The notes under the pieces were generated by a model. The model worked only from the letters and a program-made list of their open reading frames with translations, was not told the origin of the DNA and searched no databases. A stretch of 64,000 nt of DNA from an uncultured Acidobacteriota bacterium (GTDB taxonomy: Bacteria > Acidobacteriota > Thermoanaerobaculia > UBA5066 > Gp7-AA6), in contig CAVRXJ010000025.1 in the NCBI GenBank assembly GCA_963725095.1, positions 407,949 to 471,948 of the forward strand. Direction: 5' to 3'. Both the position numbers and the translations under genes were made by a program. This document shows, one piece after another, positions 1-64,000 of this stretch. How positions within the stretch are numbered: the first letter of the stretch is position 1; every line of letters starts with the position of its first letter.

Positions 1-597
1 AACCACTCCGCCGGCCGCCGCGTCGCGGCGACTCCGGGCGGCAGCGTGAGCGCCGCGTCCTCCGGAAGAAGGACTTCCCTCGGGCGAAAGAGCGCGAAGA
101 GGTCCGCGATGCGGCCCGTCGGCACTCCCCCCGCCTGAAACGCTCCGGTCGAGAGATCGAGAAAAGCCGCTTCGGCGTCGCGCTCCCCCGGGATCACGAC
201 GGCCAGGAAGGACGGAAGGCCGGGAAGCAGCGAGTCCGGATCGAGCACCGTCCCGGGCGTCACGACCCGCGTGATGTCGCGCCGCACCAGGCCCTTGGCG
301 GCTCGGGCCTCCTCCATCTGGTCGCAGACGGCGACTTTCCGGCCGGCGGCCACGAGCCGCGCGATGTGATGATCGGCGCTGTGGTACGGCACGCCGCACA
401 TCGGGGCCTCGATGTCGGAATCCTTGTGGCGCGAGGTCAGCGCGATTCCCAGCAGCGGCGCCGCTTCCCGGGCGTCGTCGAAGAACATCTCGTAGAAGTC
501 GCCCATGCGGTAGAAAAGGATCGCGTCGGGCACGCGGCTCTTCATCTCGAAGTACTGCCGGAGCATCGGAGTGGCTCGGGGAGGTAAGGAGCTCACG
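1..597 (-). CDS. mutS: DNA mismatch repair protein MutS, N-terminal part (gene continues past window start)
   Basis: Absent from the ORF track because it runs off the edge. Manual minus-strand translation from GTG at 597 gives VSSLPPRATPMLRQYFEMKSRVPDAILFYRMGDFYEMFFDDAREAAPLLGIALTSRHKDSDIEAPMCGVPYHSADHHIARLVAAGRKVAVCDQMEE. This is the canonical MutS mismatch-binding domain. ORF 366..587(+) is its antisense shadow. Confidence 0.9.
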
Positions 598-627
598 CGT
601 CTGCTAGCATAAAACAGGAGAAACGTC

Positions 628-1279
628 GTGGCGGACCAGGCGAACGTGCTCGCGATCGATACGGCGAGCCCAGATCCCGCGGTGGCGCTGCTGGCTGGCG
701 GAAAAGTGTTCGAGGAGGCTCTTCCCGCGGACCGAAGGGCCTCCGAGAACCTCCTGCCGGCGTTGCGCCGATGCCTGGAACGCGCGGGAATTTCGCTCGA
801 ACGCGTGTCCCGCCTGGCCCTCTGCGCGGGCCCCGGCTCCTTCACCGGCCTCCGCGTCGGACTCGCGACCGCCTGGGGCCTTTCCCGGGCGGGCGTCGCT
901 GCCGGTCGAGACGGTGTCGACGCTGGAAGCGATGGCCGAGGCCTGGCGGGCGCCGGGGAAGACGACCGTTTGGACGGCGCTCGACGCGGGACGGGGCGAG
1001 GTCGTTTTTCAGCAGTTCGACCTCGAAGGTCTGCGGGCAGCGCCCCGAGGTCTCCCCGGTCGCGGGACCGTCGGGGAGGCCGCGCGCGCCGCGGGCGCGA
1101 GCGACACCGTGGCGCTGCCGAGCACCCTGCTTCGGCCCGATGGACCGCGGCTGCCGCGGTCCCCGGCTCAAGGGCTCGCGCTCGCCGCGGCGCGCTCGCC
1201 GCGGCCGCCCGCGGCCGGCCCGTCCCCGGCGATCTACTCGCGTCCGAGCGCCGCGGAGGAGAAGCATGGCGCTGCGTAG
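628..1279 (+). CDS. tsaB: tRNA N6-threonylcarbamoyladenosine biosynthesis protein TsaB (YeaZ-like); frame broken near ~900
   Basis: ORF 628.. starts MADQANVLAIDTASPDPAVALLAGG...LCAGPGSFTGLRVGLATAWGL. The continuation VSTLEAMAEAW... lies in ORF 914..1279, which is a different frame. Confidence 0.8.
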
Positions 1280-1775
1280 GCCGGAGGCGGCCGAATACCG
1301 CCTTCTGCAGGCCGAACCGCGCCACCTGGATGAGATCGCCCGGATCGAAGCGGAGTCGTTCCGCGTGCCCTGGAAGCGGGAATTCTTCGAGAGCGAGCTG
1401 TCGGAGTCGTTTCGCTATGCGCGGGTCCTCGCCCGGCAGGAAGGACCGCCGCCTCTGGTGGGCGGCTACCTTTTCGCGATCTCCCTGTACGACGAGTTTC
1501 ACATCAACAAGATCGCTACGGACGCGAGGCTCCGGCAACTCGGCTACGGCCGGATGCTCCTCGAGGACGCGCTCGCCCGAGCCCGGGGGGTGCGGGCGGC
1601 GGCGGTCACCCTCGAAGTCCGCGTCTCCAACGCGCCGGCCCGGGAGTTCTACCGATCCTATGGCTTTCGGGAGGCCTACCGCCGCCGGGGCTACTACCAG
1701 GACGGCGAAGACGCCTTCGCCATGGTTCTGCCGCTCGACGCCCCGACGGTTGAAACCGACTTCTTCCGCCGTTAG
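1266..1775 (+). CDS. rimI: ribosomal-protein-alanine N-acetyltransferase (GNAT family)
   Basis: This is the tail of ORF 771..1775 from ATG 1266: MALRRPEAAEYRLLQAEPRHLDEIARIEAESFRVPWKREFFESEL...ATDARLRQLGYGRMLLEDAL...EVRVSNAPAREFYRSYGF. It overlaps the tsaB end, matching the classical tsaB-rimI pairing. Confidence 0.8.
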   Translation: MALRRPEAAEYRLLQAEPRHLDEIARIEAESFRVPWKREFFESELSESFRYARVLARQEGPPPLVGGYLFAISLYDEFHINKIATDARLRQLGYGRMLLEDALARARGVRAAAVTLEVRVSNAPAREFYRSYGFREAYRRRGYYQDGEDAFAMVLPLDAPTVETDFFRR

Positions 1776-1843
1776 ACTCCGGCTGTGACCCGTCCGTCCC
1801 CTCCCCGACCCCATCCCACGAAAAACAAAAGGAGGATCGAGCG

Positions 1844-2065
1844 ATGAGCCAGACTCATTCGGAGGACCTCACCGACAGGGATCCGGAATACCGCCGTCTC
1901 CTCGAAGAGCACCGTGACCACGAACAGCGGCTGCAGGCCCTCGCGGGCAAGCCCCGCCTTTCGGAAGACGAGGAGATCGAGGAGAAGCGGCTGAAGAAGG
2001 AAAAGCTCGCCCTGAAGGACCGCATGGAAGCCATCGCCCGAGGACACGGCGGGGTCACGCACTGA
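1844..2065 (+). CDS. DUF465 (YdcH-like) small coiled-coil protein
   Basis: Intact 73-aa ORF with AAGGAGGA 7 nt upstream of the ATG. The pattern EYRRLLEEHRDHEQRLQAL...EEKRLKKEKLALKDRM is typical of DUF465. Confidence 0.75.
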   Translation: MSQTHSEDLTDRDPEYRRLLEEHRDHEQRLQALAGKPRLSEDEEIEEKRLKKEKLALKDRMEAIARGHGGVTH

Positions 2066-2689
2066 AGATTCCCATCGCGCGGGAGGGCTGGCCCTTTCTC
2101 GGCAGCGGCAGCGGCCGCCGCGATCGCCGCCGAGTTGCTGGGCCAGCTTCCTCTGGCTGCGTTCTGCTTTCTCGCGCTGCTGTTTCTGCTCCAGTTCTTT
2201 CGGGACCCCGAGCGGTCGCCGGAGGGAGGGGACGAGACGATCATCTCGCCGGCCGACGGCACCGTTCTCTCCATCGAGCCCGCGCCGGAGGCTCCGCCGG
2301 GAGCCGCCCGCCGGATTTCGATCTTCATGTCGGTGTTCAACTGCCACGTCAACCGATCTCCCATCACGGGGCGCCTGACGCACTACGCCTACAGCCCCGG
2401 CAAGAAGATGGCCGCATTCGACGAGAAGGCGTCGACGGAGAACGAGCAGAACCGCATCACCGTGGCCGGTCCTCGCGGTTCCGTCACCTTCAAGCAGATC
2501 GCCGGCGCCCTGGCGAGGCGGATCGTCTTCTATCCCGCTCCCGGGGCGGATCTGACGCGGTCGCAGCGCGTCGGCCTGATCAAGTTCGGGTCGCGCGTCG
2601 ACCTCTTCGTCCCCGACACCTGCGACGTCCTCGTTCGAAAGGGCGACAAGGTGAGCGCGGGAAAGACCGGCCTCGCGCGTTGGAAGTGA
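2062..2689 (+). CDS. psd: phosphatidylserine decarboxylase family protein (short form); frame broken near ~2100, start uncertain
   Basis: ORF 2135..2689 contains DGTVLSIE...VFNCHVNRSPITG...LIKFGSRVDLFVP, a pyruvoyl-forming GS motif. The conserved N-terminus KIPIAREGWPFL is read from ~2062 in another frame. Confidence 0.8.
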
Positions 2690-2696
2690 GCGGGGC

Positions 2697-3441
2697 GTGA
2701 AGCTCTCTCCCCGCGAACGGCTGTCCCGGGGCGTCTTCATCCTGCCGACGCTCTTCACCGTCGGCAACCTCTTCTGCGGGTACCTCTCCATCTGGGCCTC
2801 GATCCGCGGCACCTTCGAGAGCGCGGCGGCCCTCGTGATCGTCGCGGCCGTGCTCGACGCGCTCGACGGACGCATCGCGCGGCTGACCAATTCGACGTCG
2901 GAATTCGGCGAAGAGTACGACTCCCTGGCGGACCTGGTGTCCTTCGGCGTGGCGCCCGCCGTGCTGGCCTATTCCTGGGGCCTTGCCGACTTCAGCCGCC
3001 TCGGCTGGATGGCCTCGTTTCTCTTCGTCGTCTGCGGCTCGATGCGCCTGGCGCGCTTCAACATCCAGACCAAGGTCACCGACAAGCGCTACTTCGTCGG
3101 TCTTCCGATACCCGGCGGGCGCCGCGACGATCGTGACGCTGGTGCTGGCCACGCCCGACAAGCTCGTCGACCGGGGCTGGATGACCGGGCTGCTCGCCCT
3201 GACGATCATCGTCTCCTACCTGATGATCTCGACGATCCGGTACCGCTCGTTCAAGGACCTCGACCTGCGGCGCCGCCGGCCCGCCTGGATCCTTCCGGTG
3301 ATCGCGGCGATCTTCGTCGTGATCGGATTCGAGCCCCGGATCTCCCTTCTGGCGATCGCGCTGGCCTTTGCGGCGTCCGGCCCCGTGGCCAAGCTCGCAT
3401 CGCTCCTGCGCCGCAGACCGGCGGAGGGAGCGCCTCCCTAG
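2697..3441 (+). CDS. pssA: CDP-diacylglycerol--serine O-phosphatidyltransferase; frame broken near ~3115
   Basis: It carries the CDP-alcohol phosphotransferase motif DALDGRIARLTNSTSEFGEEYDSLADLV in ORF 2697... The C-terminal TM half (TIVTLVLATPDKL...IRYRSFKDL...) lies in ORF 2983..3441. Confidence 0.85.
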
Positions 3442-3456
3442 GCTCCGGCCCTCCGC

Positions 3457-4944
3457 TCAGCGGCGCTTCGGCCTGGGTCTGACCTTCGCCTTGGGAGACG
3501 GCGTCGGCGTGGGCGGAACCGGGGGCTCGCTCCAGTCGCCGACCACCTCCGTGCCCGACGCCGACAAGCGTGTGTTGCCGGTAGCGGCAGCAGCCGGCGG
3601 CGGGCCGGCCGTACAGGAGGATGGCCGCCTCTTCGATCTTCTCCTGCGGCCCGACCAGGATCTCGTGAAAGCGGACCCGCGTGGCGCGGCCGGGCGTGAC
3701 CGGGCGGCCCTCGGCGTCGAAGACCTCGTAGCGGTCGAATCCGCCCGAGCTGCACATCCCGGATGTGCCCGGAGGGGACATCCACGTCGACCCAGTTGAC
3801 CGTGCGCGAAACGACGGATGCATGGGAGGAGCGATTCTCGGCCGCGATCCGCAGGCCGGAGGCATCCGTGGTGACGGCGACGCGCAGATCCGGGAGGAGG
3901 GGCCGCCCGAGGAGGATGTCCGACAGCCCCGTGAGCGTGAGGACGCGCTCGGATTCCGAGGTCCCGTCGAGCACGATCAGGCGGCCCCGCACCAGACGCC
4001 TGCCGGCCAGGTCGGATCCAAACCGATAGAGAAGGTCCGAAACGAGCGGCTGCTCGAAGTTGATCTGGTCGCCGGGAGAGAACGAGAGCCCGCCGATCTC
4101 GACGGGAGCGGTGGGTCGGAAGACGAATCCCTCCGTTCCCTCGGCCTGCAGGGCGAGGTCGTGCCCAAGGGAAACGCGGGTGTCGTCCGTCAGCGCCAGC
4201 AGGTACTTCTCCCTGAGCGTGCCCCGCGCCGTTCCGGCGGCATCGGACCAGGTGCCGCGGGCTGCCGGAACGTACCCCGCCCACCACGGCTTTCCGAGCC
4301 CGTCGGCCGCGATGGCGTCGGTATGGGCGCCGTCTCCGAAGACGAATGCCACGTACCCGTCGACCGGCTCCAGGCTCTTCTCGAACGTCTTCCCGCTCCT
4401 TTTCCGCGGGGGAAAAGCGCAGGGAGCACGTCAGGAACAGGTCCGCCGGAAGCCTGGACCGCAGCTTCGCCGCGAGGGCGCCGAAGCTCTCGACGGTCGT
4501 CTGAGAGAACGGCAGGTCCAGATGAACGCCCTCGACCCTGCCCAGCGCCGACCGGCGCTCCAGCAGGCGCTTGAGAGCGTCCCCGATCGCCGCGGATGGC
4601 GCCTCCTCGGCCCCGGGCAGCAGGGCTGCCGCGAAATCGGGGTCGCCTTCCACGACGAGCACGACCGGCAGCGCTGGTCATGGGCGCGGCCGGCAGAGGA
4701 AGCTCGGCGGCCGCCCAGGCCCCCGGCACGCGGTTGAGCCGAAGGGCGGGAAGAAACACGTGCGCGAGGCCGCCGCGGCCCAAGACCTCCGTCGACCGAC
4801 GACGTGTCCGGCCCGATCCCGTCCGCGAACCAGACGGCATCGCCCGCAGGGATCGGCCTGCGCCGCCGCGGCTTTCTCGCGGCGGCAGGCCGCGGCGAGG
4901 AGCAGCGCCGCGAGGATCGCGAGCCGTCGCCGGCGGCCCGTCAT
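3457..4944 (-). CDS. hypothetical lipoprotein (multiple frame breaks)
   Basis: The N-terminus [20 protein letters not shown] is lipobox-like (ORF 4678..4944). The body is spread over ORFs 3457..4662, 3438..4352 and 3251..3865, for example DLPFSQTTVESFGALAAKLRSRL and AFVFGDGAHTDAIAADGLGKPWWAGY. I recognise no family. The start overlaps the kinase stop (ATGA). Confidence 0.5.
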
Positions 4945-7900
4945 CGCTGCTGCACCCCCGGCTTCCGTCGCCCTCCGAAAGAGGAAGATCGAACGTCACG
5001 CGAAACCCTCCCTCCCGACGATTCTCCGCCGAAATCGTCCCGCCGTGCTCTTCGATAATCTTCTTGACGATGGCGAGGCCGAGACCCGTGCCGCCGCTGC
5101 GCGCCGAAAAATACGGCTCGAAGAGCCGGGGAAGGATCTCCGGAGGCACTCCCGGTCCGTCGTCTTCGATCGTCGCCTGGACGCGAGCCCCCTCCCGGCC
5201 GACGCGCAGCGCGATTCGCCCGCCGCCCGGTCCCAGCGCTTCGACGGCGTTTCCGATCAGGTTCGAGAAGACGCGCGCGATCAGGCGCGGGTCCGCTTCC
5301 GTGCGCACGCCCGGCCGGCGCGTCGACGCTCCACCGGATCTCCGGCGCGCCCGCGAAGGCCGCAGCGGATTCCCGAAGGAGCCTGGAGAGGTCCACGACG
5401 CGCTTCTCGGTCCCGGGCAAACGCGAGTAGTCGGAGAACTCCGCCGCCGACCGCCGCAACTCTTCGGTCTGGCGCAGGACGTTGGCGACGCAATCCTCGA
5501 GCACCCGCTCGAAGTCGGGTGATCCCCGACGCCAGACCTCCCGAAGGTGCTCGACGGAGAGGCGGATCGGCGTCAGCGGGTTCTTGATCTCGTGCGCGAT
5601 GATGCGCGCCATTTCGGCCCAGGCCGCCAGACGGTTGGACCGTACGACGTCCGAGACGTCCTCGATCACCGCCATCCGGTCCCCTTCGGCGGCCAGGGGC
5701 AGAGGCACCGAGACGATCCGCCAGCGCTCTCCGGGGCGCGGCTCGACTTCGGCGGTGATCGGACGCTCGGGCGACTCCCGGAGGACCGCTCGCACGGCGC
5801 GCATCGGCGTCGCCCGGGAACAGGGCCTCCACCGTCGGCGCGTGGCTGTCGCCGCCTCCGAGCGCCACCGCCGCGGGGTTGGCCAGGAGGACCCGGCCGC
5901 CTTCGCCGAGCGCCACGACGCCGGCCGTGAGGTTGGAGAGCAGGGTCGCCAGGCGCTCCTTTTCGCGCGAGACGGCCTCGGTCTGGGTCTTGAGGCTGCG
6001 CGACATCGACAGGAAGGCGTGCACCAGCTCCTTCAGCTCCTCGTCGGGAGGCTCGGCCAGCCGTGGGGAGAAGTCGCCCGCGGCCACGGCGCGCGTGCCC
6101 TCGACGAGGTCGGCCACGGGGCGAGCGACGCGGACGGCCAGACGTCCCGCGACGGCCGCCGAGAGGAGAAAGACGAGGACGCTGAAGGACCAGACGGCGG
6201 CGGTCAGCTGGGCCGCCTCGGCGGCGGCCACCTCCTGCTGCGGCAGAAGCAGCAGCGACAGGAGGCCCGGGCTGGTCAGCCCGGGCACTCCCGGAACCGC
6301 CGAGAGCGCCGTCGTCACCTCCTCGAACAGGCTTCCGGCCACGCGCCGCGATCCCTCCTGCTGCCGCGCTCCCGACAGCCCGACCGAGACGTAGACCGAC
6401 GCCGGCGCGCGGTCGGGCACGAGGCCCGCGGCGTAGAGGTCGCGGCGCGACGTCGCCACGAGCCCGCCTTCGGGCCCGTACACCGAGAGGTCGTAACCCA
6501 CCGCGTTGGCGAGCCACGCGATCAGCGTGTCGTCGAGCAGGCCGAGGCGGCCTCTGCCGGCGCCCGCCGACGGCAGGTAATCGTCGAGCACGCGCCGGGC
6601 CGTCGAGAGGGCGGTGCGCGCGTGGTCCACGGTCTCCCGCTGCGAACGCGTCTCGATCTGCGCGCGCAGGAAGAAGGTCACGGCGAAGAGCGGCACGAGG
6701 ACACCGAGGACGAAGAGCGCGATCAGACGCCCGCGAAACGTTCGGGCCCACCCCGGCAGGAGCCCCCGGCGGGGCCTGTGGGCAATCGGGCGGGCGAGCA
6801 GCAGGGCGGTGCCGGCGAAGTACACGAGCACGATGCCCGGGATGAGCAGCGCGGCTGTCAGGAGGCGGCCGAAGAAGTCCGGCAGCGGCAGGGCGACCAG
6901 GCGGTACCCGTCGCTTCCGGGCCGGAGCTCGCCGCAGAGGTTCTCGCCGCGAAAGGAAAATCGGGCGCGCACCGGCTGATCCGTTCGACGCAGACGTCCG
7001 AGGAGCGCTCCGGACAGCGGCGGGCCTTCGTCCCGCGGCTCTCCGTCCAGTCCGTAGCGCGCGAGGATCGGCCGCGCGGCGGCGCGGCGGAGGCGCCCGT
7101 TTCGTCGAGCGCTCCGAGCACCAGCCGGCGGTAGACGCCGATGCGCGGCGGCAGCGGGTCCCAGCTCGGCCAGTCCGCCACGTCGACGCGCACGAACCCC
7201 CAGACGCCGCCCCCGGACCACAGAGGCACCCGCCGCCGCACGATGGCCAGCCGGAAGCGGTCGATCCGAACCTCGTCGGCCTGCGCCTCCGCGGAATTCT
7301 CGGCTTCTGGAATCAGGGAGAAGCGGCTTCGGGAGCGGCCGCCGGAATCGAAGACTTCGTAGGAGATCAGCGCCTGCCCTTCCGGGCCGTGCGAGCCGTC
7401 CCTCCAGATCCGGTAGGCGAGGTCCGAGAGGTCGGTTTCCTCGGGAGGCGCCGGAAGATCCCGGCGCAGGTCGAACTGCGCGATGCGGGTCGCCGCCCTC
7501 TGGGCCGCGGCGACCGCGCCCGTCGACGGGCGCTGCGGGTTGGGAAGCCGGATGGCGGCGGCGACGCGGAACGCCTCGGTGACCCGCGCGAACTCCCGCA
7601 CGGGAGAGACGATCAGCACCAGGAGCAATGCCGCACCCGCCAGCAGGCGCGGGAGGACGAACGGCTCTTCGCCGCGGGGCCCCACCGCCCGTGCCCACAA
7701 CTCGAAGCCGACGATCGCCAGGAGAAAGACCGCCGCGGGCATCGCCGGGCTCGGTGAAACCAGGGCCAGGCTGATCAGGATGGCCAGCGTCGTGAAGACG
7801 ACCGCGGCAGTGAGCCAGCGCTGGGCGTCTCGCGGAGGCCGCGTCCCGGCCGCGCGGAACGCGAGCGCCGAAACCACGAGGGCGATCAATCCCGCAAGGT

Positions 7901-8881
7901 CACAGAGCGTGCTCCAGCCCCGCTGGCCGAGGGCGTTGAGCTCCGGGGGGTCGATCCTCGCCGCCGCGAGGATCGAAACGATCAGGAGGCCGTAGCCGAT
8001 GGCCGTCCGCGCGGGCGCCATCGCGCCTCCCGCGGCGCGACGCAGCCCCGCGATCGCCATCGGGGCCGTCGCGACTCCGATCGCCAGGGGCCAGACGGTC
8101 GGAGAGCCGAGAGAACGTGGAGCCTCGCTCGCCGACACGACGAGGACGAGGTAAAGGAAGGCCAGGAGGATCGAGGCTCCAGCGGAGCTCCGGGAGCGGA
8201 CGAAGGCGACGGCCGCCAGAAGCACCGCCGCCAGCGCGATTTGGCGCGAAGCCTGAATGGGCGCGATCGCGTCCCCCGCCAGAGCGCCGACAAACGCGTC
8301 TCCGTCGCGGAACAACTCCGGGGCGTCCAATCGCCCGACGGGCCTCCAGGCCCCTGCCGGCCCGCCGACTCCGATCGCCGCTCCGAAGTCCGGCGCCCGA
8401 GCGGGAAAGACCCGGGCCGCCGAGACCACCCCCGCCTGCGCCCCCTGGCCGACGGATCGCCGGTAGACGAGGGAGATCGTCGTCGCGGACCAGACCGCGG
8501 AGAATCCGTCTCCGGCCAGCAGTCTGGGAACCGGGGAGGGGGCCTCGCCCCACCAGGCATGGACGTTGCCGCCGCGGATCCGTCAGGGCGATCCAGCAGC
8601 CTGAAGGGGCGCCGTCGAGCGCCCGGCGCGCGGCCGCGAAGAGGGCGGGCCGGTCCACGACGACGCCGCCCCCCTGGAGCGAACGCGAGACCTCGGGCCG
8701 TATGGAAAACGCCGCCGCCCGGGCCGACAGGTCCCGCGCCGCGCGCGCGAACGCCTCGGAGAGTTCCGGCGGCACGCGACCCGCCCGGTCTCGGGGGCCG
8801 CGGAACGGCGAACCAGCCGTCCAACCACAGGAGGAAGAGGAGGCCGAGCAGCGCCGCGGCGGCTCGCCTGAACCGGTTCAC
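4941..8881 (-). CDS. NtrY-like sensor histidine kinase, ~1300 aa (multi-TM N-terminal region, HAMP, PAS, HisKA, HATPase); at least 6 frame breaks
   Basis: H-box [18 protein letters not shown] is in ORF 4941..5804. The ATPase boxes NLIGNAVEA...DDGPGV...[19 protein letters not shown] are in ORF 4190..5308. HAMP/PAS and TM segments are in ORFs 5281..7698, 6858..8429 and 7900..8775. The putative GTG start at 8881 gives [19 protein letters not shown]. Confidence 0.8.
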
Positions 8882-8912
8882 CCGCGGCGCGCGCTCATCG
8901 GCCGGCCGGCCC

Positions 8913-10585
8913 TCACCGCAGGAACGGCAGGTCCACCCCGCGTTCCCGCGCGGCGGCGATCGCCTCCGGGTAGCCGGCGTCCGCGTGGCGCATGACTCCC
9001 GTTCCCGGATCCGCTCGGAGCACCCGGTGCGAGGCGCCGGTCGGCCTCCGGCGGTGCCGTCCGCCACGAGCGACCATGCCCGCGTGGATCGAATACCCGA
9101 TGCCCACGCCGCCGCCGTGGTGCACCGAGACCCACGTGGCTCCGCACGCGGTGTTCAGGAGCGCGTTCAAGATGGGCCAGTCCGCGATCGCGTCGGATCC
9201 GTCCCGCATGCCCTCGGTCTCCCGGTTGGGCGAGGCCACGGACCCGGCGTCCAGATGGTCGCGGCCGATGACGATCGGCGCGCGGACCTTGCCCTCGCGC
9301 ACCATGCGGTTGAACAGGAGCCCGGCGCGGTCGCGCTCTCCATAGCCGAGCCAGCAGATCCGGGCCGGCAGCCCCTGGAAGGCGACACGGTCCTGCGCGA
9401 GGGTCAGCCAGCGCGACGAGCTGCCGGTTCTCGGGAAAGAGCTCCATGAGCGCCCGGTCCGTCGCGCGGATGTCCTCGGGATCGCCGGAGAGCGCGGCCC
9501 AGCGAAACGGACCCTTCCCTTCGCAGAACAGAGGGCGGATGTAGAGGGGCACGAATCCGCCGATCTTGAAGGCGTCGTCCACGCCCCCCTTCAGGGCCTG
9601 GCCGCGCAGGTTGTTGCCGTAGTCGAACACGACCGCGCCGCGGCGCTGCAGCTCGAGAAGCGCGCGGACGTGCGCCGCCATGGTGGCGTAGGAGCGCTTG
9701 ACGTACGTCTCGGGATCCCGGCGGCGCAGCAGCGCGAGGTCCTCGTCGGGCGCGCCGCGCGGCACGTAGCCGGCCAGTTCGTCGTGGGCCGAGGTCTGGT
9801 CGGTGATCAGATCGGGCAGGATGTCGCGGGCGATGAGCCGCTCGAGCAGGTCCACGGCGTTCACGCGCACGCCGATCGAAACGGCCCGGCGGGCGTCGCG
9901 CGCTTCGAGGGCCTGGTCGATCGCCCGGTCGAGCCCGTCCTCCCGGCGGTCGAGGTAGCGGGTCTGGATCCGGCGGTCGATCCGCTCGGGATCGACCTCG
10001 GCGATCAGGGCGGTCGCGCCGTTCATCGTCGCGGCGAGCGGCTGGGCGCCCCCCATTCCCCCGAGCCCCGCGGTCACGACGAGCCGCCCCTCGAGATGAT
10101 CCTGGCCGAACTCCCGCTGCGCCGCCGCGGCGAAAGTCTCGAAGGTCCCCTGCACGATTCCCTGCGTCCCGATGTAGATCCACGAACCGGCGGTCATCTG
10201 CCCGAACATCGTCAGGCCCATCGCCTCCAGCCGGCGGAACTCCTGGCCCGTCGCCCACGCGGGCACCAGCAGCGAGTTCCCGATCAGGACCCGCGGAGCG
10301 TCGGCGTGCGTCGGGAAGACGCCCACGGGCTTGCCGGACTGAACCAGGAGGGTCTCGTCCCCGCGCAGGCGCTTCAGCGTCGCGACGATCGCGTCGAAAC
10401 ACTCCCAGTTGCGCGCGGCCTTGCCCGTACCCCCGTAAACGATCAGCTCTTCGGGCTTTTCGGCCACGTCCGGATCGAGATTGTTCTCGAGCATCCGGAG
10501 GGCGGCCTCCTGCGGCCAACCCAGGCACCGCAACTCGGTCCCGCGCGCGGCGCGCACGGAGCGCGTTGCCGAAGACGGTCGTCAC
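8913..10585 (-). CDS. hutU: urocanate hydratase; frame breaks near ~9060, ~9400 and ~10555
   Basis: ORF 8878..10557 contains [17 protein letters not shown]...[19 protein letters not shown]...[11 protein letters not shown] 8913..9305 contains [36 protein letters not shown]...[18 protein letters not shown] and the C-terminal [16 protein letters not shown]. Confidence 0.9.
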
Positions 10586-10625
10586 GCGCAGAGTATAGCC
10601 GGGTCGATCGGCGCTTCGCAGCGCG

Positions 10626-12144
10626 CTAGACGAGGCCGCCCACCGCGTCGGCGAACGTCGCGCCCGACAGAAACTGGCGCGCTGCCTCCAGGTCGGGCGC
10701 GAGGCGGCGGTCCTCTTTCCAGGCCGGCACCACGCGACGGAACGCGCGGCGCACGCGCTCCAGCGGCTCCGAGGAACGGAGCGGGCGCAGGAACTCCATC
10801 GCCTGGAATGCCGCCAGAAGTTCGATCGACAGGACCCACTCGAGGTTTCCGACGATCATCGCGAGTTTGCGGGCCGCGATCGGCGACATCGAGACGTGGT
10901 CCTCTTTGTCGGCCGAAGTCGGGATCGAATCGACGGAGGCGGGGTGCGCGAGCGCCTTGCATTCCGAAACGAGCGCGGCGGCCGTGACCTGGGCCATCAT
11001 CAGACCCGAGTTGAGGCCGCCCTTTTCGACGAGGAAGGCCGGAAGCTCCGAGGCGGCCGGGTTCATCAGCTTTTCGATCCGGCGCTCGGAGATCGAGGCC
11101 AGGTCCGTGGCCGCGATCGCGGCGTAGTCGAGCACGAGGCCGACCGGGGCGCCGTGGAAATTCCCTCCCGAAACGATGTCGCCCCGGTTGGGGAAGACGA
11201 GCGGGTTGTCGGTGGCGCTGTTCATCTCGCGCTCGAGGACCTCTCGCCCGTGCGCGAAGGCGTCGCGGGCGGCTCCGTGTACCTGTGGCATGCACCGCAG
11301 CGCGTAGTTGTCCTGCACCCGGCCGCAGCCCCGGTGCGACTCGCGAATGGCGCTTCCCGCGAGCAGCTGCCGCAGGTTTCGCGCCGAGGCGAGCGCCCCC
11401 GGATGCGGCCGCGCCTCGACGACGCGCCGGTCGAAGGCGGCGTCCGAGCCGCGGGAGGCGTCGAGGGTCGCCGCGCCGCAGAGATCGGCGGCGGCGGCGA
11501 GGAAGATCGCGCGCTCGAGGGCGAGCCCGCCGACCGCCACGCTCATCTGCACCCCGTTGATCAGCGCGAGCCCCTCCTTCGCTCCGAGAACGACCGGGCG
11601 CAGGCGTGCGGCCGCGAGCGCGCGGCGAGCCGGCAGGCGGCGGCCGCGGTGCCGAACCTCCCCTTCTCCCATGAGGGCGAGGGCAAGGTGGGCGAGCGGC
11701 GCCAGGTCCCCCGATGCTCCGACGCTTCCCTGCTGCGGAACGATCGGAAGCAGGTCCGCGGCGAGCATGGAGAGCAGCGTCTCGACGGTCGCCACGCGAA
11801 CGCCGGAGAAGCCCCGGGCCAGGGCGTTGGCGCGGAGGACCATCATCGCCCTCACGGCGCGGTCGGGAAGGGGCTCTCCGACGCCCGCCGTGTGGCTGCG
11901 GATCAGGTTTCGCTGCAGGAGCTCGATCTCTTCGGTCGAGATCGCGACGTCCGCGAACTTTCCAAATCCCGTCGTGAGGCCATAGACCCGTTCGTGGCGG
12001 CGCACGGCCCGTTCGACCACCCGCCGCGAGGCGGCGATCGCTCGCCTCGCGACCGGCGCGAACGTCGGGCGCGCCCGCCGGTCCGCCACGGCGGACAGAT
12101 CGCGAGAGTCGCAGATCCCGCCCCGTCAGCCGCAGTGTTTGCAT
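10626..12144 (-). CDS. hutH: histidine ammonia-lyase; frame break near ~12095
   Basis: ORF 10626..12089 contains the MIO-forming GSVGASGDLAPLAHLAL, plus NGVQMS and QDNYALRCMPQVHG. The N-terminus MQTLRLTG from ATG 12144 is in another frame. Confidence 0.9.
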
Positions 12145-12240
12145 CGGCGGATTCTAGCCCGCATTTCCGGCGCGCCCCGGCTGAAAGACCGTCCGTAATC
12201 TGTTACGCTGCGGCGTTTTTTTGAGGAGCGAGAAACAGCG

Positions 12241-13554
12241 TTGCAAGTCGCGGCGGTTCTCGGCGGGCAGTGGGGAGACGAAGGCAAGGGGAAGATCGTC
12301 GATCTTCTCGCCGACCGATTCCAGGTGATCGCGCGCTACCACGGCGGCCACAACGCCGGGCACACGGTCAAGTTCGGCGACCGGCATTTCGCGCTCCACC
12401 TCCTGCCCGCCGGGATCGTGCGGGGCCAGAAGAGCGTCATCGGTCCCGGCGTGGTCGTCGCCCCCGACGCCCTCCTCGGCGAGATCGGAGCAGCTTCGCC
12501 GGGAGGGGATCCAGATCGGCTCAAACCTGCTGCTCTCCGATCGGGCGCAGGTGATCCTCCCCTACCACCGCCTGCTCGACGCGGCCCGGGAGTCGGCGGC
12601 CGGCGACGCGAAGATCGGGACGACCCTTCGGGGCATCGGGCCGGCGTACGAGTCCGCCGCCGCCCGCAAGGGGGTGCGGGTCGCCGAGCTCTACCGCCCG
12701 GCCACCCTGCGCGAGCGCGTCGCGAGCCTCGAGGCCGAGACCGGGGCGCTCGCGCGCGCGCTCGGAGCCCGCGATGTCCCCGCGGCGGCCGCGGTCGTCG
12801 AGGAGCTGGAGCGGGCCGGAGAGAAGCTTCGCCCCCACGTGGCGGACACCGGCCGCTACCTGCGCGATCACTTGAAGGCCGGCGGGACGCTGCTTGCCGA
12901 AGGCGCGCATGGCGCCATGCTCGACATCTCGGCCGGAACGTACCCCTTCGTCACGTCCTCGCACTGCACCTCGGCGGCGGTGGCCTCGGGCCTGTCGATT
13001 TCGCCGCGCGCGCTCGATTCCGCTCTCGTCGTCCTCAAGGCCTACACGACCCGCGTGGGAGGAGGCCCCTTCCCGACGGAGCTTTCGGACGCCACGGGAG
13101 AGCACCTGCGCGCCCGAGGCAACGAGTACGGCACCTCCACCGGTCGTCCGAGGCGCACCGGCTGGTTCGACGCCGTGGTCGGCCGCACCGCCGTCGAGCT
13201 CTCGGGCGCCGACGCCATCGCGATCACGAAACTCGACGTGCTCGACGGATTGGAGGAGATCCCGGTGTGTGTCGCGCTACCGGCTCGACGGCCGGGAACT
13301 CTCGGATCTCCCCGCCCTCGTCGAAGACACGGCGCGCCTCGAGCCGGTCTATGAGAGGCGTCCGGGCTGGAAGACGAAGACCACGGGCGTGACCCGGTAC
13401 GAAGATCTCCCCGCCGCCGCACGCGACTACGTTCGGTACGTCGAGGAGCGCGTCGGGGCCCCGGCCGTTTTCCTCTCGACCGGCCCTCGCCGCGAGGAGA
13501 CCGATCTGGCGGGAGGACTCCGCGTTCGTCCGCGGACTCCCGAAGGCCCCGTAG
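12241..13554 (+). CDS. purA: adenylosuccinate synthetase; frame breaks near ~12485, ~13270 and ~13500
   Basis: P-loop-like [14 protein letters not shown] is in ORF 12241.. (TTG start). The middle section [10 protein letters not shown]...[13 protein letters not shown]...VTSS...[15 protein letters not shown]...[14 protein letters not shown] is in ORF 12551... The tail YERRPGWKT...[10 protein letters not shown] is in ORF 12894... The inferred stop is TAG 13552-13554. Confidence 0.9.
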
Positions 13555-13606
13555 GCCTCAAGCCCTGCCGGGCCGCGGCGCCGCCGTATACTCCAGATTC
13601 CCCGGC

Positions 13607-13682
13607 GGGCCGTTAGCTCAGCCGGTAGAGCATCGGCCTTTTAAGCCGGTGGTCGTGGGTTCGAGTCCCACACGGCCCACCA
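13607..13682 (+). tRNA. tRNA-Lys (anticodon UUU)
   Basis: Manual cloverleaf: acceptor gggccgt/acggccc, D-arm agctcagccggtagagc, anticodon loop cuUUUaa, T-arm gtgggttcgagtcccac, discriminator A, and an encoded CCA. Confidence 0.9.
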
Positions 13683-13823
13683 AAGTGCCATCTGGCGGCT
13701 TCAAACCGCGCGAAAAGCGCCGGCCGGTTTGGTTAGAATTTCCTACGGGTCCTTGCACGTTATCCAGTCACGCTGACAATGGCTCTGGCGGGTTCCGGAC
13801 GTCCGTTCCCGCATGAAAGGGAA

Positions 13824-16444
13824 ATGACCATTTCGAGACCCTGCCGATCCTTGACAGCGGCAGGCGCCATTGCGCTCGCAGCTCTGCTCGCTGGGGCGTC
13901 GGAAGCGCAGGCTCAGGGCTCCGTCTCGACGGACGACGGCCTTTCCGTGTCTCTGTCCGCCTCCGGAGCCGTGACCCGTCTGCTCGTCGACGGTGTCGAC
14001 CATGCCTCGGCGCGTCTGCCCTCCGGCTTCACGTTTCGAGAGCTTCCCGCCGAAGCCGCTGACGTCGTGCCCAACGGTTCCTTCGAATCGGGCTCGGGAT
14101 CGCCGGCTGCCTGGTCGTGGACCGATGACGCCGCAGGCACCTGGGTCTGGAATTCCGGCGTCTCGAGTCAAGGCAACCGATCCATGAGGGTCAACGTTCC
14201 GGGCCCGAGCGCAAAGCGTAGCCCGCCGCTGATTTCGGCCGATTTTCCGATCCGCCCCAATACACCGTATCGCTTCTCATGCCGCATGCGAACCGAGGGG
14301 CTCTCCTCGGCACTTAACTTCTTCGTCTTCGAGAGAGACGCCACTGGGGTTCTCGTGCGTCGCCAGGTTTCGAGCGGTTCCGGAACCAACGACTGGGCGA
14401 CACGGGAGCTCACATTCACCTCGGGGCCGACGGCCGTCTCGGGGTACTTCCGCGGGGAGATCTTCAGCGGGTCCGGTACGGCCTGGTTGGACCAGGTTGA
14501 GATGCTCGATCTCTTCGCGGGCCGGACTCCGTCGTCGTTCGGCGGACAGATCGCACCGACTGCGAATGGAGGCTTCACCCAGACGGCTGCCGCGGAGGGA
14601 CTCAATCTGACGGCTAGCTTCGTCAATGTCGGCAATGCAATCCAGGTGGACGCGACGCTATCTGACGTGACCGGCAGGGACCGGGCCGTCGAGCTTTCCT
14701 TCGGCCTCCCGATCGAGTTGTCCGGCGCTTTCTGGGAGCAGAACCCCGTGACGACGCGAGCGATCTTCGCGGGGACGCGCTACGAGAATCTCGACACGGC
14801 CTCCGGGGCCCAGGCGCACTCCCTCTATCCATTCGCGACGATTCGGAATGCGGAAGCGGCCCTGACGCTCGCCACCCCGATGGTTCCGCAGATGAACAGG
14901 TTTACGTATGACCTGGAGACAGGATTCCGGCTCACCTGGGATTTGGGCCTCTCAGCGGCCGCCATCCGGACACCCTCCCGGGCTACGATCAGGTTCTGGA
15001 TTTACAGCCAGGAGACCCGATGGGGCTTTCGATCTGCCGCTCAGAAGTACGGGCTCCTGGCTCCAAACGACTTCGTCTCCGCTTACGGAGGAGCGGACTC
15101 GGGGGCCTGGGTGATTCCGGCGGGAGGCGAGAGCATTCAAAGCGTCGCCGGCTTCCGCGACTTCGGATGGCAGTTCTACGAGGGGATCGCAGATGTCGCG
15201 TTCGCCAACGCCAACCGAATCTCCGTGATGCACTACGTGGACCCTTCCGGTTACTTCCGTCTGTTTCCCGGCTACACGACACAGCCCGATTACGACGTCC
15301 TCGTCTCGTCTCTCGAGGCCGATGCCGCCAAGGGGACCGGGACGCTCCAGGATGGGGTCCCTCGTTCGGAAATGGCTCGCGCGACGATCGCATCTTCGCC
15401 CTGGAACGAGGAGGGCCGATATCAGCTGTTCCCGTCGCTCTGGTATGGCGATCGCTTGCAGATCTACCCGGCGTCACCCGATCCCGACATCCCCGCTCCG
15501 AGCCTGTGGAACGTCCTGACCCGGTACAACGTCGACGGGCGACTCGAATGGGCCCGGGAGCGCGACTACCAGGTGGACGGCATCTTTCTCGACGACCTGA
15601 CCTCGACGATGGCGGCGATCGAGAACTACCGCCGCGACCTCTGGGCGTACAGCGACGCCCCCCTCACTTTCTCGTGGAAGACACAGCGCGTCATGCTTCT
15701 CGACGGTTTCTCCATGGCCGAGTTCTGCGCGGGCTTTCCGGTCCGAGGTCCACCAAAGATCCCTTCTGCTCATGGGCAGCCTGAATCCCCGCGTCTACGT
15801 GTGGTTTGCGCCGCACCTGGACGTCCTCGGGGGCGAGGCGCAGGGAGCGGAGTCGTACGAAAGCGCCTACGTCCGCCGCGTGCTCGGCGCGGGCCGCCCT
15901 TGGAGCAATCTCTTTGTTCCAGCCGACAAGACTCGCTCCGGACTGCCGCCGAGGTGCTCGCATACCTGCGCCAGGCGCTCCTGCTCGGGTACTTTCCGGG
16001 ATTCAACGGCGCCTACTGGACGGAGCCGAGCGCGTACGAGCGCGACCGCCATCTCTTTCGCATGTATATCCCGTTGATTCGCACGGTCGTTGCCGCGGCG
16101 GCTGGCGACCGATCAACGGTACGACTCCCTCCGACCCGGCCATCTTCGTTGAACGTTTCGATGACGAGAGAGGAAGGGTGTTCTACCTGACGGCGCAGAA
16201 TTCCAGCGCCGCGGCGAAGAGCGTCCAGCTCGCGCTCGACAACGGAACCCTCGGCATTCAGGAGGGACCTGTTAGCGTTCGGGAGCTCGTGCGCGGCAAG
16301 GAGATTTCACCGACCCTTTCAGCCACGGATGTTCGCTTCGCCGACACGATCGCGCCGGGCGAGACGGTCGTCTATCGCGTCACCGCATCACGGGCATCGG
16401 GCCCCGACCGACCGGCGACCCGCCGCATCGCTCCGCGAAACTGA
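13824..16444 (+). CDS. secreted hypothetical protein with an N-terminal CBM4/9-like sugar-binding module and a possible glycoside-hydrolase-like domain; 3 frame breaks (~15750, ~15925, ~16105)
   Basis: Signal peptide MTISRPCRSLTAAGAIALAALLAGASEAQAQ. The stretch VVPNGSFESGSGSPAAWSW...GNRSMRV...YRFSCRMRTEG...AWLDQVEM resembles a CBM beta-sandwich. Later come VDGIFLDDLTS and GYFPGFNGAYW. The pieces lie in ORFs 13779.., 15772.. and 15806... Confidence 0.55.
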
Positions 16445-16503
16445 CGAGGCGGTAGCCTTCCGCCGACGCAGCTATATAGCGAGTGATATAGTCGGGCCGG
16501 TCC

Positions 16504-17225
16504 ATGAAACCCATCGGTTCGGACCGGGTGGAGCGGGCACCCGATGGCACTGGGTTCTGACCTGCTCGACGTCCAAGGGCTGGATCGGCCGTCAGCCGAG
16601 GACGCTCGTCTCGCCCGAGTTTCCCGGTACCGCTGTTCGCTGGGAGGGCGCGCTCTTCGAGGTGCTGCGGGTCGAGGCGCACGCCGACGGCGGCGTCCGG
16701 TACCGCCTCAGCACCCTGGGAGAGCCGGCACGCGGCGCGGGCGGTCGCGACGCTACGACGACGGCAAACGAAGTCGGCACGACAGGCCGAACAGGCACCG
16801 ACGTCGGCGCGCCGTTCGGAAGAAACGCTGGAGCCTCGTGCTGGCTCCGCTGGCCGGCCACCTGCCGGCCAGGGTTCAGCGCCGCATGGAAAGCGAGCTC
16901 GGCTCCCCGGCCCGATTCCTGACGATCGCCTCCGCCCTTCCCCTGCTCGTTCTCGGCGTGCTCGGCCTCGTGGCCTTTCTCCTCGCCTCCTTCGGCGGCG
17001 GGGACGCCGTGTTCTCCGGATGGCCGATCCCTCCGCTCCCGGTCGCCGTCTTCCTCTTTCTCGAGTCCGCGGCGAGGCTCGCCATCGCTTTCGTCCACGG
17101 CGAGCCGATGGGCTCGGTCGCCGGCGGCGTCCTCTACGCCGGCTGGCTCGGAACGTGCAAGCTCCTCGCAGCGACGGTCGCGACGGTATGCTTCGCCCCG
17201 GACCCCGAAGCTCCCGCGCCCGTGA
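16504..17225 (+). CDS. hypothetical membrane protein (several frame breaks)
   Basis: ATG 16504 gives MKPIGSDRVERAPDG. The sequence continues VLTCSTSKGWIGRQPRTLVSPEFPGTAVRWEGALFEVLRVEAHADGGVRYRL in ORF 16329... The TM half LAPLAGHLPARVQRRMESELGSPARFLTIASALPLLVLGVLGLVAFLL is in ORF 16544... The end is inferred from TGA 17223-17225 just before the next RBS. Confidence 0.4.
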
Positions 17226-17236
17226 AGGAGGAACCG

Positions 17237-17628
17237 ATGAGACTCTCCCGATTCGCCTTGCCCGCCACCCTGGCCCTGCTCTCGCCGCGACCGTCGTCGC
17301 GCGGGCTCAGGATCCCGCTCCCGCCTCGGAGCCGCGCAAGATCACCGTCACCGCCAAGAAGTACGAGTTCAACCCGTCGAAGATCGAGCTCAAAGTCGGC
17401 GAACCCGTGGAGATCACCTTCGTGGCCGAGGACACGACGCATGGCTTCTCCTGCAAGGAGCTCGGCGTCGACAAAGTCGTCTTCGAGAAGGACAAGCCGG
17501 CCACTGTGAAGCTGACGCCCGAGAAACCCGGGACCTATGCGTTCAAGTGCGCCAAGTTCTGCGGCTTCGGGCACGGGAAGATGAAGGGCGAAATCGTCGT
17601 GACGGCCCCGGAGCCCGCCTCCCCCTAA
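17237..17628 (+). CDS. small secreted cupredoxin-domain protein with a CuA-type ligand pattern; frame break near ~17290
   Basis: GAAGGAGGA sits 6 nt upstream of ATG 17237, which gives the signal peptide [16 protein letters not shown]. The domain in ORF 17020..17628 reads [39 protein letters not shown]...[24 protein letters not shown]. Confidence 0.7.
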
Positions 17629-19178
17629 TCAAGCAGGCGCGGAGCCCCGTTCGGGGATCGTCTCCCCGTCCACCGGAGTTCCGGTCGGGCCTCCCGAGGG
17701 CAGCAGGCCGATCAAACTCCGGATCGGCTTGGCGAGGATCAACACGACCAGACCGCCGCCGCCGATGACCTTCGCGACCGAGCCGAAGAGAGCCGGCAGC
17801 GGCATGGAAGCGAATCCTCCGGCCACGAGCCCGGCGATCAGGTTCCCGAGCGCGGTGCCCATGAACCAGACGCCCATCATCTGGCCGACGAGCCGCCGTG
17901 GCGAAAGCTTCGTCACCGCGCTCAGGCCCACGGGGCTCACGCAGAGCTCCCCAACGGCGCTCAAGACGTAGAAGGACACGAGCCAGCCGGGCCCGACCTT
18001 GTTGGCTCCTCCGTGCGTCGAGACGGCGCCCCAGGCCATGACCAGGAATCCCATGGCCATCGCGAGGAGTCCGTAGGCGAGCTTGGCGGGAAGCGAAGGC
18101 TCGTGCGAGCGCAGACGCACCCAGAGCGCGCCGAACACCGGAGCGAAGAAGATGACGAGGATCGACTCCACGGGAAGGAACCACGAGGCCGGCATCTCCC
18201 AGCCCCCGATCATCCGATCCGTGAGGCGGGAGGCGAAGAGATTCATGGAGGAGCCGGCCTGCTCGAAACCCGACCAGAAGAGGGCGGAGGCAGCGAAGAA
18301 GACGAAGATGACGGCCACCCGCTTCTTTTCGGACGTCGTCAGGCGTCCGAAAAGCAGCAGGTATGCGAAGTAGAGGAGAACGATCGCGAGGATGATCACG
18401 CCCGTCGATTGGGCGACGCCGGGCAGCGTCATGTGGATCAGGCCCGCCCGCTGAAGCAGGGCGAGGAGGACGGCGATTCCCGCCAGGCTCGAAACGGCGA
18501 CCAGCAAGCTGCCGCACCGCCTTTCGCCGGACGGCGTCTTCCTCGGCCCCGGCTTTCCGCATACCGGCCTGGCCCAGGTACTTGCCGCCGAGCTTGTACT
18601 GAACCAGCCCCAGGATCATTCCGACGCCCGCCGCTCCGAAGCCGATGTGCCAGTTGATGCGCTCGCCGAGAAACCCGCAGACGAGCGGGCCGATGAACGC
18701 GCCCGTGTTGATGCCGGAATAGAAGACGGAGAAGCCGGCGTCCCGTCGCGCGCCGCCTTCGGGGTAGAGGTCACCCACGATCGCGCTGACATTGGGCTTG
18801 AGCAGTCCGGTGCCGCAGACGATCAGGCAGAGGCCCAGGTAGAAGGTCGGCACGGCGGCAATGGCCATCGAGAAGTGACCCGCCGCGATGATGCAGCCGC
18901 CCGACGAAGACCGCGTTGCGTTGACCCAGGATCCGGTCGGCGATCCACCCGCCCGGCAGCGCGAAGAGGTAGACGCACGCGACGTACAGCCCGTAGATCG
19001 CCGCGGCGGAGCCGTCCGTCATTCCAAACCCGCCGTCGCGCACCGAGGCGACCAGGAACAGGATGAGCAGACCGCGCATCCCGTAGTAGCTGAACCGCTC
19101 CCACATCTCGGTGAAGAAGAGCGTCGAGAGGCCTCGCGGATGGCCGAACCACTTCGCGGCCGACGGCAAGTTGCTCAT
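17629..19178 (-). CDS. POT/PTR2 family di-/tripeptide:proton symporter; frame breaks near ~18510 and ~18880
   Basis: The N-terminus [42 protein letters not shown] carries the POT signature ExxERFxYYG. The middle is in ORF 17543..18868 and the C-terminal half in ORF 17629..18507. Confidence 0.85.
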
Positions 19179-19229
19179 GACGCGCACTCTACACAAGTTC
19201 CGCCCGAACGGACGCGCTACAGTGTTGGC

Positions 19230-21198
19230 GTGCACGCCCCGGACTTTCTCGCACCGCTCGTGCTGGTGCTCGCGGCCGCCCTGGCGTCGGCCTACTCTGC
19301 TCACACGCCTGCGCCAGCCGCCCCTGATCGGCTTCCTTCTGGCGGGCGCCCTCCTCGGGCCCTTCGGCCTCGGCCTCGAGACCAACGTCCGCGCCGTCGA
19401 TAGCCTCGCGGAGGTCGGCGTCATCCTGCTGCTCTTCACGGTCGGCCTCGAGTTCGAGCTGCCCAGCCTGAAGCGCCTCGGGACGGCTCGCCTGGATCGC
19501 CGGACCGATCCAGCTCGTCGGCACGATCGCGCTCGTCGCCGCCGTCGGCACGCTCGCCGGCTACGGTCTGCGCCGCAGCGTGTTCTTCGGCTTCCTCGTC
19601 GCACTCTCCTCGACGGCGATCGTCCTGACGCTCCTGATGGAGACGGCACGAGATGGACACGCCCCACGGGCGATTGCTGCTCGGCATCCTGATCGTCCAG
19701 GATCTCGCGGTCGTGCCGATGATGCTCGCGATCCCGGCGCTGGCGGGGGGCGCCGGCAGGGGGCTGCCCGACGCTCTGGCGGCGCTCGGAAAGACGGCCG
19801 CCACGGCGGCGCTGCTGGTCCTGGCGGCGCGCTTCGCCGTGCCGCGCCTGTTGCGCGCCCTGGCCGGCACGCGGCAGAAGGCCATCTTCGTCGTCGCCGT
19901 GCTCCTTCTCGTCTTCGGGACGGCGCTCGCCGCCTCCCGGGCGGGACTCTCGGCGGCGCTGGGAGCCTTCCTCGCCGGACTCGTCATCTCCGAATCGGAG
20001 TATGGCCACCAGGCGATGGCCGACGTCCTGCCCTTCCGCGACGCCTTCAACGCCCTCTTCTTCGTCTCGATCGGCATGCTGTTCGACCCGCGCATCCTCT
20101 CGTCGGAGCCGGTCCTCGTCGGCGTTCTGCTCCTCCTGATCCTCGTCGGCAAGACGGCATTCAGCGCGCTGCCCGTGCGCCTGCTCGGATACGGGCTCGG
20201 CGTGGCGACGGTCGTGGGCCTGACGCTCGCGCAGATCGGCGAGTTCTCCTTCATCCTGCTCAAGCAGGGCCAGAGCGCCAACCTGATCTCGCCCGAGCTC
20301 TATCAGGCCTTCCTCGGCGCCGCGATCGTCTCGATGGCCGTGACGCCCTGGATCTCCGAGCGCAGCCATGCCTTCGCCGAGCGGATCTCCCGCTCCCACG
20401 GCGCCGCGTTCCCACGGCGCCGGCCCGGCGCCGCCCTCGTCCGGCCACGTGATCGTCCTCGGTTTCGGCCACACGGGAGAGACGCTGGCGCGCGTGCTCG
20501 AACGGGCCAGGGTCCCCATTCGCGTTCTGGACCTGCACCCCGACCGGGTCGCCCGGGCGAAGGCCCTGGGCACGCCGATCGAGTTCGGCGACGCCGCCAA
20601 CGACCGCGTCCTGAAGCGCGCCGGCATCGACGGCGCGCGCGCGGTTCTCGTCCTGCTCTCCGATCCCCGCGCGACGCGCCGGGTCGTCCGCCTCTGCCGG
20701 AGCCTGAATCCCGGCATCTTCCTTCTGGCGCGCACGAGGTATCTCGACCGAGGTCGCCGAGCTCTCGGCCCTCGGCGCCGACGAGGTCGTTGCGGAGGAG
20801 TTCGAGACGTCGCTCGAGATCGCCGGCCGAACGCTGCGCCGCCTCGGTTTCTCCCTGCCGTGGGTCGAGGCGGAGACCGACGAGATCCGCCGCGCCCGGC
20901 ATGACGCCTTCGGAAGCTTCCGCGCCCCCGAGGCGTCGCCGGAGCAGCTCCGGAGGGCTCTCGGGAAGACGCGCCTCGATCGTCGTCGCCGTCGGGCCCG
21001 GGCTGGGGCGCGGTCGGTCGGTCCCTCCAGCAGCTCAGCCTGCGGGCCCGCGCCGGGGCGAGCGTGCTCGCCGTCATCCGGGACGGAGAGCCGACGGTCT
21101 CACCGGGCGGCGACTTCGCCCTCCAGGACGGCGACCAGGTGCTTCTCCTCGGCACGGAGGCCGCCGTCGAGAAGGGCCTGGAGCTCCTCCGCGGCTGA
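19230..21198 (+). CDS. Kef-type monovalent cation:proton antiporter (CPA2) with C-terminal RCK (TrkA-N/TrkA-C) domains; at least 5 frame breaks
   Basis: The TM core [18 protein letters not shown]...[16 protein letters not shown] and [17 protein letters not shown]...[14 protein letters not shown] lie in ORFs 19111.. and 19653... The Rossmann segment [18 protein letters not shown] is in ORF 20368... The TrkA-C end reads [29 protein letters not shown] when translated manually. Confidence 0.8.
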
Positions 21199-21205
21199 CC
21201 AGCGC

Positions 21206-22498
21206 TCAGGAGGCCGCAAACGCGGCGCCGAGGCTTTCGCCCGCGACACGCGCCGTGCGGCGCAGGTCGGCGTCCGAATGGGCGGTCGAGACGAACCAGG
21301 CCTCGAACTGCGCGGGCGGCAGGAACACGCCTCCTTCGCGCATCGCGTGGAAGAACGCGGCGTAGCGCCTGGTGTCGCTGCGTTTGACCGACGCGAAGTC
21401 GACCATCGGACCCGGACCCAGAAAGAGCGTCAGCAGGGAGCCCACGCGGGTCAGGCACACGCGGTCTCCGAGCCCCCGGGACGCGACGTGCTCGAGGATG
21501 GCACCTTCCAGAAGAGCCCCCTTCCGCTCGAGCTCGGCGTACGGAGGGTGCCGCGCGATCTCCCGCAGCATCGCGATCCCCGCCGACATGGCGAGGGGGT
21601 TCCCCGAGAGCGTCCCCGCCTGGTAGACGGGTCCGACCGGCGCCATCCGCTCCATCAGGTCGCGCGAACCTCCGTAGGCGCCGACCGGAAGCCCGCCTCC
21701 CACGATCTTGCCGAGCGTCGTCAGGTCCGGCGTCACGCCGTAGAGCGCCTGGGCTCCTCCCGCCGCCACGCGAAAGCCGGAGATCACCTCGTCGAAGATC
21801 AGCAGAGCTCCGTGGCGCCGCGTGATCTCCGCCACGGCGGAGAGGTAGCCGGACCGCGGGGGCACGACCCCCATGTTGGCCGCCAGCGGCTCGAGGATGA
21901 ACGCCGCGACCTCTCCGGGAAACCGGCCGAAGGCGTCGTCGAGCGCCCGGGCGTCGTTGTAGGGCACGACCGACGTCAGGGCGGCGAGCTCCTCGGGCAC
22001 GCCGGGGCTGCCCGCGATGGAGAGCGTCGCGACGCCCGAGCCCGCGGCCACGAGGAAGCTGTCGGCGTGGCCGTGGTACCCGCCCTCGACCTTGATGACG
22101 CGCGGGCGCCCGGTCGCGGCGCGGGCCAGCCGGATCGCCGACATCGTGGCTTCGGTCCCGGAGCTGACGAAACGCACCATCTCCATCGACGGAACCATCC
22201 GCGTCACGCGCTCGGCGAGCAGGACCTCGAGCTCGGTCGGAGCGCCGAAGGAAGTCCCGTTCCGCGCGGCGCGCGCGATCGCCCTCTGGACGAAGGCCGG
22301 CCCGTGCCCGAAGAGGTGCGGGCCGTAGGACATGACGTAGTCCAGGTACGACCGGCCGTCCGCGTCCCGCAGCCGCGCGCCCCTGCCCGACCGCACGAAG
22401 AAGGGTGTTCCTCCCACCGAGGCGAACGACCGCACCGGAGAGCTCACGCCTCCCGGCATCAGCCGACTCGCCTTCTGGAAGAGCGCCGCGGATCGCAC
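21206..22498 (-). CDS. hemL: glutamate-1-semialdehyde 2,1-aminomutase
   Basis: Intact 430-aa ORF: [13 protein letters not shown]...[14 protein letters not shown]...[11 protein letters not shown]...[18 protein letters not shown]. Confidence 0.95.
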
Positions 22499-22564
22499 AC
22501 CCTGTCGCCTGCGCGCGCGGCCTCCGTGTCCCGGTCGATGGTTCTTTCGGCGGCGCCCCGCGCG

Positions 22565-23545
22565 TCACGCCTGCCTCAACCACCGGGCGGCATCCCGCGC
22601 GTGGTAGGTGAGGACGAAGTCCGCGCCGGCCCGAACGATGCCGGTCAGGATCTCGAGCACGATCCGCCGCTCGTCGATCCACCCGTTGGCGGCGGCGGCC
22701 TTGACCATCGCGTACTCGCCCGACACGTTGTAGGCGGCGATCGGCGCGTCGAAGCGCTCGCGCGCTTCGCGGATGACGTCGAGGTAGGCCAGGGCGGGCT
22801 TGACCATGACGGCGTCGGCGCCCTCCTCCAGGTCGAGTGCGATTTCGCGCATGGCCTCGCGCCGGTTGCCGGGGTCCATCTGGTAGCCGAGTCGGTCGCC
22901 GGACTTCGGCGCGGAGTCGGCGGCCTCGCGGAACGGGCCGTAGAAGGCCGAGGCGCTCTTGGCGGCATAGGACAGGATCGCGACCTCGGCGAAGCCGTCT
23001 TCGTCGAGCGCCCGCCGGATGGCCGCGACGCGGCCGTCCATCATGTCGGAGGGGGCGACGACGTCCGCGCCGGCGCGCGCGTGCGAGAGGCCGACCTGCG
23101 CGAGCAGCGGCAGCGTGGCGTCGTTGTCCACCGCGCCGTCGCGCAGCACGCCGCAGTGGCCGTGCGAGGTGTACTCGTCCAGGCAGACGTCCGTCATGAC
23201 GACGAGGCCGTCGACTTCCTTCTTCAGCCGCCGCACCGCCTCCTGGACGGCTCCCCTGTCGTCGGACGCCTCGCTGCCCGTTTCGTCCTTCTTCTCCGGA
23301 ATCCCGAACAGGATGACCGCGGGAATGCCGAGCGACCGCAGCTCCTGCGCCTCGGCCACGGCCTCATCCGGCGAAAGGCGGGAGACGCCCGGGAGCGACG
23401 CGATCCCTTCCCTCAGTTTCTTCCCATGACGGACGAAGAGCGGCGCGACGAACCGGTCGGCCGACAGCCGCGTCTCGCGCACGAGGTCCCGCAGGCCGGG
23501 CAGGCGGCGCAGGCGGCGCAGGCGGGTGGTCGGAAAGCTCGTCAC
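22565..23545 (-). CDS. hemB: porphobilinogen synthase (delta-aminolevulinate dehydratase)
   Basis: Intact 326-aa ORF: RLRRLRR...PLFV...[15 protein letters not shown]...PSDMMDGRV...[15 protein letters not shown]...[12 protein letters not shown]...[10 protein letters not shown]. Confidence 0.95.
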
Positions 23546-23559
23546 GGAGGGCCGGAAAT

Positions 23560-24303
23560 CTACGCCGCGGCGGGCGCCGTGGCAAGCACTTCGAGCCAGT
23601 GGCGCGCCGCCTCAAAGCGCGCCTCCGGCGTGACGAGGATTCGGTCCACGCCCGCGGACTCCAGGGCCCGGCGGGTCGCCGCGCCGAGGGCGACGGCCGA
23701 AGTCCCGCGCAGGGCCTTGGCGGCCCCCTCGGAGAGGCCGTCGAACAGCCAGCGAACGGCCGACGGAGACGTGGCGCAGAATGCGGCAAAGGGTCTGCTC
23801 AGGATCTCGCCGTCGAGGTCGATCGGAAGTGGCCTGGCGACCTTCCGATAGACCACGACACGGTCGACGGCGGCGCCCCGGCGCGCAAGCCCCTCGGCCA
23901 GCTCCGCCCCGGCATCGTCGCCGCACGGCAGAAGCACGCGAACCCCGGCAAGGTCCGCCGGGAGACGCTCGAGGACGTCGTCACCGGATCCGCCCGCGAC
24001 CGTACCGGGCTCGATCCCGCGGGCGCGGAGGGCCTCGGCGGTCGCCTGCCCGACCGCCACGACGCGGGCTGCGCCGCGGACGGCCTCCCGGATCCAGGAA
24101 AGACGCTTGTCCTCCGACACACGCTCGGCCGAAATCTGGCTCGTGAAAATCGCGACGTCCGGCCTCGGAACGGTCCTCTCCGCGGGCTCGACGGTCTCGA
24201 TCGAGTGACTGACGCACTCGACGATTTCGACCGGCCCCGAGTCTTCCCCCGTTCGGAACGGATGGGCTCCCGAGCGCACCACCAGAACGCGCGGCCGTGT
24301 CAC
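23560..24303 (-). CDS. hemD: uroporphyrinogen-III synthase
   Basis: This is the C-terminal 248 codons of ORF 23560..25440, from GTG 24303, which overlaps the hemC stop (GTGA). It reads VTRPRVLVVRSG...AIFTSQISAERV...VVAVGQATAEAL...AFCATSPSAVRWL. Its position in the hem operon supports the call. Confidence 0.8.
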   Translation of the reverse strand: MTRPRVLVVRSGAHPFRTGEDSGPVEIVECVSHSIETVEPAERTVPRPDVAIFTSQISAERVSEDKRLSWIREAVRGAARVVAVGQATAEALRARGIEPGTVAGGSGDDVLERLPADLAGVRVLLPCGDDAGAELAEGLARRGAAVDRVVVYRKVARPLPIDLDGEILSRPFAAFCATSPSAVRWLFDGLSEGAAKALRGTSAVALGAATRRALESAGVDRILVTPEARFEAARHWLEVLATAPAAA

Positions 24304-25238
24304 CGCGAGGCGACCGCGAGCAGGTCCGCCGCTCCCCGGCGGAGCAGGCGATCCGCGACCAGACGGCCGAGGTTCTCCGGGTCGGCGATCGCCCCGGAAG
24401 CCCCTTCGCGAAGCGCCCGCGAGCCGTCCGACGCGAACACTCCCCCTTCCAGCGTGATCCGATCGCCCGAGGCGACCGCTCGCCCGGCGACCGGGGCGTG
24501 ACATCCGGCCTCGAGGGCCGTCAGCAGGCTGCGCTCGGCGGCGACTTCGGCGTGAGACGCGGCGTCGTCGATGGAGGAAAGGGCCTCGCGCGTCCTGGCG
24601 TCGTCTGCGCGGGAGAAGATCGCGAGCGCGCCCTGACCCACGGCGGGCAGCACGATGGCCGGCGAAAAGATGTCGGCAATCTCGGCGAGCTTGTCCAGGC
24701 GAGCGAGGCCGGCGCGAGCGAGCACGATCGCGTCCCATTTCCCTTCGGCCAGTCGCCGCAGCCTCGTGTCGACGTTGCCCCGCGCCTCGGAGACGTCCAG
24801 ATCCGGTCGGGCCGCCAGCAGCTGGGCACGGCGCCGAGGGCTCGACGTGCCGACCCTGGACCCCGGAGGCAGCTCGGCGAAGAGGCGCCGCCCGCGCGAC
24901 ACCAGCGCGTCGCTCGGGTCTTCCCGGGCCGGGACGGCGGCCAGCCGCAAACCCCGGGGAACGGAGGCCGGAACGTCCTTCATGCTGTGAACGGCGAGGT
25001 CGATCCGGTTCTCGAGGAGGGCCGCATCGAGCTCGCGCGTGAAGTCCCCCTTCCATTCGATCGGCGAACCGGCGGCCGAGAGCCGGTCGCCGGTCGTGCG
25101 GATCGTGACGATCTCGATCTGTGCCAGGGGCGAGAGCGCCTTCGCCACGAGACCGGCCTGCGCGAGCGAAAGCGGGCTGCCGCGGGCGCCCAGCCGCAAC
25201 TTCATCGAGAAAGGATTCTCGCGCGGGGAGCAGGCCAT
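24300..25238 (-). CDS. hemC: hydroxymethylbilane synthase (porphobilinogen deaminase); the true start may be ATG 25205 (MKLRLGARGS)
   Basis: Intact ORF: KLRLGARGSPLSLAQA...IRTTGD...VHSMKDVP...GTSSPRRRAQL...RGNVDTRLRRL...PAVGQGALA...EAGCHAPVAG. Confidence 0.9.
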   Translation of the reverse strand: MACSPRENPFSMKLRLGARGSPLSLAQAGLVAKALSPLAQIEIVTIRTTGDRLSAAGSPIEWKGDFTRELDAALLENRIDLAVHSMKDVPASVPRGLRLAAVPAREDPSDALVSRGRRLFAELPPGSRVGTSSPRRRAQLLAARPDLDVSEARGNVDTRLRRLAEGKWDAIVLARAGLARLDKLAEIADIFSPAIVLPAVGQGALAIFSRADDARTREALSSIDDAASHAEVAAERSLLTALEAGCHAPVAGRAVASGDRITLEGGVFASDGSRALREGASGAIADPENLGRLVADRLLRRGAADLLAVASR

Positions 25239-25261
25239 GCCGAACGGATGGGTCGCATCGG

Positions 25262-26530
25262 CTAGGCGTCCCGGTCGAGATCGAACAGGTGCCGGATCGC
25301 CTCGGCCCGCTCGAGCTTCCTGCCCGCGTCGGGCTCCGACTTGAGGCGGCGCATCGGCTCGTGGAGGAGCCGGGCCGCGAGGCCGTCGGCGAAGGCGCGC
25401 AGGCGCTCCCGTTCGGCCGCCGGGGCCCGGGCCAGCTCATGGTCGCGAATCTCTTCGATCTTGCGGCGCAGATCGGTCACGGTCGGAACGACGGACAGGT
25501 TCCCGAACCAGGCCAGGAAACCCCGCAGCTCCTCCTCCAGAATGGCCTCGGCCCGCGGGATCTCGCGCGCCCGCCGCCGGCGGTTCTCCTCGGCGGCCTC
25601 CTCCAGATCGTTCACGCCGTGCAAGAAGACGTTGTAGACGTCCGACACCGACGCCTCGATGTCGCGCGGTACGGCGAGGTCCAGAAAGAACATCGGCTTT
25701 CCTCGCCGACGGCGCATGGCGGCTTCGACGTCGTCGCGCCGGACGACGGGGGCGGGGCTCGACGTCGTGCCCACGACGACGTCGGCGGAGGCGAGCTCCG
25801 AGGCCACCGAGTCCCAGGGCACCGCCCGCCCGCCGACCCGCGCCGCGACTTCCGAGGCCCGTTCGGGGGTTCGGTTGGCGATCCTCAGATCCCCGACGCC
25901 CGCCTCCGACGCATGGCGCGCGAAGAGCTGTCCCGTTTCCCCCGCACCGAGCACGAGGATCGTTCGGGACCCGAGATCGCCGAACACTTTCGCCGCGAGC
26001 TCGAAGCCGATCGCGGGAATCGACAGCGGATGCATCCCGATCTCGGTCTCCGCGCGCACCCTCTTGCCCGTCGCCACGGCCCACTCGAAGAACCGGTGGA
26101 GCACGGCGCGCGTCGCCCCGGCTTCCCGCGCCAGACGCAGCGCCTGCCGCACCTGACCCAGCACCTCGCTCTCGCCGACCGACATCGAATCGAGCCCCGA
26201 CGCGACGCGGAAGAGGTGGCGGGCCGCGTCCTCGCCCACCCGGTGGAATCCCGAGCGCGAAAGCTCGATCGGATCCAAGCCGCGCCACTGCGAAACGAAC
26301 TGCGTCAGGGCATCGCCGGCCTCCTCGGCCCCCCCGGCCAGCCCGTAGATCTCGCTCCGGTGACACGTCGAGACGATGACGCCCTCGGAGACGACACCGC
26401 GGCCCACGAGGTCCTGCAGGCCCTCCTGAATCTCCTCCGCCGTGAAGGCGACGCGCTCCCGAATGGCGCTCGCGGCGGTCCGGAAGTTCCAGCCGAGCAC
26501 CAGCAGGCGGGCCTGGCTTCCCGCCGTCAT
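25262..26530 (-). CDS. hemA: glutamyl-tRNA reductase
   Basis: From ATG 26530, which overlaps the upstream stop (ATGA): MTAGSQARLLVLGWNFRTA...VIVSTCHRSEIY...HLFRVASGLDSMSVGESEVLGQV...ILVLGAGETG. The upstream part of ORF 25262..26764 is not hemA-like. Confidence 0.9.
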   Translation of the reverse strand: MTAGSQARLLVLGWNFRTAASAIRERVAFTAEEIQEGLQDLVGRGVVSEGVIVSTCHRSEIYGLAGGAEEAGDALTQFVSQWRGLDPIELSRSGFHRVGEDAARHLFRVASGLDSMSVGESEVLGQVRQALRLAREAGATRAVLHRFFEWAVATGKRVRAETEIGMHPLSIPAIGFELAAKVFGDLGSRTILVLGAGETGQLFARHASEAGVGDLRIANRTPERASEVAARVGGRAVPWDSVASELASADVVVGTTSSPAPVVRRDDVEAAMRRRRGKPMFFLDLAVPRDIEASVSDVYNVFLHGVNDLEEAAEENRRRRAREIPRAEAILEEELRGFLAWFGNLSVVPTVTDLRRKIEEIRDHELARAPAAERERLRAFADGLAARLLHEPMRRLKSEPDAGRKLERAEAIRHLFDLDRDA

Positions 26531-27330
26531 CGGAAGGTGTGCGCCCGCGAGAGGTAGATGTTCACGAAGGTGTACGAAAAGATCACGATTCCAAAACCGA
26601 CGATGGAGAGCAGGGCGACGCGCTGGCCCTTCCAGCCCCGCCGGTCCATCCAGAGGAGAAACCCGTAGAGCAGGAGCGTGAAGAGGGCCCAGACGAGCTT
26701 GGCGTCCCCGATCCCGCTCCACACCTGGTGCGCCCAGGCGGCGCCCAGCACGACCGAGATGCAAAGCGAGTAGAGCCCGATCGACACGGCCGTCCGGTTC
26801 ATGCGGCCGATGACCTCCAGGGCGGGCAGGCGCGCGAACAGCACGCCGGTGCGGGCGCGGCGGATCTGACGGCTCTGGATGAGGTAGAGCAGCGACAGGA
26901 CGAACGACAGCGTGAAAGCCGCGTAGGCGAGGATCGCCAGCGTCACGTGCAGGGCGAACAGCGGCCCCCGGGTCTCCGGGCGCGCCGTCGAAGCCTGGAA
27001 GGGAATGAGGACCCCGATCGCCGAGAAGAGGACGATGAACGGGATCAGGAAGGGCCCGATCGAGCGCTCGCGGTGTCGGATCAGAAGCACCAGGTACGCC
27101 ACGGCGAGCATCCAGCCGAAGAGGGACATGGAGCCGGCGAGCGTCCGGTAGGGAACCGAGCCGAGCTGCCGGGCCCGCGCGTGCAGGTCCGCGAACTGAA
27201 CGGCGAGGCCCACGACGAGCACGAACGGAGCCAGCGCGTAGCTCTTCGGGCGCAAGAGGCTCCCGATCGAAAGAACTTCGGCGCCCACGTACAGCAGGAC
27301 GGCGAGCCAGCCGAGGAAGTGCCAGTCCAT
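26527..27330 (-). CDS. hemX: cytochrome c assembly family membrane protein (HemX/CcsA-like), first gene of the hem operon
   Basis: Intact 267-aa polytopic ORF with LGAAWAHQVWSGIGDAKLVWALFTLLLYG, which is CcsA/HemX-like. Its position next to hemA recalls Bacillus hemAXCDBL. Confidence 0.75.
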   Translation of the reverse strand: MDWHFLGWLAVLLYVGAEVLSIGSLLRPKSYALAPFVLVVGLAVQFADLHARARQLGSVPYRTLAGSMSLFGWMLAVAYLVLLIRHRERSIGPFLIPFIVLFSAIGVLIPFQASTARPETRGPLFALHVTLAILAYAAFTLSFVLSLLYLIQSRQIRRARTGVLFARLPALEVIGRMNRTAVSIGLYSLCISVVLGAAWAHQVWSGIGDAKLVWALFTLLLYGFLLWMDRRGWKGQRVALLSIVGFGIVIFSYTFVNIYLSRAHTFR

Positions 27331-27395
27331 CGCGGGAAGTCAGTCTATCAGGGCCCGGCGTCCGCTCCCCTCGCCGCCAGGGCCTGTTCCCCCCG

Positions 27396-28019
27396 CTATT
27401 GACCGCCGCTCTTGGGCGCCTCGGGCTCCTTCTTGTTGGCCTCGACCTGAACGACGATTTCCACGTCGTCGCCCAGCAGCGCCCCTCCCTGGTCGAGGGT
27501 CCGGTTCCAGACGATTCCGTAGTCCTTGCGGTTGAGCGTCACGCCGACTTCGAACCCCGCCTTCTCGCCCTTGCCCATCTTCGCGAAGCCGTTGCTCTTC
27601 ACACCGATCTCGATCGGCCTGGTGACGCCGTGCATCGTGAGGTTGCCGGTCACCACGAAGGCGTCGCTGCCCTTGGGCTCGACCTTCGAGCTCTTGAAGG
27701 AGATCGTCGGATACTTCTCGACGTCGAAGAAGTCCGCCGAGCGCAGGTGCTTGTCGCGGTCGGCCGTGCCCGTGTCGATCGAAGCGGCCTGGATGGTCAG
27801 CTCGACCTTCGAGGCTGCAGGGTTCTGGCGGTCGATCCAGATCGTCCCGTCGTATTCGCGGAAGCGGCCCTCGACCTTGCTGACCACGTGGCGAATCTTG
27901 AAGCCCACCTGGGAATGGTTCTTGTCGAAAGTGAAAGTCTCCTCCGCGCCCGCAACGGTGCCCGCCGCGGCGAGCGCCAGAAGCAAGCCCCCGATCTGAA
28001 TGGAAGTCCGTGTCGTCAT
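27396..28019 (-). CDS. yceI: YceI family periplasmic polyisoprenoid-binding protein
   Basis: GAGAGGAG RBS before ATG 28019. The protein has a signal peptide, followed by [25 protein letters not shown]...[27 protein letters not shown]...[11 protein letters not shown]. Confidence 0.85.
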
Positions 28020-28087
28020 CTCCAACTCCTCTCTCAATCCGTTTGAACAACCATATGCACATCGGTCGGCCGACGATTCGGGTCGGC

Positions 28088-28116
28088 TTGACCTGCCCGG
28101 CGCGGCCCCATAGACT
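28088..28116 (+). promoter_or_regulatory. candidate sigma70-type promoter for acnA (TTGACC-N17-TAGACT)
   Basis: TTGACC at 28088-28093, a 17-nt spacer, then TAGACT at 28111-28116, lying 44 nt upstream of the proposed GTG start. This is pattern match only. Confidence 0.3.
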
Positions 28117-28159
28117 GCCGGCGCCCCATGCTAACGGCGAACGCGCATCGCCTCTTCCC

Positions 28160-31003
28160 GTGTCCGAATTGACGTCCGACCCGCTGGGCACCCGGCGGAC
28201 CTTTCCGCTGCCGGGCGGCGGATCGGGCCAGCTGTTCTCACTACCGGAGCTCGAGAAGAAGGGCTTCGGCCGGGTCTCGCGGCTCCCGGTGAGCCTCCGG
28301 ATCGTTCTGGAGTCCCTGCTCCGCAACCTGGACGGGGTCAAGATCAAGGAAGAGGACGTACGGGCGCTGGCCGGCTGGCAGCCCAGGGCGGAACGAACCG
28401 CGGAGATCCCGTTCGTCGTCGCGCGGATCGTGCTGCAGGACTTCACCGGCGTCCCGCTTCTCGTGGACCTGGCGGCCATGCGCTCCGCCGCGAAGCGCTC
28501 CCGCAAGGACCCCAGGGTCATCGAGCCCCTCGTGCCGGTCGCCCTCGTCGTCGATCACTCCGTCCAGGTCGATCAATGGTCGACTCCGGACGCCCTCCGC
28601 GTGAACATGGAGATCGAGTTCCGGCGCAACCGGGCGCGGTACGAATTCCTGAAATGGGGAATGCAGGCCTTCCACGGCTTCGAAGTGGTGCCGCCGGGGA
28701 TCGGGATCGTGCACCAGGTCAATCTCGAATACCTGGCGCAGGGCATCCTGACGAAGGACGGCGTGACCTACCCGGATTCGCTCGTCGGAACCGATTCCCA
28801 CACGACGATGATCAACGGCCTCGGCGTCGTCGGCTGGGGTGTCGGAGGGATCGAGGCGGAGGCGGGAATGCTCGGCCAGCCGGTCTACTTCCTGACGCCC
28901 GATGTCGTCGGCGTGCACCTGGCCGGCCGGCTCGCCGATGGGGTCACGGCGACGGATCTCGTTCTGGTCGTGACCGAGATGCTGCGCCGCGCCAAGGTCG
29001 TCGGCAAGTTCGTCGAGTTCTTCGGCGAGGGAGCGGCCTCCCTCCCCGTGACCGACCGCGCGACCGTCGCCAACATGGCGCCCGAATACGGCGCCACGAT
29101 GGGGTTCTTCCCCGTGGACGAGAAGTCGTGCGACTACCTGCGGGCGACCGGGCGCAGCGCCGAGCACGTCGAGACCCTCCGGAATTACTACCGCGCGCAA
29201 GGGCTCTTCGGCATCCCGCGGGCCGGCCAATGCGACTACACGCAGGTGCTCGAGCTCGACCTCGACGCCGTTCGGCCGAGTGTCGCGGGGCCGCGCCGGC
29301 CGCAGGACCGGATCGACCTGCCGGACCTCAAGTCCCGGTTCCGGGAACTTCTGCTCCGGCCCGCCACCGAGAACGGGTACGGCAAGGACGCGGCCGCGCT
29401 GTCCCGGCGTTTCCCCGCGACGCTCGGGCGGGTCGCCAGGCGCGGAGGCGGGAGTCAGGCGCCTGCCAGCATTTCCGGCGCGCAGGCCCGAAACACGAAC
29501 GTCTGGACCGAGACCGAGATGGCGAACAACCGCCCGACGCCCGATCGGGCCGACGCCGAGCCCGAGACACCCGTGCAGGTCGACGTCGGCCACGGGGACG
29601 TGCTGATCGCGGCCATCACGTCGTGCACGAACACGTCCAATCCGAGCGTGATGCTCGCCGCCGGCCTGCTCGCGCAGAAGGCCGTCGCGCGCGGGCTCTC
29701 CATCTCGCCGCGGGTGAAGGCCTCGCTGGCGCCCGGCTCCCGCGTGGTCACCGAATACCTGGCGAAGACGGGTCTGCAGGCCTCCCTCGATCGGCTCGGC
29801 TTTCACCTGGTCGGCTACGGCTGCACGACCTGCATCGGCAACTCCGGGCCGCTCGACACGGGCATCGAGCAGGCGGTCACGCAGAACGATCTGGTCACGG
29901 CGGCGGTGCTGTCGGGCAACCGAAATTTCGAGGCCCGAATCCACCAGAACATCAAGGCCAACTTCCTGATGAGCCCGCCGCTGGTGGTGGCTTTCGCGCT
30001 GGCGGGCCGCGCCGACATCGACCTGACCGCCGAGCCGCTCGGGTCACGACCCGAACGGGAATCCCGTCTACCTGCGCGAGATCTGGCCGTCGGCGAAGGA
30101 GGTCGAGCGCGCCCTCCTTTCCTCCGTCGACGCCGCGACGTACCGGCGGCTCTACGACGACCTTGCCGAGGCGAACCCGCTCTGGAAGGAGATCCCGAGC
30201 GCGACTGGGACCGTCTACCGCTGGGACCCCGCGTCCACGTACATCCAGGAGCCGCCCTTCTTCGACGGCTTCGCGATGACGCCGGCCACGGTCGAAGGAA
30301 ATCCGGGACGCCCGCGCCCTCGCGATCTTCGGCGATTCGGTCACGACCGACCACATCAGCCCGGCCGGCGCGATCGCCAAGACCTCTCCCGCGGGCCTGT
30401 ACCTGCAGTCGCTCGGCGTGCCGCCGGAGGACTTCAACAGCTACGGATCGCGCCGCGGCAACGACCGGGTCATGACGCGCGGCACGTTCGCCAACGTCCG
30501 CATCAGGAACCGGATGGTGCCCGGGGTGGAAGGCGGGGTCACGCGGCACCAGCCCTCGGGAGAGACCCTGGCCATCTACGACGCGGCGATGCGGTATCAG
30601 GCCGAAGGCGTGCCCCTGGTCGTGTTCGCGGGCCAGGAATACGGCACCGGAAGCTCGCGGGATTGGGCCGCCAAGGGAACGAGACTGCTCGGCGTGCGGG
30701 CCGTCGTCGCGCAGAGCTACGAACGGATCCACCGATCGAACCTCGTCGGCATGGGTGTCCTCCCGCTCCAGTTTCGCGAAGGGGTCAGCGCCGAAACCCT
30801 CGGCCTGGACGGGACGCGAGACCTTCGGCATCTCGCTCGGCGCCGAGCTGAAGGCTCGGATGGATGCGACGCTCTCGGTCCGCCGCGGCGACGGGCGGAA
30901 GGACGAGGTCCCCCTGCGCGTGCGGATCGACACGCCGATCGAGGTGGACTACTACCGCCACGGAGGGATCCTGCCCTTCGTCCTCCGCCAGCTGATCCGG
31001 TAG
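28160..31003 (+). CDS. acnA: aconitate hydratase A; frame breaks near ~30040, ~30295 and ~30820
   Basis: [18 protein letters not shown]...[26 protein letters not shown]...[10 protein letters not shown]...[12 protein letters not shown]...[11 protein letters not shown] are in ORF 28010... The tail DHISPAG...[17 protein letters not shown]...[12 protein letters not shown]...[20 protein letters not shown] is in ORF 30418... The end [18 protein letters not shown] is in ORF 30755... Confidence 0.9.
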
Positions 31004-31074
31004 AAGCGCCGCGCCGCTCCACGCGGCGAACCCCGGCGTGCCCGGGATCTCCGTCGGCGGTATATTGCCGGAGG

Positions 31075-32140
31075 ATGGACGATCTTTCTCCTCCCTCGGC
31101 GCGCCGCCTGCTCGACGCGGCCTTCGGCCGGCCGGTCGACCGGCCTCCCGTCTGGATGATGCGCCAGGCCGGGAGGTACCTGCCCGAGTACCGGGACGTG
31201 CGGGCGAAGGTGTCGTTCCTCGACCTCTGCCGCTCCGTCGATCTCGCGGCCGAGGTCTCGCTCCAGCCGTTTCGCCGGTTCTCGCCCGACGGCGTGATCT
31301 TTTTCTCCGACATCCTGGTCCCCGTCGAGGCGATGGGGGCGCGGGTCGAGTTCGGCGATGCCGGGCCGCACCTTCCCGAACCGGTCCGCGACGCGCCGGG
31401 GGTCGCGGCCCTCGCCCGCTTCGACCCGGAATCGCGGATCGGCTTCACCGGCGACATCCTCGCGCGCCTGCGCCGCGAGGTGGGCGACCGCGCGGCGGTG
31501 CTCGGGTTCTGCGGGGCACCGTGGACCCTCGCGTCCTACCTCGTCGAGGGCGGCGGATCGAAGAGTTTTTCCGTCATCAAGGAGATGATGGGCCGCGACC
31601 GGGAGACGCTGCGGCGGCTGCTCGCCCTTCTCGCCGACGTCGTCGGCGACGTCCTTTCTTTCCAGATCGCCCGGGGCGCGCAGGCCGTTCAGGTCTTCGA
31701 CACGTGGGCGGGCGAGCTCGGCGACGGAGGACTACCGCGCGTGGGCGCTCCCGGCCGCCGCCCGCGCGATTGCCGGGATCCGGCGACCCGGCCGGCACGC
31801 CGGTGATCCTCTACGTGAACGGGTGCGCCCACCTTCTGGAGTCCATGGCCGACTCGGGAGCGGACGTGCTCTCGATCGACTGGCGCGTCCCGCTCTCGGA
31901 CGCGCGTCGGCGGCTGCCGAAGGCCACGCTGCAGGGGAACCTCGACCCGGGAGCTCTGCTCGGCACTCCGGAGGAAGTCTCGCGCCGGACCCGGGCGATG
32001 ATCGCCGCGACAGGCGGACGACGCCACATCGTCAACCTCGGGCACGGGGTGCTGCCCGGAGCGCGGCTGGAATGCGTCGAGGCCTTCTTCGCGGCCGCCC
32101 GCCAGACGGTCTCCGTTCCCGACGAGGCGGCGGTGCGCAC

Positions 32141-32144
<4 letters not shown>
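31075..32144 (+). CDS. hemE: uroporphyrinogen decarboxylase; frame breaks near ~31730 and ~31790
   Basis: [17 protein letters not shown]...[21 protein letters not shown]...[20 protein letters not shown] is in ORF 30418... The C-terminus [12 protein letters not shown]...LQGNLDP...HIVNLGHGV is in ORF 31038... Confidence 0.9.
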
Positions 32145-33522
<1,378 letters not shown>

Positions 33523-33524
33523 CC

Positions 33525-33577
33525 GAGGCCGCGCGAGAACTCGTTTGGCAGACGGACACGTGTGGTCGCGCGGCCTC
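33525..33577. repeat. perfect 12-bp inverted repeat (GAGGCCGCGCGA / TCGCGCGGCCTC) with a 29-nt spacer in the hemN-hemH intergenic region
   Basis: Read directly from the sequence: 33525-33536 is the exact reverse complement of 33566-33577. Confidence 0.8.
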
Positions 33578-33606
33578 GAAGAGAGTTTCAAAGTTCTATC
33601 GGCTTG

Positions 33607-34593
33607 ATGGCAGAAGAACGAGCGATTCTCTTTCTGCAGCTGGGGGGGCCGGAGAACCTCGACGAGGTCCCGGGTTTTCTTTACCGGCTCTTCTCGGACC
33701 CGGACGTGATTCGGGTTCGGCCGGCCATTCTGCGCAAGGCCATCGCGGCCGCCATCGCTTTCGGGCGGAAGAAGGCCTCGCGCGAGCTCTACCGCTCGAT
33801 CGGCGGCGGGTCGCCGATCCGGCGCCTGACGGAGGACCAGGCGCGCGGTGTCGAGGCTCTGCTCGAAGCGCGCGGCCGGCGCGCCACGATCCGAGCGGCG
33901 ATGAACTGCTCCAAGCCCATGGTCGAGGACGTCGTCCAGGAGCTCGCGGCCAGTGGCGTCCGGCGGTTTCTCTGCCTGCCGCTCTACCCGCAGTACTCCC
34001 TGACGACGACCAAGGGCGCCCTCGAGCGCGCGCGGCACGCGATCGCGCGGGAGGCGCCGGGCGCGTCGGTCACCGAAGTGGGCTCATGGCCGACCCATCC
34101 GCTCTTCGTCGAGGCTCACGCCGAGCAGATCGAGCGCGAGATCGAGCGGTTCCCCGATCCGCGGCCCGAGGCGGTGCACCTGCTCTTCTCGGCGCACTCG
34201 ATCCCGAAAAAGCTCGTCACCAGGGAGGGGGATCCCTACGCCTCGGAGGTCGAGACCTCCGTCCGCGCGATCCAGGAGCGGCTGGGCGGCCGATCGCCCT
34301 TCACGCTCGCCTACCAGTCCAAGCTCGGGCCCGTCGAGTGGCTCGGCCCTCCGACGCTCGGCGTCATCGGCGAGCTCGCGCGCCGCGGGCAGAAGCAGGT
34401 TCTGGTCGTGCCCATCGCCTTCGTCACCGACCACGTCGAGACCCTCTACGAGATCGACCAGCTGTTCGCGGAAGAAGCGCGCAGGGCCGGACTCCCGCAT
34501 TTCCGGCGCACCTCGGGCTTGAACAACCACCCGACGTTCCTCCGGGCCCTCGAAGACATCATCCTGGCGCAGCGCGGGTTCTGGGAGCCGTGA
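33607..34593 (+). CDS. hemH: ferrochelatase
   Basis: Intact ORF (track 33562..34593). The likely start is ATG 33607 (MAEERAILFLQLGGPE...). Also present: PLYPQYSLTTT...LLFSAHSIPK...YQSKLGPVEWLGP...VVPIAFVTDHVETLYEID. Confidence 0.9.
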   Translation: MAEERAILFLQLGGPENLDEVPGFLYRLFSDPDVIRVRPAILRKAIAAAIAFGRKKASRELYRSIGGGSPIRRLTEDQARGVEALLEARGRRATIRAAMNCSKPMVEDVVQELAASGVRRFLCLPLYPQYSLTTTKGALERARHAIAREAPGASVTEVGSWPTHPLFVEAHAEQIEREIERFPDPRPEAVHLLFSAHSIPKKLVTREGDPYASEVETSVRAIQERLGGRSPFTLAYQSKLGPVEWLGPPTLGVIGELARRGQKQVLVVPIAFVTDHVETLYEIDQLFAEEARRAGLPHFRRTSGLNNHPTFLRALEDIILAQRGFWEP

Positions 34594-35923
34594 GCCGAAC
34601 GGTCGTCATCGGCGGAGGGATCTCCGGCCTCGCGCGCGGGTACGCGCTGGCGCCGCAGGGCGTCGACGTCCGGGTTCTCGAGGCTTCGCCGCGGCCGGGC
34701 GGGGTCGTCCGCACGGAAAGGACCGGCGACTACCTCCTGGAGCTCGGGCCCAACACGGTGCGCCCGACGCGGGAGATCTGGGACCTGATCGGCGCTCTCG
34801 GCCTTTCCGAAGCGGCGCTCCTGGCACCGCCCGGCCTCCCGCGCTTCATCGAGTTCGAGGGCCGGCTGCACGCGCTGGCTCCCGGACCTCAGACGCTCCT
34901 GACGACCCGCCTGCTCTCGATCCCGGGCAAACTGCGCCTGCTGCGGGAGCCCTTCGTTCCGGGCGGGGAACGATCCGCGCGAGAGCGTGGCGGACTTCTT
35001 CGGCCGCCGCCTCGGGCGCGAGGTGGCGGAGCGGCTGGTCGCGCCCTTCGTTTCGGGTATCTGGGCGGGAGACGCGCACGCGCTCGCGGCGCGGTCCGCC
35101 TTTCCGATGCTCGTCCGCTGGGAACGCGAGCACGGGAGCCTCCTGCGCGGCGCGTTCGCTTCCCGGCCGCCCCGCGACCCCTCCCGTCCGAGGCTCCCGA
35201 GGGGGCTGCTCTCGTTCCGGGACGGTCTCGAGACGCTTCCACGGGCTCTCGCCGCGAGCCTCGGGCCGCGCCTCTCACTGAACACTCCCGTGCGCCGACT
35301 CAGCCGCCGACGGAGCGCGCTGGCGCGTCGAGACGGAACGGGAGTCGCTCGCGGCCGACCGGGTCGTCGTCGCGACGCCGGCCGCCGAGGCGGCCCGCCT
35401 GCTCGAAGACATCGACCCGCAGGCCGCCCGGGCCCTTTCCGAACTTCCTCAACCGCCGCTCGCCGTGCTCCACCTCGCCTGGCCCGCGACGGCCTTCCCG
35501 TCTCCGCTGTCGGGCTTCGGGCACCTGGTCGTGCCGACTGCCGACCGCCGCATCCTCGGCGCCGTCTGGAGCTCGTGCCTCTTTGCGGGACGCGCACCGC
35601 AGGGCGAGGTGCTGCTCACCGCTTTCGTCGGAGGCTCTCGCGACCCCGCGGCCGCGGCGCTCTCCGACAGCGAGCTGCTGGAGCTCGCCGCCCGGGAGCT
35701 TTCCGCTTCTCTCGGAGCCCGCTCCGCGCCGCGGCTCATCCGCGTGACCCGGTATGCCCGTGCGATTCCCCAGTACGACCTGGACCACGAGTCACGTCTG
35801 GAGGCACTGACGCAGGCCGAGCGCCGCAACCCCGGTCTGACGTTCATCGGGAACTACCGGGGCGGCATCTCCGTCGGAGACGTCGTTCGCAACGGCCTCG
35901 CGGACTCCGAACCCACCTCCTGA
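34590..35923 (+). CDS. hemY: FAD-dependent protoporphyrinogen/coproporphyrinogen oxidase (HemY family); frame breaks near ~34975 and ~35310
   Basis: GTG 34590 overlaps the hemH stop. Dinucleotide fold [16 protein letters not shown] is followed by LLELGPNTV, then [26 protein letters not shown] in ORF 34987... The tail AIPQYDLDH...[17 protein letters not shown] is in ORF 35465... Confidence 0.8.
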
Positions 35924-38248
35924 GTCTCGAATCGGCCGCGGCGCAGGCGCAGCGCGTTGCCGATGACCGACACCGAGCTGAAGCTCATGGCGGCGGCCGC
36001 GATCATCGGGCTCAAGAGCAGCCCGAAGACCGGGTAGAGGACGCCCGCCGCGATCGGCACGCCGAGCGGCGTTGTAGACGAACGCGAAGAAGAGGTTCTG
36101 CCGGATGTTGCGCATCGTCGCCGCGGCTAGAGGCGCCGCGCGCGCACGATGCCGCGCAGGTCGCCCTTGACGAGCGTGACGCCGGCGCTCTGCATCGCGA
36201 CGTCGGTCCCGGTTCCCATGGCGATCCCGACGTCGCGCCTGCGCCAGGGCCGGCGCGTCGTTGATGCCGTCGCCCGCCATGGCCACGACGCGGCCCTCGG
36301 CCTGAAGGCGCTTGACGACGTCGACCTTCTCGTCGGGCAGGACCTCGGCCACGACCTCGTCGATGCCGAGCTGCCGCGCGACCGCCTCCGCCGTCGTCCC
36401 GATGGTCGCCCGGTCACCATCACGATGCGAAGCCCTTCGCGGCGGAGCTCGCCGAGGGCCTCGCGCGCGTCGTCGCCTTGATCGGATCGGCGACGCCGAG
36501 CAGTCCCGCAGCCTGGCCGTCCACCGCGGCGAAGAGGACCGTCGCGCCCCTCGCGCGCGCAGCGCCTCGGCCCTCGCCGCCAGCGGCCCGGCGTCGATCC
36601 CGAGCTCCGCGAGGAGCGCCTGGTTTCCCAGCGCGACCCGTCGGCCGCCGACGCTGCCCGTCGACACCCTTGCCGGTCGTCGACCGGAAACCCGCGACGG
36701 CCGAGCAGCGCGATCCCGCGCTCTTCGGCCGCCGGCCACGATCGCGGCGGCGAGCGGGTGCTCGCTGCCGCGCTCGAGGCTCGCGGCCAGACCGCAGCAG
36801 CTCCGCCTCCGTCAGATCCCGCCGCCGGGACGACCGACGTCAGGCGCGGCTTCCCTTCGGTCAGCGTTCCGGTCTTGTCGACGACGAGCGTGTCGACCTT
36901 CTCGAAGCGTCTCGATCGCCTCGGCGTTGCGGAACAGGACGCCGAGCGTCGCCCCCTTGCCGGTCGCCACCATGATGGACATCGGCGTCGCCAGTCCGAG
37001 CGCGCACGGGCAGGCGATGATCAGCACCGCGACGGCGTTGACGAGGGCGTGGGCCAGCCGCGGCTCCGGCCCGAGCAGGCCCAGACGACGAACGTGAGCG
37101 ACGGCGACGGCGATCACCGCCGGAACGAAGTAGCCCGAGACCACGTCGGCCAGCCGCTGGATCGGCGCGCGGCTGCGCTGCGCCTCGGCGACCATGCGCA
37201 CGATCTGCGCGAGCAGCGTCTCGGCGCCGACCCGCTCGGCCCGCATCACGAAGGAGCCCGTGCCGTTGACCGTGGCGCCGATCACGCGGTCGCCCGGGCG
37301 CCTTCTCGACCGGGATCGACTCGCCGGTGACCATCGACTCGTCGACGGCGCTCGCTCCCCTTCGACGACGCCGTCGACCGGCACCTTCTCGCCCGGCCGG
37401 ACGCGCAGCCGGTCGCCGACCTGCACCTCGGCGAGCGGCACATCCTCCTCCGAGCCGTCCGCGCCGACGCGCCGCGCGGTCTTCGGCGCCAGGTCCGAGC
37501 AGCGCGCGGATCGCCGCGCCCGTGCGGCTGCGCGCCTGGAGCTCCAGGACCTGCCCGAGCAGCACGAGCGTGACGATGACCGCGGCGGCCTCGAAGTAGA
37601 CGCCGACCCGGCCCGCGTGGTCCCGGAAGGATCGGGGAAGAGGCTCGGACAGAACGTGGCGACGAGGCTGTAGAGATAGGCGACCGCCACGCCGAGCCCG
37701 ATCAGCGTGAACATGTTGAGGCTGCGGTGGACGATCGACCGCCAGGCGCGCATGGAAGAACGGCCAGCCTCCCCAGAGCACGACCGGCGTCGCGAGCGCG
37801 GCCTCGACCCAGCGCGACAGGCGGCGATCCGCGCAGGCGCAGCGCCGCCGGGCCCGATCGGCAGCATCTCGCCCATCGCCAGCACGAGGATCGGCGCCGT
37901 CAGGACCGCCGACGACCCAGAAGCGCCGGCGCATGTCGCGTCAGTTCCGGGTTCTCCTCCTCGTCCGCCGTCGACGACGCGAGGCTCGAGCGCCATTCCG
38001 CAGATCGGACAGTCCCCCGGCCCGTCGCGCACGATCTGCGGGTGCATCGGGCACACCCATGCGTTCCCCGTTCCCGGCGAAGGAGGCGGCCCGCCCCGCG
38101 GCGCGCCGGGTATCGCTCCGGGTCCGCTTCGAATTTCGCGCGGCACCCCGGGTGGCAGAAGAAGAACGCGCGCCCGTCCGCGTCGAGAGATCGCCGCCGC
38201 CGGATCCACCGACATGCCGCAGACGGGTTTCGTCGCCTCCGGGGTCAC
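35854..38248 (-). CDS. copA: copper/silver-translocating P1B-type ATPase with N-terminal TRASH/YHS-like and HMBD metal-binding modules; many frame breaks
   Basis: The CPC motif [14 protein letters not shown], plus TGE-region and DKTGT-region remnants, are in ORF 36812... [17 protein letters not shown] is in ORF 35792.. and [22 protein letters not shown] is in ORF 36127... The C-terminal TM segment is in ORF 35854... The N-terminus reads [13 protein letters not shown]...[19 protein letters not shown] and [26 protein letters not shown]. The GTG start overlaps the upstream stop. Confidence 0.8.
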
Positions 38249-39593
38249 ATCGAATGCCCGGCGGCCCCCCAGCGCAGGCGCAGGAAGAAGTGGCCCGACA
38301 GGGGAAAGTCCCCGTACACCGGCTTCAGGCTCGACGGGAAGGAATAGACGGTGATGTCGCCGGCCAGGCCCGTCTCCAGGCCCTCGACTGCGAAAGTCCG
38401 CAGATACCCGGCGGTGAACGCGAAGACGTTGGCAAACCGCGGCAGGCCCGGATCCGGCGGGTGCGGCTCGCCCTTGAACGCGAGCAGGTCGTAGTCCTTC
38501 TGAACGTACTCGGCTCGCGCAGTAGACCTGATCGCGCGCCGACATCTGCCAGGCACCCTCGAGCAGCCACGCGAAGCTCGACACCGGCTCCTCGCGTTTC
38601 TCCCCCAGAGCAGCATCGCCGCGACCGGACGATCGCCGGCGGCGCCGTATGAGACGGACGCCGTCGGCGGCGCACGTCGCCCGGCTCTTCCGCCTCGGGG
38701 TCCTTGAGAAATCCGTAGAAACCTGGCCCGACCAGCCGCCCCCGGGCGGATCCAGAGCCGACCCGACGCCGAGTCGAGCTTGCCGGATTCGATGTCCCAG
38801 CGGTCCTCGTCGGGCTCCGCGCCGTGAAAGACGGAGCCCTCGAGCGACAGCGCCTTCCACCCGTACCCGGCCGTGATGACGTCGACGGCGATGTGGGTCG
38901 AGTCCTCCCAGTGGTGGCCGAGCGGCGCCGTCGGGTTCTCGCCCGCGGAGGCCCGGTGCATGAAGGCCGTCGGGCCGAGCGCCGGGCTCGCCGACCGGCG
39001 CGAGCTGAATCCAGAAGGCCGAGCGCTCTCCGACCTGCTGGCGGTACGTCGCCGAGAGGTTCATGAAGAAGTCGTGCGGGTGCTGCCGGTCGACGATGCG
39101 GCTTCCCGTCGAACGTCTCGCCGGTCTGGAAGAGCTCCGGCGAGCCGCCTTCGGGAACGTCCCGGTTTCGAGCGAGTTCATCATCATCAGCGAGATCCGC
39201 CCGCCCCAGAGCGTCGTGCTGGACGTGGAGCATGTTCCAGTTGCTCGACTCGACGCCCTTCCTGCCGGACGGTCCGCCCTGCCCGTTGAAGGCGAGCCGC
39301 GCGACGCCGAGGTCCATCACGTGCCACTCCGGCATCTCCATCGCCGCCATCGGGGTCGTCCGGAACCATGCCCGTCATCAGCTCCATGTCGGATTGAAAG
39401 AGGTTGTGGCCCGAAGGTTCCGCCGGGTGCGAATCGGCCACGGAGTGAGACGGTGCTTCCGGCCAGCGCGGCTCGGCCGCCGGTCCGGCGTCGGCGTGGG
39501 CGTCGGGTGGTGCCCCTCATGCTGGGCACGGCCCGCCGCCGCCGCAAGCCAGCCGAGGCTCGCGAGAAACAGATCGCTCTTCCTCAAGGACAT
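38245..39593 (-). CDS. hypothetical His/Met-rich exported protein (possible outer-membrane barrel) linked to copper resistance; many frame breaks
   Basis: GGGGGAG RBS before ATG 39593 gives a signal peptide MSLRKSDLFLASLGWLAAAAG. His/Met-rich stretches follow: HEGHHPTPTP, MELMTGM, MAAMEMPEWHVM, MMMNS. Conserved-looking blocks are DRQHPHDFFM, PLGHHWEDSTHI and GYGWKALSLEGSVFHGAEPDEDRWDIE, with an aromatic C-terminal region. The pieces lie in ORFs 39378.., 39187.., 38325.., 36812.. and 38245... Confidence 0.5.
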
Positions 39594-39665
39594 TCTCCCC
39601 CGTTGCGGCGCAGACCGCCGCCACGGCGCCCGCACCATGCGGAGCGCCCCGACTCCCGGAGGGAA

Positions 39666-40100
39666 CTAGAGCCGACGGACGGAGGAAGGGATGCCGGAGG
39701 GAGGGCTCGCAAAAGGACGCGGAACGGGTGCGTAGCCGATCACGGGATCGGGTGTTTCGCCTGAACTCGCGGCTCCGGTCAGGACCGCGACAAGCTCCCG
39801 AGCCCGCTCAGTGCCGGCCGGAGCCGCCGCCTCGCGTGAGGCGGACGCCATCGCGCAGGGGTTCTCGTGCCGTTCACACGGTGCTCGATCGGGAGAAACC
39901 GGCTCCGGCACGCGCGCGCCCGCATGACAGGCACCCGGCTCGGGAGTCGCGGCCTTTTCCCGCGCCTCGGCCGCGTCGCAGGCGACACGGCAATAGAGAC
40001 CCGGCGTCGGGGTACGCACGAGAAGAACGGCCAGGGCCGCCGCGACGTTCAGGGTACGGCGCTTCACGCGATGCCGAAACACGTCGAGGCTTCCCCGCAT
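39666..40100 (-). CDS. hypothetical small exported Cys/His-containing protein
   Basis: This 144-aa ORF lies between the cytochrome c gene (7-nt gap) and the His/Met-rich gene. It has an N-terminal hydrophobic segment LNVAAALAVLLV, followed by C..AC, CH, C.RH..PC. I recognise no family, and frame integrity cannot be judged. Confidence 0.35.
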   Translation of the reverse strand: MRGSLDVFRHRVKRRTLNVAAALAVLLVRTPTPGLYCRVACDAAEAREKAATPEPGACHAGARVPEPVSPDRAPCERHENPCAMASASREAAAPAGTERARELVAVLTGAASSGETPDPVIGYAPVPRPFASPPSGIPSSVRRL

Positions 40101-40107
40101 TTCCGAC

Positions 40108-40672
40108 CTAGTTTCCGTTCGCTTTCGCAGAAGTCGCGTTTCCGTGGTGGTCAGCGCCCTCTACAGCCGCCTCGCTCAAGGCCTTCTCCTCTTCGGGCGA
40201 GAGCTCGGGAAGGTGCCGCAGGAAGGCGACGATCTTCCACACCTCCTCCTCCCGGTGTGTCGGCGAAAACGCCGGCATGCCGGTCATCCGGATGCCGTTG
40301 GCGACGATCCAGTACAGCTCGCCGTCGCTGCCGCTTCTGGACGCGCGGGAAGCGTCAGGTCCGGGGCCGGCGGGTTCAGGCCCTGCCCGTACTCGGCGGC
40401 GTCCACGCCCGGGGCGCCATGACAGCCGACGCAGTTCTCGCGGTAGTGCGAGAGGCCCTCGCGCAGGACTCTCCGGCGAAGAAGCCGACCGGGTTCTTCG
40501 CCGCCGAGCGCGCGGCGGGCGATCGAGCGATTCACGGCGAATCGCGCGAGCGACTCCTCGAGCTTCCCGGCGGCTGCGATCGCCGCGACGTTGAAGGAGC
40601 CGGACCAGAGGAAGAGACCGCCGCGACGAGCGCCAGGAGCAGGCCACCGAGGACGCCGGAGAGCCGCTTCAC
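40108..40672 (-). CDS. monoheme c-type cytochrome (exported); 2 frame breaks
   Basis: GTG 40672 gives VKRLSGVLGGLLLALVAA. The heme motif CVGCHG is in ORF 40284... The distal Met region ELYWIVANGIRMTGMPAFSPTHREEEVWKIVAFLRHL is in ORF 40108... Confidence 0.7.
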
Positions 40673-40706
40673 TCGCGGCTCTTCGCGTCCGACCGGGCCC
40701 GCCTCC

Positions 40707-41660
40707 TCAGGCATGGTTGCGGCTCGAGGCGTGACAGGTCATCTCGGCGCCGCGCTCCACCTGGATCGTCGTGTGGTCGATGCCGGCCTCTTCCTTCAGG
40801 AGCCGCTGCACGGCCTGGAGGATCTAGCCGCGCCCGCTCTCGGGCGCGGCCGAGATGTGGACGCTCGCCGAATGCAGCCCCGACGTGAGGGTCCAGAAGT
40901 GCAGGTCGTGCAGCGCTTCGACGCCCGGGGATCTCGAGGATCCGGGCGCGCAGCGTGCCGACGTCGATCTCTCCCGGCGTGCCTTCGAGCAGGATGTGCG
41001 CCGACTGTTTCAGCAGCGAGACGGCGCGCGGCAGGATGAACACCGCGACACCGATCGACACGGCGGGGTCGAGCCAGGTCCAGCCGGTGCGCGGAATCGC
41101 GATGGCCGCCGCGACGACGGCCACCGACCCGACCAGGTCCGTCAGCCACCTCCAGGTGCGCCGCCCGCAGGTTCAGGCTTTCGTTCGCGGCCGCTGCGAC
41201 AGAAGGCGCATCGCGATGAAGTTCGACGACGAGGCCCGCGACGGCGACGGCCAGCATGACGCCGCTGCGAACGACGACCGGTTCGCCGCAACCGGCCGAT
41301 CGCTTCGAAGAGCGATCCACCCCGACATGACGAGCAGGAGCTCGGCGTTGACGAATGCCGCGAGGATCTCGGCGCGGTAGAAGCCGAAGCTGTGCCGCCC
41401 GGTCGGCGCGCGGTCCGCCAGACCCATGGCCGCGTAGGCGAGGATCAGGGCGGCGATGTCGGCGAACATGTGCGCCGCGTCGGCGAGCAGGGCGAGGCTT
41501 CGCGAATAGAGCCCGCCCGCCGACCTCGAGCAGCAGAACGCCGGCCGAGAGCATGAGCGCCGCCCGCAGCCGCTGCCGCCATTGCTTGCGGTCGCCGGCC
41601 CCCGGACGGCTCCGCGGGCGATTGGGCGTGCGTGTGCGGGCGCGCGAGCTCCACCGGCAT
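40707..41660 (-). pseudogene. cation diffusion facilitator (CzcD-like) transporter, disrupted as assembled (several frame breaks plus an in-frame TAG at 40824-40826)
   Basis: SLALLADAAHMFADIAALILAYAA...RHSFGFYRAEILAAFVNA is in ORF 41173... [54 protein letters not shown] is in ORF 40669... The C-terminal domain reads [49 protein letters not shown] when translated manually. ATG 41660 directly abuts the upstream stop. Confidence 0.8.
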
Positions 41661-43689
41661 CTAGACCCGCTCGACCTGCGACCCGCGCGTCGTTGAAGCA
41701 GGCGCCGCCGCCGAGGTCGGTCAGGGTGTCGGGCGCGAGGGCCGAGGCGGTCGCGCCGTTGTCGGTGTTGTGGCTCCACAGGCCCTTCGGCAGGAAGACG
41801 ACGCCGGGCCGGATACCCTCGTCCAGGCGGGCGGGGCAACGCACCTCGCCGCTCCCGTTGAAGACGCGCACGGCCGCGCCGTCCGCGATTCCCCGCGGCG
41901 CCGCGTCGGAAGGGTGCATCTCCAGGGGGACGCGCGGGGCGTGGAGCTCGCCGAGCGTCGAGCTGATCGTGCGGTCGCTCGCAGGCGAGATCAGGGTGAG
42001 GGGGAATGCGTCGCCGGCCGGCTCCTCCCGGAAACCGTAGAGCCCGAGCGGCGCCTCGCGGTCGAGGTTCTCCGGAACGAGGTGGACCTTTCGGTCCGCC
42101 GTGCGAGGGAAGGCATCGACAAACTGCACGGGGTTCTTCCCCACCTCCGGGAAGGCGACGCCGTCGCGGGCCAGCGCCTTGCGCAGGGGTGCCCCCACAC
42201 GGCTCGACCCGAAGACCGCGTCCGTGATCTCCGCGGTCGTCTCGGGATCTCCCGGCCGCGCGACACCGGTCCGCCGGCAGAGGTCCGCGAACACCTCGTG
42301 GTTGGGCCGCGATTCCCCGACCGGCGGGATCACCGGAGGAGCCTCCTGGAGGGCGTACGCGCCGTAGCCGCGCGAGAGCTCGGTGCGCTCGAGAAAGGTC
42401 GTCGCGGGCAGCACGATGTCGGCGTAGAGCGCCGTGTCGGTCATCACGGGGTCGAACACCACCGTCAGAAGGTCCTCGCGCTCGAGGCCGCGGCGCACCT
42501 TTTCCTGCTCCGGCAGGGTCATCAGCGGATTGGCGTTGTAGACGAAGAGCAGCTTCGATCGCGGGCTTGCCGGAGAGCAGCGCCTCGCCCGCCTTGTTCA
42601 TGTTGATCTCCCGCGTCGGACGCCGGCGCCCTGCGCCGCGGCCGCCCGGGAGTCGAGGTCCCAGATCGAGGAGTTGCTCATCGTGTAGCCGCCTCCCCGC
42701 ACGCCGAACTTTCCGGCCACCGCCGGCAGCGCCAGGACCGCCGCCACGGCCGACCCGCCGTTGCGGTTGCGCTCGAGGCCCCATCCGCACCGCAGCGCCG
42801 CGGGGCTCGATTCGGCGTACAGCGACGCGAACCGCTCGATCTGCGAAGCCGCGACGCCCGAGGCCGACGCCGCGCGATCGATCGTCCAGGGCGCCGCCCG
42901 GCGGCGCAGCTCCTCGGACCCGGTCGTGTGCTCGGCGAGGAACTTCTCGTCCGCCCCGCCGTTTTCGAAGAGCCAGCGGATGACCGCGAGCGCGAGCGGA
43001 AGGTCGCCGCCGGGGCGCACCGCGAGGTGAAGGTCGGCGTGCTCGGCCAGCCGCGTGCGCCGGGGGTCGACGACGACGAGCTTGGCGCCCGCGCGCTGGG
43101 CGGCCTGGATGTGCGGCACGATGTGGATGCCGGACACGGAAGGGTTGACTCCCCAGAGGACGATCAGGCGCGCGTGCGCGTAGTCCTGGGGAGCGATCCC
43201 CGCCATCTTTCCGTAGAGGCCCGACGCCGCGCTGCTCGAGGGAGCGGCGCAGACCGTGCGGGCCAGCCGCGAAGCGCCCAGGCGCGAAAAGAGTCGGGCG
43301 TCCGTCGTGTCCTGCGAGAGGTACCCGTTGGACCCTCCATAGGACAGCGGCAGGATCGCCTCGCCCGCCCCGCGGGAGGCGAGGTCCCGGAGCCTGCCGG
43401 CGATCCGATCGAGCGCCTCGTCCCAGCTGCCCCGGCGAAACTCGCCGTCGCCCTTTCGTCCCGTCCGGATCCGCGGGTACCGCACGCGGCGGTCTCCGTG
43501 AACGTGTTCCGGGTACCGCCGCACCTTCGAGCAGATGTAACCCTCGGTCAAGGGGTTGACGCGACTGCCTCCCAGGGCGACCACCCGGTCTCCTTCCAGG
43601 CGAACCTCCAGGCTGCAGGCGTCGGGGCAGTCGAGCGGGCAGACGCTGGAGACCGTGCGGGAGTCGGGCTGGGTCGGAATGGCTTCCAT
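41661..43689 (-). CDS. molybdopterin-dependent oxidoreductase (MopB superfamily, no Tat signal seen); at least 3 frame breaks
   Basis: GGAGGA RBS before ATG 43689. The N-terminal Fe-S motif is VCPLDCPDACSL. Then LSYGGSNG...IVLWGVNPSVSGIH...KLVVVDPRRT are in ORF 42598... The section LFVYNANPL...VVFDPVMTDTALYADIVLPATTFLE and the C-terminal beta-barrel domain FPLTLISP...MHPSDAAPRGIADGAAVRVFNGSGEV are in ORF 41173... Confidence 0.8.
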
Positions 43690-43900
43690 GAACGTTGGTC
43701 CTCCGGCGTCTGATCGACACCGCGATGGTAAGCCCGACCGGGCCTCGGGGCCAACTGGACCCTCGGGGTGGCATTGGGAGGCCGGCGGATGGAGCCCCTT
43801 CGGGCCGGAAGCGAACCCCGTCGCCCGGCTGGGATGCTCCGACTCCACCCTCGACGCCGATTGCATCATCCCGGCGGCCGACGCTATCCTCTGTCGCACC

Positions 43901-44189
43901 ATGGGCGTGACGCCGGCCGTTTCGATCCACGTCTTCGGTCCGCTGCGCACGTACTGCGCCGGCGCTTCGAGGCTGTCGGTGTCGGCAGACACCGTGCGGG
44001 TTCTGCTGGCGGACCTCGAACAGAGGGAGCCCGACTTGTACCGCAACGTGTGCGACGAAACGGGCACGCTGCGCGGCCACTTGAACGTGTTCGTGAACTC
44101 GGACAACGTGCGCGATCTCGGCGGCGTCGACACGGCTCTGACAGCCGGGGGACGTGGTGACATTCCTGCCGGCGGTCTCAGGAGGTTGA
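43901..44189 (+). CDS. MoaD/ThiS-family ubiquitin-like small protein (C-terminal Gly-Gly); frame break at a G-run near ~44150
   Basis: MGVTPAVSIHVFGPLRTYCAG...LNVFVNSDNVRDLGGVDTAL lies within ORF 43556... After correcting one base in gccgggggac, the end reads AGDVVTFLPAVSGG*, which is the beta-grasp sulfur-carrier hallmark. Confidence 0.7.
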
Positions 44190-44191
44190 AG

Positions 44192-45305
44192 ATGGCGGAT
44201 CGGGTGGTTCTCACGATCGGGACGAGGAAGGGAGTGTTCGTCGCCGAAGCCGCGAAACCAAGGCGCCGCTTCGAGCTGCGCGGGCCCTTCGGTTCCGGAG
44301 TCCCGGTGTACACGACGCTCATCGACACGCGCGGCGCCCCGCGCCTGTACGCCTCGAGCTGCAATCCGTTCTTCGGCATGAAGCTGCTGCGTTCGACCGA
44401 CCTCGGGAAGTCCTTCAAGGAGACGAAGTCGGCGCCGGCCTTCCCCAAGGACGACGGACGCGCCCTGGCCAACATCTGGTCGCTCGAAGTCGGGGACGGC
44501 CGGAAGGAACTGTGGTGCGGGGTCGAACCGGCCTCCCTGTTCCGGAGTCCTGACGGCGGCGATTCGTGGCAGATGGTGCCCGGCATCAGCAATCACGAGC
44601 ACGCGCGCAAGTGGCAGCCCGGTGCGGGCGGCCTCTGCCTGCACACGATCGTGCGCGACGGCAATCGCGTGCACCTCGGGCATCTCGACCGGCGGCCACT
44701 ACGTCAGCGAGGACGGCGGCCAGACCTTCCGGGCCTCCAATCAGGGCGTCGGCGCCGGCTTCGCCCCCGATCCCTATCCCGAGTTCGGGCAGTGCGTTCA
44801 CAAGATCGCGCGGCACGAGGGCGCGCCCGGCCGGCTCTACATGCAGAACCACGGCGGATGGGCCGATTGGACCGGGCCCGGGGGACCGCGGCCGGACATC
44901 GGGGTGCTGCGCAGCGACGACTACGGCCGCTCCTGGCGATCGATCGCCAAGGGCCTGCCGTCGGACTTCGGATTCCCCATCGTCGTCCATCCGCACGACG
45001 CCGACACCGTCTACGTGCTGCCTCTCGAACCGGCGACGCGATCCTGCCCCGGCGGCGCGCCCGCCGTGTGGCGCAGCGAGAACGGCGGCGGCTCGTGGAG
45101 CCGCCTCGCGCGCGGGCTGCCGAAGAGGCAGAGCTACTTCACCGTCCAGCGTGACGCGATGGACATCGACCGGCTCAAGTCACCCGCGCTCTACTTCGGA
45201 ACGACGACCGGCCAGCTCTGGATCGGGAGGGAGGGCGGTGAAGAGTTCGACTGCCTGTTCGACTCGCTGCCGCCGATCCACAACGTCAAGGTCGCCGTCG
45301 TGTGA
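44192..45305 (+). CDS. BNR/Asp-box repeat beta-propeller protein (sialidase-like/Ycf48-like fold); frame break near ~44690
   Basis: AGGAGG RBS before ATG 44192. Five Asp-box-like motifs are present: RSTDLGKSF, RSPDGGDSW, VSEDGGQTF, RSDDYGRSW, RSENGGGSW. The pieces lie in ORFs 43556.. and 44622..45305. Confidence 0.7.
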
Positions 45306-45331
45306 GCGTCCGGCCTTCTTCGGACAGCCGC

Positions 45332-46436
45332 CTAGCGGATTTCCTCGAAGTAGCCGTGCAGCTCCCGCAGGGCGGGCCGATCGATCTTCTGGTCCCGCAG
45401 CGACTCCCGGAGCAGCTGCAGCGCGGCCATGCCCTCCGGAACCATGTGGAGCTCCTGGATGACCGGCAAGGCCTCGAGCACCGATTGCGTGGCCGCCTGC
45501 TCCTGCCCGAGCTCGAGGAGCAGGTCGGCGATCACGAGGTGGAGGGCCGCCACGTCGGCGCGCATTCCGATCTGCTCGAACTCGATCTGCGCGGCGCGGT
45601 ACGTCTCGATCGACTGCGCGAGGTTACCGGTCTCCCGGAGCAGCGTCGCGAGCCCCCACTGGACCTTGGCGAGGGCGACGCGGTCCTCGATCCGCCTCAA
45701 GACGGGGATCGCCTTCCGGGAGGCTTCGATGGCGCGCTCGGCGTCGCCCTGCATTCCGTAGAGGTGCGTGAGGTTGGCGTAGGAGGAAGCCACGAGCTTC
45801 TCGCTGCCGAGCGATTCGGCGTCGCTGCAGATCTGCAGGAAGACGTCGGTCGCCTCGGCGAGCTTCTCGCTCTCCAGGAGCGCGAGACCTTCGAGGAAAC
45901 GCGCCTTCAGCTCTTCCTCGGGCATCGGGAGCTTCCGGAAGCTCTGCACGAGCGACGGCGAGAGCTCGAGCACCGCCTCGAGATTCCTCTCCTCCAGGCG
46001 CAGGGCGAGCCTCTGGTAGGCCAGGCGAGACAGGTCCGCCACGGCGTTCATGGTGTGCCGGAAGCCGGCTTCCGACCGATCGAACCAGAGCCGCGCCTCG
46101 TCCCGCCGCGAGAGCTGGCGGCAGGCGGTGCCGCAGATCAGGGCGAACTCCCCGAGGAAGTATTCGCGCTCGTCGAACAGCCCGATCGGCCGGTCGGGAG
46201 TCAGGAGGAAGCGGTAGGTGAACTCGGCCTCGTCGCGAACGACCGCGGGCGTCGTGTCGAGCCGGTCCCGCAGCCGCGTCGCCAGCGAGAGCAGGACGTC
46301 GGGCTCTTCGAGATGGAGCTCTTCGGCCCGCGCCGCGCGCTCGGAGAGGGGCGCGCCGAGGATCCGATCGGCCGAGCCCTCCACTTCCTCGGGCGAGATG
46401 CCCGCGGCTGGGAAAGCGGATCACGCGCCCGACCAT
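45332..46436 (-). CDS. TPR-like helical repeat protein; frame break near ~46400
   Basis: ORF 45332..46384 (350 aa) is all-helical, with repeats such as ASSYANLTHLYGMQGDAERAIEASRKAIPVL and AKVQWGLATLLRETGNLAQSIETYRAAQIEF. The N-terminus MVGRVIRFP from ATG 46436 is in another frame. Confidence 0.6.
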
Positions 46437-46796
46437 CAGAGCTCCTCGTCCATGCGGGACTGGAGGTCCATGGCGAGGTCTTCGGGCTCCCGAGAGAGGA
46501 TGCGGTTCAACCCGTCATCGGGCGAGGGCTGTCCGGCGAGCTTCCAGAGCTGGAGGGATCGTCCGTACTGGCAGGCCGCCGAGAGCAGAGCGAGGCGAAG
46601 CGCCTTCGGCGTGCATCTGGGGCCCGCCGCCCCGCTTGGCCAGGCGGAGAAACCAGACGAGCAGATCCTCTTCGGCGCCGGCCGTTTCCTCGACCGTCAG
46701 CCGGTAGTGGGAGAGGAGGGTCGTGCGGACCACGACCTGGAGGCGCGCAAATACCTCGCGCGCCTCGTCATCCCGGACTGGAGAAATGCGCTGCAC
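46436..46796 (-). CDS. hypothetical small helical protein (weak resemblance to ECF sigma region 2 only); frame break near ~46620
   Basis: GTG 46796 gives MQRISPVRDDEAREVFARLQVVVRTTLLSHYRLTVEETAGAEEDLLVWFLRLAKRGG. After a frame change it continues ALRLALLSAACQYGRSLQLWKLAGQPSPDDGLNRILSREPEDLAMDLQSRMDEEL*. The stop overlaps the TPR gene start by 1 nt. Confidence 0.4.
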
Positions 46797-46893
46797 GGCT
46801 GGCTTTCTGGAAGTCTGAGCAAGGCTACACGACTCCCCGGAGCCGGTAAAGGCACGAATGTGGCGGTCGCGAAGGCCTGAGGCGCCGAGAGGG

Positions 46894-47022
46894 TTAGATC
46901 AGGTCGGGAATGACTCCGCCGATCTTGATCACGAAGCGCGTCGTCTTCTTCTCGGGACGGGACGCCTTCGGGACCTCGATCGGACGTTCGGGGAGCCGGG
47001 CAGGTGTGGTGGAAGAAGCCAT
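46894..47022 (-). CDS. 42-codon micro-ORF with a strong RBS
   Basis: AAAGGAGA lies 6 nt upstream of ATG 47022. The product is MASSTTPARLPERPIEVPKASRPEKKTTRFVIKIGGVIPDLI*. It forms the tail of track ORF 46894..47523 and sits in an otherwise non-coding, less GC-rich ~440-bp gap. Confidence 0.4.
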   Translation of the reverse strand: MASSTTPARLPERPIEVPKASRPEKKTTRFVIKIGGVIPDLI

Positions 47023-47039
47023 CGTCGTCTCCTTTCGCC

Positions 47040-47063
47040 AAAAACGCTCGGGACCTCCGAGCG
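47040..47063 (-). terminator. intrinsic-terminator-like hairpin (CGCUCGG-agguc-CCGAGCG followed by UUUUU) immediately 5' of the micro-ORF RBS
   Basis: Read directly from the sequence: 47045-47051 pairs with 47057-47063, and a 5-nt T-run on the minus strand covers 47040-47044. Confidence 0.35.
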
Positions 47064-47081
47064 GATCACTTCGAATCTGAG

Positions 47082-47100
47082 GGAATTGGATCACAATTCC
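47082..47100. promoter_or_regulatory. perfect palindrome GGAATTG-gatca-CAATTCC in the divergent intergenic region (candidate operator)
   Basis: Read directly from the sequence. It lies between the divergently oriented micro-ORF and M16 peptidase genes. Confidence 0.25.
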
Positions 47101-47238
47101 GCCCCGCCGGGTATCACCCAATTTGGAGGGGGCTGCAGGCGCCGGTGCCTCGGTCCGCATCTCAACTGCCTGAAAACGCGCGAATTGCGGTAATCTACGC
47201 CGGCCTTTGGCAGAGTCCTGCCGCGAGAGGAGTCTTCG

Positions 47239-50103
47239 ATGCTTCGAGTTCCCGCCGCCATGGCGATCCTGGCGCTGCTCGCCCCGCTGGCCGTCGCCCA
47301 GAGGAAGGGATCGCCGGCCAAGCCCGCTCAGACTCCCCGACGTCCTCCCCTTCAACGCCTCCGAGAAACTCCTCTCGAACGGCCTGAAGGTCATCGTCGT
47401 TCCGACCGGCTTCCCCAACATCGTCTCGCTGCAGATCCCCGTCCAGACCGGATCGCGCAACGAGGTGGAGCCGGGCAAGTCGGGCTTCGCCCACTTCTTC
47501 GAGCACATGATGTTCCGGGGCACACCGGACTATCCGCCCGCGAAGTACCAGGGGATCCTGACCCAGGTCGGCGCCCGCCAGAACGCCTACACGACCGACG
47601 ACTACACCAACTACCACACGACCTTCTCCAAGGAAGACCTCGACCTGATGCTCCGGGTGGAGGCCGACCGGTTCCAGCACCTCTCCTACGACGAGGCCGC
47701 GTTCAAGACCGAGTCGCGCGCGGTGCTCGGCGAGTACAACAAGAACAGCGCCAACCCGATCAACAAGCTCGACGAAGCCCAGCGGGAGAAGGCCTTCACC
47801 ACGCACACGTACAAGCACACGACGATGGGCTTCCTCAAGGACATCGAGGACATGCCCAACCAGTACGCCTACTCGAAGGAGTTCTTCCAACGCTGGTACC
47901 GCCCCGAGCACACGACGATCATCGTCGCGGGCGACGTCCAGGCCGAACCCGTCTTCGCCCTCGTCGAGAAGTACTGGGGAGGCTGGAAGCCCGGGACCTA
48001 CCGCGCCGCGATCCCCCAGGAACCTCCGGCCAAGGGGCCCGTGTCCACGCACGTCAGCTGGCCGAGCCCGACGCTGCCCTGGGTCAGCGTCGGATTCCAC
48101 TGCCCGGCCTTCTCCGACACCGAGAAGTCCTTCGCGGCGCTCGACATGCTCTTCGACCTCACCTTCGGCGAGACCTCCGACCTCTACAAGAGGCTCGTCG
48201 AGACCGAGCAGAAGGTCGACCAGATCTTCGCCGACAGCGGCGGCGCGCAGGATCCGTCGCTCGCGACGGTGTACGCGCGCGTCAAGAAGCTCGAGGACGC
48301 GGTCTACGTGCGCGACCAGATTCTCGCCGCCTTCGCCGCCGCGACCGCGACCCCGGTCGACGCCCGGCGCCTCGCCGACGCGAAGAGCAACGCCCGCTAC
48401 AGCTTCGCGCGGCGCCTCGACAACACGGAGACGATCGCCGCGAGCCTGGCGCGGTTCGTTCGCTACGACCGCTCCTACCAGACGCTCAACCGGCTCTACC
48501 GGGTCTACGCCTCGCTCGACGCCGGAAGACCTCCAGGCCGTCGCGAAGACCTACTTCACCGACGCCAACCTCGTCCTCGCGACGCTTTCGAGCTCGCCGA
48601 TGCCCGAAGCCATGGCGACGCTCCCGGCGCTCGCGACGTTCGCTGCCGAAGGCCGCCGGCCGGCGCGACGGACTCTGAACTTCCTCGTCCAGAAGACCGT
48701 GCTCCCGCAGCTGAACGTGAAGCTGCTCTTCACCGTCGGCTCGGCGTACGACCCGAAGGGCAAGGAGGGACTCTCGGCCCTCGCCTCCGCGATGATCGCG
48801 CAGGCGGGCTCCCGCGACCTCCGGATCGACGAGATCAACCGCGCGCTGTATCCGATGGCGGGCTCGTTCAACGACCAGGTCGACAAGGAGATGACGACGT
48901 TCACCGGCTCGATCCACCGGGACAACTGGAAGGCGTTCTTCGACATCGTCCTCCCGCAGCTTCTCGACCCCGGCTTCCGCGCGGAGGACTTCCAGCGCCT
49001 GAAGGACGCCCAGCTGAACGCGCTCACCGAGGATCTGCGCGCCAACAACGAGGAGGAGCTCGGCAAGGAGCAGCTGCAGGCGACCCTCTTCGCCGGAACT
49101 CCCTATGGCCATCCCGTCCTCGGCACCGTCGCCGGAATCCAGTCGATCACGCTCCAGGACGTTCAGGACTTCGTCCGCGCGGCGTACACGCGCTCGGCCC
49201 TCACGATCGGCGTCGCCGGAGACGCGCCGGAGGAGCTGCTCGCCCGCCTGCGCACGGAGCTCGCGACGGCTCCCGGCCGGGCCCGCCCTGCCCGAAGCCC
49301 GAGGGCGTCGTCGCGCGAAAACCCCGAGGCGTGCAGGTCGAGATCATCGAGAAGGACACCCGGGCCACCGCGATCTCGCTCGGGCAGCCGACCGCCGTCG
49401 TCCGCTCCTCGCCGGACTTTGCCGCCCTCTGGGTGGCGCGCACCTGGCTCGGCGAGCACCGCTCCTCCGTCTCACACCTGTACCAGCGGATCCGCGAGAC
49501 GCGCGGCATGAACTACGGGGACTATGCCTACATCGAGGCCTTCCCGCGCGGGATGTTCCAGTTCTTCCCGGACCCGAACCTCGCCCGGCGCGCCCAGATC
49601 TTCGAGATCTGGATCCGGCCGGTCATGCCGGACAACGCCCACATGGCGCTGCGCATCGCCGTCGCCGAGCTCGACCGCCTCGTCGCAGAACGGGCTCTCC
49701 CAGGAGGACTTCGAGAACGACGCGCGGCTACCTGATGAAGAACGTCTACGTCATGACGGCGACGCAGAACCAGCAGATCGGCTACGCGCTCGACTCGAAG
49801 TGGTACGGGATCGGCGAGTTCACGACCTACATGCGGGAGCAGCTCGGCAAGCTCACGCGCGAGGACGTCAACCGCGCCATCCGGAAGCACCTCTCGGCCG
49901 GCGACCTCTCGGTGGTCATCATCACCAAGGATGCCAAGGGCCTCAAGGACAAGCTCGTGGCGGACACGTTCTCGCCCATCAAGTACGACGGCGAGAAGCC
50001 GCAGGAGCTGCTCGACGAAGACAAGGTCATCGGCGCGCGCAAGCTCGGGATCACCCCGGAGAACGTCAAGATCATCCCCGTCGACGACGTGTTCGCGCGG
50101 TGA
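47239..50103 (+). CDS. secreted fused double-M16 (pitrilysin family) zinc peptidase, ~950 aa; at least 4 frame breaks
   Basis: GAGAGGAG RBS and a signal peptide MLRVPAAMAILALLAPLAVAQ. The active half carries GFAHFFEHMMFRGT (the HxxEH motif) in ORF 47207... The second M16-like half, lacking HxxEH, reads LNVKLLFTVGSAYDPKGKEGLSALASAM in ORF 48600... The tail is in ORF 49105..50103. Confidence 0.85.
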
Positions 50104-50127
50104 CGCGCCGCGCAGCGGCCGGGCGGC

Positions 50128-51147
50128 TCAGCCTCGGGGCCGCCGCCCGGTCGTCAGCACCGCGGCGCCCTGCACCTCTCCCCGCTTGATGCGACGGCAG
50201 CGCCTGTCCCGCTTCCGCGAGCGGGTGGACCTCGGTCTCGGCCCGCACGGGGATGCGCGCGGCGAGCTCGAGGAACTCCTCGGCGTCGCGCCGCGTGTAG
50301 TTCATGACGCTTCGGACCGTGCGCTCGCCGTAGAGCAGCGGATAGTCGAGGGCGGGGATGCGGGCTCATGTGGATCGCGTTGACGGCGACGGTTCCGCCG
50401 CGCTCCGAGGCGCGCGAGCGCCGCGCGCACGACCTCGCCGGCGGGCGCGAACGTGACCGCGGCGTCCATCGGCGATTCCCGGGTCGTCGTCCGTCTCGCC
50501 GGCCCACTGCGGCCCCCATGCGCAGGGCGAGCGCGCGGTGGTGCGCCTCGCGCGTGAAGGCGTAGACCTCGCAGCCCCAGTCGAGGGCCACCTGGATGGC
50601 GAGGTGCGCCGACGCGCCGAATCCGAACAGGCCCAGGCGCCCCCCGGGCCGGACCTCCGCGAGCCGCAGCGCGCGGTAGCCGATGATTCCGGCGCAGAGG
50701 AGCGGGGCCGCGTCCACGGCGGAAACGCCCTCCGGCAGGCGGTAGACCCACCGGGCGTCGGCGGTCATGAATTCCGCGTAGCCGCCGTCGCGGTCCTTGC
50801 CCGGTGAAGGCCGCGCGCTCGCACAGGTTCTCCCGTTCCGAGAGGCAGAACCGGCATTCGCCGCAGGTCGACGCCACCCAGCCCACGCCGACCGCGTCGC
50901 CGATCGAGAAGCCTTCGGCTCCCTGCCCAGCCTCGACCACCCGGCCCGCCGCCTGATGGCCCGGCACCACCGGGAGCCGCGCGGGGACCTCGCCCTCGAC
51001 GATGTGCAGGTCCGTGCGGCAGACGCCGCACGCCTCGATCTCGAGCAGCGACTTCTCCCGCGCCCGGCGCGGGGCTCGCGGAAGATCGACGCCCTCGAGC
51101 GGCATGCTCTCGGCCGGGCCGGCCCGCCGGAGGACCTGTGCTCTCAT
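50128..51147 (-). CDS. zinc-dependent alcohol dehydrogenase family protein; at least 4 frame breaks
   Basis: EACGVCRTDLHIVEGE...VPGHQAAGRV...CGECRFCLSERENLC is in ORF 50302... GLFGFGASAHLAIQVA is in ORF 50154.., and the C-terminus is in ORF 50072... Confidence 0.8.
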
Positions 51148-51183
51148 ACGCGAAGGATTCTGACTTATTCTGGATCCGGTCCG

Positions 51184-51625
51184 ATGACCCGGATCGACGC
51201 CCTGCTCGCCGACTACGGAGCCCACCACCGCACGCGGGGAAACCTCGTCTGCCACGCTTTCGGAATCACGCTGATCCTCTACGGCAGTCTCGCCATGCTG
51301 CTCGACGGTGCCGCTGCCGGTCCCGCCCTGGACCGCGGCCGAGGCGCTCATCGCCGGCGCGACGCTCTACTATTTTCGGCTGAGCGCCGCGCTGGCCCTG
51401 ATGATGCTCGCCGAAGGCGTCCTCTTCGATCTGCTGGCGCGCGCCGTCGACGACTGGCGCCTGGGCCTGGCCGCCTTCGGCGTGGGCTGGGTCCTCCAGG
51501 CGATCGGGCACGCGCGCTTCGAGAAGAATCGCCCGGCGTTCTTCAAGAACCTGGTCCACCTTCTCGTGGGGCCGCTCTACCTCTGGAACGAGCTGCTGCG
51601 GGTTCGTCCCGCTCCCCCGGCGTAG
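51184..51625 (+). CDS. DUF962 (Mpo1/YGL010w-like) membrane protein; frame break near ~51310
   Basis: MTRIDALLADYGAHHRTRGNLVCHAFGITLILYG is followed, in ORF 51308.., by FGVGWVLQAIGHARFEKNRPAFFKNLVHLLVGPLYLWNE. Confidence 0.7.
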
Positions 51626-51633
51626 GCGGACCC

Positions 51634-51938
51634 TCAGCAGAACGTCGTGAGCACGGCGTTGGGGTGCTCGAGGCGGTAGCCCTCCCCCGCGGGGTCGGGG
51701 TCCACGTCGAGGACGGCTCCGGCGAGACGCGCGTACGCCTCGGGATCCATGACGACGGGAATGCCCGAGGCCTCGAAGCGGTGGCCCTCCTCCGGGGGGA
51801 TTCTCCTCGACGGAGATTCGAAACCCCGTTCCCCCGCAGCCGAGCAGGTGCCGCACGGTCAGGGCCGAGCGGGTGAAGTCCGACTCGGAGCGCAGGCGCT
51901 GCGCCGCGGCCGCCGTGATGATCAGGGCCGCCGGACAT
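51634..51938 (-). CDS. HesB/IscA-like small protein (frame breaks; assignment tentative)
   Basis: Manual join gives [15 protein letters not shown]...[21 protein letters not shown]...[20 protein letters not shown]...[11 protein letters not shown]. The typical C-terminal CGC is not seen. Confidence 0.45.
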
Positions 51939-51952
51939 AGGATGACGATTCT

Positions 51953-52756
51953 ATGACCCGCCGCCCGCGCGTGACCGCCGTGTCGATCGCGACCTCCGAC
52001 TCCGGCGGGGGCGCCGGGATCCAGGCCGACCTGCTCACGTTTGCGGCGCACGGCGTCCACGGCGCGACGGTCCTCGCGGCGGCGACGGCTCAAAACACGG
52101 TGCGGGTTTCCGCCATCGAGACCCTGTCTGCGGGCTTTCTCCGGGCCCAGCTCGACGCCGTCTTCTCGGACTTTCGAGCCGAAGGCCGTCAAGATCGGGA
52201 TGCTCTTCGACGCGCCCCGCATCCGCGCGGTGGCGCGCGGCCTGCGGCACTGGAAGGCGCGAAACGTCGTGCTCGACCCGGTCATGGTCGCGAAGTCCCG
52301 GGCCCGGCTCCTGTCGCCCGCGGCGCTCCGCAGCCTCAGGAAGGACCTCCTGCCGCTCGCGGATCTGGTGACGCCCAACCTGCCGGAGGCCGAGGCGCTC
52401 TCCGGAATCCGCATCCGCAGCGGAGGCCGACCGGCTTCTGGCAGCCGGGATCATCGCCAATTTCGGGGCGCGCGCCGTGCTCATCAAGGGCGGGCACGGC
52501 CGGGGCCGCGAAGTCCGGGACCTGCTGTTCGACGGCCAGGCCTTCATGGTGTTCACCGCGGAGCGCCTCGCGACGCGCGCCACGCACGGAACCGGATGCA
52601 CCCTGTCCGCGGCGATCGCCGCCAATCTCGCGCTCGGCCGCGGCCTGGAGGACGCCGTCGCGCGGTCGATCGCCTACCTGCGCGCCGGCCTCGCGAAGGG
52701 CGTACTTCCCGGGCAAGGGCTTCGGCGTTCCCGACCATCTCCCGGGGCGGTTCTAG
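51953..52756 (+). CDS. thiD: hydroxymethylpyrimidine/phosphomethylpyrimidine kinase; 3 frame breaks
   Basis: [20 protein letters not shown] is in ORF 51953... VKIGMLFDA...[16 protein letters not shown]...[12 protein letters not shown] is in ORF 52041... VLIKGGH...[16 protein letters not shown] is in ORF 52477... Confidence 0.85.
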
Positions 52757-53245
52757 TCCGGCGTCTCCTCGAAGACGCCCGAGGGCCTTGTTCTTTCGCG
52801 CCCGCTCGGCCGGGAGGCACATCCCGTTCATCGCGATGTAGACGCCGGGCGGCAGGACCTGCGCAAACGACAGCGCGCTGCCGAGGTTGAACAATCCGTC
52901 GGAGCTTCCGAAGGCGTACGGGACCATGGCGCCGGTCAGGACGATCGTCTTTCCGGTCCGGCCCGCCGCCAGCACGCGGCCCGTTTCGACGATCGTGTCG
53001 GTCCCGTGGGTGACGACGACCCGGTCCTCGGGCGCCTGCCGGCAGTTGGCGAGGATCGTCTCGCGGTCGGCATCCGTCATCTCCAGGCTGTCGACCATCA
53101 TGACGGTCCGGACGGCCACCGCGACCCGGCAGCGGCCCAGGCGCAGCATCTCCGGGACGTGGGTGTCCTTGAAGAAGAGCTTCCCTTCGATCTCGTCGTA
53201 CTCCTTGTCGAAGGTCCCGCCAGTGATCAGGATCCGAATCGCCAT
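52753..53245 (-). CDS. small asparaginase-domain protein (~164 aa). Track ORF 52553..53245 runs on as an Arg-rich tail antisense to thiD, so the end is inferred at TAG 52753-52755
   Basis: [16 protein letters not shown] (TGGT motif)...[14 protein letters not shown] (HGTDT motif)...IVLTGAMVP. An alternative frame gives ...GVFEETPD*. Confidence 0.6.
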
Positions 53246-53275
53246 GCGCGCGCCTCCCGCGACGGACCCGTCCCG

Positions 53276-55032
53276 TCAGGCCCAGAGGTCGAAGGGGTAG
53301 CCGAGGCTTCCGTACGTCGCCTCCGAGATCGCCGTCAACTCGGCGTCCCGGTTCTTGTCCATTTCCTTCAGGTGCCCGACCATCCGGTACTTCGCTCCCT
53401 GCACGAAGTTCCGGGCGAGCCGGACCTCCTCGGCCGCCTTCTCGCTCCCCTTCCGCGCGACCGCCGCCGTCGCGCGGGAGAGCACGGCGAGGCTCGCGTA
53501 GAGGTCGATCGCGACGTTGGCCAGCCGTTCCTGGTGGTACTGCTTGCCGATCACGCCCTTGCCGTACTTGCGCAAGCAGCGTTTCGACCGCTCCCGCCGC
53601 GGCCGCGGCGTACTTGCAGACCGCCTCGCCCTCCTTCTGGAGCTCCGGCGCCGCCTTCTCGAGCCGCCCCGGCGACACGTAGCCCCGGATCTTGCGGGCG
53701 GCGTAGTCCGAGAGGACGCCGAACGAGGTCAGCGGCGCCTTCATCGCCCGCGCGATCTCCTGGAGATCCTCGCCCGCGTCGCGCATCCCCGACAGCGCCA
53801 CGAGGGCGCGCAGGATCTCGTTGGTGCCCTCGAAGATCATGTTGATGCGCGAGTCGCGCAGCGCGCGCTCGTACGGGTACTCCTCCATGAAGCCGTTGCC
53901 GCCGGCGATCTGCAGCGCGTCGTTGATCGTCCGCCAGGCGCTCTCGGTGCCGAAGACCTTGCAGCAGGCCCCCTCGAGCGAGTAGTCCGGCAGGCCGCGG
54001 TCGACGAGACCGGCGGTCAGGTACACCATCGCCTCCAGCGCGTACGTGTTGGCGACCATGCGGGCGAATTTCGCCCGGACCATCTCGAAATCGGCGATGC
54101 GCGTCTGGAACTGCCGCCGCTGTGTCGCATGCTGCGCCGCCAGGCGGATCATGGCCTTCGAGCCGCCGATGCAGCCGGCGCCGAGCGAGGTCCGCCCGGT
54201 GTTCAAGATCTCGACGGCGATCTTGAAGCCCTGGCCCCGGACGCCGAGGACGTGGAAGGCCGGCACGCGCACGTTGGTGAGCGTGATCGGCACGGTCGAC
54301 GAACCCTTCAATCCGAGCTTCTGCTCTTCCCGGCCGGGCTCGACGCCCCCGAGGTCCCGGGTGACGGCGAACGCCGTGATCCCGCGGTGGGCGTCCGCCG
54401 CGCCGAGCCGGACGTCGCGGGCGAAGACCGTGAAGAACTTCGCGAAGCCGCCGTTGGAGATCCAGTGCTTGGTGCCGTTCAAGACGAACGTGTCCGTCTT
54501 TTCGTCGTACTCGGCCGTGCGTCTTGATCGAGGCGGCGTCGGAACCGGCCTCCGGCTCGGTGAGGGCGAAGGCGGCGATCATCTCCCCCGCGGCGAGCGC
54601 CGGCAGCCACTTCGCCTTCTGTTCCTCCGTGCCGAAGAGCACGAGCCCCTTCATCCCGATCGATTGATGGCCGCCGATCAGGATCCCGAGGGACGCGTCG
54701 GTGGTCCCGATCTCCTCCATGACGCGGCAGTAGGCCGACGTCGAGAACCCGTACCCGCCGTAGGCCTCCGGGACGATCATGCCGAAGGCGCCGAGCTCGG
54801 CGAGCCCGCGCATCACGTCCTCGGAGAACCCGTGCTCCTTCTCGACCCGCCGCGAATCGATGTGGGTTCGGGCGAACCCGCGGAAGGAGTCGAGGAAGGT
54901 CGAGACGGTCTCGCGCTCTTCGGCGGAGACCTCGGGATAGGGAAAGAGGAGGTCTTCCGGGACCCGCCCGGTGAAGAGGGAGCGGATGGGAGACTGGAGG
55001 AGAACTTCCGGGTCGGCCGCGGGGCTGTTCAT
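53276..55032 (-). CDS. fadE: long acyl-CoA dehydrogenase (FadE/VLCAD-like, ~585 aa); 2 frame breaks
   Basis: [16 protein letters not shown] is in ORF 53551... [11 protein letters not shown]...[30 protein letters not shown] is in ORF 52674... The C-terminal extension is in ORF 53276..53575. Confidence 0.85.
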
Positions 55033-55066
55033 GGTCGTCCTTCCGGATCGGTCGGGATCCCTCGCC

Positions 55067-57216
55067 TCAAAACGTCAACTCGGGCCGCTCGGGGTAGAAA
55101 CGTCCGCCCGATTCGCCGAGCTGCCGAAGCGATTCGGCGGGCAGGAACCGGGACCCGAAGCGGCCGGCGAGCTCCTTGAGAAATGCGAGCACGTGGTCGA
55201 GCCCCACGGCGTCGGCATAGCGAAGCAGCCCGCCGCGAAACGGCGGGAATCCCGTCCCGAAGATCATCGCCAGGTCGAGCTTGGCGGGCGACGCCACGAC
55301 GCCCTCCTCCAGGCAGAACACGGCTTCGTTGACCATCGGCAGCACCAGGCGCGCTTCGATCGTTTCGAGCGAGAACGGAGGCTCGCGGGCCGGCTCGGCG
55401 CCCAGCGCCGCGTAGGCCTCGCGGGCGGGACCGCGCCGGCTGCCCCCCGCGTAGTCGTAGAAGCCCTTTCCGGACTTTCGGCCGAGCCGTCCCGCTGCGA
55501 CGAGCGCCTCGTCGCCCGCCGCCTTCATGCGGTCCGGGAAGGCGGCCTGCAGCGTCTCTCCGGCCTTGACCGCGACGTCGAGGCCGATGTCGTCTAAGAG
55601 GGCGATCGGTCCCACCGGCATGCCGAAGTCGGTCATGACGCGGTCCACGTCCTCGATGCGGCAACCTTCCTTCACGAGGCGCACGGCCTCCGACAGGTAC
55701 GGGGCGAGGACCCGGTTGACGAGGAACCCGGGCGAGTCCTTGACGACGACGGGGGTCTTGCCGAGGGTCTTCGCCAGCGCGAACACCGTCGCGACGGTCT
55801 CTTCGGAGGTCCGATCGCCGCGGATCACCTCGACCAGCGGCATCTTGTGGACCGGGTTGAAGAAATGCATCCCGATGACGCGGCCCGCTTCGATCGCCCC
55901 GGCCGCGATCTCGCGGATCGGCAGGGTCGACGTGTTCGAGGCGAAGATTTCCTCCCGGGGCACGGCGGCCTCCCAGTCCTTGAGCACCGCCCGCTTGACG
56001 GCGAGCTTCTCGACGACGGCCTCGATCGTGACGTCGCACTGAGGGAAGCCGGAGAAGTCGAGAGTCCCCGAGAGGAGGGCCATCTTGCCCTCCATCTCCC
56101 TCGGGGTGAGGCGCCGTTTCGCCACCGCTTCCTTCCAGATCGGCGCGGCCGCGGCGAAGCCGTGCGCGAGGGGCTTCGGGTCGATGTCCTTCATCCGGGC
56201 CGGGATTCCCCGATCCGCGGCGAGCTGGGCGATGCCGCCGCCCATGAGCCCCGCGCCGAGGACGCCCACGCGGGAAACGGGCCGCGGGAGAACGCCGGCA
56301 GCGGCGCCCGTTTCCTTCTTGATGTCCTCGGTCTGAAAGAAGATCCACAGCAGGTTGCGCTGCACCGGGCCGCCGAAGACGTTTCCGATGTGCCGCGCCT
56401 CGGCCTCGAGCCCTTCGGCGACCGGTTTCCCGTACGCCTCCTCGACCACGGCGAGGGCCTCGAGCGGCGCGGGGTAGTGGCCGCCGGTCTGCTTGAGGAC
56501 GCCCTCCCGGGCCTTCGAGAAGATCAGGCCGCGGCCGATCGGGTTGCCCTCCAGGGCGAGGCCGCCCAGGCTCATCGGGCGGCGCCGCGGCCGGGGCTTT
56601 CCGGCCTTGAGCCTCGCCTCCGCGAACCGCCGCGCGAACTCCCCGAAGATCGGGCGCCGGCACGGCTTCGTCGACCAGCCCGATCTTCTTCGCGCGGCGC
56701 GCGTCGAGCTGCTTGCCGGTCAGGATCAGGTCGAGCGCCGCCTGCAGGCCGACGAGCTTCGGGAGCCGCGTGCATCCGCCCCAGGCGGGAAAAATCCCGA
56801 GGCGCACTTCCGGAAGGCCGATCCGCGACTTCGGCGCGTCGGACATCACGCGGAAGTCGCAGGCCAGCGCCAGCTCCGTTCCGCCGCCGAGGCACACGCC
56901 GCCGATCGCCGCGACGGTCGGGAACGGCAGCGCGGCCAGCTGCTCGAAAAGCGCCTGCCCGCGCTCCACACCGGCGCGCGCCTCCTCGCGTCCGATCTGC
57001 GTGAACTCCTTGACGTCCGCTCCCGGCGATGAAGACGTCCGGCTTGCCGCTCTCGATGAGCAGGCCCCGCAGGCGCGGCTCGCGCGAAAGGCGGACGAGC
57101 ATCTCCGAGAGCTCCGCGAACACCTCGCGCGAGAACTTGTTGACCTTCTCCCCCTCGAGGTCGAAGGTCAGGATGCCGAGGCCGTCCTCCCGCACCTCGA
57201 GCTGGAAGGCCGTCAC
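55067..57216 (-). CDS. fadB: fatty-acid oxidation multifunctional alpha subunit (enoyl-CoA hydratase / 3-hydroxyacyl-CoA dehydrogenase); 2-3 frame breaks
   Basis: The crotonase part [12 protein letters not shown]...[25 protein letters not shown]...[15 protein letters not shown] is in ORFs 56572.. and 55029... The dehydrogenase part [14 protein letters not shown]...ASNTSTLPI...[15 protein letters not shown]...GFLVNRVL is in ORF 55067... The GTG start overlaps the fadA stop. Confidence 0.9.
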
Positions 57217-58483
57217 ATCGCCTCCAGGACGATCGCCCCGCCCTGGCCGCCCCCGATGCACATCGTGGCGAGGCCGAGCGGCGTCCCGCGGCGGCGCATC
57301 TCCTTCAGCAGCGTCGTCACGAGCCGGTTTCCCGAGGAGCCGACGGGATGACCGAGCGCGATCGCTCCCCCGTTGACGTTCGTCTTCTCCCAGTCGATCT
57401 CGCCGACCGGGCCGCGCGTGCCGTACCGCGCGTGCCACGCGGCGGACGGAAAGACGCGCGCGTTGGCCAGGACCTGCGCGGCGAACGCCTCGTTGAACTC
57501 CACGAGGCCGATCTCCTTCCACGCGACGCCGGCGCGCTCGAGCGCCAGCGGAACGGCGACCGCCGGCCCGAGGCCCATCCGCTCCGGTTCGAGGGAGGCG
57601 AACGCGAAGCCGCGGATCTTCCCGAGGGGCTTGAAGCCCCGCGCCTTCGCCGCCTGGGCGCTCATCACGAGTGTGGCGGCGCCGCCGTCGGTGATCTGGG
57701 AAGAGTTGCCGGCCGTCACGGTCCCGAACTTCCGGTCGAAGTACGGCCGGAGCTTGGCCAGGGCCTCCATCGTCTGGTTCTCGCGCACGCCGTTGTCCTG
57801 TGTCGCCATGTCCGCGTAGTCGGGCGGGATCGGCACGGGCACGATCTCCTCCGCCAGCCGCCCGCGCGCCGCCGTCGCCCGCTGGTGGGAGCGCAGGGCG
57901 AAGGCGTCCTGCTCCTCGCGCGAGATCCCGTGCTCCTTGGCCAGCAGCTCCGCCGTCTCGCCCATGTTCAGCCCGCACACCGGGTCCGTCAGTCCCATCT
58001 GGAGGCCCGACCTCCGGCTTGAAGTGCCTGGGGCGGAGCCTCGCGGCCGCGCCGACCCGTCCCGGCAGGTCCCGGGCGGTCAGGACCTCCGCGAAGGCTT
58101 CCCGCCCCTCCTTGGGAAAGAACAGCGGGATGTTCGACATCGACTCGACCCCGCCCGCGATGATCGCCTCGGCGTCGCCCGCGGCGATCCGGTAGGCCGC
58201 GTCGACGATCGACTCCAGGCCCGAGCCGCAGAGCCGGTTGACCGTGTACGCCGGCACGCGCGCCGGCACTCCCGCCCGCAGCGCCGCCACACGGGACACG
58301 TTGACGGCGTCGGGAGGCTCGGCGATGTTCCCGAGGATCACCTGGTCGAGGCCGGCCGGGTCCATGCCCGTCCGCGCCAGGAGCTCGCCGATGACGATGC
58401 GCCCGAGCTCCTGGGCCGGAACGTCCTTCAGCAGGGTGCCGGCGCGGGCGTACGGAGTCCTGAGGCCGTCGACGACGACGACC

Positions 58484-58494
<11 letters not shown>
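57213..58494 (-). CDS. fadA: acetyl-CoA C-acyltransferase (thiolase, beta subunit); frame break near ~58010
   Basis: VNRLCGSGLESI (active-site Cys) is in ORF 56572... NEAFAAQVL...NVNGGAIALGHPVGSSG...MCIGGGQGGAIVLE is in ORF 57213..57998. Confidence 0.9.
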
Positions 58495-60298
<1,804 letters not shown>

Positions 60299-60382
60299 GC
60301 TGACCTCCGCGCCGTGTCGATTCTGTCCCGCCACTCCGGTCGGGTCAAGGTAAAGCGGCGTGATCGCGGATAACATCGCGGC

Positions 60383-60900
60383 ATGGCGGTCGCGCTCCTG
60401 CTGACGACGGCCCTGGCCCTGGTGGGATTCCTCTTCACCTCGGTCCAGGGGTTCACCGTGTCGGCAGGGCTCCAGGCGGGATCGGCGGCGGCGAAGACGC
60501 TCGTGACCCGGCACGTCGGAGTCGCCATCCCGACCGTGCTGCTCTCGCTCTTCTCGCAGTCGATGGTGATCTTCTACTTCATCGGCACCGGCCGCCTCGT
60601 CAAGGACGAGGTCGCCGGCTACGCGGAGGACGACCGGCGGACGGTCCTGCGCGCCCTGTCCGGGTTCAAGAGGCGGACCTCTCCTCCGGCGACCTTCGCA
60701 CTCCTCTCCGCCATCGGCGTCTTCGTCCTCGGCGGCGCCGCGCACACCCGCTTCGTCGCCCCCTGGGTGCACCTGGCCGCCTCCGCCGCGGCGGTGCTGC
60801 TCCACGCCTGGGCGTTTCTCGCCGAGTGGCGCGTCTTCGGCGAGAACACGGTCCTGATGAACGATCCGCGCGCTTTCGCGAGACGCGGGAAGCCCGGAGC
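60383..60900 (+). CDS. hypothetical polytopic membrane protein (3' end uncertain)
   Basis: ORF 60383..61360 starts with four hydrophobic segments (ALLLTTALALVGFLF, IPTVLLSLFSQSMVIFYFIG, ...). Beyond ~60900 it becomes an Arg-rich sequence antisense to the DinB genes, so the real stop was probably lost to an indel. Confidence 0.4.
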
Positions 60901-60910
60901 GAAAGAGCGT

Positions 60911-61463
60911 CTAGGCCGGCGCCCGGACCCCGTATCTCTCCTTCAAGACCGCGAGGTGGTGCCGCGGGTGCCCGACCATGAGGACGGCGAGCGCGCGCAC
61001 CGACGTCGGATGGCCGTTCGCGTCGCCCACCCGCGCGATGGCCTCGGGCGGCAGGTGCCGGAAGAAGAGGCGCATGGCTTGCGCGCAGAGCCGAGAGCTC
61101 CGCCCGGAGGGAAGCGAGGTCGCACGCGTCGTGGCCGCCGGTCGCGGCGTAGTCGTTCTCCTCGAACCCCGGGAGGGGCCTCGCATCGCCGCGCGCGATC
61201 GCGAGCGCCCGGTACCCGAAGACGCGCTCCACGTCGATCACGTGGCCGAGGACCTGCCGGATGCTCCACTTGTCGGGCGCATAGCGATCACGCGACCGCT
61301 CCTCCGAGACGCCGGCCAGCGCCGCGTTCCACTCCGCGGATTGCGCCTCGAGGGCGGTGAGGACGTCCGCCTCCGGGACCCTCGCGACGTACCTTTCGAA
61401 GTAGGTCGCGTACTCGCCCGCCGCCGGCCTCCAGGCCGCGGGGTCCTTCGCGGCTTGCGCCAT
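60911..61463 (-). CDS. DinB-family (four-helix-bundle metal-binding) protein; frame break near ~61090
   Basis: MAQAAKDPAAWRPAAGEYATYFERYV...KWSIRQVLGHVIDVERVFGYRAL is in ORF 60666... VLMVGHPRHHLAVLKERY is in ORF 60911... Confidence 0.7.
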
Positions 61464-61948
61464 CAACCCGAGCGGCCGAGCGCCCGCCGGATGATCGCCA
61501 GGTGATGAAAGCTGTGCCGCACCGCGTGGTCTTCGAGCACGAACTGCGAGGTGAGCGTCGCGTCGGCGTTGAGCGAAACCGCCGCGGCCCGATCGAGCTC
61601 CGCGTCGGAAAAGGCGCGCACCCCGTCGGCCGCCCCCCGGGCATTCGCACGCAGGAGGGCCAGCGTTTCCGCCTTCCCCGCCGCCGCGTGATCCCGCGCG
61701 TGCTTCGCGTTCATCTCCGCGATCCCCGCCCACGTCACGCCGGTCACCGGCTTGCCCGACGCGACGGTCCGCGCCAGGTCCACCTCGATCGGGTAGACAC
61801 TCGCCACGTGGTGGACGACCACGCCGACCGTTCGGCCGTCTCCCGGCACGACGGTCTTCCATTCGGCTTCGGAGAGTCCCTCGGCGAAGGCCGCGAGGCC
61901 CTCGGCTCCCTGCACGATCCTCGTCGCCAGCATGTCGGCTCTGCTCAT
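61463..61948 (-). CDS. DinB-family protein
   Basis: Intact 161-aa ORF with the His pattern VVHHVASVY...FVLEDHAVRHSFHHLAIIRRAL. The stop overlaps the next start by 1 nt. Confidence 0.7.
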   Translation of the reverse strand: MSRADMLATRIVQGAEGLAAFAEGLSEAEWKTVVPGDGRTVGVVVHHVASVYPIEVDLARTVASGKPVTGVTWAGIAEMNAKHARDHAAAGKAETLALLRANARGAADGVRAFSDAELDRAAAVSLNADATLTSQFVLEDHAVRHSFHHLAIIRRALGRSG

Positions 61949-62028
61949 GAAGCGAAATATACGTCAACGGGCGCCGTTCGACGAACGTCCGTCAAGGGGC
62001 GCGGCGAAGCGTTACGATCTCCACGGCC

Positions 62029-62769
62029 ATGAGTCCCCTTGCGCTCGCCGGAAAGACGGCCCTGGTGACGGGCGCCGGCGTGCGCGTCGGGCAATCCGTG
62101 GCCTGGGCCCTCGCCCGGGCCGGCGCCGACGTCGCCGTTCACTACCGCGCGTCCGCCGGGCCTGCGGAGGAGCTGGCGGACCGGATCCGCGCCGAGGGAC
62201 GGCGAGCGGTGACTGTGGACGGCGACTTGGCCCTGCCTCAGGATTGCCGCCGGGTCGTTCGGGGGTGCCTGGACGGCCTCGGAGCGATCGACCTGCTCAT
62301 CCACTCCGCCGCGAACTTCCACCGGCGCTCGCTGGCCGAGACCGACGAACTTCTCTGGGACTCGGCCCTGAACGTCAATGCCCGGGCCGGATTCCTCCTG
62401 GCGCGGGAAGCCGCGCCCATGCTGCGGGAACGGCGCGGCCGCGTCGTCCTCCTTTCCGACCGCATGGCCACGCATCCGGCCCCCAACTACCTGGCCCATT
62501 CCGTCTCAAAGGCCGCGGTCGAGGGGCTCGTCCGCGCGCTCGCCGTGGAGTTGGCTCCCGAGGTCTCGGTCAACGGGATCGCGCCGGGAGCGGTCCTCGT
62601 CCCCGAGGGCACCACTCCGGAAGTCGCCGCCCGCTGGGCCAGGAAGGTGCCGCTCGGGCGCCTCGGAGATCCCGACGACGTCGCGAGCGCCGTGCTCTTC
62701 TTCTGCGCCGGGCCGGCGTATGTGACGGGGCAGATCCTCGCCGTCGATGGCGGGCAAGGGTTGGGCTAG
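62029..62769 (+). CDS. short-chain dehydrogenase/reductase (pteridine-reductase-like)
   Basis: Intact 246-aa ORF with TALVTGAGVRVGQSVA (a TGxxxxxG variant), the catalytic NYLAHSVSKAAV (YxxxK), and a PG motif IAPGAV. Confidence 0.85.
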   Translation: MSPLALAGKTALVTGAGVRVGQSVAWALARAGADVAVHYRASAGPAEELADRIRAEGRRAVTVDGDLALPQDCRRVVRGCLDGLGAIDLLIHSAANFHRRSLAETDELLWDSALNVNARAGFLLAREAAPMLRERRGRVVLLSDRMATHPAPNYLAHSVSKAAVEGLVRALAVELAPEVSVNGIAPGAVLVPEGTTPEVAARWARKVPLGRLGDPDDVASAVLFFCAGPAYVTGQILAVDGGQGLG

Positions 62770-62779
62770 ACCCACCCCC

Positions 62780-63367
62780 TCAAGCCGGCGCGGCGCGCCC
62801 CGGGTTTCCGGCGTCGGGCCGGAAATCCTGCTGCTCTTCGCGAAGCCTTGCCGCAAACCGCCGCATCGTGTCGCGGCGCGCCTCCGCGAGCGCGCGGCCG
62901 CTCTCCGTGCGCAGGGGCAGCCGCGCGGACTCCTCGATCGCGTCGGCCATCTCGAGAAAGTCCTGCCGTTCGCGGTATCCCTCGAGCAGGCGCCGGGCGA
63001 TCCCCGTCGCACCGAGCCCCTCCAGGCGCACGGCGTCGTGCACGACGGCCTCCTCAGGGGTCTGCGGATCCGTGTCGAACCGCGAAAGGCCCCGGAACAC
63101 GGCCCGGATGCCCGCCGGCGCGAGCGGCAGGGAGGCCAGGAAGAGCTCGGTCAGGCTGCGATGGCCCATCCGCGAAACCCACTTCTCCTGGCCGGAGAAC
63201 ATGGCGAGCAGGTAGAGGAGGTCGCGATCGAGCGTTCCCATCCCCGCCGCGATCCGCTCTGCGGCGCGGACCACGCGCTCGGCATCCCCAAAGTAGGTCA
63301 CGCCGTCCAGCCCGACGGCGATGGGTCGCACGTACTGCTCGATCTGACGCCGCCGGACCGCGTCCAT
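62780..63367 (-). CDS. hypothetical protein (possibly HD-superfamily-like)
   Basis: Intact 195-aa helical ORF. VVHDAVRLEGLGATGIARRL resembles the distal HD-domain motif, but the assignment is weak. Confidence 0.4.
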   Translation of the reverse strand: MDAVRRRQIEQYVRPIAVGLDGVTYFGDAERVVRAAERIAAGMGTLDRDLLYLLAMFSGQEKWVSRMGHRSLTELFLASLPLAPAGIRAVFRGLSRFDTDPQTPEEAVVHDAVRLEGLGATGIARRLLEGYRERQDFLEMADAIEESARLPLRTESGRALAEARRDTMRRFAARLREEQQDFRPDAGNPGRAAPA

Positions 63368-63404
63368 AGCCGCGATGGTACACGGGCCGCCCTGGCCGGA
63401 TCTC

Positions 63405-63866
63405 CTAGCTCGGAGGACCGCCCGGCCGGCCCGCCGGCGTGTCCTGCCCTCGCATCTGGCGCCTCCGCTCGCGGATGTCCTCGCGGATCTGCGAGAGACG
63501 CTTCCATTGCTCGGGGCTCAAGACCTGCTTCATGTCCAGGATCATCAGGGCGCGAGCCTTTTGAAGATCCTTGCGCGCGTTCTCGACCTCGTCGATCCGC
63601 CTTTCGACCTCCGCGCGGTCGGCGCCCTTGTCGTCCAGAGCGGTCTGCAGGCCAAGCTGCTTCTTCTCGAGGTCGGCCTTCAGGTCGATCAGGCGCGGCC
63701 GCGCGCCCCGGAAGATCTTCTCGATCCGGTCGGACTGCTCGGCCGTCAGGCCGATCTGCTCCGCGATCCGGGATCGCTTCCACCACTTGCCGTCGGGCAT
63801 CTGCGCCCCGAGGACGAGGGGCAGCGCTCCGGCGAGCAGGAGGAAGGAGAGAACCCGCTTCTTCAC
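63405..63866 (-). CDS. periplasmic Spy/CpxP/ZraP-family (LTxxQ) stress or metal-sensor protein
   Basis: Signal peptide MKKRVLSFLLLAGALPLVLGA. LTxxQ-type motifs GLTAEQSDRI and LSPEQWKRL sit in a coiled-coil body. The GTG start overlaps the upstream stop. Confidence 0.7.
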   Translation of the reverse strand: MKKRVLSFLLLAGALPLVLGAQMPDGKWWKRSRIAEQIGLTAEQSDRIEKIFRGARPRLIDLKADLEKKQLGLQTALDDKGADRAEVERRIDEVENARKDLQKARALMILDMKQVLSPEQWKRLSQIREDIRERRRQMRGQDTPAGRPGGPPS

Positions 63867-64000
63867 AGGGACTCCCGCTCGGCTCCGGGCTCCGCCGCGA
63901 GGCCGTCCCAGACGCCGCCATCCTCTCCGCGCGAAAGCTGCGCCACCTGCCGAAGCAGCGCGTCGTCGGCCGCATCCTGAGGCGAGAGCTCCGAGGCCTG
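63863..64000 (-). CDS. 3' end of an unidentified gene (partial, continues past the window end)
   Basis: Manual minus-strand translation gives ...QASELSPQDAADDALLRQVAQLSRGEDGGVWDGLAAEPGAERESL*, with the stop overlapping the next gene's GTG. This is consistent with an operon partner of the Spy/CpxP-like gene. Confidence 0.3.
   Translation of the reverse strand, partial: QASELSPQDAADDALLRQVAQLSRGEDGGVWDGLAAEPGAERESL

Follow-up and report, generated by a model that had tools for sequence, protein, structure and literature searches.

The six-gene cluster at positions 35854-43689 of the window (the whole 64,000-nucleotide stretch of DNA that was analysed) is most probably a cluster for zinc and copper efflux that lies beside an orphan molybdoenzyme, rather than a system for redox-coupled metal export. 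The host appears to be a Thermoanaerobaculia-type acidobacterium, and the region would be a metal-homeostasis cluster read from an indel-rich assembly. Six co-directional genes lie on the minus strand and encode, in order, a MopB oxidoreductase, a CDF transporter, a monoheme cytochrome c, a small exported Cys/His protein, a His/Met-rich outer-membrane protein and a CopA-type ATPase. The start and end peptides of each gene mapped exactly to the coordinates and junctions first proposed, including the abutting stop and start codons (TAG|ATG) at 41661/41660, and all six gene identities were confirmed. The same genes in the same order were intact in locus L005 of a relative and were all found in order in L105.

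The gene junctions were tight. The MopB frame ends in ...QVERV followed by TAG (41663-41661), which is reached only past a frame break near 41690; this end agrees with the ...ERV-stop terminus of relative L085, and the CDF ATG follows directly at 41660. By coordinates, the remaining gaps are 34, 7 and 72 nt and the last junction is a 4-nt overlap. The 3' end of the CopA gene overlaps the end of the convergent hemY gene at 35923. None of the gene junctions carries a terminator-like site: three weak matches were found, all inside coding sequence, against 2.7 expected from shuffled sequence. Because the genes share a strand, are separated by no more than 72 nt, and show neither a terminator-like site at a junction nor an Rfam element (Moco riboswitch, NiCo/czcD riboswitch or other) in 35000-47500 at E-values up to 1, a single transcription unit is plausible. 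Its presumed promoter region is the divergent intergenic region at 43690-43900, between the MopB gene (minus strand) and a ThiS-like gene (plus strand). The scan for terminators and promoters, which is probably unsuited to this phylum, found no sigma-70-like promoter, there or elsewhere.

Frame breaks are frequent throughout the region. Ungapped tblastn frame maps were used, as gapped tblastn merges frames and hides breaks; a window-wide count of GC3 frame switches was too coarse to separate breaks lying near one another and also picks up true gene boundaries. The maps showed about 3 breaks in MopB, at least 5 in the CDF gene, 1-2 in the cytochrome gene, about 8 in the His/Met protein and about 13 in CopA. 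The original prediction that all six genes are broken held for these five; the small Cys/His open reading frame reads through intact. Five broken genes of six, with most breaks in CopA and the barrel, might suggest a decaying pseudogene array whose arrangement has no present function, an explanation to which we attach hardly any probability. Housekeeping neighbours in the same window were broken as well (2 breaks in hemY, 3 in an M16 peptidase gene and 6 in an ADH-like gene), and since these are fragmented too, the breaks are attributed to assembly or sequencing errors rather than locus-specific decay. GC3 and coding signal were intact, orthologous loci were intact, and MopB was likewise split into two pieces in L001, a related ENA assembly contig.

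The first gene (41661-43689, minus strand; Pfam Molybdop_Fe4S4, Molybdopterin and Molydop_binding) encodes a protein of about 675 aa with the N-terminal 4Fe-4S motif CPLDCPDAC...C. An intact orthologue matched PF00384 at 130.5 bits, PF01568 at 74.8 and PF04879 at 40.4, and the same three domains were present in the window fragments. The metal-ligand Cys, in RTVCAAPS (43260-43237), was invariant in 25 homologues and corresponds in the alignment to the Cys that binds the metal in T. kivui FdhF (..RLCHAPT..). This domain set, with a Cys ligand at the conserved position, places the protein in the Mo/W-bisPGD (MopB/DMSO reductase) superfamily. Within the superfamily it belongs to no well-characterised family, as originally suggested: no curated NCBIfam cut-off was reached, and the best score was 220.6 bits against 666 for the formate dehydrogenase alpha family TIGR01591. 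This score, together with an Ala where a His follows the Cys, sets it outside the FdhF/FdhH formate dehydrogenases. Assimilatory nitrate reductases scored 171.8 against 1100 (NasC) and 120 against 1000 (NasA), and the periplasmic and respiratory families (DmsA/YnfE, PhsA/PsrA, NapA, ArrA, TtrA) also fell far under their cut-offs. Among solved structures, FdhF, acetylene hydratase and PsrA came nearest (best PDB E-value 3e-45), with alignments that cover mostly the N-terminal half.

The suggestion that the enzyme is cytoplasmic also stood: MopB has no twin-arginine (RR) motif, and across 25 homologues the first FeS Cys comes after only about 16 residues. No gene for an FeS or membrane partner subunit was seen near MopB in 81 loci. 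Relatives were found at more than 590 places, mostly in Acidobacteriota, in a collection with one genome per species. Judged by its sequence, MopB is a widespread orphan cytoplasmic Mo/W enzyme, for which a metal-related substrate is possible.

The adjoining gene (40707-41660, minus strand; Pfam Cation_efflux) encodes a CzcD/ZitB-like CDF transporter with a His-rich N-terminus, HMFAD in TM2 (41478-41458) and LEV..D in TM5 (41173-41147). An intact orthologue scored 264.6 bits against 82.35 for TIGR01297, with 136 for PF01545 and 41.9 for PF16916, which places the protein in the CDF superfamily; for the ZitB equivalog it scored 237.3 bits against 408. Its substrates are probably Zn, Co or Cd. 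In TM5, Glu occupies the site position that aligns with ZnT8 His220. A special metal site based on this Glu-for-His replacement was considered and rejected, as 13 of 38 CDFs that are more distant and unlinked to MopB have it too.

Linkage of the two genes was examined in both directions. A tree of 89 MopB sequences placed the 30 with CDF linkage in a single, Thermoanaerobaculia-centred clade. Every MopB gene inside this clade was followed by a CDF gene (30/30), and none of the 57 assessable genes outside it was (0/57); in all 57 of these loci neither a CDF nor a CopA gene was found near MopB. The neighbourhood survey that the original prediction had proposed thus gave a divided answer: CDF linkage recurs in the enzyme's own clade and is absent beyond it. 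In the reverse survey, 35 of 36 assessable CDF orthologues were preceded by MopB, down to 56% identity. MopB and CDF genes overlapped by 1 or 4 nt at 28 of 42 junctions, a pattern that looks like a selected operon with translational coupling. The pair was kept while both flanks varied, with an M1 peptidase (PepM1), a TPR protein or others upstream and varying genes downstream. No published account of a MopB-CDF unit emerged from literature searches.

Clade-wide adjacency, overlapping junctions and persistence amid changing neighbours, together with an enzyme for which NCBIfam assigns no substrate, are points in favour of a functional coupling in which the molybdoenzyme performs a redox step on a metal, a metalloid or a metal complex and the CDF exports the divalent product. 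We regard this coupling as rather unlikely, in view of how the same enzyme is placed elsewhere. Linked and unlinked MopBs shared 101 common columns conserved at 90% or more and differed at only one conserved column, yet the unlinked enzyme was never beside a metal pump in the 57 other species-level loci. Its neighbours there included RarA/MgsA, isocitrate/isopropylmalate dehydrogenase, Omp85/TamB, YggX, IspG and NDH-2. Its junctions to other genes were equally tight: in the sister clade the gaps from MopB to RarA ranged from -38 to +31 nt (8 of 10 within -4 to +16), and PepM1 overlapped MopB by 4-40 nt. Because the same enzyme is as tightly joined to RarA in the sister clade, the stop/start overlap and the clade-wide synteny would not be a sign of shared function here. 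The CDF module also occurs without MopB: in L084, L166 and L167, PepM1 overlaps the CDF gene by 13 nt and is followed by the cytochrome c and barrel genes, with CopA also present in L166. CDFs move divalent cations, most of the substrates known for Mo-bisPGD enzymes are oxyanions or small neutral molecules, and no obvious Mo-bisPGD product matches a CDF substrate.

The original prediction had offered redox-coupled export and a fortuitous fusion of two modules as alternatives. The first lost ground on this evidence, and the second fits better, yet the juxtaposition is ancient and inherited rather than recent. The idea that the linked MopB is a neofunctionalised paralogue was rejected separately, given the single column that discriminates it from the unlinked enzymes.

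The direct PepM1-CDF junctions raise another arrangement, in which the true partner of the CDF is an exported M1 zinc metallopeptidase that receives Zn delivered to the periplasm, MopB having been inserted into or lost from a PepM1-CDF unit and PepM1 having been lost from the window. The order PepM1, MopB, CDF was found in L001, L006-L009, L015, L114, L115 and L119, and a representative PepM1 carries, by inspection, an N-terminal signal or lipoprotein-like sequence. We give this arrangement a low probability: tight junctions are generic in these genomes, and in the window, L002, L005 and L082 PepM1 is absent and the gene before MopB encodes a TPR protein. The gene caller used miscalls the strand of the TPR gene and misses the small gene.

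The third gene (40108-40672, minus strand; Pfam Cytochrome_CBB3/Cytochrom_C) encodes a monoheme c-type cytochrome with an N-terminal TM helix (VKRLSGVLGGLLLALVAAV), the heme motif CVGCH at 40433-40419 and a GMPAF motif. By inspection of the helix, the protein is predicted to be anchored in the inner membrane and to face the periplasm. Since MopB has no export signal and the heme domain lies beyond the TM anchor, direct electron transfer between MopB and the cytochrome is unlikely. The fourth gene (39666-40100, minus strand) encodes a 144-aa protein with a signal peptide, the motifs CxxxC, CH, C(P/R/E)xH and C, and a C-terminal SSVRRL. It showed no Pfam or NCBIfam match and no homologue in a protein database search; its motif was conserved in 8 loci at 22-35% identity.

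The last gene (35854-38248, minus strand; Pfam HMBD and E1-E2_ATPase) encodes the ATPase, whose motifs CPC (37015-36983), YN (36088-36071) and MSFSS (35988-35965; MSFSSVSV) were all found in the window. An intact orthologue scored 584.7 bits against 397 for TIGR01511, which together with these TM4 (CPC), TM5 (YN) and TM6 (MxxSS) motifs identifies a P1B-1 Cu(I)/Ag(I) ATPase; the cut-off of the equivalog for E. coli CopA was not reached (638 against 1316). HMBD was seen in the window protein, and YHS only in the intact orthologue L005, at 25.5 bits, below the Pfam cut-off of 30.3. The small protein, the His/Met barrel and CopA varied between relatives, and the full six-gene set was present in L005 and L105. 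In L082 the first five genes are followed by a convergent CusCBA at the place that CopA holds in the window; L001 has FAD oxidoreductase, VIT1, PLD and Usp genes between CDF and cytochrome c, and neither barrel nor CopA. The cluster has no recognisable multicopper oxidase, CopC/D or CusF.

The fifth gene (38245-39593, minus strand) encodes the His/Met-rich outer-membrane protein. An AlphaFold2 model gave 16 strands (pTM 0.77), and Foldseek matched the model to OmpF, Omp32 and BpsOmp38 with probability 1.0, E-values of about 1e-9 and target-normalised TM-scores of about 0.6-0.7, which points to a 16-strand antiparallel beta-barrel of the general porin fold. The protein has a Met-rich N-terminal stretch, and two long loops of the barrel carry invariant His and Met residues (..QHPHD.FM.. 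and ..MHRAS.G.N...P..HHW.DS.HI..). An intact homologue had no NCBIfam match and matched no Pfam family at E-values up to 0.1, CopB included, which sets it apart from PcoB/CopB. More than 7,800 homologues were found, all unnamed and without Pfam assignment, and literature searches found no description of a His/Met porin family.

A monoheme cytochrome c adjoins the barrel in every barrel-bearing locus except L083, and in L165 and L168 the gene directly after the barrel encodes a second cytochrome c. With the invariant His and Met of the two loops and no multicopper oxidase in the cluster, this recalls Cyc2: barrel and cytochrome could form an analogous outer-membrane/periplasmic metal redox unit, for example for Cu(I) or Fe(II) oxidation, that the pumps feed or protect. 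This appears quite improbable to us, as CXXCH is absent from the barrel itself, the cytochrome seems by its TM helix to be anchored in the inner membrane, and the association could be plain synteny beside the hem gene cluster.

The arrangement that we favour, an efflux cluster beside an orphan enzyme, would have three parts. The first would be a lineage-specific inherited pair, the orphan Mo/W-bisPGD enzyme followed by the CzcD/ZitB-type CDF, which would export divalent cations (probably Zn, Co or Cd) to the periplasm. The membrane-anchored monoheme cytochrome c, facing the periplasm, would be the second. The third would be a variable copper module in which CopA would pump Cu(I) out of the cytoplasm, and the porin-like barrel with His/Met loops and the small periplasmic Cys/His protein would handle periplasmic Cu. 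The roles given here to barrel, small protein and cytochrome are putative, drawn from context and sequence composition. MopB itself would have a role outside metal export, identical to the one it has beside housekeeping genes in many Acidobacteriota, Planctomycetota and other bacteria, and would be co-expressed with the CDF through one ancestral juxtaposition.

If this ordinary reading is right, the main value of the cluster is cautionary and cartographic. Three poorly known families are delimited: an orphan cytoplasmic Mo/W enzyme, a small periplasmic protein with CxxxC/CH/CxxH, and a very large family of unannotated His/Met porin-like barrels. Acidobacteriota dominate many soils, and how they handle metals bears on metal cycling and on Cu and Zn stress in agricultural soils. 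A more far-reaching outcome is unlikely: either an orphan molybdoenzyme that is elsewhere a housekeeping enzyme was brought, in this clade, into translational coupling with a CzcD-type exporter, both acting on the same metal, or the His/Met porin and the monoheme cytochrome c form a new outer-membrane route of Cu (or Fe) oxidation or release in thousands of soil bacteria. If MopB and CDF were indeed coupled, metal export assisted by redox chemistry in this way would be new.

Several parts of the cluster resemble known systems and also depart from them. With FdhF/FdhH, acetylene hydratase and NasA/NasC/NarB, MopB shares the three-domain architecture, a similar size, the N-terminal 4Fe-4S site and the ligand Cys, and like these monomeric cytoplasmic Mo/W-bisPGD enzymes it has neither a Tat signal nor dedicated partner subunits nearby. 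It differs from these enzymes in its FeS motif, CxxxCxxxC rather than CxxCxxxC, and is only distantly similar to any solved structure; unlike FdhF, it has Ala rather than His after the ligand Cys. The CDF is similar to the CzcD/ZitB exporters of Zn, Co and Cd in its TM2 HxxxD, ZT_dimer domain and His-rich N-terminus, with ZitB as the best equivalog, but it falls under the ZitB cut-off, has Glu in TM5 and is encoded by a gene translationally abutted to that of MopB.

Known Cu/Ag clusters contain CopA, outer-membrane PcoB/CopB, small periplasmic Cu proteins and, in Cupriavidus, the cytochrome-like CopJ. Like the cop/pco/cus clusters, the window holds a Cu(I) ATPase with CPC/YN/MxxSS, a predicted outer-membrane barrel whose N-terminus is rich in Met and His, a c-type cytochrome and a small exported Cys/His protein, and in L082 CusCBA lies beside the module; in contrast to these clusters, its barrel is not of the PcoB/CopB family and has a predicted 16-strand general-porin fold. 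The barrel shares this fold with OmpF, Omp32 and BpsOmp38, but at about 10% sequence identity, and has His/Met loops and a Met-rich N-terminal extension that they do not. Unlike general porins, it is encoded in a fixed association with genes for metal pumps and a cytochrome c.

Translation of the three minus-strand frames between 35.7 and 43.9 kb, in a window with a G+C content of about 70% throughout, revealed six successive coding regions, five of which shift frame. Diagnostic peptides placed all six genes exactly at the predicted coordinates. The molybdopterin oxidoreductase (MopB, 43689-41661) starts with MEAIPTQPD at 43689, and its fragments match the Pfam families Molybdop_Fe4S4, Molybdopterin and Molydop_binding. 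The cation diffusion facilitator (CDF) starts with MPVELARPH at 41660 (fragments matching Cation_efflux), the cytochrome c with VKRLSGVLGG at 40672 (Cytochrome_CBB3/Cytochrom_C) and a small Cys/His protein with MRGSLDVF at 40100; the signal peptide of the His/Met-rich barrel protein begins at 39593. As anticipated for two unknown exported proteins, the small protein and the barrel both carry a signal peptide and have no Pfam match. The final gene, CopA, shows CPC at 37015, YN at 36088 and MSFSS at 35988, and its fragments match HMBD and E1-E2_ATPase. The DNA at the first junction reads ...GTC GAG CGG GTC TAG ATG CCG GTG GAG.... A frame break just upstream is needed for the MopB frame to arrive at TAG; the resulting end, ...QVERV-stop, agrees with the ...ERV-stop end of the close relative L085, and the claim that the MopB TAG directly precedes the CDF ATG is therefore correct. 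The association of a molybdoenzyme with two metal exporters and a cytochrome c was thus confirmed as an observation, and a six-gene operon is a plausible reading of it.

The original prediction held that all six genes are frame-broken. Frame changes were counted by ungapped tblastn with intact orthologues as queries: about 3 in MopB, at least 5 in CDF, 1-2 in the cytochrome gene, about 8 in the barrel gene and about 13 in CopA, with none in the small ORF, which reads through, or in an upstream 1.05-kb TPR gene. Breaks were also found in hemY (34590-35902, plus strand; 2), an M16 peptidase gene (47333-50100, plus strand; 3) and a 1-kb ADH-like gene (50146-51075, minus strand; 6), so the metal genes are not the only ones affected. 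Public data contain a MopB fragment with 100% identity, on a contig of 475,848 bp. On a related ENA assembly contig (L001) MopB is likewise in two pieces. We interpreted the breaks as indels from sequencing or assembly. Across the window they are frequent and unevenly distributed, a pattern typical of an unpolished long-read assembly; ORF-based annotation of the source contig would come out fragmented.

All six genes were intact and in the same order in a Thermoanaerobaculia MAG (L005, MopB identity 81%), where MopB and CDF share a 1-nt overlap (TGATG), and CDF and the cytochrome gene one of 4 nt; the six genes also occur in the same order on a metagenome contig (L105). A survey from the MopB side, in a collection with one genome per species, gave tblastn-confirmed relatives at 593 places. 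Among the best 80 of these plus L001, CDF followed MopB only in L001-L009, L011 and L015, with the cytochrome gene following in most of them. Elsewhere MopB neighbours were RarA/MgsA, two Iso_dh genes, Omp85 with a TamB-like gene, YggX (Iron_traffic), IspG, NDH-2 and M1 peptidase. A neighbour-joining tree of the C-terminal half of 89 MopB sequences, including those recovered from a reverse survey from the CDF side, grouped 30 of 30 CDF-linked enzymes in one clade, while the 57 assessable enzymes without linkage all fell outside it. The recurrent linkage to metal pumps that the survey was to look for thus holds within a single clade of this tree and not beyond it; many unlinked MopBs also carry the Thermoanaerobaculia label.

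The CDF-side survey, a metagenome scan, returned 80 loci. At 56% identity or higher (42 loci), MopB lay directly upstream of CDF in 35, six loci began too near a contig end for the upstream gene to be judged, and one (L118) had no MopB; linkage was seen in none of the 38 more distant loci. Measurable MopB/CDF junctions also numbered 42: 20 overlap as ATGA/GTGA, 8 as TGATG/TAGTG, and a further 6 have gaps of at most 16 nt. Within its own clade the pair is therefore stable and probably translationally coupled.

Gene content between CDF and the convergent ABC-2/hemY-hemH-hemN block varies by genome. In L001, CDF and the cytochrome gene are separated by genes for an FAD oxidoreductase, VIT1, PLD and Usp; L006-L008 have the cytochrome gene alone; L082 has cytochrome, small protein and barrel opposite a convergent CusCBA; the window, L005 and L105 have cytochrome, small protein, barrel and CopA. 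In the window the 3' ends of CopA and hemY overlap (35854-35923), and the metal cluster adjoins the hemN-hemH-hemY block (31823-35923, plus strand) there and in most relatives. One paper names c-type cytochrome assembly as a key periplasmic target of copper toxicity (PMC4600104).

Directly upstream of MopB, the closest relatives keep genes for a 120-aa protein with no Pfam match and a TPR protein about 365-405 residues long (window 45332-46796, minus strand; L005 8426-9891; L082 1-1410), which could be a regulatory pair. In the window, a ThiS/MoaD-like gene (PF02597, product ending ...AGG) and one for a BNR/Sortilin-like repeat protein (43901-45305, plus strand) form a divergent insertion that separates the TPR gene from MopB. 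This insertion is missing at the corresponding position of L002, L005 and L082, and the presence of a ubiquitin-like sulfur-carrier-type gene beside a molybdoenzyme may be coincidence.

A redox step coupled to metal export had been offered as one possible explanation of the MopB-CDF pair, whose junctions are tight. In a sister clade RarA/MgsA, a DNA-replication-associated AAA+ protein, is encoded directly downstream of MopB on the same strand (L010, L012, L013, L017, L020, L021, L024, L026, L034 and L074; at about 12000 in each), with gaps of -4, -1, -1, 2, 5, 10, 12, 16, 31 and -38 nt, and the M1 peptidase gene runs 4 to 40 nt past the MopB start. It is therefore normal in these genomes for MopB to have tight junctions and to adjoin unrelated genes across a whole clade, and the RarA/MgsA arrangement is a useful negative control for function inferred from synteny. 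CDF-linked and unlinked MopBs look like the same enzyme, since they have in common 101 columns with conservation of at least 90%, a single conserved column separates them (P413 versus Q), and identity between the groups (59%) is close to that within the unlinked group (61%). MopB also appears dispensable to the CDF-cytochrome-barrel module, because L084 (1865-7194), L166 (494-9681) and L167 (589-6395) carry PepM1, CDF (13-nt overlap), cytochrome and barrel genes without it; L166 additionally has a YHS protein, DUF4198 and CopA. Redox-coupled export is not supported by these observations and is judged unlikely rather than refuted. It is conceivable that the exported M1 zinc aminopeptidase is tied to a Zn exporter. 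The cytochrome, a class-I monoheme domain after an N-terminal TM helix, is an unlikely redox partner for MopB, given a cytoplasmic enzyme and a heme domain past the membrane anchor. Two MopB copies lie far apart on one contig of a Holophagales MAG (L019 and L022; CAVUHL010000003.1), which shows that the family is not single-copy throughout.

The description of MopB as an uncharacterised, cytoplasmic-looking molybdoenzyme was borne out. An intact orthologue reached no NCBIfam cut-off in a profile search: Fdh-alpha scored best (220 versus 666), followed by DmsA/YnfE (192 versus 778), BisC (180 versus 1018), PhsA (174 versus 694) and NasC (172 versus 1100). The twin-arginine signal was absent from the window protein and 24 homologues. 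The nearest solved structures, FdhF of hydrogen-dependent CO2 reductase, acetylene hydratase, other formate dehydrogenases and polysulfide/thiosulfate reductase, are only distantly similar (best E-value 3e-45, aligned mainly across the N-terminal half). Its ligand Cys lines up with that of formate dehydrogenases, in which the next residue is His; in MopB it is Ala. We class MopB as an orphan of the superfamily that is cytoplasmic and has a Cys ligand.

More than 7,800 database sequences are related to the barrel (39593-38245) at E<=1e-5, all named only 'hypothetical protein' and without a Pfam or NCBIfam model. An AlphaFold2 model from 48 sequences (pTM 0.77) has 16 strands and matched the general porins OmpF, Omp32 and BpsOmp38 in Foldseek (probability 1.0, target-normalised TM-score about 0.6-0.7), which predicts a porin-like fold. 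Invariant residues lie in a Met-rich N-terminal stretch (LFQSDM.LM.GM...) and in two long loops, QHPHD.FM and MHRAS.G.N...P..HHW.DS.HI, which hold an invariant His/Met cluster. Such chemistry is characteristic of sites that bind Cu(I). Across the loci examined, the gene adjoining the barrel gene is CopA, CusCBA, a monoheme cytochrome or a YHS protein. In L165 (6475-7417) and L168 (6454-7423) the barrel gene is followed by another monoheme cytochrome c gene and by one for a conserved protein of 108 aa that lacks a Pfam match, which hints at a recurrent barrel-cytochrome association. The small protein (40100-39666) gave no matches in a protein database search and is recognisable in 8 loci at 22-35% identity. 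Besides a signal peptide it has an invariant CxxxC followed by CH, C(P/R/E)xH and C, with SVLRL/SVRRL at the C-terminus.

Intact CopA scores 585 on the Cu-type P1B model, above the cut-off of 397, and has HMBD and a YHS match below threshold at its N-terminus. Family membership and motifs show that CopA (38248-35854) pumps Cu(I) into the periplasm. Both the small protein and the barrel may bind periplasmic copper and hand it across the outer membrane, or keep it out there, and MopB would be a co-transcribed bystander. The arrangement was without description in the literature searched, and the cluster is best filed as a metal-efflux cluster variant containing three poorly known families. The CDF (41660-40707), assigned to its family by sequence, would send out Zn/Co/Cd-type cations, a specificity that we infer; the intact protein passes the superfamily model, and its nearest equivalog is ZitB (237 versus a cut-off of 408). 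At the TM5 metal-site position that His220 occupies in ZnT8, the window CDF has Glu (LEV..D, 41147-41173), a variant shared by the entire MopB-linked CDF orthogroup and by 13 of the 38 more distantly related CDFs without linkage to MopB.

Follow-up and report, generated by a model that had tools for sequence, protein, structure and literature searches.

A predicted two-gene operon of a CysO-like Gly-Gly carrier and a cytoplasmic seven-bladed Asp-box propeller in Acidobacteriota and other bacteria

The locus and its two one-base insertions

The window, by which we mean the whole 64,000-nucleotide stretch of Acidobacteriota DNA that was analysed, carries a gene for a small Gly-Gly-tailed carrier followed directly by a gene for a beta-propeller. 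The features of this locus, numbered by window position, were as follows.

43861..43866, + strand: -35-like hexamer TTGCAT of the putative operon promoter
43885..43890, + strand: -10-like hexamer TATCCT, 18 nt after the -35-like hexamer and 10 nt before the carrier ATG
43901..44189, + strand: carrier gene, 289 nt (one base surplus), for a 95-aa CysO/SAMP1-type beta-grasp protein with the tail ...LPAVSGG
44141..44151, + strand: zone of the first insertion, most likely an extra A at 44143, possibly a base of the G-run 44147-44151
44180..44185, + strand: Shine-Dalgarno AGGAGG of the propeller gene, inside the carrier's Ser-Gly-Gly codons
44192..45305, + strand: propeller gene, 1114 nt (one base surplus), for a 370-aa cytoplasmic seven-bladed Asp-box protein of the PDB 3B7F family
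44678..44680, + strand: second insertion, GGG where aligned relatives have GG, between RVHLG and ISTGGHY
45308..45325, no strand assigned: weak hairpin GTCCG-GCCTTCTT-CGGAC, in the gap that separates the propeller stop from a convergent TPR gene

A strict sigma-70 scan did not flag the hexamers, and the promoter call rests on comparative conservation. Among 77 loci of relatives, 42 had the pattern TTGCnn-N16-19-TAnnnT ending 6-13 nt before the carrier start, whereas shuffled sequence would give 0.2. No Shine-Dalgarno sequence precedes the carrier ATG, and the carrier mRNA would be leaderless or near-leaderless. At the junction, the AGGAGG is followed by the carrier stop (44187-44189), a 2-nt gap and the propeller ATG at 44192, in agreement with the sequence-only reading, which had described an AGGAGG-preceded gene two nucleotides after the carrier stop. 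Nearly all of 82 loci showed a TCAGGAGGYTRA-N0-6-ATG junction. We infer that translation of the propeller is coupled to that of the carrier by the AGGAGG in the carrier's Ser-Gly-Gly codons, and that joint production of both proteins would therefore be favoured. A terminator scan of the window returned no canonical site; the weak hairpin at 45308..45325 is a possible transcript end.

As assembled, neither gene has a reading frame that stays open throughout. Frame 0 of the carrier, which begins with the ATG at 43901, reads MGVTPAVSIHVFGPL...VDTALT and is thereafter out of frame, while the +1 frame reads ...PGDVVTFLPAVSGG-TGA. Illumina-derived contigs from three sediment metagenomes, ~95% identical to the window, have one base fewer at 44142/44143, and alignments to three homologous loci (L005, L022, and L015) agree on a surplus A at 44143. 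The sequence CCGGGGGAC (Pro-Gly-Asp, five G) is normal in many relatives. The surplus base is thus probably the A at 44143, although the G-run version is still possible because some relatives read ..LTAGDVV, with four G. Either fix gives 95 aa with identical last 13 residues. The sequence-only reading had proposed a surplus G in the G-run; one surplus base is indeed present, but the relatives favour placing it at 44143. A second insertion, at 44678-44680, breaks the propeller frame into ...GNRVHLG and ISTGGHY..., and related contigs from four metagenomes have one base fewer at 44677/44678. The single frame fix of that reading was therefore insufficient: its length of ~370 aa for the propeller holds once the gene is corrected, but the frame that it took to be open is split.

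The nearest relatives have neither insertion, and the MoaD, MoaE, and molybdoenzyme genes of the same assembly (67.6% complete, 0.36% contamination, 4.0 Mb, 31 contigs) are likewise frameshifted; both insertions are therefore most likely long-read assembly errors rather than gene decay. The insertions were checkable against relatives only, because a search for reads of the source sample found no run that matched over 26% of the words sampled. With no source reads found and both genes interrupted, the insertions might also be real and the pair a set of pseudogenes in the source organism. We consider this improbable. Barring the two indels, the propeller is 89% and the carrier ~78% identical to intact relatives with no further lesion. 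Housekeeping genes such as moaD and moaE show equivalent frame breaks in an assembly of such low completeness and contamination, and this pattern of breakage is typical of uncorrected long-read indel errors. For the source genome, both genes are most likely intact, and the assembly wants polishing.

The carrier and the conservation of the pair

The corrected carrier matched the Pfam ThiS profile (PF02597) with 48.7 bits (cut-off 22.5, E 1.2e-12) over residues 9-95, and the unshifted part of the uncorrected genome frame scored 22.5 bits. Given the removal of one inserted base, its C-terminal Gly-Gly stands directly before the stop. The terminus [VI]SGG was present in 75 of 80 intact carrier relatives, the CDETG motif was invariant among carrier relatives, and some carriers had residues beyond the GG (SGGSR, SGGC, SGGSACRTE). 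Scores fell just short of the cut-offs of NCBIfam SAMP1 (NF041918, 58.7 bits against 60) and TIGR01687 (46.1 bits against 49.5). In a PDB search, the closest solved chains were CysO 3dwg_C (2e-12) and then 4n6e_B (2e-10), with a SAMP1 homologue from Methanosarcina also among the solved relatives. These matches identify the carrier as a GG-tailed protein of the ThiS/MoaD fold with CysO as its closest solved relative, and bear out the earlier description of a ~95-aa beta-grasp protein that ends in ...SGG after removal of one base.

Assignment as MoaD proper was rejected by two models (TIGR01682, 20.4 bits against 66.15; NF008347, 15.8 against 94). A canonical MoaD (...FLPPVAGG) adjoins MoaE elsewhere in the genome (G000:C3:113246-113880, with MoaE at C3:113246-113537 directly after the MoaD), and a ThiS (...VELVGGG) lies at C3:244.9k. 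The window's carrier is therefore not the housekeeping MoaD, a case that the sequence-only reading had named as fatal to its proposal. As candidate activators, the genome encodes an E1 with a fused rhodanese domain (MoeZ-type; C11:28186-30153) and another E1 (C25:58973-60793), and it gave one marginal JAB match. No E1, MoaE, ThiG, or JAB gene adjoins the pair, as had been noted from the window; the genome-wide partner search suggested there placed the E1, MoaE, and JAB matches on other contigs or ~350 kb away.

The carrier gene was directly upstream of the propeller gene at 82 of 82 loci in the window's clade, which spans Acidobacteriota, Eisenbacteria, Planctomycetota, Gemmatimonadota, Nitrospirota, Acidimicrobiia, and Limnocylindria. 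Among 21 divergent Acidobacteriota members, 17 had a GG-tailed beta-grasp gene adjoining the propeller gene in either order, and four had no carrier within ~800 nt. In the branch of PDB 3B7F (~38% identical to the window's propeller) the order is reversed, with an 86-aa carrier ending in ...ALAGG or ...ALSGG downstream. Conservation in related genomes, on which the sequence-only reading had made its proposal depend, thus extends across all three groups. Over 100 pairs, carrier and propeller distances were correlated with a Mantel r of 0.95, against 0.29 for the highest of 999 permutations. Independent natural fusions kept the GG (P0003, with GG-CN-M at the joint; P0264; and P0305). The two genes therefore co-occur, co-diversify, swap order, and occasionally fuse.

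The 3B7F family comprised 2326 clusters at 50% identity (E<=1e-30); the propeller was present in 111 of 301 sampled Acidobacteriota genomes, and one scan found at least 556 species representatives. The GC content of the pair (68.6%) differed from that of the window (70.2%) by less than one SD, and the composition thus gives no hint of recent transfer. Clustering of all ORFs of 81 loci found no third conserved gene, the apparent ORF clusters being shadow ORFs of the carrier and propeller genes, and no E1, JAMM, or sulfur-metabolism gene was consistently linked at these loci. By gene content and order, the carrier and propeller genes form a self-contained two-gene operon (43861-45325) that is widespread in bacteria. 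Its identity as a Ubl-based anti-phage system (Bil and similar) was rejected: neither the carrier nor either propeller branch gave a PADLOC match, and no E1, E2, or JAB gene was linked in the 81 loci. A search for a published description of the pair, including classic comparative-genomics papers on ThiS/MoaD, found none. The pair is apparently uncharacterised, as the view that it had no assigned function implied.

The pair lies 210 bp from a divergent (head-to-head) molybdopterin oxidoreductase gene. It might deliver sulfur to the molybdenum cofactor or to a molybdoenzyme, for example as the terminal sulfido ligand, with the window's molybdoenzyme as its partner. Across the 301 Acidobacteriota genomes, counted individually with no correction for phylogeny, MoaE was present in 108 of 111 propeller-positive and 116 of 190 propeller-negative genomes (odds ratio 23, p 3e-14), while catalase, used as a control, showed no positive association with the propeller. 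However, a tblastn search of the flanks found a homologue of the window's molybdoenzyme at none of ~105 pair loci, and no molybdenum-cofactor gene was a conserved neighbour. Two genomes at least 99% complete and one more hold the pair but lack MoaE, and all three retain a strong MoeB/MoeZ-type E1; a shared MoeB/MoeZ activator therefore explains the MoaE association equally well. The association fits dependence on the E1 of the cofactor pathway, and we regard sulfur delivery to the cofactor or to a molybdoenzyme as very unlikely. The head-to-head placement had been read as an unusual cofactor-sulfuration accessory, a Ubl-tagging module, or mere co-location. The last fits best, because ~105 loci had no nearby homologue of this enzyme and 81 had no third conserved gene, and the molybdoenzyme would then be a chance neighbour. 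A looser link of the pair to molybdenum-cofactor metabolism is conceivable.

The propeller and its conserved residues

The motifs and conserved codons of the propeller gene, all on the + strand, were located as follows.

44393..45098: whole span of the five Asp-boxes (S-x-D-x-G-x-x-W/F)
44393-44416: Asp-box STDLGKSF
44546-44569: Asp-box SPDGGDSW
44706-44729: Asp-box SEDGGQTF
44913-44936: Asp-box SDDYGRSW
45075-45098: Asp-box SENGGGSW
44636..44852: codons of the conserved Cys-x-His / His cluster
44636-38, 44642-44, and 44793-95: C149, H151, and C201
44799-801, 44844-46, and 44850-52: H203, Q218, and H220
44228-30, 45039-41, and 45150-52: K13, R283, and R320, outside the cluster span

The five boxes are those counted in the sequence-only reading. 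Along its full length, the corrected propeller shared 89% identity with intact 370-aa proteins of other genomes, and the window's propeller clade is ~85% identical across phyla. It matched Pfam BNR (PF02012) with 31 bits (cut-off 27), and 3b7f_A over residues 5-368 (phmmer E 1.2e-54); no dedicated Pfam or NCBIfam model for the PDB 3B7F family was found. The AF2 model of P0002, a protein 89% identical to the window's propeller, had a pLDDT of 84.4 and a pTM of 0.88, and Foldseek aligned it to the seven-bladed 3b7f with a TM of 0.88. The propeller has no signal peptide, a beta-strand beginning at residue 4 of the model. The nearest functional folds in Foldseek included the peptide-tail binders sortilin and Ycf48.

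Known Asp-box families were rejected in turn. The protein missed the thresholds of the sialidase/GH33-type glycosidases (BNR_2, PF13088, 17.7 bits against 31.4) and of the BNR glycosylhydrolase F510_1955 of NCBIfam (43.2 against 175). A GH74 xyloglucanase needs two tandem seven-bladed propellers, whereas here there is one 370-aa propeller, and GH74 matches in Foldseek had a TM of 0.17-0.34 normalised to the target at 14-18% identity. Ycf48/HCF136 models were likewise missed (PF14870, 14.1 against 27; NF010237, 12.9 against 326). The sortilin Vps10p profile (PF15902) passed its cut-off of 33 with 38.9 bits, but the best stretch covered only profile positions 3-109 of 446, and the Vps10p domain is ten-bladed whereas the window's protein has seven blades.

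K13, H151, H203, Q218, H220, and R320 were invariant in a diverse set of 28 family members. One subfamily has His instead of R283, and in some subfamilies C149 is replaced by Gly, Lys, Met, or Ala and C201 by Asp. From the strand topology rather than from coordinates, the cluster residues would share a pocket on the top face.

In a screen for selenocysteine, a pattern scan of metagenomes turned up one homologue (L108) with a TGA exactly at the Cys149 codon and an intact frame past it; its relatives have Cys at this position. The fold downstream of the TGA was no better than shuffles (z -0.75), and Rfam gave nothing. P0405 was rejected as a selenocysteine candidate since its sequence ended in Illumina adapter, and the "1 TGA" match among the 111 Acidobacteriota propeller matches was merely the terminal stop.

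Possible roles of the carrier and the propeller

CysO of Mycobacterium tuberculosis is adenylated and thiocarboxylated in trans by a MoeZ-type enzyme. In the CysO-CysM system of cysteine synthesis in that species (with MoeZ and Mec+; PDB 3DWG), CysO aligns end to end with the window's carrier and has the same ...ILPAVxGG tail (E 2e-12). As in that system, the genome has a MoeZ-like E1 with a rhodanese domain at another site, and the carrier adds a second or third member of the ThiS family to MoaD and ThiS. In contrast to CysO, however, the partner here is a seven-bladed Asp-box propeller and not a PLP-dependent sulfhydrylase, cysM and mec were not linked to this carrier type in the 81 loci, and the carrier has the CDETG motif that CysO lacks; the thiocarboxylate on the window's carrier is a prediction from sequence. 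In CysO-BexX of the Amycolatopsis orientalis 2-thiosugar pathway (PDB 4N6E), whose carrier ranked second among the structural relatives (2e-10), a CysO-type carrier activated by a shared E1 is already known to serve an unrelated client enzyme. BexX is a ThiG-like TIM barrel within a biosynthetic cluster, whereas here a propeller takes the place of the client and the pair occurs by itself in changing gene contexts.

The arrangement also resembles MoaD-MoaE, in which a GG-tailed beta-grasp gene adjoins its client gene, and the pair is correlated with MoaE-positive genomes. The rare carrier-propeller fusions retain the GG, as does MoaX, a fusion cleaved after GG. On the other hand, the carrier misses the MoaD equivalog model (20.4 against 66.15 bits), the genome has its own separate MoaD-MoaE pair, and the propeller has no similarity to MoaE.

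On this basis we give about an even chance that the pair consists of a trans-activated sulfur carrier (or ubiquitin-like protein) and a new kind of client, the propeller. Transcription would start at the sigma-70-like promoter abutting the carrier ATG and give a leaderless mRNA. The C-terminal glycine of the carrier would be adenylated and thiocarboxylated in trans by the MoeZ-type E1-rhodanese enzyme of the genome. The flexible ...PAVSGG tail would then enter the pocket on the top face of the propeller, lined by K13, H151, H203, Q218, H220, R283, and R320 together with Cys149 and Cys201 in the window's clade, where the thiocarboxylate sulfur would be passed to or taken from a substrate. The His/Cys(Asp) cluster is a possible metal site. 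Sortilin and Ycf48/HCF136, Asp-box propellers with a Foldseek TM of 0.4-0.6, offer parallels for this step, in which a propeller would grip the C-terminal tail of a partner. Sortilin has ten blades and is extracellular. Sortilin and Ycf48/HCF136 are 12-16% identical to the window's propeller, and neither is known to work with a ubiquitin-like partner. An AlphaFold model of the natural fusion P0003, from an alignment with paired pseudo-fusion rows, had a pLDDT below 50 at the GG linker and a pTM of 0.71, and therefore gave no support for a docked tail. The GG is internal in the fusions, and cleavage would therefore be needed; the only JAB candidate in the genome is the marginal match.

The carrier could instead be a SAMP/TtuB/Urm1-like modifier of target lysines, with the propeller as a target-recognition factor or, through a His-bound metal, a deconjugating isopeptidase or tail-processing peptidase. 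The known SAMP, TtuB, and Urm1 proteins combine two roles, that of a sulfur carrier and that of a protein modifier, and their clients are MoaE, TtuA/NcsA, and Uba4. The window's carrier shares the beta-grasp fold and GG tail of SAMP1/SAMP2, TtuB, and Urm1, nearly reaches the SAMP1 cut-off, and resembles the Methanosarcina SAMP1 homologue. The residues after the GG in some carriers and the internal GG of the fusions imply a processing step, the nearest functional propellers bind peptide tails, and the invariant His residues might form the active site of a metallopeptidase. However, no E2, E3, or JAMM gene, and no archaeal UbaA/MoaE as for SAMP1, was linked to the pair in the 81 loci, the PADLOC models of Ubl defence gave no match, and no conjugates are known. 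The propeller showed no similarity to known peptidases in Pfam and PDB searches, and in the literature searched no propeller partner is described for SAMP1/SAMP2, TtuB, or Urm1. Protein tagging is therefore an unlikely role.

Likewise, the beta-grasp protein might be a non-covalent structural or regulatory subunit of a ligand-binding or glycosidase-like propeller, with no chemical role for the Gly-Gly. TmoB in toluene monooxygenase is a precedent for such a beta-grasp partner. Database annotation calls the propeller a glycosyl hydrolase or a sialidase, the GG is buried in the fusions, and a kinase-propeller fusion (P0246), which retains the His residues, suggests a sensor role and hints at a binding or sensor module rather than an enzyme. 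In contrast, the terminal GG is near-absolute in four divergent carrier types and is kept at fusion junctions, which is hard to explain without tail chemistry; the propeller is cytoplasmic, and it failed the glycosidase thresholds given above for BNR_2 and F510_1955. A purely non-covalent role is thus very unlikely.

Returning to the reading as carrier and client, a more specific form of it is possible, though we consider it less likely than not. Among the clients of ThiS/MoaD-type carriers, the 3B7F-family propeller would be the first beta-propeller, and it would represent a new enzyme class, possibly a metalloenzyme. Its invariant His151/His203/His220 centre, completed by Cys149/Cys201, or Asp, as additional ligands, would act on the protein thiocarboxylate of the cognate CysO-like carrier, charged by MoeZ/MoeB, and would yield a thiolated metabolite or cofactor that has so far gone unrecognised. 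If so, roughly one in three Acidobacteria would make this product, as would members of many other soil phyla. To our knowledge, every characterised ThiS/MoaD-type carrier serves a defined pathway (thiamine, molybdopterin, cysteine, thio-tRNA, thiosugars, siderophores, or SAMPylation), and we know of no link between the beta-propeller fold and ThiS/MoaD-type sulfur-insertion or tagging chemistry. The window's carrier thus has a partner of a fold outside known carrier chemistry, in a pair that is abundant, widespread, and strongly constrained, and the propeller would be a new kind of sulfur-carrier client if the proposed mechanism is true.

PDB 3B7F (Reut_B4987 / YP_299179.1 of Cupriavidus pinatubonensis JMP134) is a structural genomics entry, a "putative glycosyl hydrolase with BNR repeats". 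It has seven blades and five Asp-boxes, and its function is listed as not known (PMC2716378). As in the window, its gene stands beside a GG-tailed ThiS-family gene, which here follows it. Unlike the window's propeller, 3B7F has Lys and Asp in place of C149 and C201 and does not have the 15-residue GGWADWTGPGGPRPD insert. With the crystal structure 3B7F and a culturable, genetically tractable genus in Cupriavidus, the question is therefore directly testable.

Reading frames and the two insertions

The frame of the + strand from the ATG at 43901 read MGVTPAVSIHVFGPLRTYCAGASRLSVSADTVRVLLADLEQREPDLYRNVCDETGTLRGHLNVFVNSDNVRDLGGVDTALT and then slipped, and the carrier's next frame read PGDVVTFLPAVSGG, ending at the stop codon 44187-44189. 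The propeller ATG at 44192 lies 2 bases beyond this stop, and its frame was broken at GGG 44678-44680, after ...GNRVHLG, with ISTGGHYVSEDGG... continuing in the following frame. Because both reading frames slip, each gene contains one base too many. The sequence-only reading had described the carrier gene correctly, but the propeller's interruption at 44678-44680 had been silently mended.

Features of the pair, in window positions:
43861-66, + strand: -35-like TTGCAT, a match to the conserved motif
43885-90, + strand: -10-like TATCCT, 10 nt upstream of the carrier ATG
43901-44189, + strand: carrier gene, 289 nt with one base surplus
44180-44185, + strand: AGGAGG, within the carrier's Ser-Gly-Gly codons
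44192-45305, + strand: propeller gene, 1114 nt with one base surplus, five Asp-boxes

All ~95%-identical contigs (three or four sediment metagenomes) had one base fewer at 44142/44143 and at 44677/44678. Alignment to relatives' loci placed a surplus A at 44143 (CTGAC-GCCGGGGGAC) and showed GG in relatives vs GGG in the window at the second site. The five-G run is normal Pro-Gly-Asp coding in many relatives and others have Ala-Gly-Asp with four G; since these four-G relatives exist, the exact surplus base in the carrier gene cannot be fixed. The single surplus base proposed earlier for this gene held, but the alignment favors the A over a G of the G-run. Either repair gave a carrier of 95 residues with an identical tail.

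Without its indel, the propeller showed 89% identity to intact proteins across all 370 residues. Frame shifts also break moaD, moaE and the neighboring molybdoenzyme in the same genome (4.0 Mb, 31 contigs, 67.6% complete, 0.36% contamination), and we consider it very probable that both insertions are assembly errors. That both are genuine and the pair are pseudogenes in the source organism, a question separate from function, is quite unlikely. Source reads were sought in public runs, the best of which contained at most 26% of sampled words. The canonical moaD-moaE genes showed several frame shifts, with MoaE matched in two frames, which indicates that this assembly has widespread indel errors. 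The divergent molybdopterin oxidoreductase (41173-43690, - strand) falls into two or more ORFs, 42598-~43690 and 41173-42522, the latter continuing into cation-diffusion-facilitator-like sequence; these split and run-on ORFs are more assembly frame errors, or fusions.

Conservation of the pair

Close relatives of the propeller were found in at least 556 species (one genome scanned per species), and the best 80 loci, at 79-88% identity, came from Acidobacteriota, Eisenbacteria, Planctomycetota, Gemmatimonadota, Nitrospirota, Acidimicrobiia and Limnocylindria. The carrier gene was directly upstream of the propeller in all 82 loci of the window's clade, with a junction that was nearly always ...LPAVSGG-stop, 0-6 nt, propeller start; 75 of 80 carriers ended in [VI]SGG. 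Clustering of every ORF of 81 loci gave no third conserved neighbor. In the branch of 3B7F, the solved Cupriavidus propeller (~38% identical to the window's), an 86-aa carrier ending ...ALAGG/ALSGG is directly downstream. A GG-tailed beta-grasp gene of at least four carrier types adjoined 17 of 21 divergent Acidobacteriota members, in either order. Conservation of the pair in related genomes, on which the sequence-only reading had depended, was observed both within and beyond the clade.

Among 100 pairs, carrier and propeller distances were strongly correlated (Mantel r 0.95; top permuted value 0.29), and 88 were carrier-first and 12 propeller-first. Three independent natural fusions (P0003, P0264, P0305) retained the GG at the junction. 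The family (E<=1e-30) comprised 2326 clusters at 50% identity in the representative library, and a member was present in 111 of 301 sampled Acidobacteriota genomes (82/186 genera). We regard it as very likely that carrier and propeller work together.

The motif TTGCnn-N16-19-TAnnnT ended 6-13 nt upstream of the carrier start in 42 of 77 loci (shuffles, 0.2). The window's promoter was not flagged by a strict consensus scan, and no Shine-Dalgarno sequence precedes the carrier ATG in the window's upstream region; we infer a putative housekeeping-type promoter whose transcript would have no leader or almost none. For the propeller, the carrier's Ser-Gly-Gly codons TCA GGA GGT form the ribosome-binding site. 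This junction is retained in almost every locus, and the arrangement points to probable translational coupling.

Distribution within the family of the window's genome was patchy: one genome (G024) had no propeller, and another (G286) had a propeller of another subfamily, 44% identical, with a carrier downstream (L092). Set against this, the window's propeller shares 89% identity with copies from other classes, which suggests possible horizontal spread. GC content (68.6% for the pair vs 70.2%) gave no compositional sign of it.

The carrier, activating enzymes and molybdenum

The carrier matched Pfam ThiS at 48.7 bits (cut-off 22.5), was slightly below the SAMP1 and archaeal-MoaD model cut-offs and was far below those of the MoaD equivalog models. 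The nearest solved chain was CysO of M. tuberculosis (3dwg_C, 2e-12), followed by A. orientalis CysO in the BexX complex (4n6e_B, 2e-10) and a SAMP1 homologue. Cys19 (Y-C-x-G-A, 43955-43957) and a C-D-E-T-G motif with Cys51 (44051-44065) were invariant in carriers of the window's clade, in contrast to CysO and the carriers of other branches, which lack both. These cysteines co-occur with the extra conserved C57, C109, C285 and C354 of the window-clade propeller. Variant carriers ended in SGGSR, SGGSACRTE or SGGC, and one had VSEG instead of VSGG (L067:5723-6001, L065:3666-3968, L030:5671-5958, L048:5708-5995); residues beyond GG resemble those of carriers needing JAMM trimming.

The genome scan showed three ThiS-family genes, the window's carrier included, and the search for E1-like and JAB partners that had been proposed earlier gave two E1-like genes.

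Other carriers and activating enzymes of the genome (contig:positions):
C3:113246-113880: canonical MoaD (...FLPPVAGG), then directly MoaE
C3:244.9k: ThiS (...VELVGGG)
C11:28186-30153: E1-like gene with C-terminal rhodanese domain, MoeZ type
C25:58973-60793: second E1-like (ThiF-family) gene, on the window's contig, ~350 kb off

As canonical MoaD and MoaE are encoded elsewhere, the window's carrier is not the ordinary MoaD, a case the sequence-only reading had raised against itself. We give about even odds to a sulfur carrier activated in trans: the carrier would be charged by an enzyme encoded elsewhere and would then serve the propeller, a client of a kind new to such carriers. A protein-tagging system, in which the propeller would be the receptor or a processing enzyme, is unlikely. 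The genome had one marginal JAB match, on another contig. The second E1 has a C-terminal extension of ~110 residues ending ...RGLYQKYVGG-stop, without a Pfam ThiS match; this E1 may thus bear a Gly-Gly-ended tail domain of its own.

MoaE was present in 108 of 111 propeller-positive vs 116 of 190 negative Acidobacteriota genomes (odds ratio 23, p 3e-14, phylogeny ignored), while the catalase control showed no such association (14/111 vs 38/190). This genome-level association would favor a Moco or Mo-enzyme accessory, but no homologue of the head-to-head molybdoenzyme occurred in ~105 loci holding the pair; this enzyme is not a conserved neighbor, and an accessory role is very unlikely. The three propeller-positive genomes without MoaE (two at least 99% complete) all had a strong MoeB/MoeZ-type E1, and we read the association as dependence of the pair on the activating enzyme of the Moco pathway, although a role in Moco itself is possible. 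No BNR or propeller partner is mentioned in the classic comparative work on ThiS/MoaD proteins, and full-text literature searches returned no description of the pair, in agreement with the earlier statement that it has no assigned function.

The propeller and its conserved residues

The propeller matched 3b7f_A over its whole length (1.2e-54) and was below the sialidase-type, Ycf48 and F510_1955 thresholds. 3B7F has seven blades and five Asp-boxes, with function listed as unknown (PMC2716378). An AlphaFold model built for P0002, a homologue 89% identical (pLDDT 84.4, pTM 0.88), superposed on 3B7F with TM 0.88; after a large gap, the next structures were GH74 enzymes, DAIP, Ycf48 and sortilin (TM 0.4-0.6, 12-18% identity). 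There is no signal peptide, and in the model a strand starts at residue 4.

In 28 members covering all subfamilies, K13, H151, H203, Q218, H220 and R320 were constant, H266 was nearly so, and R283 was His in one subfamily. Cys-x-His occurs twice, with C149 replaced by G/K/M/A and C201 by Asp in some subfamilies. By model strand order, H151 and H203 begin the innermost strands of blades 3 and 4, H220 closes the second strand of blade 4, and K13, R283 and R320 are in neighboring blades. From this topology, instead of coordinates, we infer a top-face pocket of three histidines and basic residues, which would suit a tail ending in carboxylate or thiocarboxylate, and possibly a metal.

A natural-fusion model showed no confident docking of its parts. 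In P0246 (704 aa), a Ser/Thr protein kinase is fused N-terminally to a propeller of the 3B7F family in which H151, H203, H220 and C201 are retained; since these pocket residues are kept, the propeller could possibly be purely a binding module. For the pair itself, a purely non-covalent subunit is very unlikely. Another locus (L088, G136:C1:3362700-3365300) probably encodes another such kinase-propeller fusion, and its propeller has no adjacent carrier.

A metagenome contig (Ga0209647_1002356, L108:8018-9841, - strand) has a carrier (...ILPSVAGG) and propeller pair in which an in-frame TGA falls exactly at the Cys149 codon (GGL-TGA-LHTI), followed by an intact frame of ~220 codons. No convincing SECIS was found there (fold z -0.75; no Rfam match), and the TGA may encode selenocysteine or be a nonsense error. 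In close relatives this position is Cys.

Follow-up and report, generated by a model that had tools for sequence, protein, structure and literature searches.

Within the 64,000-nucleotide stretch of GCA_963725095.1 that we analysed (the window), three genes lie in one orientation behind several cis-elements and opposite a divergent peptidase gene:

45332..46436, minus strand: gene of the TPR protein, 367 amino acids from ATG 46436 (open reading frame as assembled, 45332..46384)
46436..46796, minus strand: gene of HEL, a 119-amino-acid all-helical protein, with start GTG 46796, stop TGA 46438-46436 and an extra base at about 46608
46822..46850, minus strand: second promoter-like element (P2), TTTACC-N17-TAGCCT, between the micro-ORF and the HEL gene
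46894..47022, minus strand: micro-ORF (MIC), 42 codons as assembled, identified by HMM, pN/pS and relatives
47029..47034, minus strand: Shine-Dalgarno sequence AAGGAG, within the block GGCGAAAGGAGACGA, kept across paralogs
47045..47063, minus strand: 5'UTR hairpin CGCTCGG-AGGTC-CCGAGCG from a computational scan, followed here by TTTTT
47071..47100, minus strand: promoter-like box (P1), with the invariant TGTGATCCAAT (47095-47085) inside the palindrome 47100-47082, then the conserved CAGATTCGA (47079-47071)
47239..50103, plus strand: divergent double M16 (pitrilysin-type) peptidase with a signal peptide, in at least four frames as assembled

All elements named in the original prediction are present at the locus, and the gap between the divergent genes is indeed less GC-rich than its surroundings (0.59-0.63 versus 0.70 window-wide), but the HEL, TPR and M16 frames turned out to be broken and the micro-ORF lengthened. 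Single-base insertions in the assembly disrupt the HEL and TPR genes and extend the micro-ORF; the true products of the three genes have 119, 367 and 39 amino acids. The predicted 42-codon ORF is found at 47022..46894, with the near-consensus ribosome-binding site AAGGAG (47034-47029) 6 nt before its ATG; in relatives, however, the ORF has 39 codons (...GGVIPT*), and one extra base lies within 46905-46910. After removal of that base the true product is probably the 39-residue MASSTTPARLPERPIEVPKASRPEKKTTRFVIKIGGVIPT, ending at the stop codon TGA 46901-46899. The helical protein of ~120 residues is encoded by an intact gene of 119-120 codons in relatives but by no single open frame in the window, where the frame switches near 46610 in GC3 and translation alike; an independent metagenome contig has one base fewer at 46608. 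The TPR protein, put at ~368 residues, has 367-368 in relatives, with the N-terminus MxGRVxxFP, whereas the assembly gives a 350-residue ORF from GTG 46384; a surplus G in the GGG run 46401-46403 puts ATG 46436 in another frame. The expected overlap of HEL stop and TPR start is there, as TGATG at 46438-46434. The divergent gene does encode two M16/M16_C pairs, the first with PF00675 at 82 bits and PF05193 at 72 bits, behind a signal peptide identified by eye, and the HxxEH motif is there as HFFEH; it is this gene that is split over the frames listed above. For anyone using this part of GCA_963725095.1, the practical point is that single-base insertions corrupt its gene models.

A peptide family linked to TPR genes

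The relatives of the cassette comprise 80 species-level loci, all in Thermoanaerobaculia MAGs, and in 78 of them the micro-ORF HMM has a match ahead of the TPR gene. Insertions and deletions within the micro-ORF are multiples of three, and pN/pS is 0.27 in the N-terminal and 0.42 in the C-terminal part, so that the check on its conservation came out in its favour: by these comparative measures the micro-ORF is a genuine gene, conserved and coding, and its recurrence in 78 of 80 related loci indicates that the trio of genes is not a product of chance. The order is peptide-helical-TPR in 65 of the 78 loci, including the window, and the peptide and TPR genes are direct neighbours in the remaining 13. 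As these 13 loci have no HEL gene, what stays constant at the core is the pairing of peptide and TPR gene. TPR paralogs number 3-12 per genome within the family and are absent from sister families; on this comparison the cassette is conserved, multi-copy and specific to Thermoanaerobaculia, a soil and sediment class. The M16 gene had been considered part of the system. It adjoins only one orthologous cassette lineage (four genera), and we reject it as a member because the other paralogs have other neighbours. Subfamily-2 loci carry a true sigma70-region-2-only gene and a longer TPR paralog after the cassette, an arrangement that links TPR proteins of this family with small partners resembling transcription factors.

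The MIC peptide has 39 residues here, 35-51 in the 78 relatives and 10-17 in subfamily 2, and is rich in proline (17%) and arginine (10.5%). The peptides share an N-terminal motif, M-x-S-x-x-P-x-R-x-P-E-R, and a C-terminal end, F-V-I-K-x-G-G-x-[IV]-P-x-stop, in which proline at -2 and isoleucine or valine at -3 are present in 78/78, lysine at -8 and isoleucine at -9 in 76, and phenylalanine at -11 in 74. Positions -1, -4 and -6 are hypervariable, and the 78 relatives display 58 distinct tails over the last seven residues. A distant subfamily retains only a 10-12-codon ORF ending in ..G-G-[VI]-P-x, and one copy of the short-form subfamily carries the tandem ITGGVPS-ITGGVPS. In some public MAG records the micro-ORF is annotated as 'hypothetical protein'.

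An export signal, whether a basic N-terminus with a hydrophobic region or an SHP-like profile, was found in none of the 78 relatives: over the first 23 residues, Kyte-Doolittle hydropathy in 9-residue windows has a mean maximum of 0.07 and a maximum of 1.6, and the sole hydrophobic stretch is the C-terminal FVIKxGGxI. Hydropathy and composition thus bear out the initial impression of a peptide with no obvious secretion signal, which leaves classical quorum sensing unsupported.

Promoter-like elements and the 5' hairpin

The GC-rich 7-bp hairpin with its U-run was recovered by a computational scan, which places the stem at 47063-47045 on the minus strand. This stem is invariant in orthologs, while paralogs carry different but complementary stems (compensatory changes), and across 47 cassettes its MFE z-score is -1.8 versus 0.0 in controls. 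Only 6 of 78 relatives have a run of at least five T behind it, while 62 have two or fewer; because the U-run is not conserved, the hairpin is not a general terminator, and the suggested terminator or attenuator has to be given up as a general feature. Riboswitch control had been suggested as well, but an Rfam 15 scan of 46300-47400 on both strands matched no family; the two matches that came up were at chance level (E 4-6) and fell far short of the gathering scores.

The palindrome GGAATTG-N5-CAATTCC lies at 47100-47082 as described, but it is perfect in this window only, and its conserved part is the 11-mer TGTGATCCAAT. This 11-mer is invariant in an alignment of 13 loci and occurs exactly once per genome, always at the orthologous locus; at its position, paralogous cassettes have TATGAT, GATAAT or AATAAT. 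The long structured leader of the original prediction does not hold up, since the palindrome aligns with these -10-like hexamers, and the ~170 nt read as additional leader more probably consist of the promoter and DNA upstream. On this alignment the P1 box is probably the -10 and transcription-start region of the micro-ORF promoter, possibly overlapping an operator, with a probable micro-ORF 5'UTR of ~55-65 nt.

The P2 element reads TTGACG-N17-TAGCCT in other orthologs, and a P2-like element with the constant 17-nt spacing is present in 30 of 47 cassettes, about one third having no such promoter. A strict promoter scan, applied to the window and three relatives, called none; P1 and P2 fell below its threshold, and the support for both therefore comes from comparison. 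Between the micro-ORF and the HEL gene, RNAalifold found no consensus structure, terminator or fold sequestering the Shine-Dalgarno sequence. A local hairpin picked out by eye in this spacer (GTGCC/GGCAC to GCGGC/GCCGC) was rejected as an RNA structure; it overlaps the -35-like TTGAC and was read as promoter.

The TPR protein and HEL

The TPR protein matches Pfam TPR_12 at 37 bits (cut-off 30.1) and, as predicted, has no HTH by Pfam. An AlphaFold2 model of a TPR paralog is an all-helical repeat with pLDDT above 95, and its best full-length Foldseek matches by TM-score (0.55-0.63) are the peptide-bound structures of RapF, RapJ and phi3T Rap, with TMq/TMt of 0.50/0.57 for 4i9c and 0.52-0.53/0.62-0.63 for 8rtc and 8rsu, over ~370 columns and with E-values of 1e-6 to 1e-4; LGN/Pins structures reach E-values as good as those of Rap. 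A sequence profile run against PDB sequences matched NprR, RapJ and RapF, the sequence similarity to Rap being of the generic TPR kind only. Rap proteins consist of an N-terminal three-helix bundle and a C-terminal TPR domain, ~375 residues in all, and have no DNA-binding domain. In size and fold the TPR protein appears Rap-like. Its invariant and near-invariant columns lie mostly in the N-terminal domain and at the C-terminus, with fewer in the central TPR region.

One relative (L015) has a natural read-through fusion of peptide and TPR protein. In its AlphaFold2 model the C-terminal motif is undocked (pLDDT ~40) and, within the peptide, residues 6-23 alone reach 50-70; the fusion is a weak docking test because it blocks the free C-terminus. 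Mutual information between peptide and TPR protein in 69 pairs peaked at z ~4, the noise level.

HEL is modelled as five helices (pLDDT 88.5, pTM 0.81) and is a new fold family. Foldseek found no match to it in the PDB (best E 0.88, no sigma chain among the matches), a sequence search of the PDB came back empty, and Pfam, NCBIfam and PADLOC gave nothing specific, neither a defence system nor a named family. A DNA- or RNA polymerase-binding fold was not recognised in HEL by Foldseek, Pfam or hhalign. The profile and structure searches for DNA-binding or anti-sigma folds thus ended with a Rap-like fold for the TPR protein, but with no HTH there and no sigma or DNA-binding fold in HEL. HEL is transcribed in three soil metatranscriptomes, where three low-depth contigs for relative L136 span HEL and the start of the TPR gene; RNA of the window's own strain was looked for and not found. 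Two of the three contigs start 16 nt past the stop codon of the micro-ORF, which lies outside all three; at a depth of 2 such contig ends are not readable as transcription starts.

A proposed partner switch and its alternatives

The reading that we favour, with not quite even confidence, is that the cassette encodes an undescribed partner switch of peptide, TPR protein and helical protein, Rap-Phr-like in its logic and specific to Thermoanaerobaculia. P1 would give a short mRNA with the 5'UTR hairpin directly before a very strong ribosome-binding site and the 39-codon gene, and P2, in most copies, would drive HEL and the Rap-like TPR protein, for whose translational coupling the TGATG overlap counts. 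Starting from the genes and their linkage, the fold class and the conserved cis-elements, we infer a role for the TPR protein in the cytoplasm as receptor or partner switch, with the micropeptide as its ligand; the specificity of each paralog would lie in the hypervariable positions -1, -4 and -6 of the otherwise invariant F-x-I-K-x-G-G-x-[IV]-P-x end. The bound peptide would alter the hold of the TPR protein on its coupled partner HEL, or its release, and HEL would then change the transcription of targets, a task that would fall to the TPR protein by itself where a cassette has no HEL. Among the targets might be the promoters of the cassette itself and the divergently transcribed gene beside it, which at this locus encodes the M16 peptidase.

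A Rap protein keeps its grip on ComA or Spo0F as long as no Phr peptide is bound, and it is the Rap-Phr systems of Bacillus, its phages and plasmids (RapF-PhrF-ComA, RapJ, phi3T Rap; PDB 4i9c, 3ulq, 4gyo, 8rtc) that the cassette most invites comparison with. Both have a receptor of ~370 residues made of an N-terminal helical domain and a TPR solenoid without HTH, and Rap structures are the best full-length structural matches of the TPR protein. Shared, too, are a small adjacent peptide gene whose product is informative towards its C-terminus, many paralogous pairs per genome with diverged peptides, and a receptor that holds a separate regulator protein, here by proposal. The cassette differs in having its peptide gene upstream rather than downstream and without a Sec signal, in the third gene for a translationally coupled helical protein, in the conserved Pro-rich N-terminal motif of the peptide, and in its diderm acidobacterial host.

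An unlikely alternative is that the micro-ORF encodes a cis-acting leader or arrest peptide, whose last ~10 residues (…G-G-[VI]-P-x-stop) stall the ribosome at termination and so control read-through into HEL-TPR or its translation; where the peptide is long, its N-terminal motif, exposed on the nascent chain, might be the point at which the TPR protein acts. The TnaC, SecM, MifM and Erm leaders are likewise short ORFs with a strong Shine-Dalgarno sequence upstream of regulated genes, conserved over their last ~10 codons and with a proline near the stop. Here the last ~12 codons are the most conserved part, the proline at -2 never varies, the stop keeps its place, and micro-ORFs can be as short as 10-12 codons. 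It also fits this reading that in orthologs the micro-ORF has a very strong Shine-Dalgarno sequence and ATG, HEL a weak one and GTG, that the third of cassettes having no P2-like promoter would be co-transcribed, and that confidence in the fusion model rises at the N-terminal and not the C-terminal motif. Unlike those leaders, however, most copies have a promoter-like element between the ORF and the downstream genes, with constant spacing before HEL in 30 of 47 cassettes; no conserved attenuator structure, be it a terminator or a sequestered Shine-Dalgarno sequence, was found by RNAalifold in the spacer; and the N-terminal motif is kept across paralogs. Hypervariable positions inside the motif, 58 different tails and a tandem heptapeptide suit a ligand better than a tunnel-arrest sequence.

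Bona fide quorum sensing of the RRNPP type (peptide-receptor regulation by cytoplasmic TPR proteins) appears quite unlikely. On this reading the peptide would leave the cell, be trimmed, for example by the periplasmic M16 peptidase, and return to be bound by the Rap-like receptor. Most RRNPP propeptides have their active part at the C-terminal end, which looks active here as well, and the Rap-like fold, the tandemly duplicated core in one paralog and the M16 neighbour in four genera point the same way. Rgg-SHP and ComR-ComS are RRNPP members with short peptides that have no Sec signal and are exported by PptAB. They share with the cassette a very short peptide gene with its own promoter beside the receptor gene, a C-terminal active part and the absence of a classical signal peptide, but SHP and ComS combine a basic N-terminus with a long hydrophobic stretch, where MIC is Pro/Arg-rich and hydrophilic, and Rgg and ComR bear an N-terminal HTH that the TPR protein does not have. 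Against export stand the missing basic or hydrophobic N-terminal region, a cassette without a transporter, the other paralogs with no adjacent M16 gene, and forms of 10-12 residues, too short for a leader.

The computable criteria for such systems include a propeptide of 10-100 residues, an export signal, a TPR receptor of 250-500 residues and direct gene neighbourhood (PMC10075063), and four of the five find a full or partial counterpart here (peptide size, receptor size, TPRs and adjacency). Such systems are further defined by a peptide that returns to the cell and alters receptor activity from within the TPR groove. Described systems are confined to Firmicutes and their mobile elements (PMC10075063, PMC9765709); the phylum here is diderm. 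Of the RRNPP resemblance first seen at this locus there remain a real peptide gene, its linkage to the TPR gene even where HEL is missing, the Rap-like fold and several cassettes with diverged peptides, but not the export signal or the taxonomic range.

There is a slim chance that HEL is a strongly diverged sigma-70 region-2-only factor steering RNA polymerase to the -10-like TGTGATCCAAT, the TPR protein its anti-sigma and the peptide an anti-anti-sigma, which would be a special case of the partner switch. The segment AEEDLLVWFLRL...LLSAACQYGRS resembles sigma regions 2.1-2.4 at pattern level, in the same register in hhalign, and in the P1 box a -10-like sequence goes with a poor -35. ECF sigma factors with TPR-bearing partners and SigO-RsoA offer the parallel of a small helical protein translationally coupled to a larger helical-repeat partner, and beside subfamily-2 cassettes a genuine region-2-only gene does pair with a TPR paralog. 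However, HEL failed all the sigma region-2 tests that were run and was rejected as sigma-70 region 2: Pfam Sigma70_r2 (PF04542) matches 0 of 49 HEL proteins, the 20 sigma genes that PF04542 picks out in six frames across the genome to which the window belongs do not include HEL, hhalign probabilities are 3.2% and 0.6% in two runs and 0.2% against the true region-2-only neighbour of subfamily 2, and Foldseek finds no sigma structure despite a confident HEL model. Region 4 is absent, the micro-ORF has no counterpart in those systems, and cassettes without HEL exist. Just as improbable is a micro-protein with an unrelated function of its own (for example as a small protein at the ribosome or envelope, or as a protease substrate or inhibitor) that is merely co-regulated with HEL-TPR: an only inferred peptide-TPR binding, the undocked motif in the fusion and the absent covariation would suit it, but linkage is near-obligate (78 of 80) through many duplications and genomic contexts, and peptides down to 10 residues still precede HEL-TPR.

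Regulation by RRNPP receptors is regarded as a speciality of Firmicutes. In Acidobacteria that are abundant and uncultured in soil and sediment, we see dozens of diverged cassettes with its computable signature, minus peptide export and plus a helical protein. In its most far-reaching form, which we regard as rather doubtful, the proposal would make these a family of leaderless-micropeptide and Rap-like-receptor switches in the diderm Thermoanaerobaculia, the first RRNPP-type logic outside Firmicutes, in which each hypervariable tail is read by its own receptor and HEL is released as a new small helical transcription factor, the peptide being either an exported cell-cell signal or a cell-autonomous timer that never leaves the cell. 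The micro-ORF family also provides a concrete case of small genes that are conserved and yet mostly escape standard annotation or receive no name from it, and the system is small enough for in vitro work with synthetic peptides. If the peptide is the ligand, two new protein families (MIC and HEL) would be defined, and the regulatory principle of RRNPP systems would reach a diderm phylum.

A conserved peptide gene linked to a TPR gene

The gene for the TPR protein, a Rap-like protein of 367 aa, is present as 3-12 paralogs per genome within the host's family, with no real match to the protein in the sister families of the order, and tblastn and profile searches placed a micro-ORF 5' of almost every paralog (52 loci from relatives). 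A second, independent set comprised 80 loci from records limited to one genome per species, every one labelled as a Thermoanaerobaculia or Acidobacteriota MAG; there the micro-ORF was present at 78 and not found at two, one of which starts at a contig end. The order was peptide, HEL (the gene for a 119-aa all-helical protein), TPR at 65 loci and peptide, TPR without HEL at 13, which identifies the peptide-TPR pair as the invariant core. A search of 1.84 billion clustered proteins with the HEL profile gave only 134 representatives; the micro-ORF product is a 'hypothetical protein' in a few public records, with no family. A literature search on such cassettes in Thermoanaerobaculia found nothing. 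Two elements of the window cassette are:

47022-46894, minus strand: micro-ORF, 42 codons as assembled, with AAGGAG 6 nt 5' of its ATG
46850-46822, minus strand: promoter-like element (P2-like) between micro-ORF and HEL, TTTACC-N17-TAGCCT in the window

The position and near-consensus ribosome-binding site of the micro-ORF are thus as originally predicted, as is the lower G+C around the gap (59-63% at 46800-47200, in a window of 70%). The downstream proteins of ~120 and ~368 aa, the latter with a stop/start overlap, were right in size but not in the reading frames of the window. Intact HEL has 119-120 aa in relatives and the intact TPR protein 367-368 aa, starting MxGRVxxFP (closest relative, 98% identity), but in the window third-position G+C and three-frame translation show the HEL frame switching near 46610, and the TPR ORF from GTG 46384 is in a different frame from the ATG at 46436, which overlaps the preceding TGA. 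The micro-ORF in relatives ends in ...GGVIPT-stop. Intact genes in relatives therefore indicate one extra window base each at 46401-46403, ~46608 and 46905-46910, and an independent metagenome contig, 97% identical, has one base fewer at 46608. Single-base insertions are frequent across 43900-50103 and elsewhere in the window, with one each in HEL, TPR and micro-ORF; the M16 peptidase gene is broken across at least four frames and the downstream BNR/Asp-box gene (43.9-45.3 kb) is split once. We treat these insertions as assembly errors, not biology. An estimated completeness of only 67.6% for the source genome, an uncultured Thermoanaerobaculia of 4.0 Mb in 31 contigs, fits an unpolished long-read assembly, and many related MAGs are long-read assemblies.

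The peptides are 35-51 aa long, with 17% Pro and 10.5% Arg (n=78), and they lack a hydrophobic N-terminal segment (hydropathy over 9 residues peaks at 0.07 on average within the first 23 residues). An N-terminal block, M-x-S-x-x-P-x-R-x-P-E-R-x-P-E, and a C-terminal block, K-K-x-x-R-F-V-I-K-x-G-G-x-[IV]-P-x, are conserved, and the stop always falls exactly one residue past Pro. P(-2) and I/V(-3) are invariant (78/78), K(-8) and I(-9) are kept in 76 peptides and F(-11) in 74, while positions -1, -4 and -6 are hypervariable, giving 58 distinct last-7 tails. In a set of ten orthologs the N-terminus has a pN/pS of 0.27 and the C-terminus one of 0.42, and lengths differ by multiples of three; with its presence at 78 of 80 loci, the micro-ORF proved conserved where the original prediction had asked for conservation. 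In subfamily 2, a distant cassette group (TPR 35-41% identical), the peptide ORF has only 10-12 codons behind the same GGCGAAAGG ribosome-binding site, with products such as MPCLKGGVPG, MEKAVSPIPF and MTKAVGGIPS. This reduction suggests that the functional unit is the C-terminal 7-10 residues. One subfamily-2 mini-ORF (L049; G002:C1, ~135.0 kb) encodes MNGITGGVPSITGGVPS, a tandem duplicate of the conserved heptapeptide (ITGGVPS-ITGGVPS), resembling the tandem duplications reported in pheromone propeptides of RRNPPA systems (PMC11343458).

Codons 2-6 of the micro-ORF (GCTTCTTCCACCAC; window 47020-47006 and orthologs) are conserved even at synonymous sites and are able to pair with the SD (AGGAG/CUUCU), which may reflect an RNA-level constraint on translation initiation. 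At three HEL-less loci (L015, L025 and L028) the micro-ORF and TPR gene share a frame, 66-90 nt apart, and stop-codon read-through would give a peptide-TPR fusion; the shared frame is probably chance (1 in 3 each).

Upstream elements and neighbouring genes

The palindrome GGAATTG-N5-CAATTCC is present at 47100-47082 but is perfect in the window only. The sole invariant upstream block in 13 orthologous loci, TGTGATCCAAT (window 47095-47085), lies within it, and each genome has a single copy of this 11-mer, in every case at this locus. We read the box as the putative -10/start region of the micro-ORF promoter, because paralogs carry -10-like hexamers (TATGAT, GATAAT, AATAAT or TATAGT) at the same distance from the ATG. 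All of these are followed by a conserved CAG(A/T)TTCG, and some paralogous cassettes have TTGAC 5' of the hexamer; a strict consensus promoter scan reported no promoter. The box possibly overlaps an operator. With the start placed there, the 5'UTR would be ~55-65 nt long and not 220 nt.

A terminator scan reported the predicted 7-bp hairpin with TTTTT at 47063-47045. Its stem, just 5' of the ribosome-binding site, is invariant in orthologs, and paralog stems differ yet remain complementary (GCTCGG/CCGAGC, CCCGGG/CCCGGG, CGCGC/GCGCG, GACCCGG/CCGGGTC and others). In 47 cassettes the 33 nt that precede the SD fold at a mean of -12.2 kcal/mol (z -1.8), against -6.8 (z 0.0) for controls 200 nt upstream. 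The stem of the terminator-like hairpin thus stood, but its U-run did not: at least five T follow it in 6 of 78 relatives and two or fewer in 62, which does not support a general role as intrinsic terminator. A 5' stem that stabilises the mRNA or binds a protein, or an operator palindrome, would be a better fit; a riboswitch, also proposed, gave no match in Rfam.

The motif TTGAC[GT]-N17-TAnnnT lies between micro-ORF and HEL in 30 of 47 cassettes; its spacer is always 17 nt long but varies in sequence. This element looks like a separate HEL-TPR promoter; in the remaining third of cassettes HEL-TPR would be co-transcribed with the peptide gene. The spacer in subfamily 2 (L039-L049) usually holds an inverted repeat, CTGTCC-N4-GGACAG or a wobble-compatible variant of it, which may be an operator within the promoter-like element. 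For one relative (L136), a 100%-matching contig in each of three soil metatranscriptomes covers HEL and the start of TPR and stops short of the micro-ORF; these depth-2 contigs show only that HEL is transcribed in situ.

The divergent gene does encode a double M16 peptidase (M16+M16_C twice, HFFEH), with an N-terminal signal-like sequence read by eye. In four genera it adjoins the orthologous cassette, also in two cases where HEL is missing. Other paralogous cassettes have unrelated neighbours, and we therefore leave the peptidase outside the cassette, contrary to its proposed part in the system; it may be this one cassette's target or simply travel with it. Two cassettes without M16 (L013, L022) share a divergent NADH-dehydrogenase-like (FAD/NAD-binding) gene 5' of the micro-ORF, and L021/L026/L029-L031 share an upstream gene in the cassette's own orientation, so that each lineage of cassettes retains a neighbour of its own.

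A Rap-like protein and a possible partner switch

An AF2 model of the TPR protein (paralog L015, 60-sequence alignment) is an all-helical repeat protein with pLDDT >95 across the whole TPR part. In Foldseek against the PDB, LGN/Pins TPR domains gave the best E-values (about 1e-6) and peptide-bound Rap proteins the best full-length TM scores: RapF-PhrF 0.50/0.57, phi3T Rap with pheromone 0.52-0.53/0.62-0.63 and RapJ 0.46/0.55. Among PDB sequences the sequence profile matched NprR (1e-10), RapJ and RapF, ranking under consensus TPR proteins. The likeness to Rap suggested originally is thereby supported, as is the lack of an HTH, Pfam returning TPR families alone. Invariant or near-invariant columns lie mostly in the N-terminal domain (GLFDERxYFLGE..WFDRxExGFRHT) and at the C-terminus (MVPEGxAAL), with fewer in the central repeats. 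In this AF2 model, built on the L015 read-through fusion, the peptide's C-terminal motif was undocked and its N-terminal motif alone reached pLDDT 50-70; peptide-TPR mutual information was at noise level.

We tentatively favour, at somewhat less than even confidence, a three-part partner switch with Rap-Phr-like logic, because of the near-obligate peptide-TPR linkage, the paralog families with hypervariable peptide positions, the Rap-like receptor without DNA-binding domain beside a translationally coupled small partner protein, and the separate putative promoters of the peptide gene and the HEL-TPR pair. The peptide would bind the TPR protein and alter its hold on HEL, which would be the transcriptional output. 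The main rival, a cis-acting leader or arrest peptide, would explain the conservation near termination and the invariant Pro, but we consider it unlikely given the promoter-like element in between, the hypervariable residues and the duplicated heptapeptide; nor was a conserved attenuator structure found. Less probable still is the RRNPP signalling first suggested, for which the Rap-like receptor and linked micropeptide speak but which fails on export; in the literature searched, descriptions of RRNPP systems are confined to Firmicutes and their mobile elements (PMC10075063, PMC9765709).

The helical protein, a possible partner

Family and structure searches, which assigned the TPR protein to TPR families with a Rap-like fold, found no family match for HEL and no structural neighbour (Foldseek; best E-value 0.88). 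Its model has five helices (pLDDT 88.5, pTM 0.81). The protein bears a superficial likeness to sigma-70 region 2, but that label is not supported: Pfam Sigma70_r2 matches 0/49 HEL members, a PF04542 scan of the window's own genome in six frames gave 20 sigma genes without HEL among them, and hhalign probabilities were 3% and 0.6% against those sigma regions and 0.2% against a true region-2-only neighbour.

This neighbour, a 123-aa Sigma70_r2-only gene (PF04542, 27 bits, above cut-off), directly follows the cassette in subfamily 2 (L038:3326-5330 and 16 other loci of L033-L049), and the TPR family thus keeps company with small transcription-factor-like proteins. Five nt after it lies a TPR paralog of 542 aa that has an additional N-terminal domain of ~170 aa, the two forming a second small-protein/TPR pair. 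P0231, P0242, P0262 and about 20 others, proteins of ~250 aa without a Pfam match, carry a HEL-like domain at residues ~140-250 behind a ~140-aa domain resembling the N-terminus of this paralog. In P0213 (344 aa) the first three HEL-like helices (E 3e-16) precede a response-regulator receiver domain and a LuxR/GerE HTH; this may be a true fusion or an artefact of gene calling and, if real, ties HEL to two-component regulators.
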